A stretch of 64,000 bases of DNA from Nitrosopumilus sp. (GCA_965207075.1 CBDBLO010000002.1:256001-320000), one strand, 5' to 3'; shown: positions 1 through 64,000, counted from the stretch's first letter. Translations and numbers: made by a program. Notes: a model not told the origin generated them from the letters alone.

Positions 1-145
1 ATCCCGAGATGAGCAGGGACGGCCGCCGTATGGTGGAGCGGTTCTGCGGACTGTGATGTCATGGACGCGGCGGCCCCGCCAAACGTACGCCGCCACCGCC
101 ACGCGTCGTTGAACGATTTTAATAACTCCGCAGCGCCGGGATGCC

Positions 146-1144
146 ATGTCGTCCGAAGATGACAATGGCAGCAACAGTAGCGACCGCGTGCTCTTCCTGC
201 CGCTGGTAAGCGAGGAGCTCGTGTCGCTGCCGCTTCCGATCAACGTGGTGTCCACGTACTGGAACGTGCCGCTTCCGATGGCAGAGGCAGTCGAGGCCGC
301 AAAGAGGTATCCCTCGTTTGAGGGCGGCATCATAATAGAGGGAGTCGAGCTTGCCGAGCGGCACGGCCTGGCGTGCGTGATGCTGCATTCAGACATGCAG
401 GGGCTCAGAACCGCCATCGACGCGGGCATCCCGCCCATAGTGATGCTGCCCGGGATCCCGGGCAGCCCGGAGATTACCCAGCACGCGTCCGTGATATCCG
501 GGTACGGGGACGACACGGTGTACCACTACGTGCAAAAGGGAAACGAGGAGGGCGACCAGCAGGAGGGCGCGATACCCGCCAATGTATTTGACCGGGAGTG
601 GTCCGAGGAGGGCAGGCTGATGATTCTGGTGGCGCCCCCGGAGAGCATCTCCCCCCTGCCGATGCGGATCTCGGCGCAGGTAAGCGTGGCGTGCAGGCTG
701 TGCTTTGACGCGGAGAGGGCGATGATACTGGGTGACAAGTCTGGCGCCTCAGGCTCGCTGAAGGAGGCGCTGGAGATGGATCCGGAGAACCCGACTGCCC
801 TGCAGATGCTCGGCGGCCTGTGCAACGAGCAGGGCCTGCCCGAGTGCGTCGGATATTACGAGCGGTGCATACGCGCAAACGGCAGCGCGTTCCTCGCGCA
901 CAACGGCCTCGGCAACTATTATCTGAAGAGGGGCGAGTCTGCCAAGGCCGAGTCGTACTATACAAAGGCGATAGGGATAAACCCGAAGAGGTCCGCCCGC
1001 ATCTACAAGAACCGCGCGTACCTGCGCGAAAAGCAGGGCGACCGGGAGGGTACGCTGGAGGACCTGCACGCGTACCTAAAGCAGCTGCCAAGCGCGCCCG
1101 ACAGGGGGGCCATAGAGCAGGCGATAAGGGAGCTGTCTAACTGA
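146..1144 (+). CDS. Peptidase C39-like domain + C-terminal TPR protein
   Basis: 332-aa ORF. 'IDAGIPPIV...QHASVISGY...FDREW' resembles the C39-like fold. The C-terminal half has TPR signatures (ALEMDPENPTA, AHNGLGNYY, AIGINP, YKNRA). Confidence 0.7.
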   Translation: MSSEDDNGSNSSDRVLFLPLVSEELVSLPLPINVVSTYWNVPLPMAEAVEAAKRYPSFEGGIIIEGVELAERHGLACVMLHSDMQGLRTAIDAGIPPIVMLPGIPGSPEITQHASVISGYGDDTVYHYVQKGNEEGDQQEGAIPANVFDREWSEEGRLMILVAPPESISPLPMRISAQVSVACRLCFDAERAMILGDKSGASGSLKEALEMDPENPTALQMLGGLCNEQGLPECVGYYERCIRANGSAFLAHNGLGNYYLKRGESAKAESYYTKAIGINPKRSARIYKNRAYLREKQGDREGTLEDLHAYLKQLPSAPDRGAIEQAIRELSN

Positions 1145-1147
1145 TGG

Positions 1148-1224
1148 TGGTGCGGAGTGCGGGATTCGAACCCGCGGCCTTCAGCTTGGGAAGCTGACGT
1201 CATACCGAGCTAAACTAACTCCGC
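1148..1224 (-). tRNA. tRNA-Gly(CCC)
   Basis: Reverse strand reads GCGGAGTTAGTTTAGCTCGGTATGACG-TCAGC TT CCC AA GCTGA-AGGCCGCGGGTTCGAATCCCGC-ACTCCGCACCA: cloverleaf, T-loop TTCGAAT, encoded CCA. Confidence 0.95.
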
Positions 1225-1279
1225 CCGCGCTTTCTGTGCTGTACCCTATGATTAAATATCTTGGCCACGTCACGTGGGT

Positions 1280-1453
1280 ATGGACGCAAAGTGCCCCGAG
1301 TGCGAGGGCGTGGCCGTGCTTGATGACGACGTCACCGTGGTGAGGTGCCCCCACTGCGGCTTTGAAAAGGGATACGAGGAGTACCTCGAGATAATGAAGG
1401 ATCTGGCAGTCAACATGGCCACCGACTACATTCCCGACAGGCCTGGCTTGTGA
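1280..1453 (+). CDS. Small zinc-ribbon protein (57 aa, below the ORF-track cutoff)
   Basis: MDAKCPECEGVAVLDDDVTVVRCPHCGFEKGYEEYLEIMKDLAVNMATDYIPDRPGL. Two CxxC pairs, and a TATA-like ATTAAATA ~25 nt upstream. Confidence 0.8.
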   Translation: MDAKCPECEGVAVLDDDVTVVRCPHCGFEKGYEEYLEIMKDLAVNMATDYIPDRPGL

Positions 1454-1488
1454 TGGCGGTCGTGACGGCGGCGCGCGGCCGCCTCTGA

Positions 1489-1638
1489 TTACCAGTAGCT
1501 GCCCTTGTCCGAGCAGTCCAGATGGGAGCCGCAATTGCCGCACAGCAAGTGGCATGCCTGCATCTCTATCATGGCGTGGTTGCACCTGGGGCATGCGACC
1601 GCACCACTGTCATCCGAACCTTTGTTCTCCACTTGCAT
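1489..1638 (-). CDS. Small Cys-rich zinc-finger protein (49 aa, below the ORF-track cutoff)
   Basis: MQVENKGSDDSGAVACPRCNHAMIEMQACHLLCGNCGSHLDCSDKGSYW. CPRC and CGNC motifs, and AT-rich TATTTA upstream on the minus strand. Confidence 0.75.
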   Translation of the reverse strand: MQVENKGSDDSGAVACPRCNHAMIEMQACHLLCGNCGSHLDCSDKGSYW

Positions 1639-2124
1639 GAGGTACAATTATGGCACATCCTAAATAATGTGCCGCGCCGTTGGCGTCGTGTGGAGCCCAA
1701 GCAGACTCACCCTTGAGTCCAAGCAGTTTGTAGACATGCCGTACATCACAGCGTCTCTCCGTATGTATATTCCGAGATGATCTCCATTCCGAGTATGAGT
1801 GCGCTGCGGCCCCGGGGGAGAACGGCTTTTTGGATGCCACAGGTTCCACAAGATACACGTAGGCCTTGATGCGTGGCATGTTCACAAACCACGGCCATGG
1901 CGGTGGAGTGCGTGGGATCCACACGATTAGCATGGCGGAAAGCTCCGGCCGGTCCGCCGCGTGTCAGGACGCACTGGCCCATGAGGTTGTCTGCCTGCGC
2001 GCCGCAGCTGGCAGTTCCCGAATCCGGCAGCCGCGCGGGGAAACCATGGGCTTGCCCAAGCTCCATGCAAGGGCCGATGGGGGTTATAGCGCAAAAGTGA
2101 TAATTGTGCGTGGCGCGGGCCTGC

Positions 2125-3438
2125 CTAGCGGCACATCTGCGGGGTCCTATCATCGAGCTCGAGCCATATGTAGCCGCCGTTGCTCTGGCCCATCCTGTGC
2201 TCGTTAAAGTTCCCGGCCCCGACGGCAAGATCGCCGGTCTGACGGTCCAGGCTGTAGTCGCCCAGCGCGCCCTCGCCCAAAAGGCGTGTGGTGTGCTGTA
2301 GCACGTGTATGTCGTCGTTGGCCACCTCTAATATGGTCTCCTTCAGGTTAAGATTGTCGGCTTCTGCTATCAAGATGCTGCTGGCCAGCAGGTGGACCGC
2401 GTCATACGCGGCATAGTTGGCGTATACGTTGTGCAGCCTGCTTGGATTCGGGAGGGCCTTTAGCTCGTTGACGATGGGGGTCTCAAATATCTCGTACGCG
2501 AGGATGGTCATGTTCACCCTGGCGGAGAACTCGGCCATCGACGGATCCGTCGCGACCCTGTCCACGAGTATCGCGTCCGTGCCGTACCACCTTACACTGT
2601 CAAGGTTGGCAAGGTTCGGGTTGTCGTTGATCACTCCGACAAGGGTGTTGTAGTGGTACACGTCGCTGACAAACATGACGCCTACGCTGTCCTGCCCGTA
2701 TACGTCAATCAGGGCACCCAATCTATTATTGAGATCAGTGGCGGCCTGCAGGTTCAATTCGCCACTGTTCGGCGTGTCCTCGCTGTAGACCAGGAGTGGT
2801 TCGAAGGGAGTGCCAAAGCGATCGCGCACGGCCTCTGGCGCCGGGAACGGGGAGCTCCCCCTTGCGGCATCTATCACCATAATAAGCCTGTCCGTGCCGT
2901 ACTTGTCATACAACGGAGTGGTCACCCTGGCCAATTCATCGTTGTTCGGGGTGAGCCTGAAGAGGTTGTCGTCGGAGTTGTATAGATCGTGGACGACCGT
3001 CTGGGACTTTGGCGATATCAGTATGGAACTTGCCGCGACCGGGCTCAGGACTTCAGCGCCCTGGATCTCGCCTGCAGCAAGCGCGTCTACGGTCCCCTTT
3101 ACGGCGCCAAGAGCGACCTCGTCGCTTGGCGCAATAAAGTGAATCAAGCCCTGCTGGTAAGCAGATATGATCTTCAGTACAACCGACTCGGGGTTGGCAA
3201 AGTCCGACACGTCGATCCTCACGAGCTCCACCGTGCTATTGATCGCAGTAAATTCACTGTTCAGGTCCCTCTTGGCAATCTCCATTGCCGCCAACGGGCC
3301 CGCATCTATGTCGGTGGGATGCGACGTCAGCACCCCGATCCTGATGTCGGTCTGTGCATATGCCTCGCCGTGCATCAAAGAGGCGGCGGCAGTGATAGCC
3401 ACTGCTACCAGTACGGCCGCCCATGCTTTCATATACAT
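2125..3438 (-). CDS. Secreted ABC-type (LivJ-like, type I periplasmic) substrate-binding protein
   Basis: N-terminal signal peptide (MKAWAAVLVAVAITAAA..AYA) plus 'IRIGVL', 'LISPKS', 'DNLFRLTPNN', 'WYGTD', 'AAYDAVHLLA', which are typical of type I periplasmic binding proteins. Confidence 0.75.
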   Translation of the reverse strand: MYMKAWAAVLVAVAITAAASLMHGEAYAQTDIRIGVLTSHPTDIDAGPLAAMEIAKRDLNSEFTAINSTVELVRIDVSDFANPESVVLKIISAYQQGLIHFIAPSDEVALGAVKGTVDALAAGEIQGAEVLSPVAASSILISPKSQTVVHDLYNSDDNLFRLTPNNDELARVTTPLYDKYGTDRLIMVIDAARGSSPFPAPEAVRDRFGTPFEPLLVYSEDTPNSGELNLQAATDLNNRLGALIDVYGQDSVGVMFVSDVYHYNTLVGVINDNPNLANLDSVRWYGTDAILVDRVATDPSMAEFSARVNMTILAYEIFETPIVNELKALPNPSRLHNVYANYAAYDAVHLLASSILIAEADNLNLKETILEVANDDIHVLQHTTRLLGEGALGDYSLDRQTGDLAVGAGNFNEHRMGQSNGGYIWLELDDRTPQMCR

Positions 3439-3439
3439 C

Positions 3440-3464
3440 ACTGTTAATACTTGTTATTAACAGT
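3440..3464. promoter_or_regulatory. Perfect 10-bp inverted repeat upstream of the substrate-binding protein gene (candidate operator/promoter)
   Basis: ACTGTTAATA-CTTGT-TATTAACAGT lies directly upstream of the start codon. Confidence 0.5.
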
Positions 3465-3484
3465 TTGGTAAGTGTACCACTAGT

Positions 3485-4525
3485 TGTAGTATATGAAAAG
3501 TCGTTCCGCTACTCATGGGCATCCTTCTCCATCCATTCGGTGTCCTCTTTCCTGATCGCCTCGGTGGCCTTTTTGTTTCTAAAGGCCATTAGAGGGGTCT
3601 CGTAGTTGTCGATATCGAGGGAGAAGTGCAGCCGTCGCTCGTTGTAATAGTCGATGTACGCGCCCAGGCTCTCGTAGTTCCAGATCTCCTCCTCGATGCT
3701 GCGGTGGAACCTCTCGAGCTTGCCGTTCGTCTGGGGGTGGTATGGCCTGGAGTTTATCAGGGCGATGCCCCTCTCGAGCAGCTCCTCCTCGAAGACCGTC
3801 GGCTGCCACGTCCCCATCGGTCCCTTCTTCCTGCCGTTCCGGCCCACGAAGCAGGAGCCGTTGTCTGACAGTATCGATGCCGGCCTGCCGAACCTACTGA
3901 TTGCAAGCCTGAGCAGCATTACCGCGTTCTCGGACGTGGCATGCTCAAAGAGCGCGGCCCCAGTGACGCACCGCGACGCGTCGTCAAGGTATGTGATTAG
4001 TTGGTAGCCTTGAAAGCGATGATCCTTCATCTCGTGCCAGTCGGTATGCCACATGGCGTTGGCGTACATCCGCTCGTACCGGACCCACTTGCGCCTCTTT
4101 GACCTGGCTGCAGACGCCGCCACCATGCCGCTCTTCTTCAATATCCGGTATACCCGATCGTAGCTTATATCATGATTCTTTCTCAGGGCCCTTGCGACGC
4201 GCACGGCGCCGACCGGCTGTTCTCCGTAGGCCTCGGTCACCAGTCGTATCTGGGCCTCCGTGACGTAGTCCCTGGGCCTGCCCATCCTCAGGCGCGTGCA
4301 GCCGGTCTTCTGGTACCTTGCCCACAGCATGCGCACGCACCTGGCAGAGATGTTCAGATCCCTCGCTATCCGGGATGCAGGTACGCCCTTCCTGCGGTTT
4401 CTGATTATGTGCTGTCTGGCGTCTTCTGAGAGCCCCTCTGGCACGGGTTTTCGTGATCGGTGCAGCCTAAAATAATCGGCGATCGGCCTCCTGAACCTAT
4501 GCGGATCGACTTTTCGTGCAATAGA
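3485..4525 (-). mobile_element. IS481-family insertion sequence (~1041 bp)
   Basis: Imperfect 25-bp terminal inverted repeats: TGTAGTATATGAAAAGTCGTTCCGC (3485-3509) vs revcomp TCTATTGCACGAAAAGTCGATCCGC (4501-4525). Flanked by exact direct repeats TAAGTGTACCACTAGT at 3469-3484 and 4526-4541. Contains a single DDE transposase. Confidence 0.9.
3509..4444 (-). CDS. IS481-family DDE (rve) transposase
   Basis: N-terminal HTH, then 'WHTDW', 'YLDDASR', 'ILSDNGSCF', 'SRPYHPQTNGKLERFHRS', 'YYNERRLH'. Start placed at GTG 4444 because the track's start (4537) lies outside the element. Confidence 0.9.
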   Translation of the reverse strand: MPEGLSEDARQHIIRNRRKGVPASRIARDLNISARCVRMLWARYQKTGCTRLRMGRPRDYVTEAQIRLVTEAYGEQPVGAVRVARALRKNHDISYDRVYRILKKSGMVAASAARSKRRKWVRYERMYANAMWHTDWHEMKDHRFQGYQLITYLDDASRCVTGAALFEHATSENAVMLLRLAISRFGRPASILSDNGSCFVGRNGRKKGPMGTWQPTVFEEELLERGIALINSRPYHPQTNGKLERFHRSIEEEIWNYESLGAYIDYYNERRLHFSLDIDNYETPLMAFRNKKATEAIRKEDTEWMEKDAHE

Positions 4526-4666
4526 TAAGTGTACCACTAGTCATTCCAACTCCCCTAGGAGTTGCTTGATTTCAGGATCTGCGCGTCGGCTCTGGACAGA
4601 TCGCCGCCTGCGAACTGGGGGTCCCGCCTGCCAAAGGATTATTAGCCTCAGATCCGCCCCGCCTGC

Positions 4667-5080
4667 ATGGCAAGCTTCAAGGTGACCATATCCGATACCA
4701 AGGGCAGGTCCATCTCAAAGGAGCTAAAGGACTCGGACGCCGTCCCGCTGCTGGGCCTCCAGCTTGGGGACGAGGCGGACGCGGACGCCGTCGGCCTCTC
4801 TGGCATACTCACACTCACGGGCGGGAGCGACAAGTCTGGAGTCCCGATGCGCAGCGACGTGCACGGGGCCGCCCGCAAGTACGTGCTGCTCTCAAAGGGG
4901 GTGGGGCTGCAGGACGCCGAGAAGGGGCAGCGCGTCCGCAAGCTTGTGCGCGGCAACACCATATCCGAGGAGACCTACCAGGTAAACTGTAGGTATGACG
5001 GCGAGCTGCCGGCCGCGGATGACGGACAGGCCTCAGACGACGGCGCAGAGGCCGGCCAGTCAGATGAGGGCAAGGACTAG
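4667..5080 (+). CDS. rps6e: 30S ribosomal protein S6e
   Basis: MASFKVTISD...LTGGSDKSGVPMRSDVHG...GQRVRKLVRGNTISE, the S6e signature. Confidence 0.95.
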   Translation: MASFKVTISDTKGRSISKELKDSDAVPLLGLQLGDEADADAVGLSGILTLTGGSDKSGVPMRSDVHGAARKYVLLSKGVGLQDAEKGQRVRKLVRGNTISEETYQVNCRYDGELPAADDGQASDDGAEAGQSDEGKD

Positions 5081-5119
5081 TCCTGCAAAACCAAGCTTAA
5101 CATACGTCGGATCGACACT

Positions 5120-6415
5120 ATGATTATGCACTGGCGCGACACGCTACCGGACTGGTACGTAAAAAAGTACGGATACCAGCCGTGCGTGAACATCGGCACG
5201 GCGGGGCACGTGGACCACGGCAAGACCACGCTGATACAGGCGCTGACCGGCTCGTGGACCAGCGTGCACAGCCAGGAGCTAAAGCGCGGCATTACCATAC
5301 GCGTCGGATACTCTGACGCGGCGTTCTACAAGTGCGGCGCGTGCGAGGAGCCCCTGGGGTACTCGACGACCCCGACCTGCGGCAACTGCGGAGGCACCAG
5401 CGAGCTTACGCGAGTCGTTAGCTTTGTCGACAGCCCGGGTCACGAGAGTCTGATGGCCAACATGCTGTCGGGATCGGCCCTGATGGACGGCGCCCTGCTG
5501 CTGGTGGCCGCAAACGAGCAGGTCCCGAGGCCCCAGACCAAGGAGCACATGCTGGCGCTGCAGACGCTTGGAATAACCCAGGTCGTGGTGGTGCAGAACA
5601 AGGTCGACCTGCTCACGTACGAGGAGGCGATGGCAAACCACGACGACATTGCGAGGTTCCTTGGGGAGACCCGCGCAGAAAACGGGGACGCGCCCATAAT
5701 CCCGGTATCGGCCCAGTCGTCCCTGAACGTGGACGCGCTGATAGGCGCAGTAGAGTCCACCATCGCGACCCCCGAGCGGGACGAGGGGAAGGACGCCGTG
5801 ATGCACGTGCTGCGCTCATTTGACGTGAACCGCCCCGGAACCGGCATCAAGAAGATCAAGGGCGGCGTGATAGGCGGGAGCCTGACTCAGGGGATCTTCA
5901 AGGTGGGCGACGAGATAGAGATCAAGCCGGGCGTGCCGTCCGAGAAGAACAGGGGCGCGGCGGGATACGAGCCGCTAGTCACCGAGATCACGTCGCTTGG
6001 GACCGCGGCCGGAACCGTGGACTCCGTAAAGCCGGGCGGCCTCGTGGCCATCGGCACAAAGCTCGACCCCTCCATGACGCGCAGCGACTCGTTTATCGGC
6101 TCGGTGATAGGGCGCCCCGGCACGCTGCCTGAGAACACCACCTCGCTTGCGATGTCCGTGAGCCTGTTTGACTCGGCAGTCGGCACCACCGAGGACGTGC
6201 AGGTAAAGCCCATCCAGAACGGCGAGATGCTCAGGCTCAACATCGGGACCGCCCCGATCCCGGGGCAGGTAAAGCAGGCGCGCACCAAGGACGGCGGAAT
6301 CGAGGTGGAGCTCAAGCGCCCCGCGTGCGTGTTCGAGGGCGGGCACGTGGCAATCAGCAGGAGGATTGCGGACAGGTGGAGGCTGATCGGCGCGGGTGTG
6401 GTCGCCGCTGGCTGA
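5120..6415 (+). CDS. eif2g: Translation initiation factor aIF2 gamma subunit
   Basis: 'NIGTAGHVDHGKTT', 'ELKRGITI', zinc knuckle, 'DSPGHE', 'QNKVD', 'RWRLIG'. Confidence 0.97.
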   Translation: MIMHWRDTLPDWYVKKYGYQPCVNIGTAGHVDHGKTTLIQALTGSWTSVHSQELKRGITIRVGYSDAAFYKCGACEEPLGYSTTPTCGNCGGTSELTRVVSFVDSPGHESLMANMLSGSALMDGALLLVAANEQVPRPQTKEHMLALQTLGITQVVVVQNKVDLLTYEEAMANHDDIARFLGETRAENGDAPIIPVSAQSSLNVDALIGAVESTIATPERDEGKDAVMHVLRSFDVNRPGTGIKKIKGGVIGGSLTQGIFKVGDEIEIKPGVPSEKNRGAAGYEPLVTEITSLGTAAGTVDSVKPGGLVAIGTKLDPSMTRSDSFIGSVIGRPGTLPENTTSLAMSVSLFDSAVGTTEDVQVKPIQNGEMLRLNIGTAPIPGQVKQARTKDGGIEVELKRPACVFEGGHVAISRRIADRWRLIGAGVVAAG

Positions 6416-6785
6416 CGTGATATGCGACACGAGCTTTTTGATGCACATGGCCACCACGCGGGTCAGAAACATAGACAGCCTGGGCGACGAGATAGGAGAG
6501 GTGTCGTTCGTGGTGCCGCGTGTGGTGCTTGTCGAGCTGGACCGCATACTCCGGCGCGGCGATGCAAGGAGTGACGACGCGCGGCGCACCGTGGAGTTTG
6601 CGCGGGGCCTCCGGACCGTGCAGATGGGCGCCGGCGCGGCGACGGCCGACGACGCAATACTGTCCCACGCGTCCGCGCGCGGCGGCATCGTCGCCACCAT
6701 GGACAGGGGGCTGAAGCGGCGGCTCCGCGAGCGCGGATGCTCGATAATGTCGTTCTCAAACGACCGCATAGTTCTGGAGCCGTAG
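6396..6785 (+). CDS. PIN-domain nuclease (Fcf1/Utp24-like)
   Basis: 'VICDTSFL', 'VLVEL', 'ADDAIL', 'VATMDRGLKRRL'. Typical position after aIF2-gamma. Exact start uncertain. Confidence 0.85.
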   Translation: MWSPLADVICDTSFLMHMATTRVRNIDSLGDEIGEVSFVVPRVVLVELDRILRRGDARSDDARRTVEFARGLRTVQMGAGAATADDAILSHASARGGIVATMDRGLKRRLRERGCSIMSFSNDRIVLEP

Positions 6786-6829
6786 GCCGCCGAAAGCCGG
6801 AAGGAAACCCTTAACTTGGCGCGCCCGCA

Positions 6830-7300
6830 ATGGCGCGCATGACGGGCATTGCCATATCAAGCGACGCCTTTGAGGACGGCGGCCGGATACCAAAAAAGCA
6901 CGGCTACAAGAACGATAACGTCAGCCCCGCCCTGTCGTTTTCCGGCGTGCCCGAGGGCGCAAAGTCCCTGGCGCTCATAATGGACGACCCAGACGCCATG
7001 AAGCCGGCAGGCAAGGTGTGGTCGCACTGGATCGTGTGGAACATGCCGCCTGATACGGCCCTGATCGGCGAGGGCTCGGCGCCGCCGGCAGGCGCCGTGC
7101 AGGGCACGACTGACTTTGGCAGCACCGGGTACGGCGGCCCCGCCCCTCCCGATGCGGAGCACACCTACGTCTTTGCGGTCTACGCGCTGGACGCCGAGAT
7201 TGAACTGGGCGCGTCGGCGACAAAGCAGCAGCTGGAGCAGGCCATAAGGCCGCACGTCATGGCAAAGGCGGAGATGCGCGGCAGGTACTCCCCTGGCTGA
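6830..7300 (+). CDS. YbhB/YbcL (PEBP) Raf kinase inhibitor-like protein
   Basis: 'SPALSFSGVPEGAKSLALIMDDPDA', 'WSHWIVWN', 'GYGGPAPP', 'HTYVFAVYALD'. Confidence 0.93.
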   Translation: MARMTGIAISSDAFEDGGRIPKKHGYKNDNVSPALSFSGVPEGAKSLALIMDDPDAMKPAGKVWSHWIVWNMPPDTALIGEGSAPPAGAVQGTTDFGSTGYGGPAPPDAEHTYVFAVYALDAEIELGASATKQQLEQAIRPHVMAKAEMRGRYSPG

Positions 7301-7315
7301 TGCAGTCTCCGCGGC

Positions 7316-7519
7316 TCACTGTGTCTTCTGCAGGCCATTGCCGTCACCACCACCTGAATCCTGCCCGGCGTACCTTGACGCAAGCCTGTACCTGGCGTAC
7401 TTGTCGTCAGGCGAGTACTTGGCGGGATGCGCCGACTCGGTATCCGCGTCGCACGCGGGGCACCGCGCCTTGAGGGTGTACCTGTTGCATGAGACGCACC
7501 TGCGCAGCAAAAAGCGCAT
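7316..7519 (-). CDS. nop10: H/ACA RNP protein Nop10
   Basis: 'LRRCVSCNRYTLKARCPAC...AHPAKYSPDDKYARYR'. Lies downstream of aIF2-alpha. Confidence 0.93.
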   Translation of the reverse strand: MRFLLRRCVSCNRYTLKARCPACDADTESAHPAKYSPDDKYARYRLASRYAGQDSGGGDGNGLQKTQ

Positions 7520-7520
7520 G

Positions 7521-8330
7521 CTAGTTCTCCCTGGTCTTTTTCGACTCTTCCCTTGTAAAGCTGAACGTGCCCTTTTTCTTCTCTATCCCTGACTGTATCT
7601 CCGATACGATGGGCTTTAGCACCCTCTCCGCGGACTTGAAGTCCTCGGACGTGACCGCCAGCCTGTATTTCGGGGCGCCCAGGTACGTGATCTCCGCGTT
7701 CTCCGTCGCGCTGCCGCCGTTCCTGTCCGGTATAGCGTCGAGCAGTATCTTCCTGATCACCTCCACCCCGTCCGGACGGCTGCTTGCAATGTCCATCACG
7801 CCCCTGATCTCCACTGAGGGCAGCTTTATTTTCGAGGCCACCTCCTCCATTGTGCTCACTATGTTCTTGTCGATTCCCAGGCCACCGACAGAAGAGCCGC
7901 CCCTGCGGCCTATCTCGATGAACGCGTCGTACACGGAGTCGAACTTTGAGTATATCTTGTCCTCCACGTCCGATATGTCGTCTTCTGACAGATCCGCCTT
8001 TTCCCGCACGCTCTGCATCAGCGTGTTTCCCTTCTCGTACTTTTTGACCTCCCGGATCTTCTGCTTTTTCTGATCCTTTGATATCTGCTTGAGCGACAGG
8101 TCTATGTCGCCCCTGCGGGGATTGACCTTCTTGACCAAGAGCACCTTCTTCTCCCCCTTCCTGACGTGCTTGTTTATGGAGCGTATCCACCCCGGGGCGA
8201 TCTCCGATATGTGCAGGAACCCCTGCATGCCGTCGTACTCGTCAAGCGAGACGTAGGCGCCGTGGTCCATCACCTTCGTGACGGTCGCCATGACAATCTC
8301 GCCCTGCTCGGGCATCTCGTCTGCATGCAT
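7521..8330 (-). CDS. eif2a: Translation initiation factor aIF2 alpha subunit
   Basis: S1 domain 'PEQGEIVMATV...GAYVSLDEY...LHISEI', 'DLSLK', 'YLGAPKY'. Start at MHADEMP. Confidence 0.95.
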   Translation of the reverse strand: MHADEMPEQGEIVMATVTKVMDHGAYVSLDEYDGMQGFLHISEIAPGWIRSINKHVRKGEKKVLLVKKVNPRRGDIDLSLKQISKDQKKQKIREVKKYEKGNTLMQSVREKADLSEDDISDVEDKIYSKFDSVYDAFIEIGRRGGSSVGGLGIDKNIVSTMEEVASKIKLPSVEIRGVMDIASSRPDGVEVIRKILLDAIPDRNGGSATENAEITYLGAPKYRLAVTSEDFKSAERVLKPIVSEIQSGIEKKKGTFSFTREESKKTREN

Positions 8331-8424
8331 GCGGTGCGTGTGGGCCCCTCGAATTAAACGGTTTCTAGGGGGGGGGGAACTGGATTCGGCAATAGTTAAA
8401 TCAGGATGCGCTCCACGGATGGAT

Positions 8425-8916
8425 ATGGGCAAGAAAGGAACCGAGATCGTCGCCTCAAAGATTGACGTAAACGAGGTGATTGCGGACCTCAACAAGGCGT
8501 ACGCCGACGAGTGGCTTGCGCACTACCAGTACTGGCTTGCCGCCCACTGGGTAAGCGGGATCAACGCCGACGCGATAACCTCCCGCCTGACGGCCCAGTC
8601 TGCCGACGAGCTCTTGCATGCAGAAAAGTTTGCAAACAGGATAATGGAGCTTGGCGGCGCGCCCGTCATGGACTTTGCAAAGCTGGCAGAAATCGGCGGG
8701 TGCGGCTACAGCAAGCCTCCGGAGGATCAGGGCAACCTGAAGCAGGTCATCGAGGACGTGATCAGCGCCGAGAGGTGTGCGATCGACTTTTACAACAAGA
8801 TGGCAGAAAAGTACAGGGACAAGGACTATGTCACGTTTGAGCTGTTCAAGACGGTCCTGCTTGACGAGGTTAGTGACGAGGACGAGTGGGAGGATCTCCT
8901 CTCCCAGCAGCCGTGA
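8425..8916 (+). CDS. Dps-like / ferritin-like (DPSL) protein
   Basis: 'LNKAYADEWLAHYQYW', 'DELLHA...RIMELGG', 'AERCAI', 'DYVTFEL...DE': diiron ferritin-superfamily motifs. Confidence 0.88.
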   Translation: MGKKGTEIVASKIDVNEVIADLNKAYADEWLAHYQYWLAAHWVSGINADAITSRLTAQSADELLHAEKFANRIMELGGAPVMDFAKLAEIGGCGYSKPPEDQGNLKQVIEDVISAERCAIDFYNKMAEKYRDKDYVTFELFKTVLLDEVSDEDEWEDLLSQQP

Positions 8917-9153
8917 CGCTTCGCGGCTTTTCAGGATTGCCTCCGCGGTTGGCGCCGGGCGCATGATGCGCCCGTCCGGAACCGAGCGCCGACGAGGATC
9001 ATGCGGCGCCGTTGTCAGGATTGCCGCGCGCGGCTGCCTTTAACGCACATCGGCCGGGTCTGCTCCTCCCTCTGCCATATGCGCATTAGCGGCTCGGAAA
9101 CTCGGTCTGTTACCGTGATTCCAAGGTGATCTTTTCTTGCCTGCTGCGTGCGC

Positions 9154-9708
9154 CTAAAAGTCGATCCCCTTTTTGGCCCTGATGCCCCTTTTGAACGGGT
9201 GCTTGACCTCCCTCATCTCGGTGACGAGGTCGGCCCTCTCGACCACTTGGTCGGTAGCGCGGTTTCCCGTCAGCACCACAGAGACCTCTGGCGGGCGGGC
9301 ATCCAGTATCTCGAGCACGTCGGACACCGGCACCAGCCCGAGGTCCACCGCGTAGTTTATCTCGTCCAGTATGACTATGTCGTACGCGCCAGATCGCACC
9401 TTTTCTGACGCCAGCCTGACTGCCTCCCCCGCAATCCTCTCGTGGTCCTCCCGGGGGCTCTTGTCGTCTATTATTCCTACAAACCCCTTGCCGGCCGCGA
9501 TCATCTCGAAGCCGGGCTCGAGCAGCTTGGATGACTCCATCTCGCCGTAGCTCCACGACCCCTTGATGAACTGTACCATGCACACCTTCTTGCGGTGGCC
9601 CAGCGCGCGCAGGGCCATTCCGAGGGCCGCGGTCGTCTTGCCCTTGCCCCCGCCCGTGTATACGATGACAATCCCGCCGCTATCGTCTCTCTTGTCGCGT
9701 GGTTTCAT
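9154..9708 (-). CDS. cobO: Cob(I)yrinic acid a,c-diamide adenosyltransferase
   Basis: 'VYTGGGKGKTTAALG', 'VQFIKG', 'ILDEIN', 'VLTG', 'ADLVTEM...KHPF...GIDF'. Confidence 0.95.
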   Translation of the reverse strand: MKPRDKRDDSGGIVIVYTGGGKGKTTAALGMALRALGHRKKVCMVQFIKGSWSYGEMESSKLLEPGFEMIAAGKGFVGIIDDKSPREDHERIAGEAVRLASEKVRSGAYDIVILDEINYAVDLGLVPVSDVLEILDARPPEVSVVLTGNRATDQVVERADLVTEMREVKHPFKRGIRAKKGIDF

Positions 9709-9775
9709 GCCTGTTCCCCGGATGTGGTGGCGGCTGCGTGTTATTATTATTAATCGGCAGGACGGCCCGTATGCG

Positions 9776-11245
9776 TTGAAGCTTCCACGGGTGGTCGTCG
9801 CCGGCGTCTCAAGCGGGGTCGGCAAGACGTCCATAACATGCGCAATCATACGCGTCATGCGCAGGCAGGGGCTGACCGTGTCGCCGTTCAAGGTGGGGCC
9901 GGACTATATCGATCCCGTGTACCTGGGTGCAGCGGCGGGACTCGATGCGCGCAACCTCGACGTGTGGGTGATGGGGAGCACCCGTCGGACTCTGGAAAGC
10001 TTTGCAATGCACGCGCGGGGTTCCGACGTGTCGGTGATAGAGGGGGTCATGGGGTATTACGACGGGCATTCCGGACACTCTGACTATGCCAGCACGTACC
10101 ACATGGCAAGCATCACGCGCTCGCCTGTCATACTGGCCGTGGACGCTTCAAAGGCCGCGCGGTCGGTGGCCGCCACCGCTCTCGGCTTTCGCTCGTTTCA
10201 GAAGAATTCGCGCATTGCAGGCGTGATTCTCAACAAGCTTGGCAGCGTCAGACACGCGCTGACGTGCCAGGACGCGCTCCGCAGCGCAGGCATCCCGGTT
10301 CTGGGATCCATATACAGGGACGCGGCAATGACGATGGAGGAGCGCCATCTGGGACTCCACTCTACCGTTGACAGGACGGAGCTGGAGAAAAAGATTGAGA
10401 GGATTGCAGACGTCGTAGAACCGCGCCTGGACGTAAAGAGACTGCTGGCTATAGCCTATTCGGCGGGGCCCGTTCCGGCTGCTGCTACTGCTGCTGATGA
10501 TGCCAAGCCGCGCAAGACGCCAAACGCCGTACTGCGGAACAGGGAGCTCGTCGCAAATTACAACAAGGAGGTGAAAAACAAGGACGGGCCAGTCATAGCG
10601 GTGGCGCTAGACTCTTCGTTCAACTTTTACTATCAGGACAACCTCGACGCGCTGCGCCGCGAGGGCGCGCAGTTGAAGTTCTTCAGTCCCGTGTCAGGCA
10701 AGAGGCCGCCCGCGTGCGACGCCCTATACATCGGGGGCGGGTTTCCGGAGGTGCTGGCGGCCCCGCTTGAGCAGAACCAGTCCATGAAAAGATCGATCAA
10801 GAAGATGGCAGAGGACGGGATGCCCATATACGCGGAGTGTGGCGGACTGATGTATCTCTCAAAGAGCATAACAAGCAAGCAGCGCAAAAAATATGGCATG
10901 GTGGGACTGTTTGATGCCGGCGTCGTAATGACAAGCCGTCCCGTCATAAATTATACCGAAGGCGTCATAAGTTCTGGCACTCCCATTACGGGCAGTTCCG
11001 ATCGCAAGTTCCGGGGGCACGAGTTCCACTATTCCAGGATGTCTGGCCTGCCGCGGGGTTCGGGCCTTGCAATACGTCTGTACGACGGGAACTGCGGCGG
11101 GGAGAACTGCGGAGTGGGCATACAAAACGGGAACGACGGCCTGATGGTACACAACACGCTTGCGTCGTACGGGCACATCTACTTTGACGTGGCCGACTTT
11201 GCGTCGCACTTTGTCGCGAACTGCGCACGGTACAGGCGGCTCTGA
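9776..11245 (+). CDS. cbiA: Cobyrinate a,c-diamide synthase
   Basis: 'SGVGKT', 'FKVGPDYIDP', 'VIEGVMGYYDG', 'GGGFPE', 'YAECGGLMYL', 'GHEFHYS'. TTG start inferred. Confidence 0.93.
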   Translation: MKLPRVVVAGVSSGVGKTSITCAIIRVMRRQGLTVSPFKVGPDYIDPVYLGAAAGLDARNLDVWVMGSTRRTLESFAMHARGSDVSVIEGVMGYYDGHSGHSDYASTYHMASITRSPVILAVDASKAARSVAATALGFRSFQKNSRIAGVILNKLGSVRHALTCQDALRSAGIPVLGSIYRDAAMTMEERHLGLHSTVDRTELEKKIERIADVVEPRLDVKRLLAIAYSAGPVPAAATAADDAKPRKTPNAVLRNRELVANYNKEVKNKDGPVIAVALDSSFNFYYQDNLDALRREGAQLKFFSPVSGKRPPACDALYIGGGFPEVLAAPLEQNQSMKRSIKKMAEDGMPIYAECGGLMYLSKSITSKQRKKYGMVGLFDAGVVMTSRPVINYTEGVISSGTPITGSSDRKFRGHEFHYSRMSGLPRGSGLAIRLYDGNCGGENCGVGIQNGNDGLMVHNTLASYGHIYFDVADFASHFVANCARYRRL

Positions 11246-11339
11246 GGCCCGTACTGCGGCGATCCGCAGGGCGTGTTTGAAGAAGTTACGGAATGAAAAA
11301 CGATCTTGGTATTGTAACGCCCATCTGTGGCTCGGGTGA

Positions 11340-11990
11340 TTATGATGCGGCCTTGTGCGCCCTGAGCAGCTTGTACAGTGCGTTGACGATGGCAGACGCG
11401 GTGGGGCTGCCGCCCTTCCTGCCCGTATTGGTGATGTACGGTATGTCATTTTGTTGGGCCAGCTCCGCCTTTGACTCTGCGGCATCCACAAAGCCGACCG
11501 GCATTCCCACTATGAGGGCGGGTTTTGCCGCGCCCTCCCTTGTCATCCTCAGAACCTCGCGCAGGGCAGTCGGCGCGTTGCCGATCACCACTATGCCGCC
11601 GCTCATCTCAGATGACACTGAGCGCATCGCCGCCTGCGACCTGGTAAGCGACTTTTCCTTTGCGGTTGCGGCTACGCTGGGATCGGATATCCTGCATATG
11701 ATCTCGTTTCCAAAGTCCCTTGGGTTCTGCTTGTTGAGGCCCCCGATCACGCCGTTGACGTCCGTTATGATCGCGCGCCCGCCTTTGAGCGCGCCCATCC
11801 CGCCTTTGATGGCATTCTCATGAAACAGTATCCGGCTTGCCCCCGCAAAGTCAAAGTCCGCCGTGGCGTGTATGACCCGCCTCACGATGGGCCATTCCGT
11901 GTCGTTGTACGTATGTCTGCCGCCAATCTCCTCGTCTATGATGCGCATGCTGGCATCCTCTATAGACTGGCCCGCCCTAACCTGCGACAT
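11340..11990 (-). CDS. cbiC: Precorrin-8X methylmutase
   Basis: 'RRVIHATADF', 'TRSQAAM', 'IGNAPTAL', 'GMPVGFV.AAESK', 'GRKGGS'. Confidence 0.95.
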   Translation of the reverse strand: MSQVRAGQSIEDASMRIIDEEIGGRHTYNDTEWPIVRRVIHATADFDFAGASRILFHENAIKGGMGALKGGRAIITDVNGVIGGLNKQNPRDFGNEIICRISDPSVAATAKEKSLTRSQAAMRSVSSEMSGGIVVIGNAPTALREVLRMTREGAAKPALIVGMPVGFVDAAESKAELAQQNDIPYITNTGRKGGSPTASAIVNALYKLLRAHKAAS

Positions 11991-12768
11991 GGTCTGCCGC
12001 CTCCACCTCTGCCGCCCTCTGCAGTATCAAATCTATCATCCTCTCGTCCGCCCCGATGTGCTTCGTGATGTATGCGTTTCTTATCGACGACGACTCCAAG
12101 GCGGGCATCAGATCGTTGTTGATGTCCGTCTTTACGTGAGCGCCCTCGTGCAGGAAATAGTATACGATGACCAATGCCTCGGGGCTGTCCGCCTCGCACC
12201 TCTTGATGCCCGCGGCTATGTCGGGCTGCTCTATCTCAAGCCAGCACCTGCTCACGTTGCGGTACCTTCCCTTGAGGCTGTTTACGATGTAGTCCATGGA
12301 GCGCTGCGCGTTGGGATCCACGCTGCCGTGGCCGATTATCATCACGTCTACCATGTCATCCGGCATGGTGACGTTGTTCTCTTTTAGCGCGGCGGCCACC
12401 CTGCTCTGAACTATGTCGACCAGCGTGCCGTGCATGCTCATGGCCCTCGTTACGAGCAGCTTTATCCGCGTCTTGGACTGGTACGTCATGGCATCCGCTA
12501 CGGCGTTCTTGACCTTTTTCCCCGGGTATAGGAAGTACGGCACGATCGTAAGTGCGTCTATCTCGTCGGGCTTGAGGCACTTTGCCATGCCGTCCTCGAT
12601 GTACGGAGGCTCCACCTCCAGAAAGCAGTATTCGGCAAACGCATAGCCCCCCTTTTTCATGATGCCGGCGCATATGCTGTCAAGCTCCTCTGATGCCTCG
12701 CGCTCGCGGCTCCCCCTGTCAATCAGGAGCAGCCCGCGCCTCCTCCCCTTTTCTTGCTCTGCAGTCAT
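11977..12768 (-). CDS. cbiX: Sirohydrochlorin cobaltochelatase (two-domain CbiX)
   Basis: 'LIDRGSR', 'FLEVEPP', 'VPYFLYPG', 'IGHGS', 'FLHEGAHVKTDI'. Confidence 0.9.
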   Translation of the reverse strand: MTAEQEKGRRRGLLLIDRGSREREASEELDSICAGIMKKGGYAFAEYCFLEVEPPYIEDGMAKCLKPDEIDALTIVPYFLYPGKKVKNAVADAMTYQSKTRIKLLVTRAMSMHGTLVDIVQSRVAAALKENNVTMPDDMVDVMIIGHGSVDPNAQRSMDYIVNSLKGRYRNVSRCWLEIEQPDIAAGIKRCEADSPEALVIVYYFLHEGAHVKTDINNDLMPALESSSIRNAYITKHIGADERMIDLILQRAAEVEAADHVAG

Positions 12769-13868
12769 GCCTCCGACACCCTCCTCGATACGGCCACCGT
12801 CAAATCCGGCGGGAATTTCTGCTTTTGCACTATGAGCCTGCAGGAATCCGGGCCTCCGCCCGCCTTGATGCAGGCGGCCTCAGACACGCTCGGCGTGCCC
12901 TCGTACGCCCTTACCGTATCGGAGGGATTCGGCACCGCAACCCCCGCCAGATCGTCCCGGTCATACAGGTCAAGCGGCACCTGCAGCATGTCTGCGGCCT
13001 CTGCCAGCCCCGGCACGTCGGCCGGCTTTTTTATCGACGCCAGCCTGGCGATACACCTTGCAGACAGGCCGTGCGCCTTGAGGACCTCCGTAATGCCGCC
13101 GATGATGGTGTCCGTGGCGGTGTCGCGGTGCACCCCGACCCCGACTACCAGGGTGGGGGGCCTGTATATGACACGGCTTGCAGGGGCTCCCGGTATGTCA
13201 GTCTTGTCCGATATTATGAGGTGCGCCCTCGAGTCTGACTTGTGCAGGGCGTCAAGCGTGTCGTATGTGGTGACGTTTGCAGGCAGGCTGCCGCTGCCAC
13301 TGCTGTCACCACCACGCCACCAGTCCGCCCTGCCCGCGTCTTGGTATACGCCGATCTTTTCCTCGTTTACCATGTGGGCGCTCACCGCCGTAACGTCCGA
13401 GTCGTCCTCTATCACCCAGTTGTAGTCGCGGCCTATCATGTCAACTGATATGGTGCCCTTTACGTCTGCCGCGGTAGTGATTACCGGCCGCGCGCCAAGC
13501 CTCCCTGCAATGTCACGGGTCAGCTTGTTTGCGCCGCCGATGTGCCCCGACAGTACGCTTATGACGAAGTTTCTCATCTCGTCAATCACGATTACGGCCG
13601 GATCCGTCTTTTTGTCTTTGATGTGGGGCGCAATCAGCCTGATTGTGGCGCCAAGCGAGAACAGGCACACCAGCCCGTCGCTTTGCGCAAACAGCTTGGA
13701 TATAACAACAGACGTCTGCTCCGTATACCAGCTTATGCGCGCGTCGTTGTCGTATGTGGCGGCAAACTTGCCGGGGGCGTATACCTCCCATCCGGGAAAC
13801 GCATCTAGTATGTCCAGCCCGGTCCTGATGCCGTCCTTGGTTATTGCCAGTATGGCTACCTTCTCCAT
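12765..13868 (-). CDS. cbiG: Cobalt-precorrin-5A hydrolase
   Basis: 'DKKTDPAVIVIDE', 'LSGHIGGAN', 'PVITTA', 'LVVGVG', 'SVSEAA'. Start at MEKVAIL. Confidence 0.93.
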   Translation of the reverse strand: MEKVAILAITKDGIRTGLDILDAFPGWEVYAPGKFAATYDNDARISWYTEQTSVVISKLFAQSDGLVCLFSLGATIRLIAPHIKDKKTDPAVIVIDEMRNFVISVLSGHIGGANKLTRDIAGRLGARPVITTAADVKGTISVDMIGRDYNWVIEDDSDVTAVSAHMVNEEKIGVYQDAGRADWWRGGDSSGSGSLPANVTTYDTLDALHKSDSRAHLIISDKTDIPGAPASRVIYRPPTLVVGVGVHRDTATDTIIGGITEVLKAHGLSARCIARLASIKKPADVPGLAEAADMLQVPLDLYDRDDLAGVAVPNPSDTVRAYEGTPSVSEAACIKAGGGPDSCRLIVQKQKFPPDLTVAVSRRVSEA

Positions 13869-14120
13869 GCGCAGCCTTTGGCCTGTTTTGTAAAATACCT
13901 TGCCATCCCATAGGCGCGGCTGGCGCGCGGTATTCCTTTCTGCCGTGCTGCATGTGTACGGGCTGGCCTGCACGACCCCCTGTCGGGCAACCGTGGTCAC
14001 TGTATGCCGCAGCTGGGCTCTGGTCCGGCACGACGGGATGGCAGCCGTACCGTCCATTTGGGGAATGGGGGGATGTGTCATTATGGCACGAGCCATGGCA
14101 TGCAGAGATCTGCCATGCAG

Positions 14121-15497
14121 TCAGTCGTATCCGCTCGGACGCTCCACCTTGTGAAATATCGAATATGACGTGATTGGGACCTCTCCTTGGCCGTCCTTCT
14201 TGTACAGCGTGACGGTATACACGCCGGGCAGATCCGCCAGATCCCCCACGTCCGCCTTTAGGTCAAACCTCCCATTCTCAAAGCCCCCCCATTCTTCTGC
14301 GACTATGATGGGCACCTTGAGCTCGGCCGTGCCTTCCAGCGAGGCGTCCTTGGCGGACTCTTGCAGGCGCAGGGCCTCTTGAGGGGACTTTGGGGCTGGG
14401 ACGTCACGCGGTATCTCGTATGGATCCGGACACGTGCTACTGCTATACGTGGTGCCAAACCCGTCGTACTTCCAGCCGGGCTCGGGAGGCGCGACGATCA
14501 GGGACACCGACGTGCCGTCGGTGTAACAGTAGGTTCGCGCGACCTGGCCCTGCGTAAGGCTGTGCGGGGCCGGGTCATACGTAAGCGACATGCTGTCGCC
14601 GAACTGGACCTGGGCCGTCACTGCGGCTGCAAACGACAGTACACCGTTTTCGTCAATTGCCGGTTCTGCCTCAAACGACAGCACGTCCTCGTACTCAAAG
14701 TGCTGCACTACGATGTCGTTGCGCCAGTCGCTTGCAATGCCTATGTTTACGGTTGCGTGGTGCGGATCGAGGATGTTGTTTCGATGGCCCGGACTCTGCA
14801 TTAGTCCGTTCATGGCATCCAGTACCGTGGCGGTGGGCGACTCGAGCATGTAGGATTCGTCCACGCAGTAATTCAATCCGAATATGTTCTCCGCATTGTA
14901 CTGGTCTCCCCCTGCCAGCGTATGGCGCATGTACGGCTTGAGGCCGTCAAGCCCCCAGTGTGAGGAGCTGCAGCCGGCAAGCATGTTCTCCGCATGGGTC
15001 TGGGCCGCGCCGTTGCTTCCCAGCGCAACGGGCTCCAGCCCCGCCCTGTCGCGTTCGGCGTTTATCATGTCGAGCATGGACGCCCTTGCCCCTGCGAGCT
15101 CCTCCTCGGAGGGCGGTTCTTGGTATTTTGATCCTGCTTCATGCGTGCCGGAGTCTGTGGATTTCCTCAGGTCCGCGCCGGACTGCTCGAGCTTTGCCCC
15201 TGCCTGTTCCACCACCTCCTCTGCAGTGGTGATGACAGGTTCTGGGAACGGCGGCGGCTCAGGCGTCTCCGCGGCATTTCCCGCGCCCGCATTCGGCCAG
15301 GCGCCTCCGTCGTATGAAGCCGGTCCTGCAAGCAGCAGGAATGCGGCAGCGGCGGCAGCGGCGGCAGCGATTCCAAGCATGACGATTGCAGTCTTCCTGC
15401 CGCCGGCCCTGCCCCTTCTGCCACGCGACTCCCAGCGGCGGCTGCCGTTTCGGCCGTAATGCGAACGGTTCCTGCTGACGCGCCGCCTGTATCCCAC
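14121..15497 (-). CDS. Membrane-anchored CAP/SCP-domain protein
   Basis: Basic N-terminus and hydrophobic segment, then 'MINAERDRAGLEPV', 'AQTHAENM', 'SHWG', 'AENI', 'MQSPGHRNNILDP...VNIGIA'. Confidence 0.85.
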   Translation of the reverse strand: MGYRRRVSRNRSHYGRNGSRRWESRGRRGRAGGRKTAIVMLGIAAAAAAAAAFLLLAGPASYDGGAWPNAGAGNAAETPEPPPFPEPVITTAEEVVEQAGAKLEQSGADLRKSTDSGTHEAGSKYQEPPSEEELAGARASMLDMINAERDRAGLEPVALGSNGAAQTHAENMLAGCSSSHWGLDGLKPYMRHTLAGGDQYNAENIFGLNYCVDESYMLESPTATVLDAMNGLMQSPGHRNNILDPHHATVNIGIASDWRNDIVVQHFEYEDVLSFEAEPAIDENGVLSFAAAVTAQVQFGDSMSLTYDPAPHSLTQGQVARTYCYTDGTSVSLIVAPPEPGWKYDGFGTTYSSSTCPDPYEIPRDVPAPKSPQEALRLQESAKDASLEGTAELKVPIIVAEEWGGFENGRFDLKADVGDLADLPGVYTVTLYKKDGQGEVPITSYSIFHKVERPSGYD

Positions 15498-15660
15498 GTA
15501 CTGGAATCGCGTCGCAAAAATTAATAATTTGCGAACAGGTAGGATGCGTCCTGCACTTCAGCTGATGTGTCCGTTTGGATGCGCGCTTGTAAACCAACCG
15601 GCGGCCGGTGTCGTGGTTTGAATCCGGATGTGGCTGGCTACGGATTCAAAAACCAGTCAC

Positions 15661-16824
15661 TTACGCTCCGGCTCTTGCAAGAATACTGCCGTCGAACCCA
15701 AACAGTACGACCTCGATTGCGATGTCGTTATTTTTCGCGTGGTTCTTCATGTGCTTGTGGACCTCCGCGCACAGCATCTCAAAGAACTTGGGCGCGCACT
15801 CCGCACCCGATATGATTTCAGAGACGTGCCTTGCGGTGTTCGCCTTGGTGATGGCGCGCACGACGTCGTCGGGCGCGCCCGCGCCCGCCGCCAGGCCCGC
15901 GAGGAACTTCATGTTAACCTTGGAGCCCTTTACGTGAGTCTGTTTTACGCCGGTTGCCATCTTTGCAAGCTTGCCTACGAACCCCACCACGTACACCTTT
16001 TGAAAGTGCGCGGAGCGCTTTGCGGACTCGCGGACGGAATACCCCGCAAAGTCCCCCATCTGCACAAAGCAGTGGTCGGGCAGGACAGGAGCTTCTTCCT
16101 GCTTGGCGCCCGTATCGTCACCGTCGCTGCCGCGTGTAATCAGGTCCCTTGCAAACTCCTCGCTCCTGCCGCCGGTCGTCAGCACGATGGTGTCCTCGCC
16201 CATGGCGGCCGCCACGTCCAAGTTCTGCCTGATGGCGGCCGCGTACGACGCCGTCGAGAACGGTATTACGATCCCGCTCGTGCCCAGTATGGATATCCCG
16301 CCTATTATGCCCAGCCTGGGATTGTCGGTCCTTGGTGCGAGTTCCCTGCCCTTGGGGACCGATATGACCACCCTGATGCCGCGGCTCTCCCAGAACGGGG
16401 ATGCGGCCTCCTCCCGGAGGTTCTGGACTATCATCCTCTTTGGCACGGGGTTTATCGCCGGCTTGTCTATCTCCAGCCCCAGCCCGGGCTTTGTCACCAC
16501 ACCGACGCCCTCGCCGCCGCCGATCTCTATCTCGCCCGGCCTGCCGGTCACGTGCAGGTCCACCACGATGTCCGCGCCGTGTGTCACGTCGGGGTCGTCC
16601 CCGCCGTCCTTCGTTATCACACATCTGGCGCGGTCGTCCCCGGTCCTCGTGCACTCCCTGATCGGGATGATGATCGTGTCGCCCCTAGGTATGGTGATCT
16701 CCATGCTGCCTGCCGCGCAGTCCCCCGTGACTACCGCCCTCAGGGCGGCCCTCGCACCGGCCGTGGCGCAGCTTCCTGTGGTGTATCCGGTTCTCTGCTT
16801 TTGGGCGTCCCCCCCCTGGCTCAT
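15661..16824 (-). CDS. cbiD: Cobalt-precorrin-5B C1-methyltransferase
   Basis: 'GYTTGSCATA', 'KDGGDDPDVTHG', 'AINPVP', 'NPRLGIIGGISILGTSGIV', 'GKLAKMA'. Confidence 0.96.
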   Translation of the reverse strand: MSQGGDAQKQRTGYTTGSCATAGARAALRAVVTGDCAAGSMEITIPRGDTIIIPIRECTRTGDDRARCVITKDGGDDPDVTHGADIVVDLHVTGRPGEIEIGGGEGVGVVTKPGLGLEIDKPAINPVPKRMIVQNLREEAASPFWESRGIRVVISVPKGRELAPRTDNPRLGIIGGISILGTSGIVIPFSTASYAAAIRQNLDVAAAMGEDTIVLTTGGRSEEFARDLITRGSDGDDTGAKQEEAPVLPDHCFVQMGDFAGYSVRESAKRSAHFQKVYVVGFVGKLAKMATGVKQTHVKGSKVNMKFLAGLAAGAGAPDDVVRAITKANTARHVSEIISGAECAPKFFEMLCAEVHKHMKNHAKNNDIAIEVVLFGFDGSILARAGA

Positions 16825-16931
16825 ACGTGAACAGTACGTGAACGTATTATTTTCTGTTTACCGTATGTGTGTGGGACGGCCGTTGGCGGCACGCCGCACT
16901 CTTAAAATTCGCACCGCGCTATGCGCGCCAC

Positions 16932-17834
16932 ATGGCGGCAAGGAAGATCGCAATCATGGGCGCCGGCGGCTACATCGGGCGGAACCTGCGTCGCGTCGCG
17001 TCGAAGCTGTACGACGTGGAGATCGCCGCGCTGTCCCGGGACGACTTGCGCGCGTCCTATCCTGGCGACGCCGCAGTCGACCGCGGTCCGCGTCGGGACG
17101 ACAGCGAGGGCCTGGGGGCCGCAGTGGACGCCATACGGGGCTCCGACGCGCTGGTAAACCTGGTGGGCTCGGGCCGCCAGTCCGCCACGGAGCCGTTCTC
17201 GGACTCCGTAACGACCCCCGCGTCCATCGCCGCGTCCCTGTGCAGGCACGCCGGCATACCGCGGATCGTATACGTGAGCGGGCTGGGGGCCTCTGCGCGC
17301 TCGCCGATCGCGTACCTGGCATCCAAGTACGCCGCGGAGACGTCGGTGGGCAGGTCCGGCCTGGACTATGTGATATTCCGCCCCTCCTACGTGGTGGGGC
17401 GCGGGGACCATCTTGCGTCATACGTGCTGTCCCACGCCAAGGGAACCGGCATCAGGCCCGCGCCCGCCGACGTCTACGAGTGCTATGCCAAGATGCAGCC
17501 CATACACGTCGACGACGCCGCGGCCGCAATCCTGTGGGGCGCCCTCGGGGCGCCGCCCGCCCGCGTGACCCTTGACCTGGTGGGCCCCGACCGGGTCCCG
17601 TTCTACGACTACATGCGCATGGTATCGCGCGCGTGCCGCGTCCCACTGAACCCGATTACGATGGAGCAGGCCTACGCGCAGGCCCTCAGGGATCCAGAGC
17701 ATGCAACGTTCGGGGTGGACGACCTTGGGATCATAACCGGCGGGTACACAGCAAACCCCAGAAAGCTTGTACGCGCAACCGGAATCTCGCCGCGTTCGGT
17801 GGCGTCGATACTAGAGGCCGGCCGCCTTCCTTAG
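16932..17834 (+). CDS. NAD-dependent epimerase/dehydratase (atypical SDR, NDUFA9-like)
   Basis: '[11 protein letters not shown]', 'VNLVG', 'YVSGLG', 'YLASK', 'FRPSYVVG', 'QPIHVDD'. Confidence 0.85.
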
Positions 17835-18989
17835 CGACTCTGCCCTGTCCGTCCTCTCCCACGTGAACTCGCGCTCGTCCTCCCTGCCGAAGTGGCCGTA
17901 CGCGGCCGTCTTCCTGTATATGGGCCTCTTCAGGTTCAGCTGCGATATTATGGCGGCCGGGCGCATCTCAAAGTTCTCCCTTATTATGTCGGTTATGCGC
18001 TCGTCGGATACCCTCCCGGTTCCGAATGTGTTGACGTAGAGTGACACGGGCTCGGCCACACCTATCGCGTACGCCAGCTGCACCTCGCACCTGTCCGCGA
18101 TGCCGGCGGCTATGACGTTCTTTGCGATGTATCTGCACATGTAGCAGGCCGACCTGTCGACCTTTGAGGGATCCTTGCCGGAGAACGCCCCGCCGCCGTG
18201 CCTGCCAAAGCCGCCGTACGTGTCCACTATAATCTTGCGCCCGGTCAGGCCCGTGTCGCCGTGCGGCCCGCCGATCTCAAACCTGCCGGTCGGGTTGATG
18301 TGCACCCTGATGCCGTCGCTCCACAGGTCTCCCAAGACGGGCTTGATCACGCGGGATATGATCCCCTCCCTGATGTCCTGCTGGCTCACGTCAGGCGAGT
18401 GCTGCGTGGATATGACCACCGCCGTTATCCCCGCGGGCTTGCCGCCCTCGTATCTCACGGACACCTGGGACTTGCCGTCGGGCCTGACCCACGGCAGCGT
18501 GCCGTCCCTCCTGACCTGGGACAGCATCCTGGTCAGCTTGTGCGAGAGCAGGATGGGCATGGGCATCATCTCGGGCGTCTCGTTTGTGGCGTATCCGAAC
18601 ATTATTCCCTGGTCGCCTGCGCCCTGCTCTCCTCCTTCCTTCTCGTCCACCCCGCGGCTGATATCGGGGCTCTGGGCGTGGAGCATCAGTCTCACCTCGC
18701 ACGTGTCGGCGTCGAACTTTAGGGCCGAGTCGTCGTATCCTATCTCCCTGATTACCGTCCTTGCCAGCCTCTCTTGCGCGGGCCCGTCAAGTGCCGCCTT
18801 TGACGTGACCTCCCCGGACACCATGACAAAGTCCGTGGTTACGAGCGTCTCTATCGCGACCCGGGAGTCGGGATCCTGCCTCAGGTACTCGTCCAGAAAC
18901 GCGTCGGAGACGTTGTCGCATATCTTGTCGGGATGCCCCTCGGTTACCGATTCGGATGTAAACAGAAAGTTCTCGTTGTCGGACATCAT
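17811..18989 (-). CDS. metK: S-adenosylmethionine synthetase (bacterial/eukaryotic type)
   Basis: '[13 protein letters not shown]', 'GAGDQG', '[21 protein letters not shown]', '[16 protein letters not shown]'. Confidence 0.97.
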
Positions 18990-19044
18990 GCCGCGCCCCG
19001 TCTTGCCGCCGTTATCATCATTGTCATCGTCATCATCATGACAA

Positions 19045-19290
19045 TCAGAGTTCGTTTTCCATCTTTATGAACAGAACGTTGTTTCCCCTCACGATGACTC
19101 TGCCGTAGTTTGCTATCGTCTTTCCGCCGTGGCGCTCTTCTGCGTCGGTCATTATGAGGTTCATGTACGCGTCGATGTTGCTCATCTTTCCCTTGTATTC
19201 GACCTCGTTCTTGAGCCGGACCGTGACCCGCCTCCTGGTGCTCTTCTGCAGGGCCGTAAGGGGGCGTTTTGCTGCGCTGGTCTGGGACAA
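19045..19290 (-). CDS. Sm-like (Lsm) RNA-binding protein
   Basis: 'KRPLTAL...VTVRLKN...YKG...[11 protein letters not shown]...[13 protein letters not shown]': Sm1/Sm2 motifs. Confidence 0.93.
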
Positions 19291-19357
19291 TATCTATCGA
19301 TCTGAGCATCGATGTCTTGAATAAAAGCCTTATGTGCTGCGCCGCGCCTGTCTGCGC

Positions 19358-20395
19358 ATGGAGCGCCGGCCCGACTCGCTTGCGGGTTCTGCGCCGGCCC
19401 CGGCAGAATCGCCGCGGAGAACCGGCCCTGACTACGGCCCCGACGCCTCGGCCGCTGCCGCCCTGGGCAATGCGCGGCGCGTCCCGATCGGCATCGCCGC
19501 AGTCGACGACATGCTGGGCGGCGGCATCCCGCCGGGCATCATAGTGGACGTGTTTGGCGGCCACGGCACGGGCAAGACCCAGATTGTGATGCAGGCAGCG
19601 GCCAAGTTTGCCGCGTGCGGCAAGAGAGTCCTGTTCGTGGACACGGCAGGCACGTTCCGGCCCGAGCGCGTGCTACAGATGGCGGGCGCCTCGGCCAGTT
19701 GCGAGGCCATACTCGGCATGATATCGGTTGCCAGGGTTCAGAACGTGGCCGAGCAGGAGAGCGTGGTTGCAAGGCTGCTGCAGCAGCAACCGCGACACGA
19801 GCCCGCGGAGTTTGAATTCGTCGCGGTTGACAGCCTGACTGACCTGTTCTCCTACGAGTACAGCAGGTACGGTGACCTGCGCGAGCGCAACAGGCTGTTC
19901 TTTGGATACATGCGGAGTCTTGCGCGGCTCGCCGTGCATCGTGGCGTGACCGTAATGACGTCAAACGTCGTGAGGATGTCAGGCGATGCAGAGGTGGAGA
20001 ACATGGCCGCCGAGGTCGACATGTTTGCGCACGTCCGGATACGCCTGGCCAGGGAGGAGTTGGATTCTGCCGCTGCCGCCACTGCAGGCGCCGCCAGCAA
20101 GGTACTCCACGGACACGCGTCGTGCGTCATGCTGGACTCCTCATGTCGTAACGGAGACGGCGGCCGCGACGGCCGCCATAACAATCGTGGCCACAACAAT
20201 CATGTTGATAATTATAACGACAGCAGTGACCGCCTCGCCCACGCTGACAATTATGGGCCGGCGCACGACCATGGAGGAAACAGCGGTGACAAAGAAGAAG
20301 ACTACGGTGTAAAATTCTCATACAGGATAGAATCCGGCGGCATTACGACATTTGGTTACGACCCTGGTTCAAGTCGTGACATCAACCTGCCCTAA
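19358..20395 (+). CDS. RadA/RadB-family recombinase paralog (RecA fold)
   Basis: 'VDDMLGGGIP', Walker A 'GGHGTGKTQ', 'FVDTAGTFRPER', Walker B 'VAVDS'. Low-complexity C-terminal insertion. Start uncertain. Confidence 0.85.
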   Translation: MERRPDSLAGSAPAPAESPRRTGPDYGPDASAAAALGNARRVPIGIAAVDDMLGGGIPPGIIVDVFGGHGTGKTQIVMQAAAKFAACGKRVLFVDTAGTFRPERVLQMAGASASCEAILGMISVARVQNVAEQESVVARLLQQQPRHEPAEFEFVAVDSLTDLFSYEYSRYGDLRERNRLFFGYMRSLARLAVHRGVTVMTSNVVRMSGDAEVENMAAEVDMFAHVRIRLAREELDSAAAATAGAASKVLHGHASCVMLDSSCRNGDGGRDGRHNNRGHNNHVDNYNDSSDRLAHADNYGPAHDHGGNSGDKEEDYGVKFSYRIESGGITTFGYDPGSSRDINLP

Positions 20396-20467
20396 TTAGA
20401 GGCAGCCGCGGCAAGGGGAGGCAGCAGTCCGGCCCCACCGCGGTGTCCGTTGCCGCTTGCCGCGCCA

Positions 20468-23293
20468 TCAGCCTGTCGATCTCGTCCGGCCCGCCCTTGA
20501 CCTCTTCAGATTCTCCATGATTGCGTCGTAGGGGCTCTCCATGTCCGCGTCCTCCTCCAGCAGGTCGTCTACGAACCTGCCGCTGTCCTGCTTCCATTCG
20601 AGCACCTGCCGCAGGTCCTTTTCAAACCTGGGGTAGGCGTCCCGCTTTGTCTTGGATACCGCGTAGTCGTTTCTGCCCGTGTTGATGCTGCCCGTCATGG
20701 AGGCAAATATGATGTGCGTGTCGATCTCGTCCTCCGGTATGCCCTCCGTACGCGACAGCATCCTCTTGTATGCGGACAGCTGCTTGCGGTGGCCGCTGGC
20801 ATACGTTGCCGCCCTGTCCGTCTTGTAGTCTACGACGAGGTATCCGGAGTCGTGCTTGAATATGGCGTCGATCTGGCCGCTGAACATCATGCCGCCCCCG
20901 TCATAATCGGTCATGTCGCTGACGGGCACCTCCATCCCTTTCTCAAGCGCATACACCGCCAGGTTCCGGTATTCGGTTCTAAGCGTCTTTATGGCGTCTA
21001 GAGCGTTTTTTATCGACTTTTCCATGCTTTTGTTTGCGTCGTCTCTGTCAGTGTTGTAATCTTGAATTATACTCTCCGCATCTTGTTTGCCGTCGAGTAT
21101 GCTGCGCATAGCCTTGTGGAAGTTGCGGCCGAATTCTGCGCTTTTGTTTTCGACGCGCGGTATCCTGAATATGTTTCTCAGAAACTCCGACGGCTTGGCC
21201 TTGATGCCAGAGTATGAGAGGCGCCCCAGATCCTCGAAATAACCTGCAATCTGCTTCTCTATCCAGCCGTCACGGCCGTCACGGCCGAGCAGGCTCATCG
21301 ACTCCTCCAGCCTGCCTGCCACGAACATAGAGTACGCCTCCCTGTATCTTGCCTGCTCTTTTTCTGCCGCCGTCGGGCCTGCCTCTCCCTCCTCTGTCGA
21401 CCCATCCTCCGTCATTTTACACAGGCCCTTTATGCCAAAGTCTCCTCCGGCATCCTCTATGACTGCAAGTCTCTCCCTTGCCCTCGTGAACGCGACAAAA
21501 TGGAGCCTTGCCTGCTCCCCCTCCAGCTCGCCGCTGACGTCAATTCCCACGGACTGCAGTATGGCCGTCTTTACTACGTCGATGAACTTTGTCTTGCTGC
21601 CCCTGATGTCCTTTGGCAGGTATATCACCACGTCGTACTCTTGGCCCTTTGCCTTGTGGACCGTGCTGACCGTTATGTCCTCTCCCCCCGTTCTCCCGCC
21701 CCCGTCAGTCTCGCCGTCGCCGTCGCCCCCCTTCTTCCCCACTGCGCCGGCCCCCGGCTCCGCGCCTACGGTAAGGTATTCGAACAATCCCTCGCGTGTG
21801 GGGAAGTCAAACGTTAGGTACTGGTCGATGTTCTGTTTTATCGAACCTGCAGTGGAGAACCATTCGGGGCCGTGCGCCACGCATATGGGAAGTATGGTAC
21901 TGTCAAAGAGCCCGTCCAACTCGTCGGCCGTCATCCCGCACCCCCACTTCTTCAGCTTTTCAAGGCCGGGGCCGCCCCCTCCCTCCCCCCCGCCCGCATC
22001 TAGGGTTTCGGCCAGCTCGAGGACCTCGTCGAGCGGATACGGGGACAGGACGGTGAGGGCCGCCTGAATCTTGTATTTCATGTCATCGTACAGCATCCCC
22101 TCAAGAAAGTCGACGATGTGCTCCTTTGCCCTGTCGGCGGTGATCTTTGACGCGGTGGTCCTGTGCGGCATCTTCTCCGCATCCAGAAACTCGGAGATCC
22201 GTACGATCTGGTAGTTACTCCTCGTCAGTATCCCTATCTTTTTTCCGGGGTTCTCCCTTATCAGCCTCAGCATGTTCAAGTGAGGGGCCCCGGTTGAGAT
22301 CACCAGCGGCATCTCCCCCGACTTGTCGGATCTGAACGCCTCCAGGTACTTCCTAGACTCCTCGTCGGGGCCCGCCCTGTCAAGGTAGTACCGTTTTGCA
22401 TAGTCCAGGATCTGGTTAGTGCTGCGCCTGTTGGCCGAGAGCGGCAGCTTTTTGCACGTCCTTTGAAAGTCCTTTAGGTATTTTGTCGAGCCTCCCTGGA
22501 ACCCGAATATGGCCTGCTTTTCGTCGCCTACGAGAAACACGTTCTCGGCCACCCGACTTGCGATCTCGGCCTCCATCTTGTTCATGTCCTGCATCTCGTC
22601 GATCAGCGCGTGCTTGAACAGGGGCCCGTCGAGCCTTTCAAGGAACTGGATCAGCATGTCGGCATAGTCTATCGCGTCCCGCTTTGACTCCTCGTAGTCC
22701 TTGTATGCGGCAGTGAAGTACTTCAGGAACGCCTGCATCTCCTCCATCGTGTACGAGCTTTTTTCGATGTGGTCCTTGTGGACCTGCTCCAGCAGGGCCG
22801 ACACCTCCGGGATGCCTATCCTGTCGGGCGTCACCCCGAAGCTCTTGATGTACTGGATGGCGTTCGTGGCGGCCGGCACGATCTCGTCTATTACGTACTT
22901 TTTGCTGTAATTGAACGCCTCGTTGTCCTTGAAGCTCTTGTATATGGAATATCTTATGCGGTTCTCGTCGACTGCCATCTCGTCGATCTGGCCCGAGTCA
23001 AGAAGGCGCTCGTAGGCGAAGCTGTGAAACGTGTGTATGTGGACCTTTTTCACCTGGGCAGGGAACTTGCCACTGCCCTGCCTGTTGATCGCGTCGTACA
23101 TCTCTTTTTTTGCCTTTTTGGTAAACGTTATGCATACAATGTCGTCTGGGTCGACGCCCTCCTCCAGCAGCTGCACTACCTTGAGCGCAAGCGTGGTGGT
23201 CTTTCCGGTTCCGGGGTTGGACACCACGATGACGCTGCCCTTGGACTTGATTATCCGTTGCTGCTCCTCTGAGGGCTGTATCCGGTCTTCCAT
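20468..23293 (-). CDS. UvrD/REP SF1 helicase fused to C-terminal PD-(D/E)XK nuclease (AddA/Adn-like)
   Basis: 'SNPGTGKT', 'ITFT', 'TFHSF', 'DEMQD', 'VGDEKQAIFGFQG', 'TVHKAKGQEY', 'FVAFTRA'. C-terminal 'GQIDAIF...VVDYKT...QLSAY'. Confidence 0.9.
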   Translation of the reverse strand: MEDRIQPSEEQQRIIKSKGSVIVVSNPGTGKTTTLALKVVQLLEEGVDPDDIVCITFTKKAKKEMYDAINRQGSGKFPAQVKKVHIHTFHSFAYERLLDSGQIDEMAVDENRIRYSIYKSFKDNEAFNYSKKYVIDEIVPAATNAIQYIKSFGVTPDRIGIPEVSALLEQVHKDHIEKSSYTMEEMQAFLKYFTAAYKDYEESKRDAIDYADMLIQFLERLDGPLFKHALIDEMQDMNKMEAEIASRVAENVFLVGDEKQAIFGFQGGSTKYLKDFQRTCKKLPLSANRRSTNQILDYAKRYYLDRAGPDEESRKYLEAFRSDKSGEMPLVISTGAPHLNMLRLIRENPGKKIGILTRSNYQIVRISEFLDAEKMPHRTTASKITADRAKEHIVDFLEGMLYDDMKYKIQAALTVLSPYPLDEVLELAETLDAGGGEGGGGPGLEKLKKWGCGMTADELDGLFDSTILPICVAHGPEWFSTAGSIKQNIDQYLTFDFPTREGLFEYLTVGAEPGAGAVGKKGGDGDGETDGGGRTGGEDITVSTVHKAKGQEYDVVIYLPKDIRGSKTKFIDVVKTAILQSVGIDVSGELEGEQARLHFVAFTRARERLAVIEDAGGDFGIKGLCKMTEDGSTEEGEAGPTAAEKEQARYREAYSMFVAGRLEESMSLLGRDGRDGWIEKQIAGYFEDLGRLSYSGIKAKPSEFLRNIFRIPRVENKSAEFGRNFHKAMRSILDGKQDAESIIQDYNTDRDDANKSMEKSIKNALDAIKTLRTEYRNLAVYALEKGMEVPVSDMTDYDGGGMMFSGQIDAIFKHDSGYLVVDYKTDRAATYASGHRKQLSAYKRMLSRTEGIPEDEIDTHIIFASMTGSINTGRNDYAVSKTKRDAYPRFEKDLRQVLEWKQDSGRFVDDLLEEDADMESPYDAIMENLKRSRAGRTRSTG

Positions 23294-23523
23294 TATGGGG
23301 GGCTCCCTTCAGCAGTCGTCATCGTCACCATAGCCGTAGCCATCAGGACCTGTACTCTCCCATTATGTTTGGCCCCTGATCCGTCCTAGATTTTTAACGT
23401 TTTTTTGCCTGCGCTGCGCAACGCGTGCGCGATGGGCCGTGTAGCAGGCGAGGCCCGTCGCTACCCGTCGCGTACCCCGCCGTCAAGCTTAAGATTTTTA
23501 ACGGTAGGCATGGCCTGCACGGC

Positions 23524-23853
23524 ATGGCGGACATATTTGATTACATCCCGATTATCTGCACCATACTGTTTGCCGCCGGGATAGTGGGGGCAATCCTATA
23601 TGAGCGGGCGCGCTCCAGTCCCATTGATGGTTCGGCAGGAAGGAGGGGCAGAAAAGCAGCACCGGCAGCAACAGCAGCCGACACCGCCGCCGCGCCCCCC
23701 ACGGAGACCGGGGCAGAGAAAGCAGCAGACGCCGGGGACGCAGCAGAAACCGCCGATGTCAACACCACCACCACGACAGCAACCACCACCACTGGCAAGC
23801 AAAAAGCGCCAAGGACATCCAGGGCAAGAAGAAGATCGCGCCGCCATTCTTGA
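23524..23853 (+). CDS. Small single-pass membrane protein
   Basis: MADIFDYIPIICTILFAAGIVGAILY... One TM helix and a low-complexity tail. TATA-like 'TTTTAA' upstream. Confidence 0.55.
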   Translation: MADIFDYIPIICTILFAAGIVGAILYERARSSPIDGSAGRRGRKAAPAATAADTAAAPPTETGAEKAADAGDAAETADVNTTTTTATTTTGKQKAPRTSRARRRSRRHS

Positions 23854-26683
23854 AAAGACGTTTGCAGAGTTCGGGTTCGAGAGCCTGACAGAGATCCAGT
23901 CAAAGGCCTCGCCCGTCATACTGCAGAAGCGCGACTGCCTGGCAGTAGCGCCCACCGGCTCCGGCAAGACGGAGTGCTCGATAATACCGATATTCTCCAT
24001 CCTCAGATCCGAGGGTTCCGGCAATGGCGGCCGCGGGGGCATCCGCGCCCTGTACATAACCCCGCTGCGGGCGCTCAACCGCGACGTGTTCCGGCGCATC
24101 TCGAGATACGCGGAGCTCTGCGGGCTTGAGATCGGCGTCAGGCACGGGGACACACCGCAGAGCCGCCGGCGAAAGATGGCCGAAAACCCCCCGGACGTCA
24201 TGATCACCACGCCCGAGACGCTGGTCGTGCTGCTGAGCCAGGAGAAGATGCTCGCCGCCCTTGCCAGCCTGGAGTGGGTCGTGATAGACGAGGTGCACGA
24301 GCTGCTTGCAAGCGAGCGGGGCTCGCAGCTCTCGCTTAGCCTGGAGAGGCTCGAGCTCAACTCCAAGAGGCCCCTTACCCGCATCGGGCTCTCCGCCACG
24401 GTGGGAAACGTGTCGGACGCGGCAAAGTTCGTCTCCGGCGCGCAGCGGCGCTGCCGCATCGTACAGGACAGGTCACTGAGAAAGTACGACGTTGACATCG
24501 AGTACGTGGAGGGCACCATATCGGACGCGGCCCGCGCCATACACGCGAAAATTGCGCAGTCCGGGCTGGACTCGCCCGTCCTGCTGTTTGCAAACACGCG
24601 CGGCGAGGCGGAATTTCTGGCGTCCATGCTAAAGGAGATCGGCAAGACGCCCGTCGAGCTGCACCACGGCTCCCTCTCCAAGTCAGTCAGGGAGGAGACC
24701 GAGCAGCTGCTCCGCGAGGGGGGCGGCCTCCGCATCATAGCGTGCACGTCGTCGCTTGAACTGGGAATCGACATCGGCTCAGTCGAGCTGGTGGTGCACT
24801 ACGGCTCCCCCCGGCAGGTCTCAAAGTTCGTCCAGCGGATAGGCCGCAGCAGGCACGTGCGCGACGCGTCGGCGCGGGGCCTGATAATCACGAACAGCGC
24901 GGACGACGAGCTGGAGGCGCGCGCCATAATGGAGCGTGTCGGCGCGGGGTCGATAGAGCAGCAGCGGATACACGTGGCGCCGCTCGACGTCTTGGCCCAC
25001 CACATGGTGGGACTCTCAATGCAGGCGGGCCCCCACAGCATCAGGGTGGACGCCGCGCTCGACGTGGTAAGGCGGGCCTATCCGTACCGCGACATTACGA
25101 TTGATGAGTTCTCGCAGGTCCTCGAGCAGCTGGACGCGAGCCGCCTGATCACATATGACCGGGACGGCATGACGTTTGAAAAGTCGGGCCGGTACATGCG
25201 CTACCACTACGAGAACCTGTCGACCATCCCGGACATGCTGAGGTTCAAGGTGTTTGACAGCACGAACCGCCGCATAATAGGGACGCTCGACCAGAGGTTC
25301 GTGGGGGACCACGGCGAGCAGGGCAACATCTTCGTGCTCAGGGGCTCGCAGTGGCGCATCCTCAACGTGGATGAAAAGTCGTTTGCGGTGAACGTGGAGC
25401 CCCTGCGGTCAGGCGGCGGTGGCGGCGACCCCGCCACGAGAACCGTCCCGTACTGGGAGGGCGAGAGCATTCCGGTGGACTATGAGACGGCCCGCAGGGT
25501 CGGCCTGTTCCGCGGCATGATAAGGAGCGGCAGGATGGAGGTCCAGAACAAGGTGATGGGGGGGCTGACCTTCGAGGTGGCCGCGTCAGGGGACGGTGAC
25601 GATGATCGCGGCAGTAACAGTGATGGCGGTGAAAACGGAAACAAAAACAGCAAAACCACCACCACCCCTCCAGACGTCATACCGGTCGAGTCGCAGCGCT
25701 CGCGCGGGGTAATAGTGCTGCACGGGTGCTTTGGCAGCAGGATAAACGCGACGCTCTCCACGCTGCTCTCCTCCATGCTCTCCGGCCTCACGGGCTCCAG
25801 AATAGACTCGCGCTCTGACGGGTACCGGATAGTCCTGTCGTCCTCGTCGGCCCGCATATACGAGCCGCTGCTCCTGCGGGTTCTCCGCGACGAGTACGAC
25901 GATCTGGCCGGAATGGTCGGCTCCTCGCTTGCGGGCACGCACAACGTCAACTGGCGCGTCTGGTGCGTGGCAAAGAGGTTCGGCGTGCTGGGCCGCGACG
26001 CCGTCTACGAGTCAAGGTCGGCCCGCTTTCTGTACGAGCGCTACACAGGCACGCCCGTCGTAAGGGAGGCGCTCAGGGAGCTGTTCCATGACAAGTACGA
26101 CCTGGACGGGTGCAGGGCAGTCCTAGAGGGCGTGCGCAGCGGCCGCATACGGGTGTCGTGGACCGAGGTGGACGGGTTCTCGGGGCTGGCGGCGCCCATC
26201 CTGGACCACACTGCCAGGTACTACTCGTCTCCCGCCGCGCTCGACCGCGGCATAATAGAGCTGGTAAAGGCCAGGCTGGCAAAGACAAAGCACCGCATAG
26301 TCTGCGTCCGCTGCGGCAGGTGGGAGCGGCTGGTCGAGACGCGCGACGTGGTGGGGCCGCTCGCGTGCCCGCACTGCAGGGGCAGGCAGGTAGCGGTGAC
26401 GTTCCATTCAGATACGGACCTGCCCGGCATAGTGCGCAAGAGGGCTGCAGGCCAGAGGGTTACGGCCGAGGAGAAGCGAAAGTTTGAGCGCGCATGGAAG
26501 GTCGCGTCGCTGATAGAGTCGTTTGGGCCCACCGCCGTCGTGGTGATGTCCGGGTACGGGGTGGGCGCCGACACGGCCGCGCGCATACTGCGCAACATGA
26601 TAGGCGGCGACGAGGACAACCTCATAAAGCAGATCTACGAGGCCGAGAGGCAGTATGTCGTGACGCGCGGGTTCTGGGACTGA
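23756..26683 (+). CDS. lhr: Lhr-like SF2 DEAH helicase
   Basis: 'APTGSGKT', 'ITPLRALNRD', 'TTPETL', 'DEVHE', 'GLSAT', 'HHGSLS', 'SSLELGID', 'QRIGRS', and a C-terminal Zn ribbon. Start uncertain (in-frame ATG at 23600, 23627 or 23756). Confidence 0.92.
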   Translation: MSTPPPRQQPPPLASKKRQGHPGQEEDRAAILEKTFAEFGFESLTEIQSKASPVILQKRDCLAVAPTGSGKTECSIIPIFSILRSEGSGNGGRGGIRALYITPLRALNRDVFRRISRYAELCGLEIGVRHGDTPQSRRRKMAENPPDVMITTPETLVVLLSQEKMLAALASLEWVVIDEVHELLASERGSQLSLSLERLELNSKRPLTRIGLSATVGNVSDAAKFVSGAQRRCRIVQDRSLRKYDVDIEYVEGTISDAARAIHAKIAQSGLDSPVLLFANTRGEAEFLASMLKEIGKTPVELHHGSLSKSVREETEQLLREGGGLRIIACTSSLELGIDIGSVELVVHYGSPRQVSKFVQRIGRSRHVRDASARGLIITNSADDELEARAIMERVGAGSIEQQRIHVAPLDVLAHHMVGLSMQAGPHSIRVDAALDVVRRAYPYRDITIDEFSQVLEQLDASRLITYDRDGMTFEKSGRYMRYHYENLSTIPDMLRFKVFDSTNRRIIGTLDQRFVGDHGEQGNIFVLRGSQWRILNVDEKSFAVNVEPLRSGGGGGDPATRTVPYWEGESIPVDYETARRVGLFRGMIRSGRMEVQNKVMGGLTFEVAASGDGDDDRGSNSDGGENGNKNSKTTTTPPDVIPVESQRSRGVIVLHGCFGSRINATLSTLLSSMLSGLTGSRIDSRSDGYRIVLSSSSARIYEPLLLRVLRDEYDDLAGMVGSSLAGTHNVNWRVWCVAKRFGVLGRDAVYESRSARFLYERYTGTPVVREALRELFHDKYDLDGCRAVLEGVRSGRIRVSWTEVDGFSGLAAPILDHTARYYSSPAALDRGIIELVKARLAKTKHRIVCVRCGRWERLVETRDVVGPLACPHCRGRQVAVTFHSDTDLPGIVRKRAAGQRVTAEEKRKFERAWKVASLIESFGPTAVVVMSGYGVGADTAARILRNMIGGDEDNLIKQIYEAERQYVVTRGFWD

Positions 26684-26760
26684 TACGCGCGGGACGGGGC
26701 CGCCCTCCCCTCGGCTGAGCCTGGCCGGAATTTTTTTAAAGATTCTAGAGTATCTACGGC

Positions 26761-27273
26761 ATGGCCGCGCCGTCTGGAGCGTCGGGCAAGTCCGCAACGG
26801 GCCCCAGCAGCTCGGAGGTGCTTGACGCGTTCGAGCCCCTGCTGAGGAACTTCATCGTGGAGACCCTCTCCTCCGTTGAGGGCTGGGAGGGCGCCTGCCT
26901 GCCCGGCGACATCAGGAAGGACGCGGAGCAGAGGCACCAGCACGAGAAAAAGATGAGCGACGTGCTGAACAAGCCAGCCCGTTCCATGTTTGACTATGTC
27001 AACTTTGACGCGTATGAGAGGATAATAACCCGGAGGGACAACTGGCGGAACCACTTTGAGCCGGTTTTTAGGCGCAAGGACGTTTTCTCGTACAAGATGG
27101 AGGTGATCAGGTCCGTTCGAAACGACGCAAGGCACGCCCGCGATCTTGACAATGTAAACCACCTGCGGCTCAGGCTTCACTGCTATGACATCATCTCCCA
27201 GATCTACGAGTCGCAAAGGCCCAACTTCCGGCGCGCTAGTCTGAAGAGAAAGTTCGGCCTGGCGCCAGCCTGA
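26761..27273 (+). CDS. Swt1-like HEPN-domain protein (putative RNase)
   Basis: 'FEPLLRNFI', 'FDYVNF', 'NWRNHFEPVF', and the HEPN Rx4H motif 'RNDARH'. Confidence 0.7.
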   Translation: MAAPSGASGKSATGPSSSEVLDAFEPLLRNFIVETLSSVEGWEGACLPGDIRKDAEQRHQHEKKMSDVLNKPARSMFDYVNFDAYERIITRRDNWRNHFEPVFRRKDVFSYKMEVIRSVRNDARHARDLDNVNHLRLRLHCYDIISQIYESQRPNFRRASLKRKFGLAPA

Positions 27274-27361
27274 GGACTGATGGCCTTGGCGCATGGGCAT
27301 CCTGTTGTGCGGCGTCACGTGCACGTGTTGGAACCGGCGCGTTGATGCCACCGATTATCCG

Positions 27362-28915
27362 TCACTGATTGTCTGACTGGGGCTGGGGCTGGGTACTGCC
27401 GTCACTGCCCGCGCCGCCCTTGTCCTCGATGTTCCTGACCACGGAGTACTCGGTCAGTGTAAGGTCCGTCTCCTCGCCCATGCCGCGCTGCGCCCTGACG
27501 CCCGTTATGACGTATTTGCCCCCCATCTCGCACCGCTCAAGCGTCCTTGCGTGGTTTCTCCACGCCTTTAGCACGGCCTCGCCTGAGCCGTCTGCTACGA
27601 CCATCTCGGCAAGCGGTATCGTCTCGCCGCTCTTGGTCTGTATCTCCCTCGTGTCCGGCGCGTTTATCACTATGCAGTTGATGCAGTAAAGCGAGGGGCC
27701 GGCGTCCGGCCTCGCCTCTGTAATTGAGGTCGCGGCCTCGCGTAGCGTCGGAATCGATGCGGCCACGTCGCCCTCCGCGTTCCTGATAAACGAGCTGGAG
27801 TCTATCACGACGTTGGCACCGTGCAGCTGGGCCGGCATGCACTCTACAATCTCGCCCTCGTTGTATGCGGCCGATATCTGGTCCGTGTCGATGACAGAGT
27901 ACAGCGTTCCCATTGCGTCTATGCCCAGGATTGCCTGCCTGCCTGTCTGGGACGGAGGGGGCTTTGCCAGTATGCGCATCGTAATCGGCTCCATGGAGCT
28001 GCCGTCTGAGCCGCCCTCGTCCTGTATGATTATGCGCGTCGAGTCGTTCCCGTGTATCTCCATGGACTGCTGTTGTTGCTGCTGATCCGTCATCCTCGCC
28101 GAGACGCCGAGCAGTACGACCTTTGGCGACACGGACACTATCTTTTTTGGAACCGATGACATGTCCTTGCCCCACAGCACTACGCGCCTGGCCACCCCGT
28201 CATCGCCGCTGATCCTCATCTTTAGCGCCGTGGCGCGCTCGCCGGTCTGCTGCCTGGTGTACTCCATGAGCGTGATGTCGCCCTCCAGCTTGCCCGATAC
28301 GGCGAGGTTCGAGGCCCCCATTCCCGACGTCTGCCCTTCGCCGTCGCCCTGCATCTCTGGCAGCTTGCTCACGTCAATCGTTATGGACTCGATGGACGGT
28401 ATCTCCCGCCGCGGCTCTGCGACCGGCTCTATGTCGGTGCCCGATCCGACGTGGATTGCCAGCGAGCCGTCCCTGTCCTCCTTGATGTACGCCTTTGATA
28501 TCCTGATATAGTCGCCCGGATTCAGCTCGCTGATGCCCGGCAGGGTCGCCTTGTCGCCCCACAGCTTTACGCTTGCCGTATGGTCCGGACTGTCGTACAC
28601 CGACATGGTCCTCAGGGCCCCCTGCCCGCCGTCCTTCTGGGTGAACTTCCTGACTGACGACACGCTTAGCAGCCTGACCTCCAGGGTCACCTCGTTTGCC
28701 CCGGCGTACAGGTCCTTTATGCTGACGTCCGACTTGATCGGCTTCGCTATGGTGGCGCCGTACTCTCCGGCCACCAAGAATGCCGCACCCCTCTCAGTCA
28801 GGTACCCGGGGCCGACTGCCTCTATCTTGGCCGCTATGCGGCCCTTTATCTCCTCCCTGCTTGCGCCGGGGCTCTGCCTGATGATCTCGTCTATCAGCTC
28901 ATCGATATTCTGCAT
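27362..28915 (-). CDS. Replication protein A / multi-OB-fold ssDNA-binding protein
   Basis: 'GYLTERGAAFLVA', OB folds ('F.QKDGG.G...SVKLWG', 'QTKSGE...VADGSGEAVLKAWR'). Confidence 0.85.
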   Translation of the reverse strand: MQNIDELIDEIIRQSPGASREEIKGRIAAKIEAVGPGYLTERGAAFLVAGEYGATIAKPIKSDVSIKDLYAGANEVTLEVRLLSVSSVRKFTQKDGGQGALRTMSVYDSPDHTASVKLWGDKATLPGISELNPGDYIRISKAYIKEDRDGSLAIHVGSGTDIEPVAEPRREIPSIESITIDVSKLPEMQGDGEGQTSGMGASNLAVSGKLEGDITLMEYTRQQTGERATALKMRISGDDGVARRVVLWGKDMSSVPKKIVSVSPKVVLLGVSARMTDQQQQQQSMEIHGNDSTRIIIQDEGGSDGSSMEPITMRILAKPPPSQTGRQAILGIDAMGTLYSVIDTDQISAAYNEGEIVECMPAQLHGANVVIDSSSFIRNAEGDVAASIPTLREAATSITEARPDAGPSLYCINCIVINAPDTREIQTKSGETIPLAEMVVADGSGEAVLKAWRNHARTLERCEMGGKYVITGVRAQRGMGEETDLTLTEYSVVRNIEDKGGAGSDGSTQPQPQSDNQ

Positions 28916-29127
28916 CGTCTCGTCGATTTTGTGGGAGGAATGCTGTGTAATAAAAGTTCCAAACCACAATATTTTATGATCTTATTTTTGCGGCGGCCCC
29001 TGCATCGCCCCCCTCCCCTCGCCGGCATGCGTCTGGTGCGCGCGGACGGCTCCGCCACCCACTCGCGGGCCGCCTGCGCGTGTGGTGGATATTATTAGTA
29101 GGGGTGGCGGGAGGAAGGTTGGAGAAA

Positions 29128-30210
29128 ATGCCGCACGCCGATACCGCCGACACGTGCATCGATGCCAGACACATCTCAAAGATGTACGGCCAAACCAGCG
29201 CAGTAGACGACGTCACGTTCCGGGTGCGGCGTGGCCGCGTCTTTGGGTTTCTGGGGCCCAACGGGGCGGGCAAGTCCACCACCATCAAGATGCTGACCAC
29301 GCTGGTCAGGCCCACCTCCGGCGACATATCGATACTGGGCATCGACGCCATGAAGCGCCCCCTCCAGGTGCGCCAGAGGATAGGCGTGGTGCTGCAGCAG
29401 CCGAGCTACGAGCCCACGCTGTCGGTGGAAAAGGCGCTCGACAAGTACGGGATGATGTGGGGCGTGCCCAGGGGCATGCGCCGCGACAGGACCGAGTCGC
29501 TTCTGGAGGAGTTCGACCTGGCGGGGGTACGGAGCAGGCGCAACGAGGATCTCTCGATAGGGCAGCGCAGGCGCGTGCAGGTGGCCCGCGAGTTCATGCA
29601 CGACATGGACCTGCTGTTTCTGGACGAGCCGACGGTCGGCCTTGATCCCAATGCGCGCCGCGACCTGCTTGACTATCTGCAGAACCGCGTAAGGGCGACG
29701 GGGCTGAGCATCTTCTATACGACGCACATACTGACGGAGGCCGAGTACCTGTGCGACGAGATCGCGATAATGAACCGCGGCAGGCTGCTTGAGGTGGACA
29801 CGCCTGACGCCCTCAAGGCGAAGCTGGGGGACGAGAAGACCATAAAGATACACCTGCCGTACAGGCCCCCTAACATACGCGACCTGCTCTCTGGCATGGA
29901 CGGATGCCGCATCGAGTTTGGCGGCGATCACCGCTTTGGCGGCGGTGACGGCAACCGCACCGGCAACCGCACCACCATTACAATCCGCTCCTCCGAATCG
30001 GAGCTGGTGCTGCTCAGGGTACTGGGGATACTGCGCGAGAACCGCATCGAGATAGAGGACCTGTCGGCCGTTCCCACCAGCCTGGAGGAGATATTTCTGA
30101 ACATGACAGAAGAGCTGAGGGGGCAGCAGGGTGGTGGGCCGAATGCCGGCGCGGGGGGCGACGACGGCGGCGGCCGCCGGAACAGCCGGCGCGGGGGCAG
30201 GCGGGCATGA
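29128..30210 (+). CDS. ABC-2 type exporter ATP-binding protein
   Basis: 'GFLGPNGAGKST', 'LSIGQRRR', 'LFLDEPTVGLD', 'YTTH'. Confidence 0.93.
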   Translation: MPHADTADTCIDARHISKMYGQTSAVDDVTFRVRRGRVFGFLGPNGAGKSTTIKMLTTLVRPTSGDISILGIDAMKRPLQVRQRIGVVLQQPSYEPTLSVEKALDKYGMMWGVPRGMRRDRTESLLEEFDLAGVRSRRNEDLSIGQRRRVQVAREFMHDMDLLFLDEPTVGLDPNARRDLLDYLQNRVRATGLSIFYTTHILTEAEYLCDEIAIMNRGRLLEVDTPDALKAKLGDEKTIKIHLPYRPPNIRDLLSGMDGCRIEFGGDHRFGGGDGNRTGNRTTITIRSSESELVLLRVLGILRENRIEIEDLSAVPTSLEEIFLNMTEELRGQQGGGPNAGAGGDDGGGRRNSRRGGRRA

Positions 30211-30974
30211 CGCACCCCATACTCCGGTTGGTAAACCGCAACATTACCATCTCGCTGAACCCGGGGTTCCTCATATGGCAGGTGATCTTCCCGCTGGTCT
30301 ACATCTTTATCGCGGGATTTGCATACGCGCCGCTCGTCCAGGGCATACAGTTTGGCGCGGACAAGGATCTTGGCTATCCCGCGTTCCTCGCGTCCGGCAT
30401 GATCGGATTCAACATAATGAACAGCACCTTGGTCTCTGGGATAATAATCTGGAACGACAGGCGGCACGGCATGTTTGAGCAGATAATGTCGGGGCCGTTC
30501 ACCAGGGGTCACTATATCATCAGCAACATATGCACGATTGCCATAGTCGGCCTGGTTAGCGCCGCGTTCATCATGGCAGTCGGCTATCCGGTCTTCTTTG
30601 AGGATGCAGAGATCTCGCTTGTTACCATACCGATCATCGTGTTTGGAGCGGTTGCGGGATCCGTGCTGTTCGGGTCGCTCGCGTCGATAATATCGACCAG
30701 GCTGCGCTCAAGCGAGGGGTTCAACGTTATCATCAATACGGTCTTTCTCTTCTTTGCGTTCGTGAGCACGGCCTTTTATCCGGCCGAGGGCGTCCAGGAG
30801 CCGCTGAGGACCGCGTTCTACCTCAACCCGCTGACATATCTGGTGGACGTGATAAGGGCAGGCATATTCGGCAGCGTCGACGCGTTCGTCGCGGTGGAGG
30901 TGGCGGTTCTGGCCGTCCTTGCGTGCGCGCTGTTTGTAGTGGCGTCCAGGTTGCTTACTCGGCTCAACGTGTGA
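30207..30974 (+). CDS. ABC-2 type exporter permease
   Basis: Multiple TM segments, 'FLASGMIG', 'AFYP', 'NPLTYLVDVIR'. ATGA overlap with the ATPase gene. Confidence 0.92.
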   Translation: MTHPILRLVNRNITISLNPGFLIWQVIFPLVYIFIAGFAYAPLVQGIQFGADKDLGYPAFLASGMIGFNIMNSTLVSGIIIWNDRRHGMFEQIMSGPFTRGHYIISNICTIAIVGLVSAAFIMAVGYPVFFEDAEISLVTIPIIVFGAVAGSVLFGSLASIISTRLRSSEGFNVIINTVFLFFAFVSTAFYPAEGVQEPLRTAFYLNPLTYLVDVIRAGIFGSVDAFVAVEVAVLAVLACALFVVASRLLTRLNV

Positions 30975-31060
30975 CTGTAATGTTGGTGGCGATGACGGCA
31001 GCGGCAACTGCAGTGACGGCAGCAACGGCGGCCTCCGCGCAAGTATGATGATGGCGATGA

Positions 31061-31138
31061 TGGTAGCCCGGCCCAGATTCGAACTGGGGTCGGAGGGACC
31101 AAAACCCTCCATGCTTGACCTGACTACACTACCGGGCT
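31061..31138 (-). tRNA. tRNA-Gln(TTG)
   Basis: Reverse strand AGCCCGGTAGTGTAGTCAGGTCAAGCATG-GAGGG TT TTG GT CCCTC-CGACCCCAGTTCGAATCTGGG-CCGGGCTACCA. Confidence 0.93.
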
Positions 31139-31239
31139 GACAGTAAACGGGCAGCTGCACATCCCTTAATGAACTTTTTAGATTGCGTTTTAGGCCGCCT
31201 GCGCAATAAGTTTTTTTAAAGAAGCCGCTGCGGTGTATC

Positions 31240-32499
31240 ATGGCGGCAAAAAGGACAGGTGGCAAAAAAGATAGCGGCAAGAGAGGCGGCAAGAGAGGCG
31301 GCAGGACCGCCCCTGATGGTGACAATGCCGGCAACGGCGCGCATGATCGCGCCATGACCGTGTCCGTGTTTGGGATGAGCACGGAGGGCTACGACATAGC
31401 GCGGCAGGCCGCCATAGACGGCGCGACCGTCTTTATCATAGACGAGTCGAACCCCACTGCAATCGAACTGAACGCGGAGATCGCCAGGACGTACCCGCAC
31501 ATATCCTCCCTGCAGGATGACGAGCCCATAATGTCACTCGAGCCGCTGCACGTGGCCGTCTCAAGGTCTGACTATCTGTTCTTTGCGCCGCGCATACGCG
31601 CTCAGCTGCACAGCACAAAGGCAAGCACGCACTCGCTCTTCAAGGATGCGGTAGAGCACGTCAAGGAGGGCGCCTCCGTGGTATTCTGCGTGCCGGTCGG
31701 CATCGGGGAGAGCAGCGAGTACGTGTCGATACTGCAGCACGATACCGGGCTCGAGGTGGGCTCGGAGGTGTCCTACTACTATTATCCGCTGGAGAGCGGC
31801 CGCCCGCCGCCCCGGATGGTCGGCTCCGTCGATCCCGGGAGGATCGACGGCCGGCTTGCCGCAATCTTCTCGCCTGATCCCGAGAACCCCGCGGAGTTCG
31901 CGACGCTGGCCGCGTCGGAGTACATACACGCAATGGAGATCGTATCCAGGTTTGCGTCCATATGCACCATGCTCGAGGTGGCGCAGTTCGTTCCAAGGGA
32001 GAGCGTGCCGGAGATGGCAGTCGACGACCGCATGCAGGAGTCGTACTTGGACGGGATGGTCGGCGGACTGCTTGACATGCGTGCCGTCGGGCTGTCCCTT
32101 GAGGATGCAAAGTCGCTTCAGCGGCTGCCCACGCTGTACGCAAAGGGCCTGGACTCGTACGTCCGGCGGCTGGTGGACAACACAAAGCAGATCATACGGG
32201 ACTGTGACATGCGTACCACCAAGACCAAGGTGGTCATACTGTGGTCGTTTGATGACCATCTGATGCGCGGCGACCGCAACGAGATATGCAACGTGCTGGC
32301 CAGCCGGCTGCACGACTGGCTGGCCGACGTGGACGTGTACGCGGAGCCGCCGCCGGGAATCTTTTCGACTGACAAGCCAATGGCCGTCATCCCGTGCTCC
32401 CTGAAGGACTTTGAGCGGGCCGCGGCCGCCAAGGCCGAAAAGCCCAACCTGGTGGTGGTGAAGGCCACCCCGCTGTGCGAGCAGTTTGAAGGATCGTAG
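31240..32499 (+). CDS. Degenerate UDP-glucose/GDP-mannose dehydrogenase-like protein
   Basis: Rossmann-like start 'VSVFGMSTEGYDIA', plus 'LQHDTGLEVGSE..YYYYP', 'ASEY', 'TKVVIL'. The domain order matches nucleotide-sugar dehydrogenases, but no canonical GxGxxG or GxC motif is visible. Confidence 0.5.
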   Translation: MAAKRTGGKKDSGKRGGKRGGRTAPDGDNAGNGAHDRAMTVSVFGMSTEGYDIARQAAIDGATVFIIDESNPTAIELNAEIARTYPHISSLQDDEPIMSLEPLHVAVSRSDYLFFAPRIRAQLHSTKASTHSLFKDAVEHVKEGASVVFCVPVGIGESSEYVSILQHDTGLEVGSEVSYYYYPLESGRPPPRMVGSVDPGRIDGRLAAIFSPDPENPAEFATLAASEYIHAMEIVSRFASICTMLEVAQFVPRESVPEMAVDDRMQESYLDGMVGGLLDMRAVGLSLEDAKSLQRLPTLYAKGLDSYVRRLVDNTKQIIRDCDMRTTKTKVVILWSFDDHLMRGDRNEICNVLASRLHDWLADVDVYAEPPPGIFSTDKPMAVIPCSLKDFERAAAAKAEKPNLVVVKATPLCEQFEGS

Positions 32500-32624
32500 T
32501 TAGTTGCATAACCCGAGTTCTTGGTGTGTGCCCTCAACCGCAGAATGAGGCGTAGGCAGGGCTGCGCAGCCAACTAAAGGAGCGCCAGTTGTTAAATTAT
32601 AAATCGCCTGCGCCGTGGCGCTAG

Positions 32625-33386
32625 ATGATGTCACAAAACGACGGGCCGCCTGCAGGTGGCGGAGGTGACGGCGGCCGCGATCCCGGCGCGGTGGCCGGAA
32701 CGGATTACGCGGCCGACGGGGAGATTACAATTGAGAATGTTGCCGGCGGGGATGTTGCCGGTGGAAACGACGACGGAGGTTCAGACGGCGGCGCCACGGG
32801 CCCCGAACCGACCGCGGATGCGGCCACGGCCGCTGCAGAGTCAGAGTCGGAGCCAGACGACGGCAGCCGCACCCGTGATGCCAAGCACGACGGCACGGCG
32901 CCGCCGACGTCGTCGCCTGACATGGACCCCGCGCAGCTGTACAACCTGTTGCAGGCAGAGACGGCCAAGTCCTCCAGATACGAGCAAAAGCTCAAGCTCG
33001 CGCTTGCCGACTATCAGAACCTTACGAAGAGGACGGCGTCTGAGATCGAGGCCGGGATTGCCGCGAGGCTGGGGGGACTCGTGTCCGACGTGCTCGGCGT
33101 GCGGGACGACTTTGTCAGGGCCCGCGACACGTTTGCCAAGGAGCAGGTTGACACGGAGGGGCTTGACTCCATACTGCGCAACATGGACTCGATGCTTGAG
33201 AGGTACGAGGTCAGGCCCATCGACGCTCTCGGAGAGATATTCGACCCGAACATGCACGAGGCCGTCTCCTCGGAGGTGGACCCGCTGCTTGATGAGAACA
33301 CCATAACAAAGGAGCTGCGCCGCGGTTACATGATGAAAAATACGATTATAAGGCCTTCAATGGTAGTCATATCAAAAAAGGAGTAG
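32625..33386 (+). CDS. grpE: Nucleotide exchange factor GrpE
   Basis: 'LADYQNLTKR', 'VRDDFVRA', 'GEIFDPNMHEAV', 'GYMM...IRPSMVVI'. Acidic N-terminal extension. Confidence 0.95.
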   Translation: MMSQNDGPPAGGGGDGGRDPGAVAGTDYAADGEITIENVAGGDVAGGNDDGGSDGGATGPEPTADAATAAAESESEPDDGSRTRDAKHDGTAPPTSSPDMDPAQLYNLLQAETAKSSRYEQKLKLALADYQNLTKRTASEIEAGIAARLGGLVSDVLGVRDDFVRARDTFAKEQVDTEGLDSILRNMDSMLERYEVRPIDALGEIFDPNMHEAVSSEVDPLLDENTITKELRRGYMMKNTIIRPSMVVISKKE

Positions 33387-33397
33387 CGCGGTAAATA

Positions 33398-35368
33398 ATG
33401 AGTAAAGTTATCGGCATTGATCTTGGCACCAGCAACTCTGCTGCTGCCGTAATGATGGGCGGCAAACCCGCCATAATTCCGGCGGCCGAGGGCGCCACCG
33501 TGGGCGGCAAGGCCTTTCCCTCCGTCGTGGCGTTCTCAAAGGAGGGCGACCTCTTGGTGGGGGAGCCGGCGCGCAGGCAGGCCGTCACAAACCCCACAAA
33601 CACCATCGTCGCGGCAAAGCGCAAGATGGGATCCGATCACACGTTCCGCATACAGGACAAGGACTACAAGCCGCAGCAGATCTCGGCGTTCATCCTGCAA
33701 AAGATCAAAAAGGACGCGGAGGCGTTCGTCGGTGAGCCTGTCCAGAAGGCAGTCATCACGGTCCCGGCATACTTTGATGACAACCAGCGCCAGGCCACAA
33801 AGGACGCCGGCACGATCGCGGGGCTTGATGTCGTCCGGATAATCAACGAGCCGACGGCCGCCTCGCTTGCGTTCGGGCTGGACAAGGCAAAGGAGGACAT
33901 GAAGATACTGGTCTTTGACTTTGGCGGCGGCACGCTGGACGTTACCATAATGGAGATGGGCGGCGGCGTCTTTGAGGTGATGAGCACCTCCGGCGACACG
34001 CAGCTCGGGGGGACCGACATGGACAAGGCCCTGATCGACTATATCTCCGACGAGTTCCGCAAAAAGGAGGGCATAGACCTTGGATCCGACGTGACTGCGA
34101 TGACGCGCATACGGGAGGCGGCCGAAAAGGCAAAGATCGAGCTGTCCACCGTAATGGAGACTGACGTCAACCTGCCGTTCATAGCAAACGACCCCTCGTC
34201 GGGCGCAAAGAACCTCGAGATCAGGATCACCAGGGCAAAGCTCGACGAGCTCATCGACCCGATAGTGCAGCGCTGCAAGCCGTCCATACTAAAGGCGCTC
34301 GAGGATGCGAAGGTTACGGACTCTGACATCGGCAAGATAGTGATGGTCGGGGGCCCCACCAGGATACCGCTTGTAAGAAAGTTCGTCGGCGAGGTGGTCG
34401 GCAAGACGCCCGAGTCCGGCGTGGACCCGATGGAGGCAGTCGCAATGGGCGCAGCGATCCAGGCCGGCATCATAGCAGGCGACGTTACAAGCGATATCGT
34501 ACTGCTTGACGTGACGCCGCTGACGCTCGGGATAGAGACGCTGGGCGGGGTCAGGGAGCCGCTCATAGAGCGCAACACCACCATACCCACCTCAAAGTCC
34601 AAGGTCTTTACCACCGCCGCGGACAACCAGACGGCCGTTACCATACACGTGGTGCAGGGGGAGCGCCCGATGGCCTCGGACAACGTCTCTCTTGGAAGCT
34701 TCAACCTTACGGACCTGCCCCCGGCGCCAAGGGGCGTGCCGCAGATAGAGGTCAAGTTCGACATCGACGCCAACGGAATAATCAACGTGACTGCAAAGGA
34801 TCTCGGGACGCAGAAGGAGGCAAAGATCACGATCGAGTCGTCCACCAAGCTGTCCGAGGACGAGATTGAAAAGCTAAAGGAGGACGCCGAAAAGTTCTCC
34901 GAGGAGGACAAAAAGAAAAAGGAAAAGATAGACCTCCGGAACGAGGCGGAGAGCTATATCTACACCACCGAGAAGCTGGTAACCCAGGACCTCAAGGACA
35001 AGATAACACAGGAGCAGGGCATCAAGATTACCGACGCGGCAAAGGAGGTAAAGGAGGCCCTGGACAGGGAGCCGGAGGAGCTAAAGATAAAGCTAGAGGC
35101 CCTTCAAAAGATTGTAAACGAGGTGACCGTGGAGCTGTACAAGAATGCCGCTCCGGGGGCAGACCCGCAGCAGCAGCAACAGCAACAGTCGGCCGCCGAG
35201 GGTGACGAGAACGTGTTTGAAAAGGTGGATCCAGAAGGGCAGCAGTCGGAGGGCGCGCGGGAAAGTGACGGCGCTGGCAGTGCAGACAGTGACAACAATA
35301 GCAACAGCAACGACAACAACAGCAACGACTCGGCGCAAAAGGATCCGCACCAGACGGGCCAGTCGTGA
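33398..35368 (+). CDS. dnaK: Chaperone DnaK (Hsp70)
   Basis: '[10 protein letters not shown]', 'AVITVPAYF', 'INEPTAA', 'DFGGGTLD', '[10 protein letters not shown]', 'FDIDANGI'. Confidence 0.98.
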
Positions 35369-35431
35369 CCCTGCGGCACGCGGTGCGGCTTGATATCGTT
35401 TATACGTAAAACATTCGGAGCGTGACGTGCC

Positions 35432-36514
35432 GTGAGTTCGAAGCGTGACTATTACGAGGTTCTGGGCGTTGGCAAGGACGCGCCCGCCGACGAGATAAAG
35501 AAACAGTACCGCAAGCTGGCGCTAAAGTTCCACCCCGATCGCAACAGCACGGCCGAGGCCGCCGAGCACTTCAAGGAGATATCCGAGGCGTATGCGGTGC
35601 TGTCCGACGGCTCCAAGCGGCAGCTGTACGACAGGGCCGGGCATGCGGGAGTCGACGGGCAGTACAGCACGGAAGATATCTTTGGCGGGGCGCGCGGAAA
35701 CTTTGACGAGGTATTCGGCCGGGACGGCGGCGGATTCGAGTCCATCTTTGAGCAGATCTTTGGGGGCAGGGGCCGCGGCGGCTTCGGCCGGAGCCGCGAG
35801 GGCGCCGACCGCCTAGTTGAGACGTCGGTTACGCTTGAGGAGGTTCTGCACGGCAAGAACTTGGAGATCGAGGTCCAAAAGCGCATAACCTGCGGGGAGT
35901 GCAGCGGGACGGGATGCCGCCCCGGGACTAGGAGGAAGACGTGCTCTGCATGCGGGGGCCAGGGCCAGATCAGGAAGACGCGCCAGATGGGGTTTGCCTC
36001 CTTTGTAACCGCAATGCCCTGCTCTGCATGCGGGGGCCAGGGCATGGCCATAGAGGACCCGTGCGGCAAGTGCAAGGGGAACGGCAGCCGCAAGGGAAAG
36101 AAACCCATTGCATTCAAGATACCCCCCGGTGTCGATGACGGGGACTATACCATACAGGGAGAGGGCGACGAGGTGCCCGGAGGCCGGAACGGCGACCTGA
36201 TAGTGAGGGTGAGGGTCATGAGGCACAAGCTCTTTGAGCGCGACGGCAAGGACATACACATGCGCCTGCACGTCCCGATGGTGGACGCCGCGCTCGGATG
36301 CACCATGAGGGTTCCCACGCTTGACGGCATGGAGACCATAAGGATAGATCCCGGCAGCCAGCCAAACGACACCATAAAGGTGAGGGGCAAGGGGGTCTCG
36401 CACGTCCGCAGCCGCGGCAAGGGCGACATGCTGGTGCACCTTGCCGTCGGGATACCAAAAAAACTCAACCGCACTCAGAGGCGGCTGCTCGAAGAGTTTC
36501 AGAAGGAGGGTTAG
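35432..36514 (+). CDS. dnaJ: Chaperone DnaJ
   Basis: J domain '[10 protein letters not shown]...HPDRN', G/F region, four CxxCxGxG repeats. Confidence 0.97.
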
Positions 36515-36519
36515 CCGCC

Positions 36520-37155
36520 ATGAATGGCGGCGGCGGCAGCAGTGGTGGCAACTACGACGGCGGCCATGACGGCATCTGCAGGATAGCCTTGGACGTGGAC
36601 GGCGTGCTGGCCGACGTGATGCAGGCGTGGCTGCGCATGACAAACCCCGGCAGGCTCGGCCCGCTCTCCAAGTCAGACATGACCGGCTGGGACTTTTGGT
36701 CAAGATACGGCGTCAAGAAGCGGGACTTTTACGCCCAGCTTGACGCATGCTGGAACGAATGGGACTCCCTGCCTCCCACGGAGCCGGATCTGGCCCGCGC
36801 GACGGAAGGGCTGTCGCGCATAGGCGCGGTGGATATCGTCACGGCCCGGTCGCCGGCGACGAACAGGCACGTAAGGATGTGGCTCAAGCTTCACGACGTA
36901 TCGTACCGGAGGTACGTGCACGTGGCGGCCGGACACATGAAGGCCGATCTGGACTATGACGTGTTCATAGATGACTCGCCCGTAAACGCGGAGGCGTTTT
37001 TGCGCAACGGCAAGCGGGTGATCCTGTACACGCAGCCGTGGAACACCACGGTTGCAGAATCCCCGCCGCGGCTAGTCAGGGTGTCGAGCCTCAGTCAGGC
37101 AGCGGAGGCCGCCGCCCGCATGGCGCCCAGACGTGGCCATAACGGCAGCCAGTAA
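36520..37155 (+). CDS. HAD-superfamily 5'(3')-deoxyribonucleotidase-like protein
   Basis: 'IALDVDGVLAD', 'IVTAR', 'K..LDYDVFIDDSP', 'QPWN'. Confidence 0.85.
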   Translation: MNGGGGSSGGNYDGGHDGICRIALDVDGVLADVMQAWLRMTNPGRLGPLSKSDMTGWDFWSRYGVKKRDFYAQLDACWNEWDSLPPTEPDLARATEGLSRIGAVDIVTARSPATNRHVRMWLKLHDVSYRRYVHVAAGHMKADLDYDVFIDDSPVNAEAFLRNGKRVILYTQPWNTTVAESPPRLVRVSSLSQAAEAAARMAPRRGHNGSQ

Positions 37156-37225
37156 GGCGCCTACTGGCGATGCTTGCGGTGCGCGTGGCGACGGCTTTAC
37201 GGTGACGCAGCATTGGCAGAATCCC

Positions 37226-37396
37226 CTAGTCCGTCCTCCTCATATCCACGGTGTGGCCGTCCCTTACGTGCACCGAATGGGCGGTCTTTAGCAGATCCCT
37301 TATCTTGTCATCGTTGTAAAACTTTGTATTGTACCTGCCAAGCGTCTTTTTGCAGCTGGAGCAGTAGATCTCGATATAGCTGGTCATACACGGCAT
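37226..37396 (-). CDS. Small putative zinc-binding protein
   Basis: MPCMTSYIEIYCSSCKKTLGRYNTKFYNDDKIRDLLKTAHSVHVRDGH... CxxC plus a His cluster. TATA-like TTATATA upstream. Confidence 0.65.
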   Translation of the reverse strand: MPCMTSYIEIYCSSCKKTLGRYNTKFYNDDKIRDLLKTAHSVHVRDGHTVDMRRTD

Positions 37397-37530
37397 GAAG
37401 GATTCCCATATAATAACGCGGAGAAAGGCCCGCCGTGCCAGAAAAGGGAGCGCCATGCCGGCGCGGCCGATCACAATATGACTATAAAAATGATAAATAT
37501 TCCGCACACGTACATTGTTTGGCTGTAATT

Positions 37531-38457
37531 ATGGAACCGTACGATAACTCGCTTGTCGAACCCATAGAGTTGAGGATGGTAAGGCCGTCAAAGTTCCCCA
37601 CCCGCAGCCCTGACCCGAAGGACTCCCCGGAGATTGAGGCCCTCAAGGCCAGCATCAGGGATCACGGGCTGCTGCAGCCCATAGTAGTGCGCCCGCTTGA
37701 GCGGGGCTTTGAGATTGTTGCGGGGCATCGCAGGTTTGCCGCATGCAGGTCGCTCAGATGGAGGTTCATACAGTGCAAGATTGTGGAGTTTGACGACAAG
37801 GAGGCGTACGAGGTGCAGCTTACCGAGAACCTCCAGCGCAAGACGATCGACCCGGTCGAGGAGGCCATGTCGTACCAGCGGTATGTGGATGACTTTGGAT
37901 GGGGCGGAGTCAGCGAGCTTGGGAGGCGGATAGGAAAGAGCGAAGAGTACGTCTCGCACAGGATTCAGCTGCTGAGACTGCCCGAGGATGTGCGCAACAG
38001 GGTAAGGGATCGCGTGCTGGGAATCAGCCAGGCCCTCGAGCTGACCGACGCCGCGCTGGGCGGCCGCGCCTCGGAGCTGGCGCAGGAGATCATAGACAAC
38101 AAGATGACAGTCAAGCAGATACGTCGGGTCAAGGGCCAGTTAAAGCAGGCAGAGGCGTACGACTATTCAGGAATGGCGCCCCCCGGGTGGTCGGAGGGAG
38201 CGCGGCCCGCCGCGCACGACGACGCCGCCGCTGGCGCGGCCGCGGCCAAGACAAGGGAGGCCGCCGTCGTAAAGCGCAGCATCCTCGCGCTCAGGATTAC
38301 GCTCTCAAGGATCGACGAGCTGATAGAGGATGCGGGCAGGGACGGCCCGCACAGCCAGGTTGAGCTGATACAGTTCCTGATGAAGATGAGGATGCAGGCG
38401 CACGCGATGATAGACGACGCGCTGAGGTACAAGCGGGAGCACCGAGCGGCCGCATAG
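37531..38457 (+). CDS. ParB/Spo0J-family protein
   Basis: 'LKASIRDHGLLQPIVVRP', 'IVAGHRRFAA', 'ENLQR', HTH 'ELGRRIGKSEEYVSHRIQLL'. Confidence 0.9.
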   Translation: MEPYDNSLVEPIELRMVRPSKFPTRSPDPKDSPEIEALKASIRDHGLLQPIVVRPLERGFEIVAGHRRFAACRSLRWRFIQCKIVEFDDKEAYEVQLTENLQRKTIDPVEEAMSYQRYVDDFGWGGVSELGRRIGKSEEYVSHRIQLLRLPEDVRNRVRDRVLGISQALELTDAALGGRASELAQEIIDNKMTVKQIRRVKGQLKQAEAYDYSGMAPPGWSEGARPAAHDDAAAGAAAAKTREAAVVKRSILALRITLSRIDELIEDAGRDGPHSQVELIQFLMKMRMQAHAMIDDALRYKREHRAAA

Positions 38458-38518
38458 GACCTGCTTATGATAGTATTACGCGCGGCGAGATGCTACAGTC
38501 CTTTTGCACGCGGCGACG

Positions 38519-39058
38519 TTATTTGCCGATGAACGGCGGGATCCACTCTTTGAGGAATTCTTGATATTCTTTTTCGGTATACGACATGGAATAAAGCGAC
38601 GCCTCTGATTGTGGCACAAAGTCATAGACCTCGTAGGTCTGGAGTATGTCGCCGAACAGGTTACGGTAAATGTCGTTCTCCTCGTCGGCCATCTCCGCGC
38701 TCAGAAATGACTTTATGGTGATCCAGTCGTACCCGCCCCTGGTCCTGCCGGAGAACGCCACGAACGGCGCGTCCTGCAGGTAGCGCTTGAGCCCCTCCAG
38801 CCTCTTTTGCAGCGCCTGGGACGTCCTGAACGTGACCAGGTCGACGCGTATGATGCGGCCGGGCAGCTTTTTGGTGTCCACCGATATCGTGTATCCCTTT
38901 ATGACGCCGCTGTCCTCCAAGGCCTGCTTGCGGGACTCTATCTCCTCTTCCGTGACGCTGTATCCGAACCCCCTGACGCGATCCCAGAGCTCGAACACGG
39001 ACTGTCTGGCGTCCTGGCTCAGCGCCGAGATTATCATCTCGTCAATCCTGTCAACCAT
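38519..39058 (-). CDS. Lrp/AsnC-family transcriptional regulator
   Basis: 'DRIDEMIISALSQDARQS...LEDSGVIKGYTISVD', followed by a RAM-like domain ('RTRGGYDW'). Confidence 0.85.
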   Translation of the reverse strand: MVDRIDEMIISALSQDARQSVFELWDRVRGFGYSVTEEEIESRKQALEDSGVIKGYTISVDTKKLPGRIIRVDLVTFRTSQALQKRLEGLKRYLQDAPFVAFSGRTRGGYDWITIKSFLSAEMADEENDIYRNLFGDILQTYEVYDFVPQSEASLYSMSYTEKEYQEFLKEWIPPFIGK

Positions 39059-39449
39059 GATCTTTCTGTATGGTATGGTATGGCATCTCATATGTACTTT
39101 TTTGATCGGCAGCTCCCACGCATGCTGCCGCCACGGCGCCGCCTGTCGCCCTGTACCTAGACTGGGCTCGACGCGCATAATCGGGCGGTTGGCCGTACGA
39201 ACGGGCGGCAGTATGGCGTGCGGCGTAGGCGGCAGCAGCAGCGGCATGGCGTGATGCCCCGCATGCGCAGCAGCGGGCAACGGGACGCACGGGCAAACGT
39301 GGCATGGCAACCAGCGGGAAAGCATGAGTCCGTCCGTCGTGCGTAAAGGACGGTTACGGCATGGGATTTGCGCCTGACTGCAGAAGAAGTGAGCTCATAC
39401 TCTGGAAGCCGGGCCGCATTTTAATACTAGTGCGTGCCTGATTCTCTGC

Positions 39450-41813
39450 TTGGCCGCGATACTCCCCGAGAACGTCGGGTTTCTGGTGATGATAGGCGTG
39501 GGACTCGTGATGGCCCTGACCGTCACGCTGATGGTAAAGGCCGAGACCAAGTGGCTTGGCACGCGCAAGACCTCCGAGTGGTTCTATACCGCGGGCCGCA
39601 CCATAAAGACCGGGCTGATCGCGGCCTCGATAGTGTCGGCCTGGACGTGGGCCGCCACGCTGCTCCAGTCCTCCACTGTAACGTTTGAGTTCGGCGTGGC
39701 CGGCTCGTTCTGGTACGCGGCGGGCGCGTGCATACAGGTCATACTGTTCTCGATACTGGCCGTCGAGCTGAAGCGGAGGGCACCCATGACCCACACGTTC
39801 GCGGAGATGATAAACGTCAGGTACGGAAAGCACGCGCACAAGGTCTTCCTGTTCTTCGGGCTCATGACAAACACGATCGTGACCGCCATGCTCGTGCTGG
39901 GCGGGGCCGCCGTCGTCAACTCGCTTACCGGCGTCGACATCACGCTTGCCGCGTTCCTGCTACCTGCCGGGATCGTACTGTATACCATATTCGGCGGCCT
40001 CAAGGCCACGTTCTTTGCAGAGTACATCAACGCGGGCTTTATCTTCGTGGTCGTGCTGGCGTTCGTGTCGGTGATCTACTTTGTGTCGCCAGACATAGGG
40101 GGGATATCGGGCATGTACGACAAGCTGTCCGCCGCGTCCGTACTGAACCCGGTGGAGGGCAACGCGATGGGAAGCTACCTGACGCTTGCGTCGGCCGGGG
40201 CCCTCGTGTTTGGCGTGATCAACATCGTGGGGAACTTTGGCACCGTGTTTGTGGACCAGTCGTACTGGCAGCGCGCGATCGCGGCCAGGCCCCGCTCCGT
40301 GGTGGGGGGCTTTATCATCGGGGGGCTGGTATGGTTTGCGATACCGTTCACGCTTGCCACCACGCTGGGGTTGGCCGCCATTGCCACCGGCGTGACACTG
40401 AGCGAGGATCAGATCGGGCTGGGCCTCGTCGCGCCCACCGCGGCCGCGGAGATCATGGGGGACATGGGCGCCATCCTGATACTCGCCATCGTGTTTACGG
40501 CCGTGACCGCGGCGGGCTCCTCGCAGCTGGTCAGCGTCTCGTCGCTTATGACATACGACGTGTTCCGGACGTACCTCAAGCCGTCGGCCACGGGCAGGGA
40601 GCTGATGCGCGTCTCCAGGTATGCCATACTGCTGTTCGGGGCCGGGATGGGCCTGATGGCATCCATGCTGTTCCAGCTGGGCGTCAGCCTGCAGTACGTG
40701 TACCTGACGATGGGGATCCTGATAGGATCGGCCGTCGCCCCCATCTCCCTGTCCATACTGTGGGGCCGCACGAACAGGAACGCCGCCACCGTGGCGGCCG
40801 TGACGGGGCTGGTAGCCGGGGTCGCGGCCTGGCTGGGCTCCGCGTCGGCCATACACGGGGAGATCAGTATACTGTCCACCGGCAGCTCCATGCCCCTGCT
40901 TGCCGGGAACGTCGCGTCCATGCTGACGGGGCTGGTCGTTACGGTTGTCGGCAGCATCATGTTCCCGGAGAGGTTCGACTTTAGGGACCTCAAACAGCGC
41001 ATACTCCTTGTCGATGACAGGATCCGCTCCATGCTGCGCCGCGACGCGGACGAGCGCAGGCTTGCGCGCATGTCCGCGCTGTCAAAGCGGATAGGCGTGG
41101 GGGTCTCGATATTCCTGGTGATAGTGTGGCCCGCCTCGCTCTACCTTACCGAGTACGTGTTCACCGAGTTCTCGTTTGCCGTATGGGTGGTCATGGCCAT
41201 AGTGTGGGCCGCGGCCGCGGCCATTGCAGTTATCGTGCTGCCCATACTGGAGGCACGCCACAGCGTAAGGGAGATTGCAGCCAAGATGTTTGGCGCGGGC
41301 GGGCACGGGGACTCTGAGTATGCACGACGGCAGCGGCACGCCGAGGCGTCGCATGGAGACGCCCGCGCACGCGACGGCGATGGAGCGCAGTCCCTGCTCA
41401 AGGTGCTGGTTCCGGTGGACGGCTCCATCGGTTCCCTGCGCGCGCTCAACAACGCAAACCGGCTCCTGAGGGACGTCTCGGCGCTGAGGGTGTACCTCCT
41501 GTACGTGATGGAGTGGGCCGACGAGGACGATTCCGGCGGCGAGGAGAACATGGACGAGCAGCTGAGCAGCCAGATGCGCGAGGAGGGCCGAATAGTACTC
41601 CGTAGCGTGTCGGTTCCTCAGGAGGTGCACAGCTGCACCCGGATCGTAAAGCTCGGCATGCCTGCAAAAAAGATTGCAGAGACGGCCGACAGGCTCGACG
41701 TCGACCTCGTGGCGATGGGCCGCCGCGGACTCGGCGGCACCGACGAGCCGATGGGGCACGTCACCATGGAGGTGATCGGGCTGACCCGGAAGCCGGTGGT
41801 CCTGCTTGACTAG
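39450..41813 (+). CDS. DUR3-type sodium:solute (urea) symporter with C-terminal universal stress protein (USP) domain
   Basis: 'SEWFYTAGR', 'SAWTWAATLLQSS', 'GGLKATF', 'GNFGTVFVDQSYWQ'. C-terminal 'KVLVPVDGS...G.P...IAETA...DLVAMGRRGLG...GHVTMEVI...PVVL'. Confidence 0.9.
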   Translation: MAAILPENVGFLVMIGVGLVMALTVTLMVKAETKWLGTRKTSEWFYTAGRTIKTGLIAASIVSAWTWAATLLQSSTVTFEFGVAGSFWYAAGACIQVILFSILAVELKRRAPMTHTFAEMINVRYGKHAHKVFLFFGLMTNTIVTAMLVLGGAAVVNSLTGVDITLAAFLLPAGIVLYTIFGGLKATFFAEYINAGFIFVVVLAFVSVIYFVSPDIGGISGMYDKLSAASVLNPVEGNAMGSYLTLASAGALVFGVINIVGNFGTVFVDQSYWQRAIAARPRSVVGGFIIGGLVWFAIPFTLATTLGLAAIATGVTLSEDQIGLGLVAPTAAAEIMGDMGAILILAIVFTAVTAAGSSQLVSVSSLMTYDVFRTYLKPSATGRELMRVSRYAILLFGAGMGLMASMLFQLGVSLQYVYLTMGILIGSAVAPISLSILWGRTNRNAATVAAVTGLVAGVAAWLGSASAIHGEISILSTGSSMPLLAGNVASMLTGLVVTVVGSIMFPERFDFRDLKQRILLVDDRIRSMLRRDADERRLARMSALSKRIGVGVSIFLVIVWPASLYLTEYVFTEFSFAVWVVMAIVWAAAAAIAVIVLPILEARHSVREIAAKMFGAGGHGDSEYARRQRHAEASHGDARARDGDGAQSLLKVLVPVDGSIGSLRALNNANRLLRDVSALRVYLLYVMEWADEDDSGGEENMDEQLSSQMREEGRIVLRSVSVPQEVHSCTRIVKLGMPAKKIAETADRLDVDLVAMGRRGLGGTDEPMGHVTMEVIGLTRKPVVLLD

Positions 41814-41941
41814 CAGGATGCCGCCGGGCTTTCCTGCGATGCACTCTGGCCAGTTATTTTTTTTGCATTGATGTGGCGGGCGTTCTCCGTGATCGAATCC
41901 ACGTTGCACACTCTTAATAGCCCGGGCATGGCTCCCACCTT

Positions 41942-43180
41942 GTGAATGGCAACAACGGCGGTCCGTTCGAGCTGCTCCTGTCTGATCTTGAGGCGCACGC
42001 CACCGCGCGTGCGCACGACGACAGGGTGCGGGCCGTGGCAAAGACCCGGTTTGAGATGAGGCCGTCGGGGTTTGTAGGCATAAGGCCCGACCCGTCGCCT
42101 CCCAGAAGGACGGCCTTTGTCGACGGCGGCAACAGGGTACTGGCCGAGGCGCCGGATTACCTGATCGTGCTTAATCGAGTGTATTATTCAGTATTTCGGG
42201 GAGCCGAGAAGCTCGGACTGCGCGATCGCATGGAAGATGGCGGCCAATGCAACGGCCGCGACGGTGACGGTTTGACTAGGCAGAGGACGACGACATTCCT
42301 ATCGTGCGTGCTGCCGCACGCGGGCGATACTGCCGCACGCGGCGGCACGCGCGATGATGATGACAGCGATGGCAGTGACGATGGCAGTGACGGCAACTCA
42401 AGTCCCCCGGAACCGCTGAGATTCGACACCCGGATCTACCCGTACGGGCGAGGGTTCCTTGGGTGCCTTCCTGACAGGGACGAGCTCCTCTCAATCTCGG
42501 ACGGCAAGACCACGGCCCTTGACGGCTCCGCCCCGCTTGCCTCGCTTGCCCGGCGGCTTGCCGAGATCAGGCTCGCGACCCGGATAGCATCCGACGAGCT
42601 TGGACCCGGCGACATACTGGTCTTGGACGGCTCGCTTCAGACCTCGCTTGACGTCGAGAGGCAGTATGCCGGCAGGCTGTACGATACGGCGGCGAGGAGG
42701 GGCGTCATAGTATGCGGGCTTGCAAAGACCACCCGGCTGCTTACAGAGTCCGGCGAGCCGCTGCTGGCGCGCGTGTCGGAGATCGCCGCCAAGGCGGGGC
42801 ACGACCGGTGGTACGTACCCGTTGCCGAGGGGATGTTCGGTGACGGCCTGACCTCGATGCTTGCGGCAAAGCTCCACCCAAGGTCGCGGTTCGTATTCCG
42901 GGTTGACGTGCTGTGCAAGCAGTTTCGGGAGATGGACGGCGCCCAGCGAAACGCCGTGTTCTGGAGCCTGGCGGCCAACTCTGGCGACGTTGCGGCACTG
43001 GGGTATCCATACGGGCTGATCGACGCGGACAAGCACGCGCAGGTGCGCAAAAAGGAGGCCGCGATGTACAGGCGCTCCCTCTACTCCCGCATGGAGGGAC
43101 GTCCGGAGCGGCGGCGCGTGCTGGCGCGCCACCCTGATTCGATTATATTCCATGACATTCTCAACAGGGTGACCGGGTGA
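41942..43180 (+). CDS. nurA: DNA double-strand break repair nuclease NurA
   Basis: 'AFVDGG', 'RRLAE', 'LVLDGSL', 'GLAKTT', 'GYPYGLIDADKHA'. Operon context supports the call. Confidence 0.88.
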   Translation: MNGNNGGPFELLLSDLEAHATARAHDDRVRAVAKTRFEMRPSGFVGIRPDPSPPRRTAFVDGGNRVLAEAPDYLIVLNRVYYSVFRGAEKLGLRDRMEDGGQCNGRDGDGLTRQRTTTFLSCVLPHAGDTAARGGTRDDDDSDGSDDGSDGNSSPPEPLRFDTRIYPYGRGFLGCLPDRDELLSISDGKTTALDGSAPLASLARRLAEIRLATRIASDELGPGDILVLDGSLQTSLDVERQYAGRLYDTAARRGVIVCGLAKTTRLLTESGEPLLARVSEIAAKAGHDRWYVPVAEGMFGDGLTSMLAAKLHPRSRFVFRVDVLCKQFREMDGAQRNAVFWSLAANSGDVAALGYPYGLIDADKHAQVRKKEAAMYRRSLYSRMEGRPERRRVLARHPDSIIFHDILNRVTG

Positions 43181-44985
43181 TGAGGGGACGGGCCGGCAGT
43201 CTTGACGTGATGGGCCAGGTGATCGGGGGCGGGTTCGGCCAGATCCTGGTGCGGCAGAAGGCGGGCGCGACCCTGGAGATCGGCGACATACTGGTCCTGG
43301 AGGAGAGGGAGACGGGAGACAACCTTGTCCTGTCCGTCTTTGACCTGAGGTACGCGTCGCAGATAGACGACAAGATGCACGAGATGATATCGGGCGTGGC
43401 GCTCGAGGAGGAGGAGGAGGGGCAGCCTGGGGAATCCACGTTCTACGAGCCGGACATTGTAAACTATGTGATCGCAAGCATAAGGCCGCTTGCCCGGGTG
43501 GGGACGGCGCCCGACGGTGACGGGGACGTGCCTGTCAGCACCCCCAAGGCGCTGCCCCCGTTTCACAGCACGCTGAGGCCCGTCAGGAGGGAGGATCTGG
43601 CGTTTCTGGAGAAGAGGAACCAGGACGGCCTCTTTGTCGGAAGCATAAGGAGCGGCTCGGAGGTGATAGAGGACGCCAGGGTCATGCTTCCGGTCAGGGA
43701 CATATTCAAGCACCACGTGCTGATTCCTGCCACCACGGGCAGGGGCAAGTCCAACCTGGTAAAGTCGATGCTGTGGAACGTGATGGACTCGGGGACCAGG
43801 GTCGGGATCCTGGTGCTTGACGCCCACGACGAGTACTATGGCAAGACGGGCATGGGGCTCAAGAACCACGGCAGTGCGACGGACAGGCTGGTGTACTATA
43901 CCACGGAGCGCCGCACGCTGCCCGGGGCGCGCACGTTTTCGATAAACATCAGGGCCGTGGAGCCGCGCCACTTTGAGGGGATCGTAGAGTTCTCCGACGC
44001 GCAGCTGAGGGCCATACACGGGTTTTACGCCACGCACGGCGAGGACTGGATCGCGGCCATAATGGGGGCCGCCGGCCCCGGATATGACGCCGCCGCTGCA
44101 GCGGCCGAAGGCCCGCACGACCATAACGGCGGCGACGATTACGATGACGTCCTGAGGGAGGCCGGCGCCAACAACCATGACAGTAATGACAGCAGCAGCG
44201 ACGGCGGCAACAGCAAGGGCGGCAAGGGCAGCCGGGACGGCGACGGTCCGGCGCGCTCCACCATGTCAGTTGTGCGGCGCAAGCTGGAGATGACGCTTGA
44301 CATATACACAACGGGCAAGAAAAGCCGCACGATGCACTCCAGGAACGCCGTGTTTGATCCGGACACGAAGGGCGCCACCACCGTCCAGGACATCGTGCAC
44401 GACATGGAGTCCGGCAAGATAGTCGTGCTTGACACGTCGCAGCTTAACAGCGCGGCGGAGCTCGTGGTCGGAAACATAGTCGCGACGAGCCTACTTGAAA
44501 GGTACAAGTATTACAAGACCCAGGGCACGCTGAGCCAGAAGCCCGTCACGTCCATCGTAATCGAGGAGGCGCCCCGCGTGATAGGCGAGGACGTGCTTGC
44601 GTCAAAGAACGACAACATATACGCCACGATAGCGCGGGAGGGGCGCAAGTTCCAGGTGGGACTCGTGGCCGTAACGCAGCTTGCAAGCGTGATTCCAAAG
44701 TCCATACTGGCCAACATGAACACGAAGATCATACTGGGCAACGAGATGAAGCAGGAGCGGGAGGCCCTGATAGCGTCCGCGTCCCAGGACCTGTCAAGCG
44801 ACGACAAGAACATAGCGAGTCTGGACAGGGGCGAGGCCATCATAACCAGCATATTCGTCCCGTTCGCGATACCGATCAAGGTCCCAAAGTTCGAGGATCT
44901 GGCGGGTGGTGCGGGGGCGGCAGCGACGGATGCGGGGGCCACAGGGCGCGGCAACAACCAGCGGGTGAGGGTGTTCGGGCAGTGA
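43177..44985 (+). CDS. herA: HerA helicase/translocase
   Basis: N-terminal HAS barrel, 'HVLIPATTGRGKSN', 'VLDAHDEY', 'VIEEA', 'IAREGRKFQVG..AVTQ'. Confidence 0.92.
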   Translation: MMRGRAGSLDVMGQVIGGGFGQILVRQKAGATLEIGDILVLEERETGDNLVLSVFDLRYASQIDDKMHEMISGVALEEEEEGQPGESTFYEPDIVNYVIASIRPLARVGTAPDGDGDVPVSTPKALPPFHSTLRPVRREDLAFLEKRNQDGLFVGSIRSGSEVIEDARVMLPVRDIFKHHVLIPATTGRGKSNLVKSMLWNVMDSGTRVGILVLDAHDEYYGKTGMGLKNHGSATDRLVYYTTERRTLPGARTFSINIRAVEPRHFEGIVEFSDAQLRAIHGFYATHGEDWIAAIMGAAGPGYDAAAAAAEGPHDHNGGDDYDDVLREAGANNHDSNDSSSDGGNSKGGKGSRDGDGPARSTMSVVRRKLEMTLDIYTTGKKSRTMHSRNAVFDPDTKGATTVQDIVHDMESGKIVVLDTSQLNSAAELVVGNIVATSLLERYKYYKTQGTLSQKPVTSIVIEEAPRVIGEDVLASKNDNIYATIAREGRKFQVGLVAVTQLASVIPKSILANMNTKIILGNEMKQEREALIASASQDLSSDDKNIASLDRGEAIITSIFVPFAIPIKVPKFEDLAGGAGAAATDAGATGRGNNQRVRVFGQ

Positions 44986-46274
44986 AGTTTGCGCACTTTT
45001 CGGACATCCACCTGGGGTTCCAAAAGTCAAGGCCGCTCCAGGGCGTGGAGCAGGACGTCTTTGAGCGCGCGCTGGACGACTGCATAGAGCGCTCAGTCGA
45101 CTTTATCCTGGTATGCGGTGACACGTTCCACGTCAACATACCGGAGATGCGGGTGCAAAAGTTCACGTTCGCGGCACTGCGCAGGGTGCACGAGGCCGGC
45201 ATTCCCGTATACGCGATATACGGCAGCCACGACTTTTCCCCGTCGGCCACCTCCGTCATCGACCTGCTTGCGGAGACGGGCTACATCACAAACGTCCAAA
45301 GGCTCACGGGCAACGACGACGGCACCATGTCACTGGGGTTTGTCACGGACGAAAAGACGGGCGCAAAGCTTGCCGGCATCAGCGGGCTTGGCGCGTCAAA
45401 GGACATCACGTACTATGAAAAGCTCGACCGCGGCCCGCTGGAGGCAGAGCGGGGCCTCCGCATATTCATGTTCCACGGGCCGGTCTCCGAGATGCGCACG
45501 GCCGACGACGCGGCCCAGGCGGCGGACGCGGCCATGCCGCTGTCGTACATGCCACGGAATTTTGACTATTACGCGGGCGGCCACATACACAGGTTCCGCC
45601 ACGAGTCGTTTGAGGATTACCCGCACGTGGTGTATCCCGGAACGACGTTTGCCGGGTTCCACTCGGATCTGGAGGAGAATGCGCGCGGCGCCACGCGCGG
45701 GTACGTGCTGGCCGAGTTTGACGATACCGGCATCACGGACGTGCGGCAGATCGGGATAAAGAACTGCGAGTATGACATGATACGGGTAAACGCGACCCAC
45801 AAGACGTCGCATGCCGTAAGCGAGGAGATCGACCAGAAGCTTGCGGGCGTCGAGCCGGCCGACAAGGTAGTAATACTGAGCGTGTCAGGCAGGATGTCGG
45901 AGGGAAAGACCACAGACGTCGACTTTGCGGCCATATCGGGCAGCCTGCAGGGAAGGGGCGCAGTCGAGGTGAAGATCAGCAGGCGCCAGCTGTCCTCCGC
46001 CGAGTACGAGATAACGGAGTCAAAGGGGGAGACCGCCGAGGAGATTGCCGTAAACACCTTTGGGGAGAACATAGGCCAAGTCGACTCCGGGGCCGCGGGG
46101 CTGACCGGCAGGAATGGGGCGGAACTTGCAAAGAGGCTGCTTGACATACTGGGCAGGCCGGCCCTCGAGAACGAGCCGCTCACAGTCTACCGGGAGCGCG
46201 TGGCCGACGAGGCCGCGGCGGCGCTCGAGCTGGACGGAGAGGGGGGGAGAGAGGGAGGGGAGGAACAGGAATGA
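44982..46274 (+). CDS. mre11: Mre11 nuclease
   Basis: 'HFSDIHLG', 'GDTFH', 'GSHD', 'MFHG', 'YYAGGHIH', 'YPG'. Confidence 0.93.
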   Translation: MKFAHFSDIHLGFQKSRPLQGVEQDVFERALDDCIERSVDFILVCGDTFHVNIPEMRVQKFTFAALRRVHEAGIPVYAIYGSHDFSPSATSVIDLLAETGYITNVQRLTGNDDGTMSLGFVTDEKTGAKLAGISGLGASKDITYYEKLDRGPLEAERGLRIFMFHGPVSEMRTADDAAQAADAAMPLSYMPRNFDYYAGGHIHRFRHESFEDYPHVVYPGTTFAGFHSDLEENARGATRGYVLAEFDDTGITDVRQIGIKNCEYDMIRVNATHKTSHAVSEEIDQKLAGVEPADKVVILSVSGRMSEGKTTDVDFAAISGSLQGRGAVEVKISRRQLSSAEYEITESKGETAEEIAVNTFGENIGQVDSGAAGLTGRNGAELAKRLLDILGRPALENEPLTVYRERVADEAAAALELDGEGGREGGEEQE

Positions 46275-48712
46275 TTCTCGACTCGCTCACGCTGACCAAC
46301 ATCCGGAGCCACCGCGACACCGAGATAAAGTTCCCTACGGGCATCACCATATTCAGCGGCGACATCGGCTCTGGCAAGTCCACCATACTGATGGGAATCG
46401 AGTTTGCACTGTTCGGCAGCGGATCCGTCAAGGGGGAGAGCCTTCTCTCAAAGGGCGCGGACTCCGGCGAGATAATGCTTACGTTCCACGTCGGCGACAC
46501 CAAGTACGAGGTGGGCAGGACGCTCAGACGGGCCCGCGGGAAGATCGCGCAGGACCCCAAGGGCTCGTACCTCCGCGCAGACAACGTGCTCGAGCCTCTC
46601 ACCACGAAGCAGCTGGACGGGCGCATCCTGGAGATCCTGAGGCTCAACGAGCCGTCCAGCTCCAACGCCAAGAGCCGCATATACCGGTATGCCGTGTTCA
46701 CCCCACAGGACGAGATGAAGTCCATACTGTGGGATACGGACAAGCGCCTCGAGACCATACGCAAGATATTCCGCATGGAAGAGTACCAGACGGCCGTGGA
46801 GAACGCGAATTTTCTCAGACAAAGGATGCGCGACGAGGCAAACAGACTGGAGGCAAAGTTCGAGGATCTGGGCGACAAGAGGTCGGAGCTTGCGGACACG
46901 GAGCGGAACATACGCGACATCACGGCCGAGATATCCGCCGGATCCGAGGCAGAACGAGACCTAGGGGTACTGGAGAAGACCGCAAGGGACGAGGTATCGC
47001 GGTACGAGGGCCGAATGGCCGATAAGAACGCGCTCGACGTAAGGTATGCCGGCATCCGCTCCCGGCTGGACGGGGAGGAGCACATGCGCGCGGAATGCAA
47101 GAGGAGGATGGAGGAGAACCGGAGCCGCATGGACTCTGTCAGGGCCGAGTCCGTCGAGATCTCAAGGATCCAGAGTCCCACGGGGCGCACCATGGAGCAG
47201 ATACGCGAGGAGATCGCGCGGTTCGAGGCGCTCGGCGAGGAGATCATAAGGACGCGCGCCGATGCCAGCTCGGTGGCCGGGCGGATCGACGCGCTGCGGG
47301 CAAAGCTGCAGGGGAGAACGGACGCGGGTGCCATAAGGGAGGAGGCCGACAGGTGCGAGTCGGAGCTTGGCTCGCGCACAAGAACGCTGGATGACATGCG
47401 CCGCGCGCGCGAGGACACCACCACCGCAAGGACGGCGGCCGCCGTCGAGGAGAACAGGCTGAACGAGGACGTTGCGTCGCTTCAAAAGCTCGGGGCAAGG
47501 TGCAGCCTGTGCGGACACAAGCTGACAAAGGAGCACATAGCCCGGCAGGGAGAGGAGAGGCGCGAGGCGATGGCCGCCGCCCGGTCAAGGAAGAGCGCGC
47601 TAGACGTAAAGTACGAGGCCGAATCCGACCGGATTCGGGACGCGGAGGCCGACGCGGAGAGGCTCAAAAGTACGCTGGCCTCGCTGCGGGTTATGATACC
47701 GGACGCGGAGGAGCACCGGCGGCTTGGCTCCGAACTGGCGCGGCTCCAGGCCAGCTTGAAGTCGCTTGACGCAAAGAACGTAGTGTCGCCGGAGCCAGGA
47801 TTCCCCGCCGACTCCGGCCGCACGCAGACGCCGGCCGAGTACCTCTCGGCGCTAAAGGACGCCCTTGTCGAGTACGAGAACAACACGAGGCGCGCGGCCG
47901 ACATCGCCGACGAGCTGGAGCGACTGGAGGCGGCCGACAAAAGCGACCGTACGGAGATGGAAGAGTCGCTGGAGCGCACGCGCGGCTTCGAGTCGGAGCT
48001 CAGCAGGGTCTCTGCAACACTCGAGTCATACAAGGGCGACGACGAGGCCGCGTCGGCCGCAAAGGCAAGACTCGACGACGCGCGCCAATCGCTTGCCGAC
48101 GTGCGCGAAAAGCTCGCCGTAAAAAAAGCGGACTTGGAGAACGCAAACCGGGCCGTGTCGCGGCTGGGGGCCGACGTTGCAGAGGCAGAGCGCCTTGAAG
48201 AAAGGCACGGGAGGTACACCGCCTGCATGAACTGGCTATCCGACTTTTTCACCCCCACCGTGTCCCAGATAGAGAAGACGGTCCTGCTGACACTGCAACG
48301 GACGTTCAACGAGTCGTACCGTACGTGGCATGCCAAGCTGATAGACGACCCGACAAAGGACTCCTACATAGACGAGGAGTTTGCGCCCATAGTGGAGCAG
48401 GACGGGTACGTGCAGAGCGTGGAGTATCTGAGCGGCGGCGAGAAGACAAGCGTGGCGCTCTCCTACCGGCTGGCCCTCAACCACATGGTGAGGAAGGAGG
48501 CCGGGGGCCTGGAGTCGAGCCTGCTGATACTCGACGAGCCTACAGACGGGCTCTCCAAGGGACAGCTGGGACACGTAAAGGAGCTGCTCGACGGGCTGAA
48601 CTCGGAGCAGATCATACTGGTCTCCCACGACGACGAGATGGTAGCGCACGCAGAGCACGTCTTCAAGATTGAAAAGTCGTCCGGGGCCACCGCGGTCAGA
48701 CAGATACAGTAG
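46271..48712 (+). CDS. rad50: Rad50 SMC-like ATPase
   Basis: 'NIRSH', 'GDIGSGKST', coiled coil with zinc hook 'CSLCG', 'LSGGE', 'ILDEPT', 'VSH'. Confidence 0.94.
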   Translation: MILDSLTLTNIRSHRDTEIKFPTGITIFSGDIGSGKSTILMGIEFALFGSGSVKGESLLSKGADSGEIMLTFHVGDTKYEVGRTLRRARGKIAQDPKGSYLRADNVLEPLTTKQLDGRILEILRLNEPSSSNAKSRIYRYAVFTPQDEMKSILWDTDKRLETIRKIFRMEEYQTAVENANFLRQRMRDEANRLEAKFEDLGDKRSELADTERNIRDITAEISAGSEAERDLGVLEKTARDEVSRYEGRMADKNALDVRYAGIRSRLDGEEHMRAECKRRMEENRSRMDSVRAESVEISRIQSPTGRTMEQIREEIARFEALGEEIIRTRADASSVAGRIDALRAKLQGRTDAGAIREEADRCESELGSRTRTLDDMRRAREDTTTARTAAAVEENRLNEDVASLQKLGARCSLCGHKLTKEHIARQGEERREAMAAARSRKSALDVKYEAESDRIRDAEADAERLKSTLASLRVMIPDAEEHRRLGSELARLQASLKSLDAKNVVSPEPGFPADSGRTQTPAEYLSALKDALVEYENNTRRAADIADELERLEAADKSDRTEMEESLERTRGFESELSRVSATLESYKGDDEAASAAKARLDDARQSLADVREKLAVKKADLENANRAVSRLGADVAEAERLEERHGRYTACMNWLSDFFTPTVSQIEKTVLLTLQRTFNESYRTWHAKLIDDPTKDSYIDEEFAPIVEQDGYVQSVEYLSGGEKTSVALSYRLALNHMVRKEAGGLESSLLILDEPTDGLSKGQLGHVKELLDGLNSEQIILVSHDDEMVAHAEHVFKIEKSSGATAVRQIQ

Positions 48713-48767
48713 GCGTGCGGGCGCGGCCCCGCCGTCCGGCGGATTGCGCGCCGTGCCGACAACGCAG

Positions 48768-49814
48768 TCAGCTCTTTCTGATGTCGGTAAAGGGGGCGCC
48801 CAGAACAATCTTTCTTGCGTAAGCGGCGGCCTCCGTTACTGCGGATCCTACGGACTCGGTGTCGCGTCCTAGCAGCCTTGCCATCACCCCAGTGTTGCCG
48901 CTCATTACGGTGGCGCCGCCTGCAACTTCGCCGTGCCGGAGTATGATGTCGTCGATGCCCTTTTGCAGGACTTCCACGTATTTTTTTTCTGTAATAACGT
49001 ACAACGAGGATACGACGTCGTACTTTTCCATTATTCCAAACGACTTTATGTTCGGCGTTGATTTGTTTGCGGATTGTGACTGTAGATGCGATGTCTGTTT
49101 CGGGGTCGATGTTTGTGAGGATGACGATAAAGATGCTGTTCGCGGCGATGCTGCTGACGCTGCTGACGCTGATGGCTGCAAGGACACGATCCGCGGCTCC
49201 ATCCTTGCCGCATCCACAAACCTGAACCTCTCGTCCTGATCCGTGACGCGCATCCTCAGACTGCATGACTCGTACGCAAACGACTCGCCCATTCCGACGC
49301 GCCCGGGTGATACGGTCTCCGCGTACACCAGAGTTGCAGTCTCGTGCACGGACATGACCGCATCCTGCCGGAACCTGGATCCCGCGTACGGGATTATCTG
49401 GTCGGGCATGTACTCCAGATACGAGCTCTCGCCCAGCGACAGGCGAAGCGACGCCCGCGCCGCCGGCTTCTTTTCTGTACGCGCCGAGTCTCTTGTCCCG
49501 TATATCCTGGTGGCCCCCTGCGTCGTGATGTGGGCCCTCGCCCCGCCGCCCAGATCAAACCTCGTGACGTGCCTGTCGCCCTGGAGTATGCCGCCGGACG
49601 TGGACGTGACATATACGTACGCCATGTCTGGCAGGGATTGCTCACAGTAGAGCGCCCTCTGTACCGCCAGGGGCGGCTCTGCACGCTGGCCCGCAATTAT
49701 CGTCTTGGCGCCGTCATGGAGCAGCGACAGGTGCAGGCGCCCCTCCATGCCTGTCCTGTGGGGCGGTATGACGTCCGCGGCAGCCGCGGCCTCCGCCCCG
49801 GCCGCGGCCCCCAT
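48768..49814 (-). CDS. ureD: Urease accessory protein UreD
   Basis: 'PLAVQR', 'SGGILQGD', 'ITTQGATRIY', 'LEYMPDQIIPY', 'PGR..MGE.F'. Start overlaps the ureG stop. Confidence 0.92.
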   Translation of the reverse strand: MGAAAGAEAAAAADVIPPHRTGMEGRLHLSLLHDGAKTIIAGQRAEPPLAVQRALYCEQSLPDMAYVYVTSTSGGILQGDRHVTRFDLGGGARAHITTQGATRIYGTRDSARTEKKPAARASLRLSLGESSYLEYMPDQIIPYAGSRFRQDAVMSVHETATLVYAETVSPGRVGMGESFAYESCSLRMRVTDQDERFRFVDAARMEPRIVSLQPSASAASAASPRTASLSSSSQTSTPKQTSHLQSQSANKSTPNIKSFGIMEKYDVVSSLYVITEKKYVEVLQKGIDDIILRHGEVAGGATVMSGNTGVMARLLGRDTESVGSAVTEAAAYARKIVLGAPFTDIRKS

Positions 49815-50488
49815 CACCGTTGTACTTCCCCCCCATTTTTGGCGCGGCTCTTCGGGGGAGCCCCGAACAGCAGGTTTCTTACTATCAGGTCCGCCACCTC
49901 CGGTACGCCCCGGTCGGTCATGCAGTTGACAAAGACAAACGGCTTTTCCGCGCCCCTGATTCTCAGGGCGTCTGATCTCATCACCTCCAGGTCCGCGCCC
50001 ACCATGGGCGCCAGGTCCGTCTTGTTTATCACAAGCAGGTCGCAGCTCGTTATTCCAAGCCCGCCCTTCCTTGGATACTTGTCGCCGCCGGCCACGTCTA
50101 CGATGTAGATGAAGTAGTCTGCAAGCAGCGGACTGAATGTGGTGGTTATGTTGTCGCCGCCGCTCTCTATTATTATGAGGTCCAGCTCGGGGTGCTCCCT
50201 TTCGATGTCCTCTATTACCGATATGTTCATTGACGGATCCTCCCTCACGGCCGTGTGCGGGCACCCGCCAGTCGCCAGCCCCACGACCAAGTTCTCCGGC
50301 AGCAGGCCGCGCTCCGTGGCCAGGTTGGATCTCATGCGGTCCGCGTCCTCCTTTGATATGACGTCGTTTGATATTATGCTCACGCTGTATCCGCGGCCCG
50401 CCAGCACGGGCACCACGCGCTCAATCAGCATGCTCTTTCCGGAGCCCACGGGCCCGCCTATTCCGATCCTAGGTATCCTCTCTGCCAT
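49814..50488 (-). CDS. ureG: Urease accessory GTPase UreG
   Basis: 'IGIGGPVGSGKS', 'TGGCPHTAVRED', 'ESGGDN', 'INKTDLAP'. Confidence 0.97.
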   Translation of the reverse strand: MAERIPRIGIGGPVGSGKSMLIERVVPVLAGRGYSVSIISNDVISKEDADRMRSNLATERGLLPENLVVGLATGGCPHTAVREDPSMNISVIEDIEREHPELDLIIIESGGDNITTTFSPLLADYFIYIVDVAGGDKYPRKGGLGITSCDLLVINKTDLAPMVGADLEVMRSDALRIRGAEKPFVFVNCMTDRGVPEVADLIVRNLLFGAPPKSRAKNGGEVQR

Positions 50489-50505
50489 ACCGCGCCGTCC
50501 TCCCG

Positions 50506-51240
50506 TCACGTAATGAACATTTTTGCATCCGTCCTCGCATGGGCCATCTGCAGCGCCTCGGCATGCGGGCAGAACTGCCACATCTCCGACACGTCCTTTG
50601 CAACCGACGACGCGGCGGCCTCCCGCATGACGGGCTTTAGCTCGTGGATTATCCCCTGCGCCTCAAAGTGATGTATCATTCCCAGCCGCAGCGCCGCGCC
50701 CACCATGTTTGAGACAAACCCGTACAGCATGATCAGCGCGGCCTTTTCTTTTCCGATCCCGAGCGCGCGGCAGCACACGCCCAGTGCGACCGGGTAGACC
50801 CCGGAGGCCCTCCCGTCATCTATGCACTCCATGTATCTTGCCAGGCGCGCGTCGCCGCAGAACCCTGCAACGCACCTGCACAGCTGCACTCCGGAGCGCA
50901 CGTACGCGTCCCTTGCCTCCCGCACCGTCTTTGCAGAGCAGCATGCGGCGTCTATCTCCTCTATGGCATCCGTGTCCTCGTGTGGCGCCGCGTCGTACGC
51001 GTTTGCAAGGGCCACGCAGTCTGCAACGCCGACCTGATGTGTGATCAGATCCCTGCACAGCGCCGACAGCTCCCGCGCGCCGGTTACCATCCCCCTGGCA
51101 AACATCAGCTCCAGCCCGCCCGATGACGCAAACATTCCGGTGGGAAACAGCGAGTCTGATATCTGCAGGGCGTCAAGATCGTCCGGTGCGCAGGCGCCGG
51201 GGCCGTCCCCCGCCGCCGCTTCCGCGTCACTGGTGCCCAT
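50506..51240 (-). CDS. ureF: Urease accessory protein UreF
   Basis: 'LQISDSLFPTGMFASSGGLE', 'AALRLG', C-terminal 'MAH....KMFIT'. Confidence 0.93.
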   Translation of the reverse strand: MGTSDAEAAAGDGPGACAPDDLDALQISDSLFPTGMFASSGGLELMFARGMVTGARELSALCRDLITHQVGVADCVALANAYDAAPHEDTDAIEEIDAACCSAKTVREARDAYVRSGVQLCRCVAGFCGDARLARYMECIDDGRASGVYPVALGVCCRALGIGKEKAALIMLYGFVSNMVGAALRLGMIHHFEAQGIIHELKPVMREAAASSVAKDVSEMWQFCPHAEALQMAHARTDAKMFIT

Positions 51241-51793
51241 GCACGTCGGCCCCCGCATGCGGCACAAAGATCTCACTTGCAATCTTCAGTTCGACGCCGC
51301 CCCCCACCTGGCCGAGCAGCCTCTCAAACGTCTCTAGCTCCGAATCGTCCTGTATGGGAAACGACACGGTCCCTTCCTCCCCGTTGACCGAGATGGGGCG
51401 GTGCCTGTTCCCTATTACGTGGCCCATGACCAGGCATGGCTCAAAACAGTCGTCGGCAGACGGCATGCCATGGTTGTCCTCCGGATCCCAGTCCAGAAAC
51501 CTTGCCACTATGACCTTTTCGGGTGACTGCTGAATAATCAATGGGGGCCTCTTTGGGTTCTCGCTTTGCAGTATGTCCCCGTGGCGCAGCGTCCTGCCCC
51601 GGCTCAGGTTTATCCCCACCTCGGCCCCCGACTCTGTCCTTACAAGCTGCCTGCTCTTTGCCATGTCGGCCCTTGGCATCACCACTGTGTCAAACGATGC
51701 CCCGCCGCCCCCTGCGCGCCCTTTGTCGCCGCTGAGTTTTTTGCCGCCGTCGTTGAATTTGTTGCCAGCTATATCGGCGTAGACGTCCAGCAT
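51227..51793 (-). CDS. ureE: Urease nickel chaperone UreE
   Basis: 'KSRQLVRTESG.EVGI.L.RG..LRHGDIL', 'GHVIGNRH', C-terminal His ('HGH'). Confidence 0.9.
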   Translation of the reverse strand: MLDVYADIAGNKFNDGGKKLSGDKGRAGGGGASFDTVVMPRADMAKSRQLVRTESGAEVGINLSRGRTLRHGDILQSENPKRPPLIIQQSPEKVIVARFLDWDPEDNHGMPSADDCFEPCLVMGHVIGNRHRPISVNGEEGTVSFPIQDDSELETFERLLGQVGGGVELKIASEIFVPHAGADVHGHQ

Positions 51794-51893
51794 GTCGTGA
51801 CTGGCCTGCGTGTTAAATTATACTTTGCCTGCGCCTCCGCACCGCTCGTCCTCCTCAATTATTAAATATGTCACGCACGTAGGTTCAATATTG

Positions 51894-52196
51894 ATGCTCA
51901 CGCCGCGGGAGATTGACAAGCTGCACGTGTTCCTTGCGGCCCAGCTTGCGATGCGCCGCAAGGAGCGCGGCCTGAAGCTCAACCATCCGGAGGCGGTCGC
52001 CGTAATCACGGATCACATACTGGAGGGCGCGCGCGACGGCAGGACCGTGCCCGAGCTGATGAGCTCGGGCAGAAGCGTGCTCTGCAAGGACGACGTGCTG
52101 CCGCAGGTTCCGGATCTGATACACTCGATACAGGTGGAGGCCACGTTTGACGACGGCACAAAGCTCGTGACCGTCCACGACCCGATAGCAAGGTGA
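51894..52196 (+). CDS. ureA: Urease subunit gamma
   Basis: '[10 protein letters not shown]', '[10 protein letters not shown]', 'EGARDG', '[19 protein letters not shown]'. Confidence 0.97.
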
Positions 52197-52331
52197 GGAT
52201 GCGTTGTTGTGCTTGCGTGGTGGAGACTGTGATGGTGGCAGGTGGTAATGGTGGCAGGTGATGATAATAATGATAATTACGACGACGACCACCAGGATCG
52301 CATTGAAAACCACGGGGGCGGAGGCCGGGCA

Positions 52332-52706
52332 GTGACCACACGCGAAATACCCGGCGAGTACATCATAGCCGGTGGCGACATCGTACTCAACCGGGACAGG
52401 GACACCGCGTCGGTGCAGGTCACGAACACGGGGGACCGCCCTGTGCAGGTCGGATCGCACGCCCACTTTTTTGAGGCAAACAGGGCCCTGTCCTTTGACC
52501 GGCAAAGGGCGTACGGGTTCCACCTGAACATTCCCGCCGGGACGTCCGTCCGGTTCGAGCCGGGCGACTCGCGCACAGTCAGCCTCGTCGCGTACGGCGG
52601 GGAGAGGACGGTGTACGGCTTTGGCGGGCTGGTGAACGGGCCGCTCGACCAGAAGAGGGACGAGGCCCTGCGCCTTGCTACAGAGAGGGGGTACAGGTCA
52701 CAGTGA
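52332..52706 (+). CDS. ureB: Urease subunit beta
   Basis: 'IPGEY', '[19 protein letters not shown]', '[14 protein letters not shown]'. An upstream in-frame low-complexity extension from 52242/52248 is possible. Confidence 0.95.
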
Positions 52707-54415
52707 CGCTTGAGATTCCACGACGCCGGTACGCCGAGCTGTTCGGGCCCACCGCCGGCGACAGGGTCCGGCTTGCCGACACGGACCTGATAATAGAGAT
52801 CGAGCGCGACCTGCTCGTGCACGGCGACGAGATCGTCTTTGGCGGCGGGAAGAGCGCGCGCGACGGGATGGGCCAGGCCAGCGGCGTCCTGCGGGAGGAT
52901 TCGCTTGACCTGCTGATTACGAACGCGATCGTCATGGACCCGGTGCTTGGCATCGTAAAGGCCGACATCGGGATAAAGGACGGGCTAATCGCGGGCGTCG
53001 GGAACGCCGGAAACCCCCACATCATGGACGGCATAGAGATGACCGTGTCGTCTAACACGGAGGTGATCGCCGGCGAGCACACGATATGCACGCCGGGCAC
53101 CATAGACACTCACATCCACTTCATCTCGCCGCAGCAGGCGGTGGACGCCATATGCAACGGCACCACCACCATGATAGGCGGCGGCACGGGCCCCGCCGAC
53201 GGCACAAAGGCCACGACCTGCACGCCGGGCTCGTGGAACATACACCGCATGATAGAGGCCGCCGAGGAGTACCCTCTCAACTTTGGGTTCCTCTGCAAGG
53301 GCAACGACTCTAGGCCCGAGTCGCTTCTGGAGCAGGTGGGGGCCGGCGCCTGCGGGCTGAAGCTGCACGAGGACTGGGGGACGACCCCCGCCACCATAGA
53401 CTCGGCCCTGCGCGTGGCAGACGAGACGGACACGCAGGTCGCGATACACACCGACACGCTCAACGAGTGCGGCTTTGTGGACGATACCATACAGGCCATA
53501 GCGGGCCGGACCATCCACACGTACCACACGGAGGGGGCCGGCGGGGGGCACGCGCCCGACATAATGAGGGTGGCCGGGGAGCCTAACATACTGCCGTCCT
53601 CCACCAACCCGACGCGCCCGTTCACGGTGAACACGTTGGCGGAGCACCTCGACATGATGATGGTTTGCCACCACCTGAACCCCTCCGTCCCGGAGGACCT
53701 CTCGTTTGCAGAGTCGCGCATACGCGGCGAGACCATAGCGGCGGAGGACGTCCTGCACGACATGGGCGCCATATCCATGATGTCCTCTGACAGCCAGGCG
53801 ATGGGAAGGGTGGGGGAGGTTACCACCAGGAACTGGCAGACCGCCGACAAGATGAAGCGGAGCGCGGGGCGGCTTGCCGGCGAGCGCGGCGACAACGACA
53901 ACTTGCGCGTGAAGAGGTACCTTGCCAAGATCACCATAAACCCTGCCATCACGCACGGGATATCGGCCCACGTCGGCTCGCTTGAGCCCGGCAAGCTTGC
54001 CGACATCGTGGTGTGGACGCCGCAGTTCTTTGGCATAAAGCCCAAGATGATCATAAAGGGCGGGTTTGTCGCGTACTCGCTGATGGGCGATCCCAACGCG
54101 AGCATACCGACGACCGAACCGGTGTACTACCGCCCGATGTTCGGGGCGCTCGGCTCGGCCAAGCACTCGACGTCGGTCACGTTCACGTCAAAGCTGGCCA
54201 TTGCCCGCGGGCTTTCGGACAGCCTTGGAACCTCAAAGAGGCTGGTGCCAGTCGAGAACTGCCGCGGCATAGGCAAAAAGGACATGATATACAACGACCT
54301 GACGCCTGAGATACGCATCAATCCTGAGACCTACGAGGTCGTGGTGGACGGCAGTCCGGCCACTGCCGAACCGGCGACGCGCCTGTCCCTTGGAAGGTTG
54401 TACAGCCTGTACTAG
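52703..54415 (+). CDS. ureC: Urease subunit alpha
   Basis: 'DTHIHFI', 'GLKLHEDWG', 'IHTDTLNE', '[15 protein letters not shown]', 'MVCHHL', 'SSDSQAMGR'. Confidence 0.98.
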
Positions 54416-54494
54416 GCCTAGTCGACATCGACTAGTTTTTTGTATATAAGGCGAGATACGGTTTGAACGCATATGGGGGAAGTAGGCCACACGT

Positions 54495-56714
54495 ATGCGC
54501 ATGGAGCGCGGACAGCCTGCGACTACCACCCTCTCTACGATAACGGCATCAGTGGTGGCGCCGCTTGAATCTATTGCGTCTGCTGCGGCTGCTAACAAAA
54601 AGGCGATCATGTCCCGGCAGGCGTTTTTGCCGTCTGCGGCAGTGGCGCTGGTCGCCGTACTGGCTATATCCTGCGTCCCAAACCCGGCGTTTGGTGCCGG
54701 TGCCATCGCGGAAGGATTCACGATAGGCGACGTGCTCGACGAGAGCTGGGGCTGGTTCATAGTTGTGGGCCTCGGCGCCGTGTTCGCGATCGTAATCACG
54801 ATCGAGACAAAGGTGGAGGAACGATACCTAGGCGTCTCCCAGACCTCAGAGTGGTTCAACACGGCTGGCAGGGTGATCAAAACAGGCCTTACTGCGGCTG
54901 CCATTGTATCTGCCTGGACGTGGGCCGCCACGCTGCTGCAGTCGTCGACGGTCGCCTACCAGTACGGGGTAAGCGGTCCGTTCTGGTATGCGGCAGGCGC
55001 GTCCATACAGGTCCTTCTCTTCGGCATACTGGCAATAGAGCTCAAGCGCAAGGCGCCCAACGCGCACACGTTCCTGGAGATCATAAGGGCCAGGTACGGC
55101 GGCGGCGCCCACCGGGTCTTTCTAGTGTTCGCCCTGATGACCAACATGATAGTTACAGCCATGCTGCTGCTCGGCGGCGCCGCGGTCGTCAACGGGCTGA
55201 CCGGCATGGACATCTCGCTTGCCGCGTTCCTGATCCCGATAGGCGTGATGATATACACGCTGGTCGGCGGGCTAAAGGCCACGTTCGTTGCAGACTACAT
55301 GCATACCATAATCATATTCATCGTGATACTGATATTCGTCGGCACGGTCTACTTTGTCAGCCCCATTACGGGCGGCATCGAGGGGATGTACGACAAGCTC
55401 GTCGAGGCCGCGCGCATAAGCCCGGTGGAGGGCAACGCGGCGGGCGCCTACCTTACCATGGCGTCCATCGGCGGGCTGATATTCGGCGTGATCAACATAG
55501 TGGGCAACTTTGGCACCGTGTTTGTGGACCAGGCGTACTGGCAGCGCGCGATTGCCGCGCGCCCGCAGTCCACGGTAAAGGGGTTCCTGCTAGGGGGCGC
55601 CTGCTGGTTTGCCATTCCGTTTACGCTTGCAACTACAATGGGCCTCACGGCCGTCGCGCTTGGCGTGGACCTGACGCCAGAGCAGGTCCAGCTCGGGCTT
55701 ACGGTACCCGCCGCCGCATCGGTTTTGATGGGCGAGGTGGGCGCCGTGATGGTGCTGACCATGCTGTTCATGGCCGTGACGTCGGCGGGATCCGCCGAGC
55801 TGATCGCCGTCTCGTCGCTGATCACGTACGACGTGTATAGGACGTACAAGAACCCGTCGGCGTCGGGAAAACAGCTGCTAAAGGTCTCGCGCGCCACCAT
55901 AGTCGGGTTCGGCCTGGGCATGGGGGGCCTGGCGGTGATACTGCTGAGCATGGGACTGTCACTGGGATTCGTATACCTGGCGATGGGCGTGCTGATCGGC
56001 TCTGCCGTGATACCGATAGCCCTGACGATCACGTGGAAGCGCACAAACAAGTACGCCGCCACGATAGGCGCGATTGCGGGGCTCTTCGTGGCGCTGGGCA
56101 CGTGGGTCGGCGTGGCCGCGTCGCTGCCAGAGTTCGGGGGCGAGGTGTCGCTTGCCAGTCTGGGGCACAACTACTCTATGCTCTTCGGTAACATAGCCGG
56201 CATACTTACGGGCGGCGCCATCGCGGGCCTGGGAAGCCTGGCAAGCAGGACCAAGTTCGACTGGGCATTAATGAGGGAGAGGATAAAGCTGGTGGACATC
56301 AGCCAGGCCGAGAAGGCGGCGCTCGACGCGGACGAAAAGACGCTTGCGCGCGCGTTCAAGTTCAGCCTCAAGGGAGGCGGGATCATGACCCTGGTGCTGA
56401 TCATAGCGTGGCCCATGCCGCTGTTCTTCTCCGGGTACGTGTTTGACATCGGGTTCTACTCTCTGTGGGTCGGCATAGCCGTCGTATGGGTGAGCGCCGC
56501 GACCTTTTTTATAGTTGGGCTGCCCATCATAGAAGCGAGGCATGGAATCGCACAGGTCGCCAGGGGCAGGAAGGCAGTCGTCACGGAATCCGGGGCGCAG
56601 GAGGCCGTCGAGGATGATCCTGCCGATGAAGCCGGCGGTGGCGACGATGACGACAGTGGTGGCGACGACGACGCCAAAAGCGGAAAGGACGACGGGGCGA
56701 AACCGGGGGCGTGA
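54495..56714 (+). CDS. DUR3-type urea active transporter (SSS family)
   Basis: 'SEWFNTAGR', 'SAWTWAATLLQSS', 'AHTFLE', 'GGLKATF..DY', 'DQAYWQRAIA', 'SAELIAVSS'. Directly follows ureC. Start could be 54609. Confidence 0.93.
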   Translation: MRMERGQPATTTLSTITASVVAPLESIASAAAANKKAIMSRQAFLPSAAVALVAVLAISCVPNPAFGAGAIAEGFTIGDVLDESWGWFIVVGLGAVFAIVITIETKVEERYLGVSQTSEWFNTAGRVIKTGLTAAAIVSAWTWAATLLQSSTVAYQYGVSGPFWYAAGASIQVLLFGILAIELKRKAPNAHTFLEIIRARYGGGAHRVFLVFALMTNMIVTAMLLLGGAAVVNGLTGMDISLAAFLIPIGVMIYTLVGGLKATFVADYMHTIIIFIVILIFVGTVYFVSPITGGIEGMYDKLVEAARISPVEGNAAGAYLTMASIGGLIFGVINIVGNFGTVFVDQAYWQRAIAARPQSTVKGFLLGGACWFAIPFTLATTMGLTAVALGVDLTPEQVQLGLTVPAAASVLMGEVGAVMVLTMLFMAVTSAGSAELIAVSSLITYDVYRTYKNPSASGKQLLKVSRATIVGFGLGMGGLAVILLSMGLSLGFVYLAMGVLIGSAVIPIALTITWKRTNKYAATIGAIAGLFVALGTWVGVAASLPEFGGEVSLASLGHNYSMLFGNIAGILTGGAIAGLGSLASRTKFDWALMRERIKLVDISQAEKAALDADEKTLARAFKFSLKGGGIMTLVLIIAWPMPLFFSGYVFDIGFYSLWVGIAVVWVSAATFFIVGLPIIEARHGIAQVARGRKAVVTESGAQEAVEDDPADEAGGGDDDDSGGDDDAKSGKDDGAKPGA

Positions 56715-56720
56715 TCCCTC

Positions 56721-57290
56721 GTGACACACTGCGCCGGGTGCGGCATCACCCTTGGATGGAAGAAATACAAGTTCCAGCGCATGTGGCGCATACCGGGCTA
56801 CTATTGCAGGCCCTGCATGCTGGAGCTCGGCAAGGAGTTTGACAAGCACGCCAAGATTGTAAGCCCTACTAGGAAGTGCGATCTATGCGGCGTCGACTAT
56901 TACTTTATGAAGCCGTACAACAAGGGCGGCACCCACCACAACTACTGCCACGTCTGCTACGAGGCAGTATCAAACGGGGCCGTTCCCGTCCCCACGGCGC
57001 CAAAATCAAAAAACGAGCTGCCGAGGCCCCCGCAGAAGCTGCCCCTTGTAATGATAATCTTTGCCGGACTGGGCGGCCTGATGATGCTGCTTGGACTGGG
57101 CTTTACCATGATGTCCACCGGGGAGGATGCCAACGTGACGCACATCCTGTTTGGCGCCATTACGACCGCGCTCGGGTTCGTCCTGATTCGAAAGACGCTA
57201 AAGTCGCGCAGCCTGCTACTGGGCCGCGGAAACGTGGGAGGCGGCAGCGGCAGACCCGAGTCGCCCAATCCGGAGACTACGACCCGCTAG
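56721..57290 (+). CDS. Double zinc-ribbon, two-TM hypothetical protein
   Basis: CAGC, CRPC, CDLC, CHVC, then two hydrophobic helices. Starts 6 bp after DUR3. Confidence 0.75.
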   Translation: MTHCAGCGITLGWKKYKFQRMWRIPGYYCRPCMLELGKEFDKHAKIVSPTRKCDLCGVDYYFMKPYNKGGTHHNYCHVCYEAVSNGAVPVPTAPKSKNELPRPPQKLPLVMIIFAGLGGLMMLLGLGFTMMSTGEDANVTHILFGAITTALGFVLIRKTLKSRSLLLGRGNVGGGSGRPESPNPETTTR

Positions 57291-57323
57291 TGCTCTTGGC
57301 TGCCGCTTCCTGACGTGACACTG

Positions 57324-58184
57324 CTATATCCCCAGCGCTGCGGCCACGCCGCTCGCAATGATATACGCGCCAAACAGCATGGCGATGCTCCCCGACGCGT
57401 ACCGGATTGCCCTCCTTGCGGTGTTGGTGCTGCCGCATGCCGCAAACAACAGTGACAGGGCGCCCGCCACCAGCACCATGCCGATCGTCGATCCCGCGCC
57501 AAACACTGACGCAAGTAATAGCGGCAGCGGTAGCAGCGCCCCGGCATCGGCCGCGGACGACGCTATTGCGTCCGGCATGGCCGACAGGGCCAACACTACC
57601 AGCCCCCCGCTTCCGGCCAGGCCGTGCACACATCCTATGACGTACGGGACGTGGCTGTGCGAGTGGCTCATGCTGCCGTCATCACCCACACCCTCGCGTT
57701 TGTCGTCGTGGCTGTGCGGATGGGAGTGCGTCGTTCCGTCCTCGTGCGTGTGGACGTGCGAGTGCGTCCAGAGCCGTGACAGGAATGGCAGCGTCCACCC
57801 TTTTGTGCCGCCGCCCCTCTCGCGTATCGCCGATATTCCAAGCAGGATCAGCATCACGCCCACCCCCATCTCGAATATGTCAAACAGCTCGTGTGGGATG
57901 TTTACGGATAGTATGATGACTAACACCGCCACTAGAAATATGCTAGACGCGTGCCCGAACCCCCATAACAGGCCCGATATGGAGCCCGTTATGCCTGCCC
58001 TCTTCTTACTCTGTTTCTCTTCCTCCTTCTTCCCCCGTCTGACGGACGACAGCATTGCGGTTACGTGATCCGGCTCCAATGCATGGTACAGCCCTACCAG
58101 CAGTCCGGCCCCCAACAACAGCAGGGGGGCCTCTGCATACGGCGCATGGTATGCGCCTGCAAGCAGCCCGTCCAACACGGTCAT
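57324..58184 (-). CDS. Nickel permease (UreH/HoxN-NixA-like)
   Basis: 'HALEPDH', 'WGFGHA', His-rich loop 'HSHVHTHEDGTTHSHPHSH', 'IGCVHGLAGSG'. Confidence 0.88.
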   Translation of the reverse strand: MTVLDGLLAGAYHAPYAEAPLLLLGAGLLVGLYHALEPDHVTAMLSSVRRGKKEEEKQSKKRAGITGSISGLLWGFGHASSIFLVAVLVIILSVNIPHELFDIFEMGVGVMLILLGISAIRERGGGTKGWTLPFLSRLWTHSHVHTHEDGTTHSHPHSHDDKREGVGDDGSMSHSHSHVPYVIGCVHGLAGSGGLVVLALSAMPDAIASSAADAGALLPLPLLLASVFGAGSTIGMVLVAGALSLLFAACGSTNTARRAIRYASGSIAMLFGAYIIASGVAAALGI

Positions 58185-58711
58185 GGCATCTCCCCCGAGA
58201 TCATCCTGCCGCCACTGCCGCCGCCATTGCTGTTGCTAAACAATGATGCTGGAGATGCTGATGGCTGTCCCTGACTCAATCCCTGTTTCATATATGATGT
58301 GGGCCTGATTGGATCCTGTATCACAATATTTACCGCGTCGCCTCCTGTCCTGTCCGTGATGCCGATCTCAAGGCGCTTGATCATGTCCGGCACGCCGATC
58401 ATCACCTGGTGGTCAGACAGCATGTCCGGCAGCCCCTCCTCGATTGCAGGCGTACGCGAGTCCTGGCGGTCTGCTGCCGCAGACGAGTAAGCGCATGCCC
58501 CGTACAGCAGCATGACGTCGTTGATGTTTATCCTGCGGTTGCCGGCGATCATGTTCTGGATCGAGTCGGCCGCTGCCGCAAGCATCTCCTCGTCGCTTCT
58601 GTCCCTGATATCGTACCGCCTGGTCAGCGGGCCCATGTCCCTGTCTGCTCCCCGCGCGGTTACCCGGATGGTGCACTGCAGGAGGCGGCTGCTGTGTGTA
58701 TTACGCGTCAA
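58181..58711 (-). CDS. Divergent urease-gamma-like protein
   Basis: 'RRININDVMLL...MLSDHQVMIGVPDMIKRLEI...VIQDPI' aligns by eye with UreA '[10 protein letters not shown]...[20 protein letters not shown]...VTVHDPI'. 4-bp overlaps with both neighbours. Confidence 0.6.
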   Translation of the reverse strand: MTRNTHSSRLLQCTIRVTARGADRDMGPLTRRYDIRDRSDEEMLAAAADSIQNMIAGNRRININDVMLLYGACAYSSAAADRQDSRTPAIEEGLPDMLSDHQVMIGVPDMIKRLEIGITDRTGGDAVNIVIQDPIRPTSYMKQGLSQGQPSASPASLFSNSNGGGSGGRMISGEMP

Positions 58712-59823
58712 CCGCGATCAGGAATCTCCGCCCGTGGGTTTCCAAAGTTGTACGTGTTGCCCGTACCGCGATAGTCCCTCGGCCTGACGGGGCTGCCGCC
58801 CTCAAGCCCCCTCTTTGTAAGCGAGAGTCCCGCCAGCAGCTCCACTATCAGCCGCTGGCCAAGGCCCGAGGTAATCCCGCCGTTGTACGAGCTGTTGTCG
58901 CTGACGTCGTACGCCGGCGCGACCTCCACCAGATCCATCGCAAAGCGGTCCGGGTCAAAGGATTTCGAGAGCAGCCTGATCATGCGTATGCCCTCCCTGG
59001 ATGTCAGTCCGTTGGGCTCCGGCTCCCCGGTGCCGGGGGCGTATGCGGGGTCAAACGAGTCTATGTCCCAGCTCAGGTATACCGCGTCCGTCCCGTCGTT
59101 TGCGCGGTCCGCAATCTCCTTTGCGATATAGTCTATGCCCATCTCCTCCACGTCGAGCATCGTAAACCATTGAAAGTCCTGGTCGGACATCCACTTGTAC
59201 AGATCCGGCCCCGGCCAGTATCCGCGCGGTCCCACAAGCGAGTAGTTGCGCCCCTTCATGCACCCGATCTCCATTATGCGGCGTATGTGGGCCCCGTGGT
59301 CGTACTTGTAGCCAGTCAAGCCCTGCGGCGCGCAGTCCGCGTGCGTGTCAAAGTGTATCATGCCTATCCGCTTGTACTTTTTTGCAAATGCCCTTACGTT
59401 GGCATACGTTATGGAGTGGTCCCCCCCGAGCATGACCGGGATGCCGTCTTGCTCGAGCACCTCCTTGACCTTTACGGTCATCCTCTTGTGTGACTCTATC
59501 ACGTCGCCCGGCGAGACCTGCACGTCGCCGTAGTCCACGGTTCTGAACGTACCAAACGGGTCGGCCCCGGTCTCTATGTTGAACCGCTCGTACGGCGGGG
59601 ACGGTATGGTGGACGCGGCGCGCAGGGCACGCGGGCCGTACCTCGCACCCGGCCGTATCGTGGTGCCAAAGTCAAACGGCTCGCCTATTATCGCCACGTC
59701 GGGGTTTGCCTCTACCAGCTCGGCGTGGCTTCTGATCCAGGGCAGGTGCAGAAATGTGTTTATTCCCACAAACGGCGCGACGTCGGCCCCCCGGTAATCG
59801 TCACCGTAAAACTCCATCCCCAT
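58708..59823 (-). CDS. Ureohydrolase (agmatinase/guanidinase/arginase family), substrate unknown
   Basis: 'PFDFGTTIRPGARYGP', 'DYGD', 'GGDHS', 'DTHAD', 'DIDSFDPAYAPGTGEPEPNG', 'DLVEVAP'. Confidence 0.92.
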   Translation of the reverse strand: MGMEFYGDDYRGADVAPFVGINTFLHLPWIRSHAELVEANPDVAIIGEPFDFGTTIRPGARYGPRALRAASTIPSPPYERFNIETGADPFGTFRTVDYGDVQVSPGDVIESHKRMTVKVKEVLEQDGIPVMLGGDHSITYANVRAFAKKYKRIGMIHFDTHADCAPQGLTGYKYDHGAHIRRIMEIGCMKGRNYSLVGPRGYWPGPDLYKWMSDQDFQWFTMLDVEEMGIDYIAKEIADRANDGTDAVYLSWDIDSFDPAYAPGTGEPEPNGLTSREGIRMIRLLSKSFDPDRFAMDLVEVAPAYDVSDNSSYNGGITSGLGQRLIVELLAGLSLTKRGLEGGSPVRPRDYRGTGNTYNFGNPRAEIPDRG

Positions 59824-59995
59824 GATAATCAATTATGTGACGCATTGTGGATAAATAAAGATTCCAAGTAAAGTACGCATGCGCGGCGCGACACCGACAA
59901 GGCGCGCCGGATCGTATATGGGGGAACGGCCTTCCGCGCGCGCCCTGCTCGCGCGGCAACATCCAAAGTTATAAGCGCGTGCGTCTAGTTCGCGC

Positions 59996-61249
59996 GTGGT
60001 ATTTGCAGGAAAGGGACGCGGCGTAAACGAGTGGCGTCACATAAACGAAGGACTCCGATGCGAACGGTACGGACAGCTCTCAAAGGCGGCTTCCCGGTTC
60101 GCAAAGGCCTTGAGCATAAACCCGCACAACGGGACCGCCCTGATGCACATTGCGGGCATACGCTACCAGACGGGAAGGTACGACGACTCCGAACGCTGCT
60201 ATGCAGAGATAGTCGAGTCCGATCCCTCCAACATAGACGCCCTGCAGGGCCTGGGGCTTGCGCTCGAAAAGCAGCACAAGTATGCGGAGGCCCTTGCACA
60301 CTTTGAGAAGATCCTTGCAATAGACGCCACGTATGACGACGCAGTTGCATACTCGGCCCTCTGCAGGAGCGGACTCGGGGGTCACGACGAGGCGCTTGCG
60401 ATGCTTGACGGGGTGATATCGAGAAGCGGCGGCCACCACGTGCAGGCCCACTACTGCAGGAGCCGCGTCCTGAGCCGGATGCACAGGGATGCCGAGTCCA
60501 TATCGGCCCTGAATGACGCAAGGAAGGCCGAGGCCAGGCAGTCTGCCGCCCTGTACGAGCAGGGCAGGGCTCTGTCACGGCAGAAAAGGCACGAGAAGGC
60601 GGTGGAGATGTACACAAGGGCGCTGCGCCTGAACCCGGAGAACGCGGACGCGCTCGTGGCAAAGGGCTGGACGCTTGACTATGCGGGGCTTCCCTCAAAG
60701 GACGTGGTCCCGCTCTATGAAAAGGCCATACAAGTCGACCCGCACTGCACCGAGGCCCACCTCAACCTGAGCTTCCTGTATGACCGGACCGGCCTGTACC
60801 GTAAGGCAGTCGCGTGCCTTGACAGGATTCTCGAGTACGATCCGAGGAACGTCAGGGCCCTTTACAGCAAGGGGATCGCGCTGCACTCGCTAAAGCAGCA
60901 TGCTGCGGCCGCGTTCTTTTGCGACGCTGCGATACGCGCCGACCCCTCGAACCCCAAGGCCCTGTGCAGCATGGTCTGGATATTGGAGCACCGCAAACAG
61001 TATGCGGAGGCCCTTGAATACTGCGATCTGGCCATCGACGCGGATCCGGAGTACGCGTACGCGCACAGTTATCGCGGAAAGCTGCTGTACCTTCTGGAGC
61101 GGCACGACGAGGCCCTCATGTCGTACGAAAAGGCGCTCTCGCTTGATCCTGGCAACCGCACCGCTGAGTACTATCGCGACAAGGTTGTGGAAAAAATCAC
61201 AAAGGCGCAAAAAAGGGCCGCAAAAGGGAGGAAGGGGGGGCCAAGATAG
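59996..61249 (+). CDS. Tetratricopeptide repeat protein
   Basis: About 10 TPRs (ALSINP, DPSNIDAL, ALRLNPENADAL, DPRNVRALYSKG, ALSLDPGN). Confidence 0.9.
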   Translation: MVFAGKGRGVNEWRHINEGLRCERYGQLSKAASRFAKALSINPHNGTALMHIAGIRYQTGRYDDSERCYAEIVESDPSNIDALQGLGLALEKQHKYAEALAHFEKILAIDATYDDAVAYSALCRSGLGGHDEALAMLDGVISRSGGHHVQAHYCRSRVLSRMHRDAESISALNDARKAEARQSAALYEQGRALSRQKRHEKAVEMYTRALRLNPENADALVAKGWTLDYAGLPSKDVVPLYEKAIQVDPHCTEAHLNLSFLYDRTGLYRKAVACLDRILEYDPRNVRALYSKGIALHSLKQHAAAAFFCDAAIRADPSNPKALCSMVWILEHRKQYAEALEYCDLAIDADPEYAYAHSYRGKLLYLLERHDEALMSYEKALSLDPGNRTAEYYRDKVVEKITKAQKRAAKGRKGGPR

Positions 61250-61418
61250 CCGGTGACTGCCGCCATAATTAATGCAGAATGCGCGCCCGCGCAATTCACG
61301 GCCCGCCCGACGGGCGATTCGTACTGTACGCAGGCGGCCGGCCCGAAAATATTATGTGTAATTTGCAACAACACGACAGTGACAAAAATCTTATAACATA
61401 CCACGCCACACCACATGC

Positions 61419-61673
61419 ATGGTCGCGGTAAGCACGCCGGAGGACATAGAGCGCGAGTCCAGGCGCGTCATCACGTCCCTGTACGGCGACGTGATATCCG
61501 ACTTTAGGGTCAACGAGACTTTTCAGATACCCGAGAAGGGGCCGCGCGTGGCGTGGGACGTGCAGGTGAACTTTATGCGTGACGGGCTAAAGTATACCGT
61601 GGACCTCGAGATACAGGAAAAAGATTGCCAGGTTACGAACGCCAGACTGATCGACACCATGACGCCGCTGTGA
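61419..61673 (+). CDS. Hypothetical protein (84 aa)
   Basis: Globular-looking ORF with normal codon usage and TATA-like CTTATAA upstream. Confidence 0.7.
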   Translation: MVAVSTPEDIERESRRVITSLYGDVISDFRVNETFQIPEKGPRVAWDVQVNFMRDGLKYTVDLEIQEKDCQVTNARLIDTMTPL

Positions 61674-61680
61674 CGGCGGC

Positions 61681-62208
61681 TCAGGCAGAGAGGATCTCCT
61701 TTGCGGTTCTCATCCTTTGCAGGATGTTGTTTACGTACACGTCGGCAAACCTGTCAAAGGTCATGTGGCCGTTCCCGGACCCTGCCGCAGCCGCGGCACG
61801 GTGCGACTCGTACTCTGAGTGGAGCCACTCAAAGTCCGACTCCTGCAGCCGTATGATCCCGTTCTGCGACTCGAACTTTGACTCGAACAGGTTTGCAAGA
61901 AAGTAGCTGACAAAGTGCGAGTAGCACTTTATGCGGTATTTTGATGCGTACTCCCCCATGTGTTCCTTGTGGTAACTGTCGATCCACTCCTTTATGTCGT
62001 TGCGTATGGTCAGCGTGTTGTACTTGCCTGAGAGGTCGAGCCTGTGGCCGTGCATCCTCACCGTATACCGTCCCAGCCTCACCTCGTTCATCAGAATTAT
62101 CAGGGTGCTTGGCAGGAACATTCCCGGATAGAACGTGTCCGTGACGCTTGTGAGGAGCGCCAGTATGCTCGGCTTGAGGCCGATTGTAGAATATCCACTG
62201 CCGGGCAT
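61681..62208 (-). CDS. Hypothetical protein (175 aa)
   Basis: ATG-started ORF with an AT-rich promoter-like region (62230-62257). Duplicated 'STIGLK'/'TLTIR' segments may be RHH-like (weak). Confidence 0.7.
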   Translation of the reverse strand: MPGSGYSTIGLKPSILALLTSVTDTFYPGMFLPSTLIILMNEVRLGRYTVRMHGHRLDLSGKYNTLTIRNDIKEWIDSYHKEHMGEYASKYRIKCYSHFVSYFLANLFESKFESQNGIIRLQESDFEWLHSEYESHRAAAAAGSGNGHMTFDRFADVYVNNILQRMRTAKEILSA

Positions 62209-62444
62209 GCAGTGCGTACCGTACTGGCGTTTATATTATTTTATGAATATATTAAAAGTGCGCGTTCCGGCCGGCTTAATTTACGCTTGGGCGCGTCCTG
62301 CATCTGGCATTGTGGGCATAAGGCTCTAACCGATCCGGCCGTATGCCGTCAAAACCTTGCACCGTCGCGCGCCGCCTGCAGTGCGCGCCGCCGCGGACGC
62401 GCGCGGCCAAGCGCGACGAACGCCTGCAGTCGCCGCGCCTGTAG

Positions 62445-62660
62445 TCACTGCCCCGTGCGGTTCTTCTTGATGTCCGATATGATCCGCATCACTATCCAGA
62501 ACGACGCGATTGCGATGGTCCCGACTCCAAGTCCCGCCAGAAACGGCATGCTCTGGTCTGCGCCGTCCTGCTCCCCGCCGCCCATCTGGGTCAGGGCAAA
62601 ACCGAATATTATCAGTATGACTGCCGCCGCAAACTGCTTGTCCACAGACGGGATGTGCAT
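62445..62660 (-). CDS. Small two-TM membrane protein
   Basis: MHIPSVDKQFAAAVILIIFGFAL...FLAGLGVGTIAIASFWIVMRII. TATA-like TTTTAA upstream. Confidence 0.65.
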   Translation of the reverse strand: MHIPSVDKQFAAAVILIIFGFALTQMGGGEQDGADQSMPFLAGLGVGTIAIASFWIVMRIISDIKKNRTGQ

Positions 62661-63057
62661 TGGTAGATTAAAAGCAGTTCGTGGCGCATGCCGTATGTCC
62701 TGGCCGGTTCCGGACAGCATCTGGGCATTTCATAGCATTGAGCCTCTGGCGCGGAATCCTGATGGCGCGCCGGGTATTGCACCAGTAGGAGGAGGAGGAG
62801 AGGTCGTGGGAGGAAGAGGAAGAAAGAGCGTGCCGTGAGCCGCAGCCCCGCCGCCGTTGCCTCTGCGGGCCGCCTTTGCAGCACCCCTTTCTGCAGGGGC
62901 GCCCCGCCGCTTGTTGCATCTTCACATAATACATCTTTTTTTTGTATTTGCTACGTTTTATGCATAAATTTGTATTATACACATGATATCTTATGCGTAA
63001 TACGTACTTTACATCAAATTTTCAATATTTAATAGGTCTGCATCCGTAACAGATGCG

Positions 63058-64000
63058 TTGGCGGAGATAGACGGCTTTGGGGCCGCGATCATACTGTTCA
63101 TTATACTTACACTGGTAGTCGGCGTCCTGTCGGGCCGGCTCATAAAGCAGAGCGGCAAGCGGCTGATTGTCGCGGGCAAGAGCCTGCCGCTTGCCATGGT
63201 CGGGACGATGCTCGCCGCGCAGGCCGTGGACGGCAACTCGTCGCTTGGCAACGTGGCGCTGGTCTTTGAGTTCGGGTTCTGGGCCGGGGCCGTCGTGCCC
63301 ATAGGGCTGGGCGTGTGCCTGCTGATCACGGCCACGTTCTACGCGAAGCCCCTCAACAAGATGTCGATGATAACCCTGCCGGACTTTTACTACAGGAGGT
63401 ACGGCAACGCGGCAGAGGGCATATCAGGCGTACTCATGATAATCAGCTTTACCGTCCTAGTCGCGGGGAACCTGGCCGCAAGTGGGTTCATACTGGAGAT
63501 CGTGTTCGGGATTGACTTTTTCTGGGGGATTCTATTCTCGGCCCTGGTGGTGGTTGCGTATACCTGCGCAGGCGGACTGTTTGCGTCCGCGTACACCAAC
63601 CTGTTCCAGGTGTACCTTGCAATCGCCGCGTTCTGGGTCGGATTCCTGTACTTTGCGGGTGGGTTTGCAGACGCCCCGTGGGCTGTCATATACGCGAATG
63701 CGCCGCCCGAGTTCTTGGACCTGTCGGGGCTGTTTGACATCGGCAACGGGGCCCTGATAAACTGGGGCGCCATACTGGCGCTGGGACTGGGCGATATCAT
63801 CGCCCTGGACTTTATGGAGCGCGTGTTTGCCTCAAAGGATCCGAAGACTGCAAGGCGGGGCGCATACATGGGCGGGGCCCTCACCCTGTTTACCGTCGTG
63901 CCCACTAGCATGCTTGGGATCGTGGCGCTCTACTACCTGCCGGGTGACACGGATCCCGGGTTCGCGCTCCCGCTGCTCAGCACCTTGCACATGCCCTTTG
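63058..64000 (+). CDS. Sodium:solute symporter (SLC5/PutP-like, non-DUR3), truncated by window end
   Basis: Absent from the ORF track because there is no stop in the window. TTG-started frame: 'LIVAGKSLP', 'AQAVDGNSSLGN', 'TLPDFYYRRYG', 'YTCAGGLFASAYTNLFQ', 'LDFMERVFASK'. Confidence 0.9.
   Translation, partial: MAEIDGFGAAIILFIILTLVVGVLSGRLIKQSGKRLIVAGKSLPLAMVGTMLAAQAVDGNSSLGNVALVFEFGFWAGAVVPIGLGVCLLITATFYAKPLNKMSMITLPDFYYRRYGNAAEGISGVLMIISFTVLVAGNLAASGFILEIVFGIDFFWGILFSALVVVAYTCAGGLFASAYTNLFQVYLAIAAFWVGFLYFAGGFADAPWAVIYANAPPEFLDLSGLFDIGNGALINWGAILALGLGDIIALDFMERVFASKDPKTARRGAYMGGALTLFTVVPTSMLGIVALYYLPGDTDPGFALPLLSTLHMPF

Follow-up and report, generated by a model that had tools for sequence, protein, structure and literature searches.

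Genes at the locus

Three genes on the minus strand were recognized through the ORF listing and reading of the sequence in the window, which is the whole stretch of 64,000 nucleotides of Nitrosopumilus sp. DNA that was analysed. The first (58708-59832) encodes an arginase-family hydrolase of 374 aa by the longest ORF, the second arginase-family ureohydrolase of this genome, and it is designated as UH2. The second gene (58181-58711; 176 aa) encodes a urease-gamma-like protein and is translationally coupled to UH2: the UH2 stop codon overlaps its TTG start by 4 bp at TTGA (58708-58711). Its own stop codon overlaps by 4 bp, at ATGA (58181-58184), the ATG of the third gene (57324-58184; 286 aa), which encodes a NicO/NiCoT-like metal permease with the motif HALEPDH (HX4DH-type) and a His-rich loop. 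The real start of UH2 is probably the ATG at 59823 and not the TTG at 59832, since the orthologues begin with MGMEFYGDD. An AT-rich TTTATTTAT box, read directly from the minus strand at 59851-59859 and 28-36 nt upstream of this probable start, may be an archaeal TATA element.

The three genes converge on a plus-strand unit composed of ureA (51810-52196; Pfam Urease_gamma), ureB (52242-52706; Urease_beta), ureC (52703-54415; Urease_alpha with Amidohydro_1), and a DUR3-type SSS transporter (54495-56714; 739 aa; Pfam SSF, NCBIfam sss). The name DUR3 follows the first-pass annotation and the literature on ammonia-oxidizing archaea (AOA), in passages of PMC12686405. The genes for urease Ni insertion, ureE, ureF, ureG, and ureD, occupy 48768-51793 on the minus strand and show the Pfam domains UreE_N, UreF, cobW (UreG type), and UreD. 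DUR3 and the permease are separated by a plus-strand gene of 189 aa (56721-57290). The DNA of the window is GC-rich, and many spurious long ORFs are called in it.

On the other side of UH2 are a divergently transcribed plus-strand gene for a TPR-repeat protein (59996-61249; 417 aa; Pfam TPR families), a minus-strand gene for a conserved neighbour of 175 aa (61681-62208), and a plus-strand gene for a sodium:solute symporter, SSS2 (63058-64000), which is cut by the window edge and is complete at G000:C2:319058-320698. The first-pass annotation described a three-gene minus-strand operon joined by these two overlaps and converging on ureABC-DUR3. The genes, their overlaps, and their orientation are as described, while the unit is larger and includes the SSS symporter, the 175-aa protein, and the TPR protein.

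Relationships of the hydrolase UH2

UH2 matches the Arginase profile of Pfam (PF00491) with the e-value 5.6e-81 and 272.5 bits (cut-off 22), and the match spans profile positions 2-277 of 280. The motifs GGDHS, DTHAD, RGYWP, DIDSFD, and GTGEP are found at residues 136, 162, 203, 256, and 267, respectively. The six ligands of the binuclear metal center (H139, D162, H164, D166, D256, and D258) are invariant in the alignment of 35 sequences, as is E303. The Pfam domain ends at residue 332 and is followed by a tail of ~40 aa; in the UH2 proteins of one AOA family, the last 60 residues of these C-terminal tails contain 10-11 His. The retained metal ligands, the GTGEP and RGYWP motifs, and the extended C-terminus reported by the first-pass annotation were thus all recovered, and so was the contrast that it drew at the GTGEP site: E. 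coli SpeB and GbuA (3nio) have GTGTP, and the guanidinase 9fek has GTGWP.

Public records label UH2 as "agmatinase" or "agmatinase family protein". Against the agmatinase equivalog TIGR01230 (NCBIfam), UH2 scores 158.4, under the cut-off of 174.3, whereas the other arginase-family gene of the genome (L002), its own SpeB (G000:C2:1523276-1524058), scores 195.5. This SpeB belongs to the same superfamily as UH2, as does E. coli SpeB (b2937), but it is 32% identical to UH2 and has GVGNP at the GTGEP site. In a quick maximum-likelihood tree of 34 rows, which included both SpeB proteins and left out the GbuA, GpuA, and GdmH anchors, UH2 falls in a clade of 23 rows with an SH-aLRT support of 96, and E. 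coli SpeB and L002 are placed outside. This clade is characterized by two specific insertions, SPPYE.FNIETG and VSD..SYNGG, and by GTGEP instead of GTGTP. The proposal that this enzyme stands apart from the housekeeping agmatinase, for which a phylogeny had been suggested as a check, agrees with these results. As judged by profiles and alignments, UH2 is a member of the arginase family with intact catalytic residues, separate from SpeB, and this suggests that it is an active binuclear-metal ureohydrolase.

Among solved structures, GbuA of Pseudomonas aeruginosa (3nio) is the closest relative of UH2 (e-value 2.2e-51), followed by two guanidinases (1.4e-47 and 6.9e-47), GpuA, and PAH, all ahead of agmatinases. 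GbuA has GTGTP and lacks both insertions and the UH2-type C-terminal tail. We know of no linkage of GbuA or GpuA genes to urease, permease, or gamma-like genes. The guanidinopropionase gene gpuA (3nip) of P. aeruginosa is presumably paired with the adjoining gpuP. The product of gpuP is a sodium:solute symporter according to a table row of PMC7214821, and it provides a precedent for an SSS transporter accompanying a ureohydrolase.

The two guanidinases, GdmH of Synechocystis (7esr/7oi1) and the enzyme of Nitrospira inopinata (9fek), share the fold and the metal ligands with UH2, and urea as the product would feed nitrifier energy metabolism in either case. T105, H222, W313, and E344 are given as diagnostic residues of the N. 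inopinata enzyme in passages of PMC11410670. In the alignment with 9fek, UH2 retains the Thr, His, and Glu, but W313 of GTGWP is replaced by Glu, and UH2 does not carry the complete diagnostic set. Guanidine hydrolases are accompanied by an APC permease or an ABC transporter, UH2 by an SSS transporter. No riboswitch, including the guanidine riboswitch, was detected at the UH2 locus (48000-64000; Rfam, E<=1). The riboswitch and the chaperones (GhaA/B) are not strictly defining features, because comammox guanidinases also lack Ni chaperones (passages of PMC11410670). The same passages report AOA as lacking known guanidine-degradation genes.

The identity of UH2 is 90-99% in 29 other loci, compared with 26-81% for the gamma-like protein and 33-85% for the permease there. 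Between the window and the genome G006, UH2 is 95% and ureC 85% identical. Judging from these identities, UH2 is under extreme purifying selection.

Companions of UH2 and the link to urease

The gamma-like protein of the window has no Pfam match of its own in the profile search, but 20 of the 21 aligned gamma-like orthologues match Urease_gamma (PF00547) at E<=1, the best with 4e-10. The alignment with UreA of the window by hhalign gave a probability of 95.7% (E 1e-8), and the 13 best matches of its predicted structure in the PDB (Foldseek) are without exception chains or domains of urease gamma. In the model, with a pLDDT of 78.5 overall and <50 at residues 140-166, an N-terminal beta hairpin precedes the gamma fold, and the Gly/Ser tail is disordered. 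The fold is the same as that of UreA across ~95 residues, and the motifs (K/R)(L/I)N-x-x-E, VM-x-GVPEM, and PI are shared; the motifs of the gamma-like ORF are invariant among the aligned orthologues. An intermediate form in a deep AOA family (L123) bridges the two, passing Urease_gamma with the e-value 4e-20. The gamma-like protein differs from UreA in the modelled beta hairpin, which replaces the first helix, in its location outside ureABC and after UH2 in every locus seen, and in its fast evolution: 19 of the 20 aligned orthologues show 24-35% identity to the window copy, and that of the nearest relative shows 84%. As far as profiles and the structural model can tell, the gene is derived from urease gamma, and the label "urease-gamma-like" of the first-pass annotation is kept. 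Public sources call these proteins "urease subunit gamma".

The UH2 stop codon and the gamma-like start are coupled in 22 of 22 other loci, with a 4-bp overlap in 11, a 1-bp overlap in 8, and abutting ORFs in 3; the count covers loci with both ORFs callable, with starts set by the longest-ORF rule. This coupling goes beyond chance. Wherever the position of UH2 is also listed, the gamma-like gene lies directly downstream of it.

The permease falls below the cut-off of Pfam NicO (PF03824; e-value 1.6e-4, 21.5 bits against 27.7), and its orthologue in L123 is just over it with 27.9 bits. A permease orthologue shows weak NCBIfam matches to both RcnA-type (efflux) and HoxN/NixA-type (uptake) transporters. 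Of 17 aligned permeases, 16 share H-A-x-E-(P/A)-D-H and the remaining one has HVLEPDH, which is still HX4DH; the His-rich loop is common to all 17. HX4DH in an early transmembrane helix is the NiCoT signature. The permease adjoins UH2 in 21 of 30 short loci, lies ~6 kb from it in G065, and in L091 and L122 is placed immediately between UH2 and ureABC. The family is present in 30 genomes without ureC and missing from 13 UH2-positive and 35 ureC-positive genomes, so the permease is neither specific nor required, and its metal could be Ni or Co. Of the "nickel permease" claimed at first, the NicO/NiCoT likeness and the conserved linkage stand, and specificity for urease does not.

SSS2 was assigned to SSF (PF00474; 82.8 bits against a cut-off of 22.8) through a 99%-identical full-length copy (L090:3000-4619). 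It is 36% identical to a haloarchaeal UH2-adjacent symporter and 21% identical to DUR3 of the window. The TPR gene is a neighbour of UH2 in 20 of 30 short loci and most of the 20-kb loci. The 175-aa protein has no Pfam or NCBIfam match and is kept in the neighbourhood at 45-97% identity; in the Atlas, the named clusters nearest to it are RHH/Arc/ParG (0.83-0.86), although the signal is weak, and it may be a ribbon-helix-helix regulator, which is a lead only.

The distribution was surveyed among 201 genomes of the family to which the window belongs; since these genomes are related to one another, the counts do not represent independent events. UH2 is present in 73 genomes, 71 of which are also ureC-positive, and the two others are only 76% and 85% complete. 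There are 28 genomes with ureC and without UH2, and 100 with neither. SSS2 is found in 71 genomes, 70 of them UH2-positive (70/73 versus 1/128 of the others), although this co-occurrence could reflect the joint gain and loss of one linked cluster, whatever SSS2 carries. The gamma-like gene (E<=1e-5) is found in 58 genomes, including 57 of the 73 with UH2; it was undetected in the other 16, which indicates that the protein is dispensable. The only UH2-negative genome with a gamma-like gene is G039, where UH2 is reduced to residues 1-40 and the gamma-like gene is frame-shifted, with permease and urease intact. No gamma-like gene was found in the remaining 27 ureC-positive, UH2-negative genomes, and canonical ureA is present in every genome examined.

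SSS2, the 175-aa protein, the TPR protein, UH2, the gamma-like gene, and the permease recur together in three AOA families. In L123, UH2, the gamma-like gene, the permease, and ureABCEFGD follow one another on a single strand. In G110, G006, and G030, for example, the permease stays in the cassette although urease is located on the same closed contig at a distance of ~200-600 kb. The module is almost confined to urease-positive genomes and its gene order is conserved; the linkage of UH2 to urease and the permease, for which a synteny survey had been proposed, extends far beyond this genome.

UH2 orthologues with 50-55% identity have urease genes no more than 6 kb away in 8 of 51 loci from haloarchaea and others, and one of the orthologues is located inside an Aquificaceae urease cluster. 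Urease is still present in 5 of 5 tested haloarchaeal genomes lacking this adjacency. In 42 of the 51 loci, an SSS2-type symporter is encoded no farther than 6 kb from UH2 (37-41% identity in the eight pairs listed), and beside the Aquificaceae orthologue an NMT1/TauA-type ABC transporter takes its place. No gamma-like gene besides true ureA was found in the haloarchaeal and Aquificaceae loci.

Each of the three genes is covered in part by sponge metatranscriptome contigs, 90-99% alike, from two studies, and one of them spans the UH2/gamma-like junction. They are a hint of expression, as contigs with possible DNA carry-over.

Possible role of the module

We consider it somewhat probable, at roughly 55%, that these genes constitute a conserved urease-dependent module of AOA in which an imported guanidino compound is converted by UH2 to urea and by urease to ammonia, with metal from the permease and the gamma-like protein as an accessory. 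In the order SSS2, 175-aa protein, TPR protein, UH2, gamma-like protein, and permease, SSS2 would import a small guanidino compound. The preferred candidates would be guanidine or a short cationic alkylguanidine (methylguanidine, agmatine), followed by guanidino acids. UH2 would cleave it to urea and an amine or ammonia, and urease (ureA, ureB, and ureC), the presumed consumer of this urea, would release ammonia for oxidation and assimilation. The embedded permease would supply Ni (or Co) to both enzymes. The gamma-like protein would serve UH2 specifically, either as a structural partner or as an adaptor presenting UH2 to UreDEFG. The first-pass annotation had thought of host-derived compounds as the substrate; this is not the natural reading, since the module is not confined to a host-associated organism but is found in 73 of the 201 family genomes and two further AOA families.

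The reading closest to the current literature is that UH2 is a further agmatinase, a speB copy acting on intracellular agmatine or an arginine-derived compound, that SSS2 is a urea transporter, and that the cluster manages the urea pool with no new external substrate. Passages of PMC11131427 describe in soil AOA an SSS "urea transporter" clustered with an "agmatinase (SpeB)", report the enzyme as expressed, and suggest regulation of the urea concentration; according to a passage of PMC10753782, most AOA have 2-3 speB copies. UH2 still reaches 158 bits on the agmatinase model, the Glu of GTGEP would suit a cationic tail like that of agmatine, and restriction to urease-positive genomes fits urea recycling equally. 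However, the genome already has an agmatinase above the equivalog cut-off that UH2 misses, and the separate clade with its two insertions and GTGEP for GTGTP speaks against a copy of speB. A housekeeping role leaves the absence of UH2 from 28 urease-positive and 100 urease-negative genomes unexplained, as it does the TauA/NMT1-type importer beside the Aquificaceae orthologue. SSS2 is only 21% identical to DUR3, and the passages that call it a urea carrier give no transport data. We regard this reading as rather unlikely.

Alternatively, the pathway may be the same with UH2 as an ordinary Mn-dependent enzyme. Urease alone would then be served by the permease, through the supply of Ni, and by the gamma-like protein, as a spare or alternative gamma subunit, and both would adjoin UH2 only as parts of a urease "supra-operon". 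Most arginase-family enzymes use Mn (passage of PMC11271267), and the ligands of UH2 are compatible with Ni or Mn alike. The intact permease beside urease in G039, which lost UH2, its place directly between UH2 and ureABC in L091 and L122, and the public name of the gamma-like proteins are in line with this. It is made unlikely by the cassettes of G110, G006, and G030, which keep the permease with urease ~200-600 kb away, and by the gamma-like gene, which is coupled to the UH2 stop codon and not to ureB or ureC, decays with UH2 in G039, and is absent from the other 27 ureC-positive, UH2-negative genomes while canonical ureA is kept throughout. The His-rich tails of some UH2 proteins also argue against it.

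It is highly improbable that the cassette is a remnant in decay or without function and that its middle ORF is no real gene: the middle protein of the window has no Pfam match of its own and a low-complexity tail (pLDDT <50 at residues 140-166), and spurious long ORFs abound in this GC-rich DNA, but 58 of 201 genomes carry the ORF, its motifs are invariant, and its gamma fold is predicted with confidence; UH2 shows extreme purifying selection, and contigs from RNA libraries cover the cassette.

Under the preferred reading, a guanidino-compound module, UH2 may be loaded with Ni or Co, as the context, the adjacent NicO-like permease and the His-rich tails in one AOA family, would hint. Known Ni-dependent ureohydrolases are accompanied by Ni genes: GdmH by GhaAB and MetCaCb by MetAB (passages of PMC11271267), and MefH/DmgH by hypAB, hupE, and urease (passages of PMC11399263). 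The dimethylguanidine/metformin clusters of Aminobacter and Pseudomonas are arranged as hypA-hypB-mefH/dmgH alpha, beta-hupE, followed downstream by genes for urea transport and urease, and the clustering with urease has been used as an argument for the native substrate (passages of PMC11399263 and PMC11271267). They resemble the UH2 module in that genes for a Ni uptake transporter, additional accessory proteins, and urease accompany an arginase-family hydrolase releasing urea or a urea derivative. Their hydrolase is a heteromer of two ureohydrolase paralogues, whereas UH2 is a single protein of a different clade (GTGEP), and metformin hydrolase subunit A is farther from UH2 in the PDB search (1e-34) than GbuA (2e-51). 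In place of HypA/HypB homologues and HupE, the UH2 module has a urease-gamma-derived accessory, a NicO/NiCoT-like permease, and an SSS symporter. No HypA match was found in the genome of the window, in contrast to these clusters, and UreG is its only strong CobW/HypB/UreG-type GTPase. With such bacterial clusters described in PMC11399263 and the SSS-"agmatinase (SpeB)" clustering noted in PMC11131427, "new system", as first proposed, is too strong. A more specific version, in which an SSS transporter imports guanidine or an alkylguanidine for a Ni- or Co-dependent ureohydrolase with a Glu pocket and the gamma-like adaptor loads Ni via UreDEFG, is a tentative possibility.

The module is far more widespread than a sponge symbiont, and in AOA that own urease, UH2 is the usual companion. 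If the more specific version is true, AOA of marine, host-associated, and other lineages would gain a third organic substrate for energy and nitrogen beside urea and cyanate. The gamma-like protein would then represent a new kind of Ni delivery beside the HypA/HypB-type chaperones, with a duplicated urease subunit recruited for a non-urease enzyme.

Gene Organization Around the Second Ureohydrolase Gene

The genome of Nitrosopumilus sp. (GCA_965207075.1, designated G000) comprises 2.23 Mb in two contigs with ~61% G+C, and the window spans positions 256001–320000 of contig C2. It encodes an archaeal AmoA (e-value 1.1e-116), and therefore the organism is regarded as an ammonia oxidizer. Three minus-strand ORFs were found where the first-pass annotation had placed them: a second arginase-family ureohydrolase, here designated as UH2 (58708–59832), a urease-gamma-like protein (58181–58711), and a NicO/NiCoT-like permease (57324–58184). 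The 4-bp overlaps TTGA (58708–58711) and ATGA (58181–58184) are seen in the sequence. The UH2 ORF belongs to the arginase family (PF00491, e-value 5.6e-81) and contains the motifs described earlier, GGDHS, DTHAD, RGYWP, DIDSFD, and GTGEP, at residues 136, 162, 203, 256, and 267, respectively. The extended C-terminus that had been claimed corresponds to a tail of ~40 residues beyond the arginase domain. The aligned UH2 orthologues start with MGMEFYGDD, so translation probably begins at the ATG at 59823. Direct reading revealed an AT-rich TTTATTTAT box 28–36 nt upstream of this probable start; the box may represent a TATA element.

As had been noted, the three genes converge on the plus-strand ureABC and DUR3-type transporter genes; ureE, ureF, ureG, and ureD are located upstream of ureABC on the minus strand. 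A small plus-strand gene for a 189-aa protein (56721–57290) also lies on that side, directly 3' of DUR3. This protein has Cys-rich motifs near its N-terminus, is predicted to contain a membrane segment, matches no Pfam family, and is kept after DUR3 in near relatives (loci L088, L089, L101, and L125) with 74–98% identity. DUR3 (54495–56714) ends with an Asp/Gly-rich acidic tail, and the longest ureB ORF (52242–52706) opens with an Asp/Asn-rich stretch. The Rfam scan of 48000–64000 (E ≤ 1) revealed no riboswitch. The only match above the gathering score was RF02514 (5_ureB_sRNA) at 52855–53147 on the minus strand (47.7 bits versus gathering 40, e-value 5.4e-10). It is antisense inside ureC and was rejected as an sRNA gene; most likely it reflects conservation of the urease coding sequence underlying that model.

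Contigs from three RNA-library runs of three studies, two of the runs recorded as sponge metagenomes, were compared with the locus. In two runs (90–99% alike), there is partial coverage of UH2, the gamma-like gene, the permease, and adjacent genes; a single contig crosses the UH2/gamma-like junction (58630–58850), and the third run contains one identical 158-nt piece of UH2. These contigs carry no information on transcript ends, strand, or level, and uncovered stretches such as 57864–58235 are uninformative. They hint only weakly that related strains express these genes, and DNA carry-over is possible.

Relationships of the Three Proteins

UH2 is distinct in sequence from the housekeeping agmatinase. 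Against the agmatinase equivalog model TIGR01230, UH2 scored 158.4 bits, below the cut-off of 174.3, while the only other arginase-family protein of G000 (contig C2, 1523276–1524058), which is 32% identical to UH2, passed with 195.5. In the 35-sequence alignment, the metal ligands are invariant and the UH2 clade is characterized by GTGEPEP, two insertions (SPPYE.FNIETG and VSD..SYNGGITS), YDHGAH, and a G.PVRP tail. The nearest group outside the clade (43–46% identity) has GTGTPEP and neither insertion. A quick maximum likelihood search with 34 rows, excluding GbuA, GpuA, GdmH, and MefH anchors, placed UH2 in its own clade (SH-aLRT 96), with E. coli SpeB and the SpeB of G000 itself outside. Grouping with the housekeeping agmatinase, the outcome that would have spoken against the first-pass annotation, is thus not observed.

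The relationship to GbuA, GpuA, and GdmH was judged from the ranking of PDB matches instead of the tree. The most similar resolved structures are a guanidinobutyrase (3nio, 2.2e-51), a guanidinase (9fek, 1.4e-47), and GdmH (7esr/7oi1, 6.9e-47), in this order, followed by guanidinopropionase (3nip), proclavaminate amidinohydrolase, and metformin hydrolase subunit A. True agmatinases rank after all of these, at ~1e-34. Four diagnostic guanidinase residues are named in the available text of PMC11410670; in the structure-match alignment, UH2 keeps Thr, His, and Glu, and has Glu where Trp stands.

The middle gene is a derivative of urease gamma, judging from sequence profiles and the predicted fold. 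The protein encoded in the window has no Pfam match, and PF00547 is matched by 20 of 21 aligned orthologues at E ≤ 1 (best 4e-10), which share the motifs RIN.NE.LLL, QVMIGVPEM, and PI. The comparison of the family with the UreA of the window using hhalign gave 95.7% probability (E 1e-8, 88 columns). In the AlphaFold model (pLDDT 78.5; block means ≥90 for residues 11–80), a beta hairpin at the N-terminus precedes the gamma fold, and each of the model's 13 best Foldseek matches in PDB is a chain or domain of urease gamma, the TM on the target reaching 0.73. The earlier label "urease-gamma-like" is therefore appropriate. A copy from one deep AOA family is 39% identical to UreA and passes Pfam (E 4e-20), which fits an origin by duplication of ureA. 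Two pairs of gamma-like and permease genes were observed in one genome (G016: L089 on contig C12 and L090 on C133). One pair belongs to an intact cassette that includes UH2. The other adjoins urease, lacks UH2, and has a permease interrupted by a stop codon; either mixing in the assembly or decay of a duplicate could account for this.

The permease matches NicO only weakly (21.5 bits, cut-off 27.7), and an orthologue weakly matches both the RcnA-type and the HoxN/NixA-type NCBIfam models. H-A-x-E-(P/A)-D-H is present in 16 of 17 aligned permeases, and the remaining one has HVLEPDH, still HX4DH, a motif that marks NiCoT transporters. All 17 have a His-rich loop. Permease neighbors were surveyed in eight loci, six from genomes lacking ureC and two from ureC-positive genomes lacking UH2. 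The 22 neighboring ORFs from five loci, four of them lacking ureC, represent MFS, YnfA, ArsR-type, thioredoxin/DsbD, radical SAM, histidine kinase, and SDR proteins; no cobalamin or nickel-enzyme gene was found among these 22.

Distribution and Conservation of the Module

The same set of 201 genomes of the window's family was surveyed for each gene, with UH2 orthologues called at E < 1e-80 and counted by hand. UH2 was found in 73 genomes, the gamma-like protein in 58, the permease family in 94, ureC in 99, and SSS2, a sodium:solute symporter at the end of the window (63058–64000, plus strand), in 71. Two genomes are flagged as unpublished, G092 (positive for every gene) and G093 (positive for the permease); their omission shifts each count by at most 1, and none of the conclusions depends on them. 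Taken descriptively and not as independent trials, as the genomes are related and the genes linked, UH2 and ureC occur together in 71 genomes, UH2 only in 2, ureC only in 28, and neither in 100. Thus, about seven in ten ureC-positive genomes have UH2, and the two UH2-positive genomes lacking ureC are 76% and 85% complete. The corresponding counts (both, UH2 only, the other only, neither) are 70, 3, 1, and 127 for SSS2; 57, 16, 1, and 127 for the gamma-like protein; and 60, 13, 34, and 94 for the permease. The permease and ureC co-occur in 64 genomes, with 30 having only the permease, 35 only ureC, and 72 neither.

The recurring order in the 20-kb loci is SSS2, a 175-aa protein (61681–62208, minus strand in the window), a TPR protein (59996–61249, plus strand), UH2, gamma-like, and permease. 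This order is kept in three closed genomes (G110, G006, and G030), although ureC is ~200–600 kb distant there; the module abuts urease in three loci (L091, L096, and L101), and in one genome (G065) ~6 kb separates UH2 from the permease. The proposed linkage to urease and the permease is conserved far outside this genome. The three coupled genes form a core, but the module is larger, including SSS2 and the 175-aa and TPR proteins, and much more widespread than had been supposed.

In a class-wide sample of 251 genomes, UH2 was found in three AOA families (f1, 42/145; f3, 16/30; f5, 2/3) and in none of the 72 genomes of the other eleven families. Across the surveys, the carriers of the module include many closed genomes. 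In f3, the order is 175-aa protein, SSS2, UH2, and gamma-like in four of five loci and rearranged in the fifth, and three of the five have urease at a distance of a few kb. An f5 locus (L123) carries UH2, gamma-like, permease, and ureABCEFGD on a single strand. The f5 UH2 proteins (P0013 and P0015; L122:5893–7146 and L123:9521–10837) have a C-terminal extension of ~60 residues with 10–11 His and H.H.H.H runs. This His-rich extension resembles the metal-binding tails found in nickel chaperones.

Outside AOA, 51 loci, nearly all haloarchaeal, contain UH2 orthologues keeping GTGEPEP (50–55% identity). An SSS2-type symporter lies within 6 kb of UH2 in 42 of them (37–41% identity in eight printed pairs), an AbrB/MazE-PhoU-type regulator is present in 43, and urease genes lie within 6 kb in 8. 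All five tested genomes lacking this urease adjacency have urease elsewhere. SSS2 is 36% identical to the UH2-adjacent haloarchaeal symporter versus 21% to DUR3 of the window. An Aquificaceae MAG has its UH2 orthologue flanked by ureA and ureG/ureD, with an NMT1/TauA-type ABC transporter coming next. No counterpart of the gamma-like protein or the permease was found in the haloarchaeal and Aquificaceae loci with blastp, and the gamma-like family profile matched only true ureA there. On the Haloarcula marismortui plasmid pHMA411 (L116), the SSS–regulator–UH2 unit is ~8 kb from the formamidase gene fmdA and an APC permease, which suggests an island for scavenging small nitrogen compounds. In a Halovenus locus, a ZIP-family metal transporter (L073:7185–8039) is directly downstream of the UH2 orthologue, a further metal transporter beside this enzyme in a separate lineage.

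Among 29 other loci, UH2 is 90–99% identical, the gamma-like protein 26–81%, and the permease 33–85%. In G006, the identities are 95% for UH2, 85% for ureC, 79% for SSS2, 54% for the 175-aa protein, 47% for the TPR protein, 42% for the permease, and 31% for the gamma-like protein. The UH2 identity of 90–99% extends across genera (L004–L032) with 77–85% identical UreC and very different G+C. Recent transfer of the cassette was considered as its source and rejected, because the flanking gamma-like and permease proteins are only 26–42% identical in the same loci; this divergence argues for very strong purifying selection on UH2. A metabolic enzyme is not usually conserved to this degree; an oligomer with many interfaces might be the cause, or else very high expression. 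In one genome (G039) whose ureC is 97% identical to that of the window, UH2 is reduced to residues 1–40, the gamma-like gene has a frameshift, and the TPR gene is truncated, while the permease, DUR3, and ureCBA are intact. This decay pattern indicates that the gamma-like gene is lost along with UH2, and that the permease stays along with urease. As 16 UH2-positive genomes have no detectable copy, the gamma-like protein is accessory and not essential.

Proposed Function and Implications

These genes constitute a conserved, urease-dependent ureohydrolase module of AOA with a haloarchaeal counterpart. The pairing of an importer with an intact hydrolase is conserved and restricted to urease-positive genomes, so the module most likely works as a chain in which the importer would bring in a guanidino compound, UH2 would hydrolyze it, and urease would complete the process. 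The separate linkages to urease in AOA, haloarchaea, and the Aquificaceae MAG point to the same chain. As for the substrate, Glu in the pocket of UH2 favors a positively charged group, for example guanidinium itself, methylguanidine, or agmatine. SSS2 is PutP/PanF-like, and with the precedent of P. aeruginosa gpuP, a sodium:solute symporter, this points to a guanidino acid.

The embedded metal permease and the His-rich UH2 tails recall Ni-dependent ureohydrolases: GdmH adjoins GhaAB and MetCaCb adjoins MetAB in the available text of PMC11271267, and MefH/DmgH is grouped with hypAB, hupE, and urease in that of PMC11399263. By this analogy, the permease and the tails suggest Ni or Co as the metal of UH2. 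No HypA was found in G000 and its sole strong CobW/HypB-type GTPase is UreG, so UreDEFG is the only recognizable Ni machinery, should UH2 need help with Ni. The gamma-like protein, whose frame is joined to that of UH2, is a candidate adaptor between UH2 and UreDEFG; such a role in Ni delivery is speculation. The combination of ureohydrolase, metal supply, and urease is a known theme, and here it comes with a novel accessory protein. The initial interpretation is partly supported: the distinct hydrolase and the conserved linkage stand, and the module extends beyond the three genes first described.

AOA belong to the most abundant microbes in ocean and soil, and the range of substrates known for them is very narrow. 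The use of urea is described as a major niche factor (PMC12686405). The paper demonstrating that comammox grows on guanidine (PMC11410670) reports known guanidine-degradation genes for none of the AOA, and a floodplain study likewise reports them for none of its MAGs (PMC12625717). UH2 has been counted as an extra speB copy (PMC10753782, available text), and in the accessible portion of a paper on a thaumarchaeal sponge symbiont only SpeB is mentioned, as ubiquitous (PMC6790972). Outside subscription-only papers and supplements, no literature was found in which the UH2 clade is set apart from SpeB, the gamma-like protein is described, or the shared distribution with urease is reported. Public sources name gamma-like family members "urease subunit gamma", and the Haloarcula marismortui UH2 orthologue is annotated as "agmatinase family protein", and its neighbors as "sodium:solute symporter family protein" and "phosphate uptake regulator PhoU". 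The labels in use call for caution: "agmatinase" or "speB copy" for UH2, "urease subunit gamma" for the gamma-like protein, and "urea transporter" for SSS2.

The gamma-like protein would be a naturally occurring example of a paralogue of a urease subunit that acts apart from urease. Present in 71 of 99 urease-positive genomes, more conserved than UreC, and shared with haloarchaea, UH2 makes the module a concrete candidate, open to testing, for another substrate of nitrification that yields urea.
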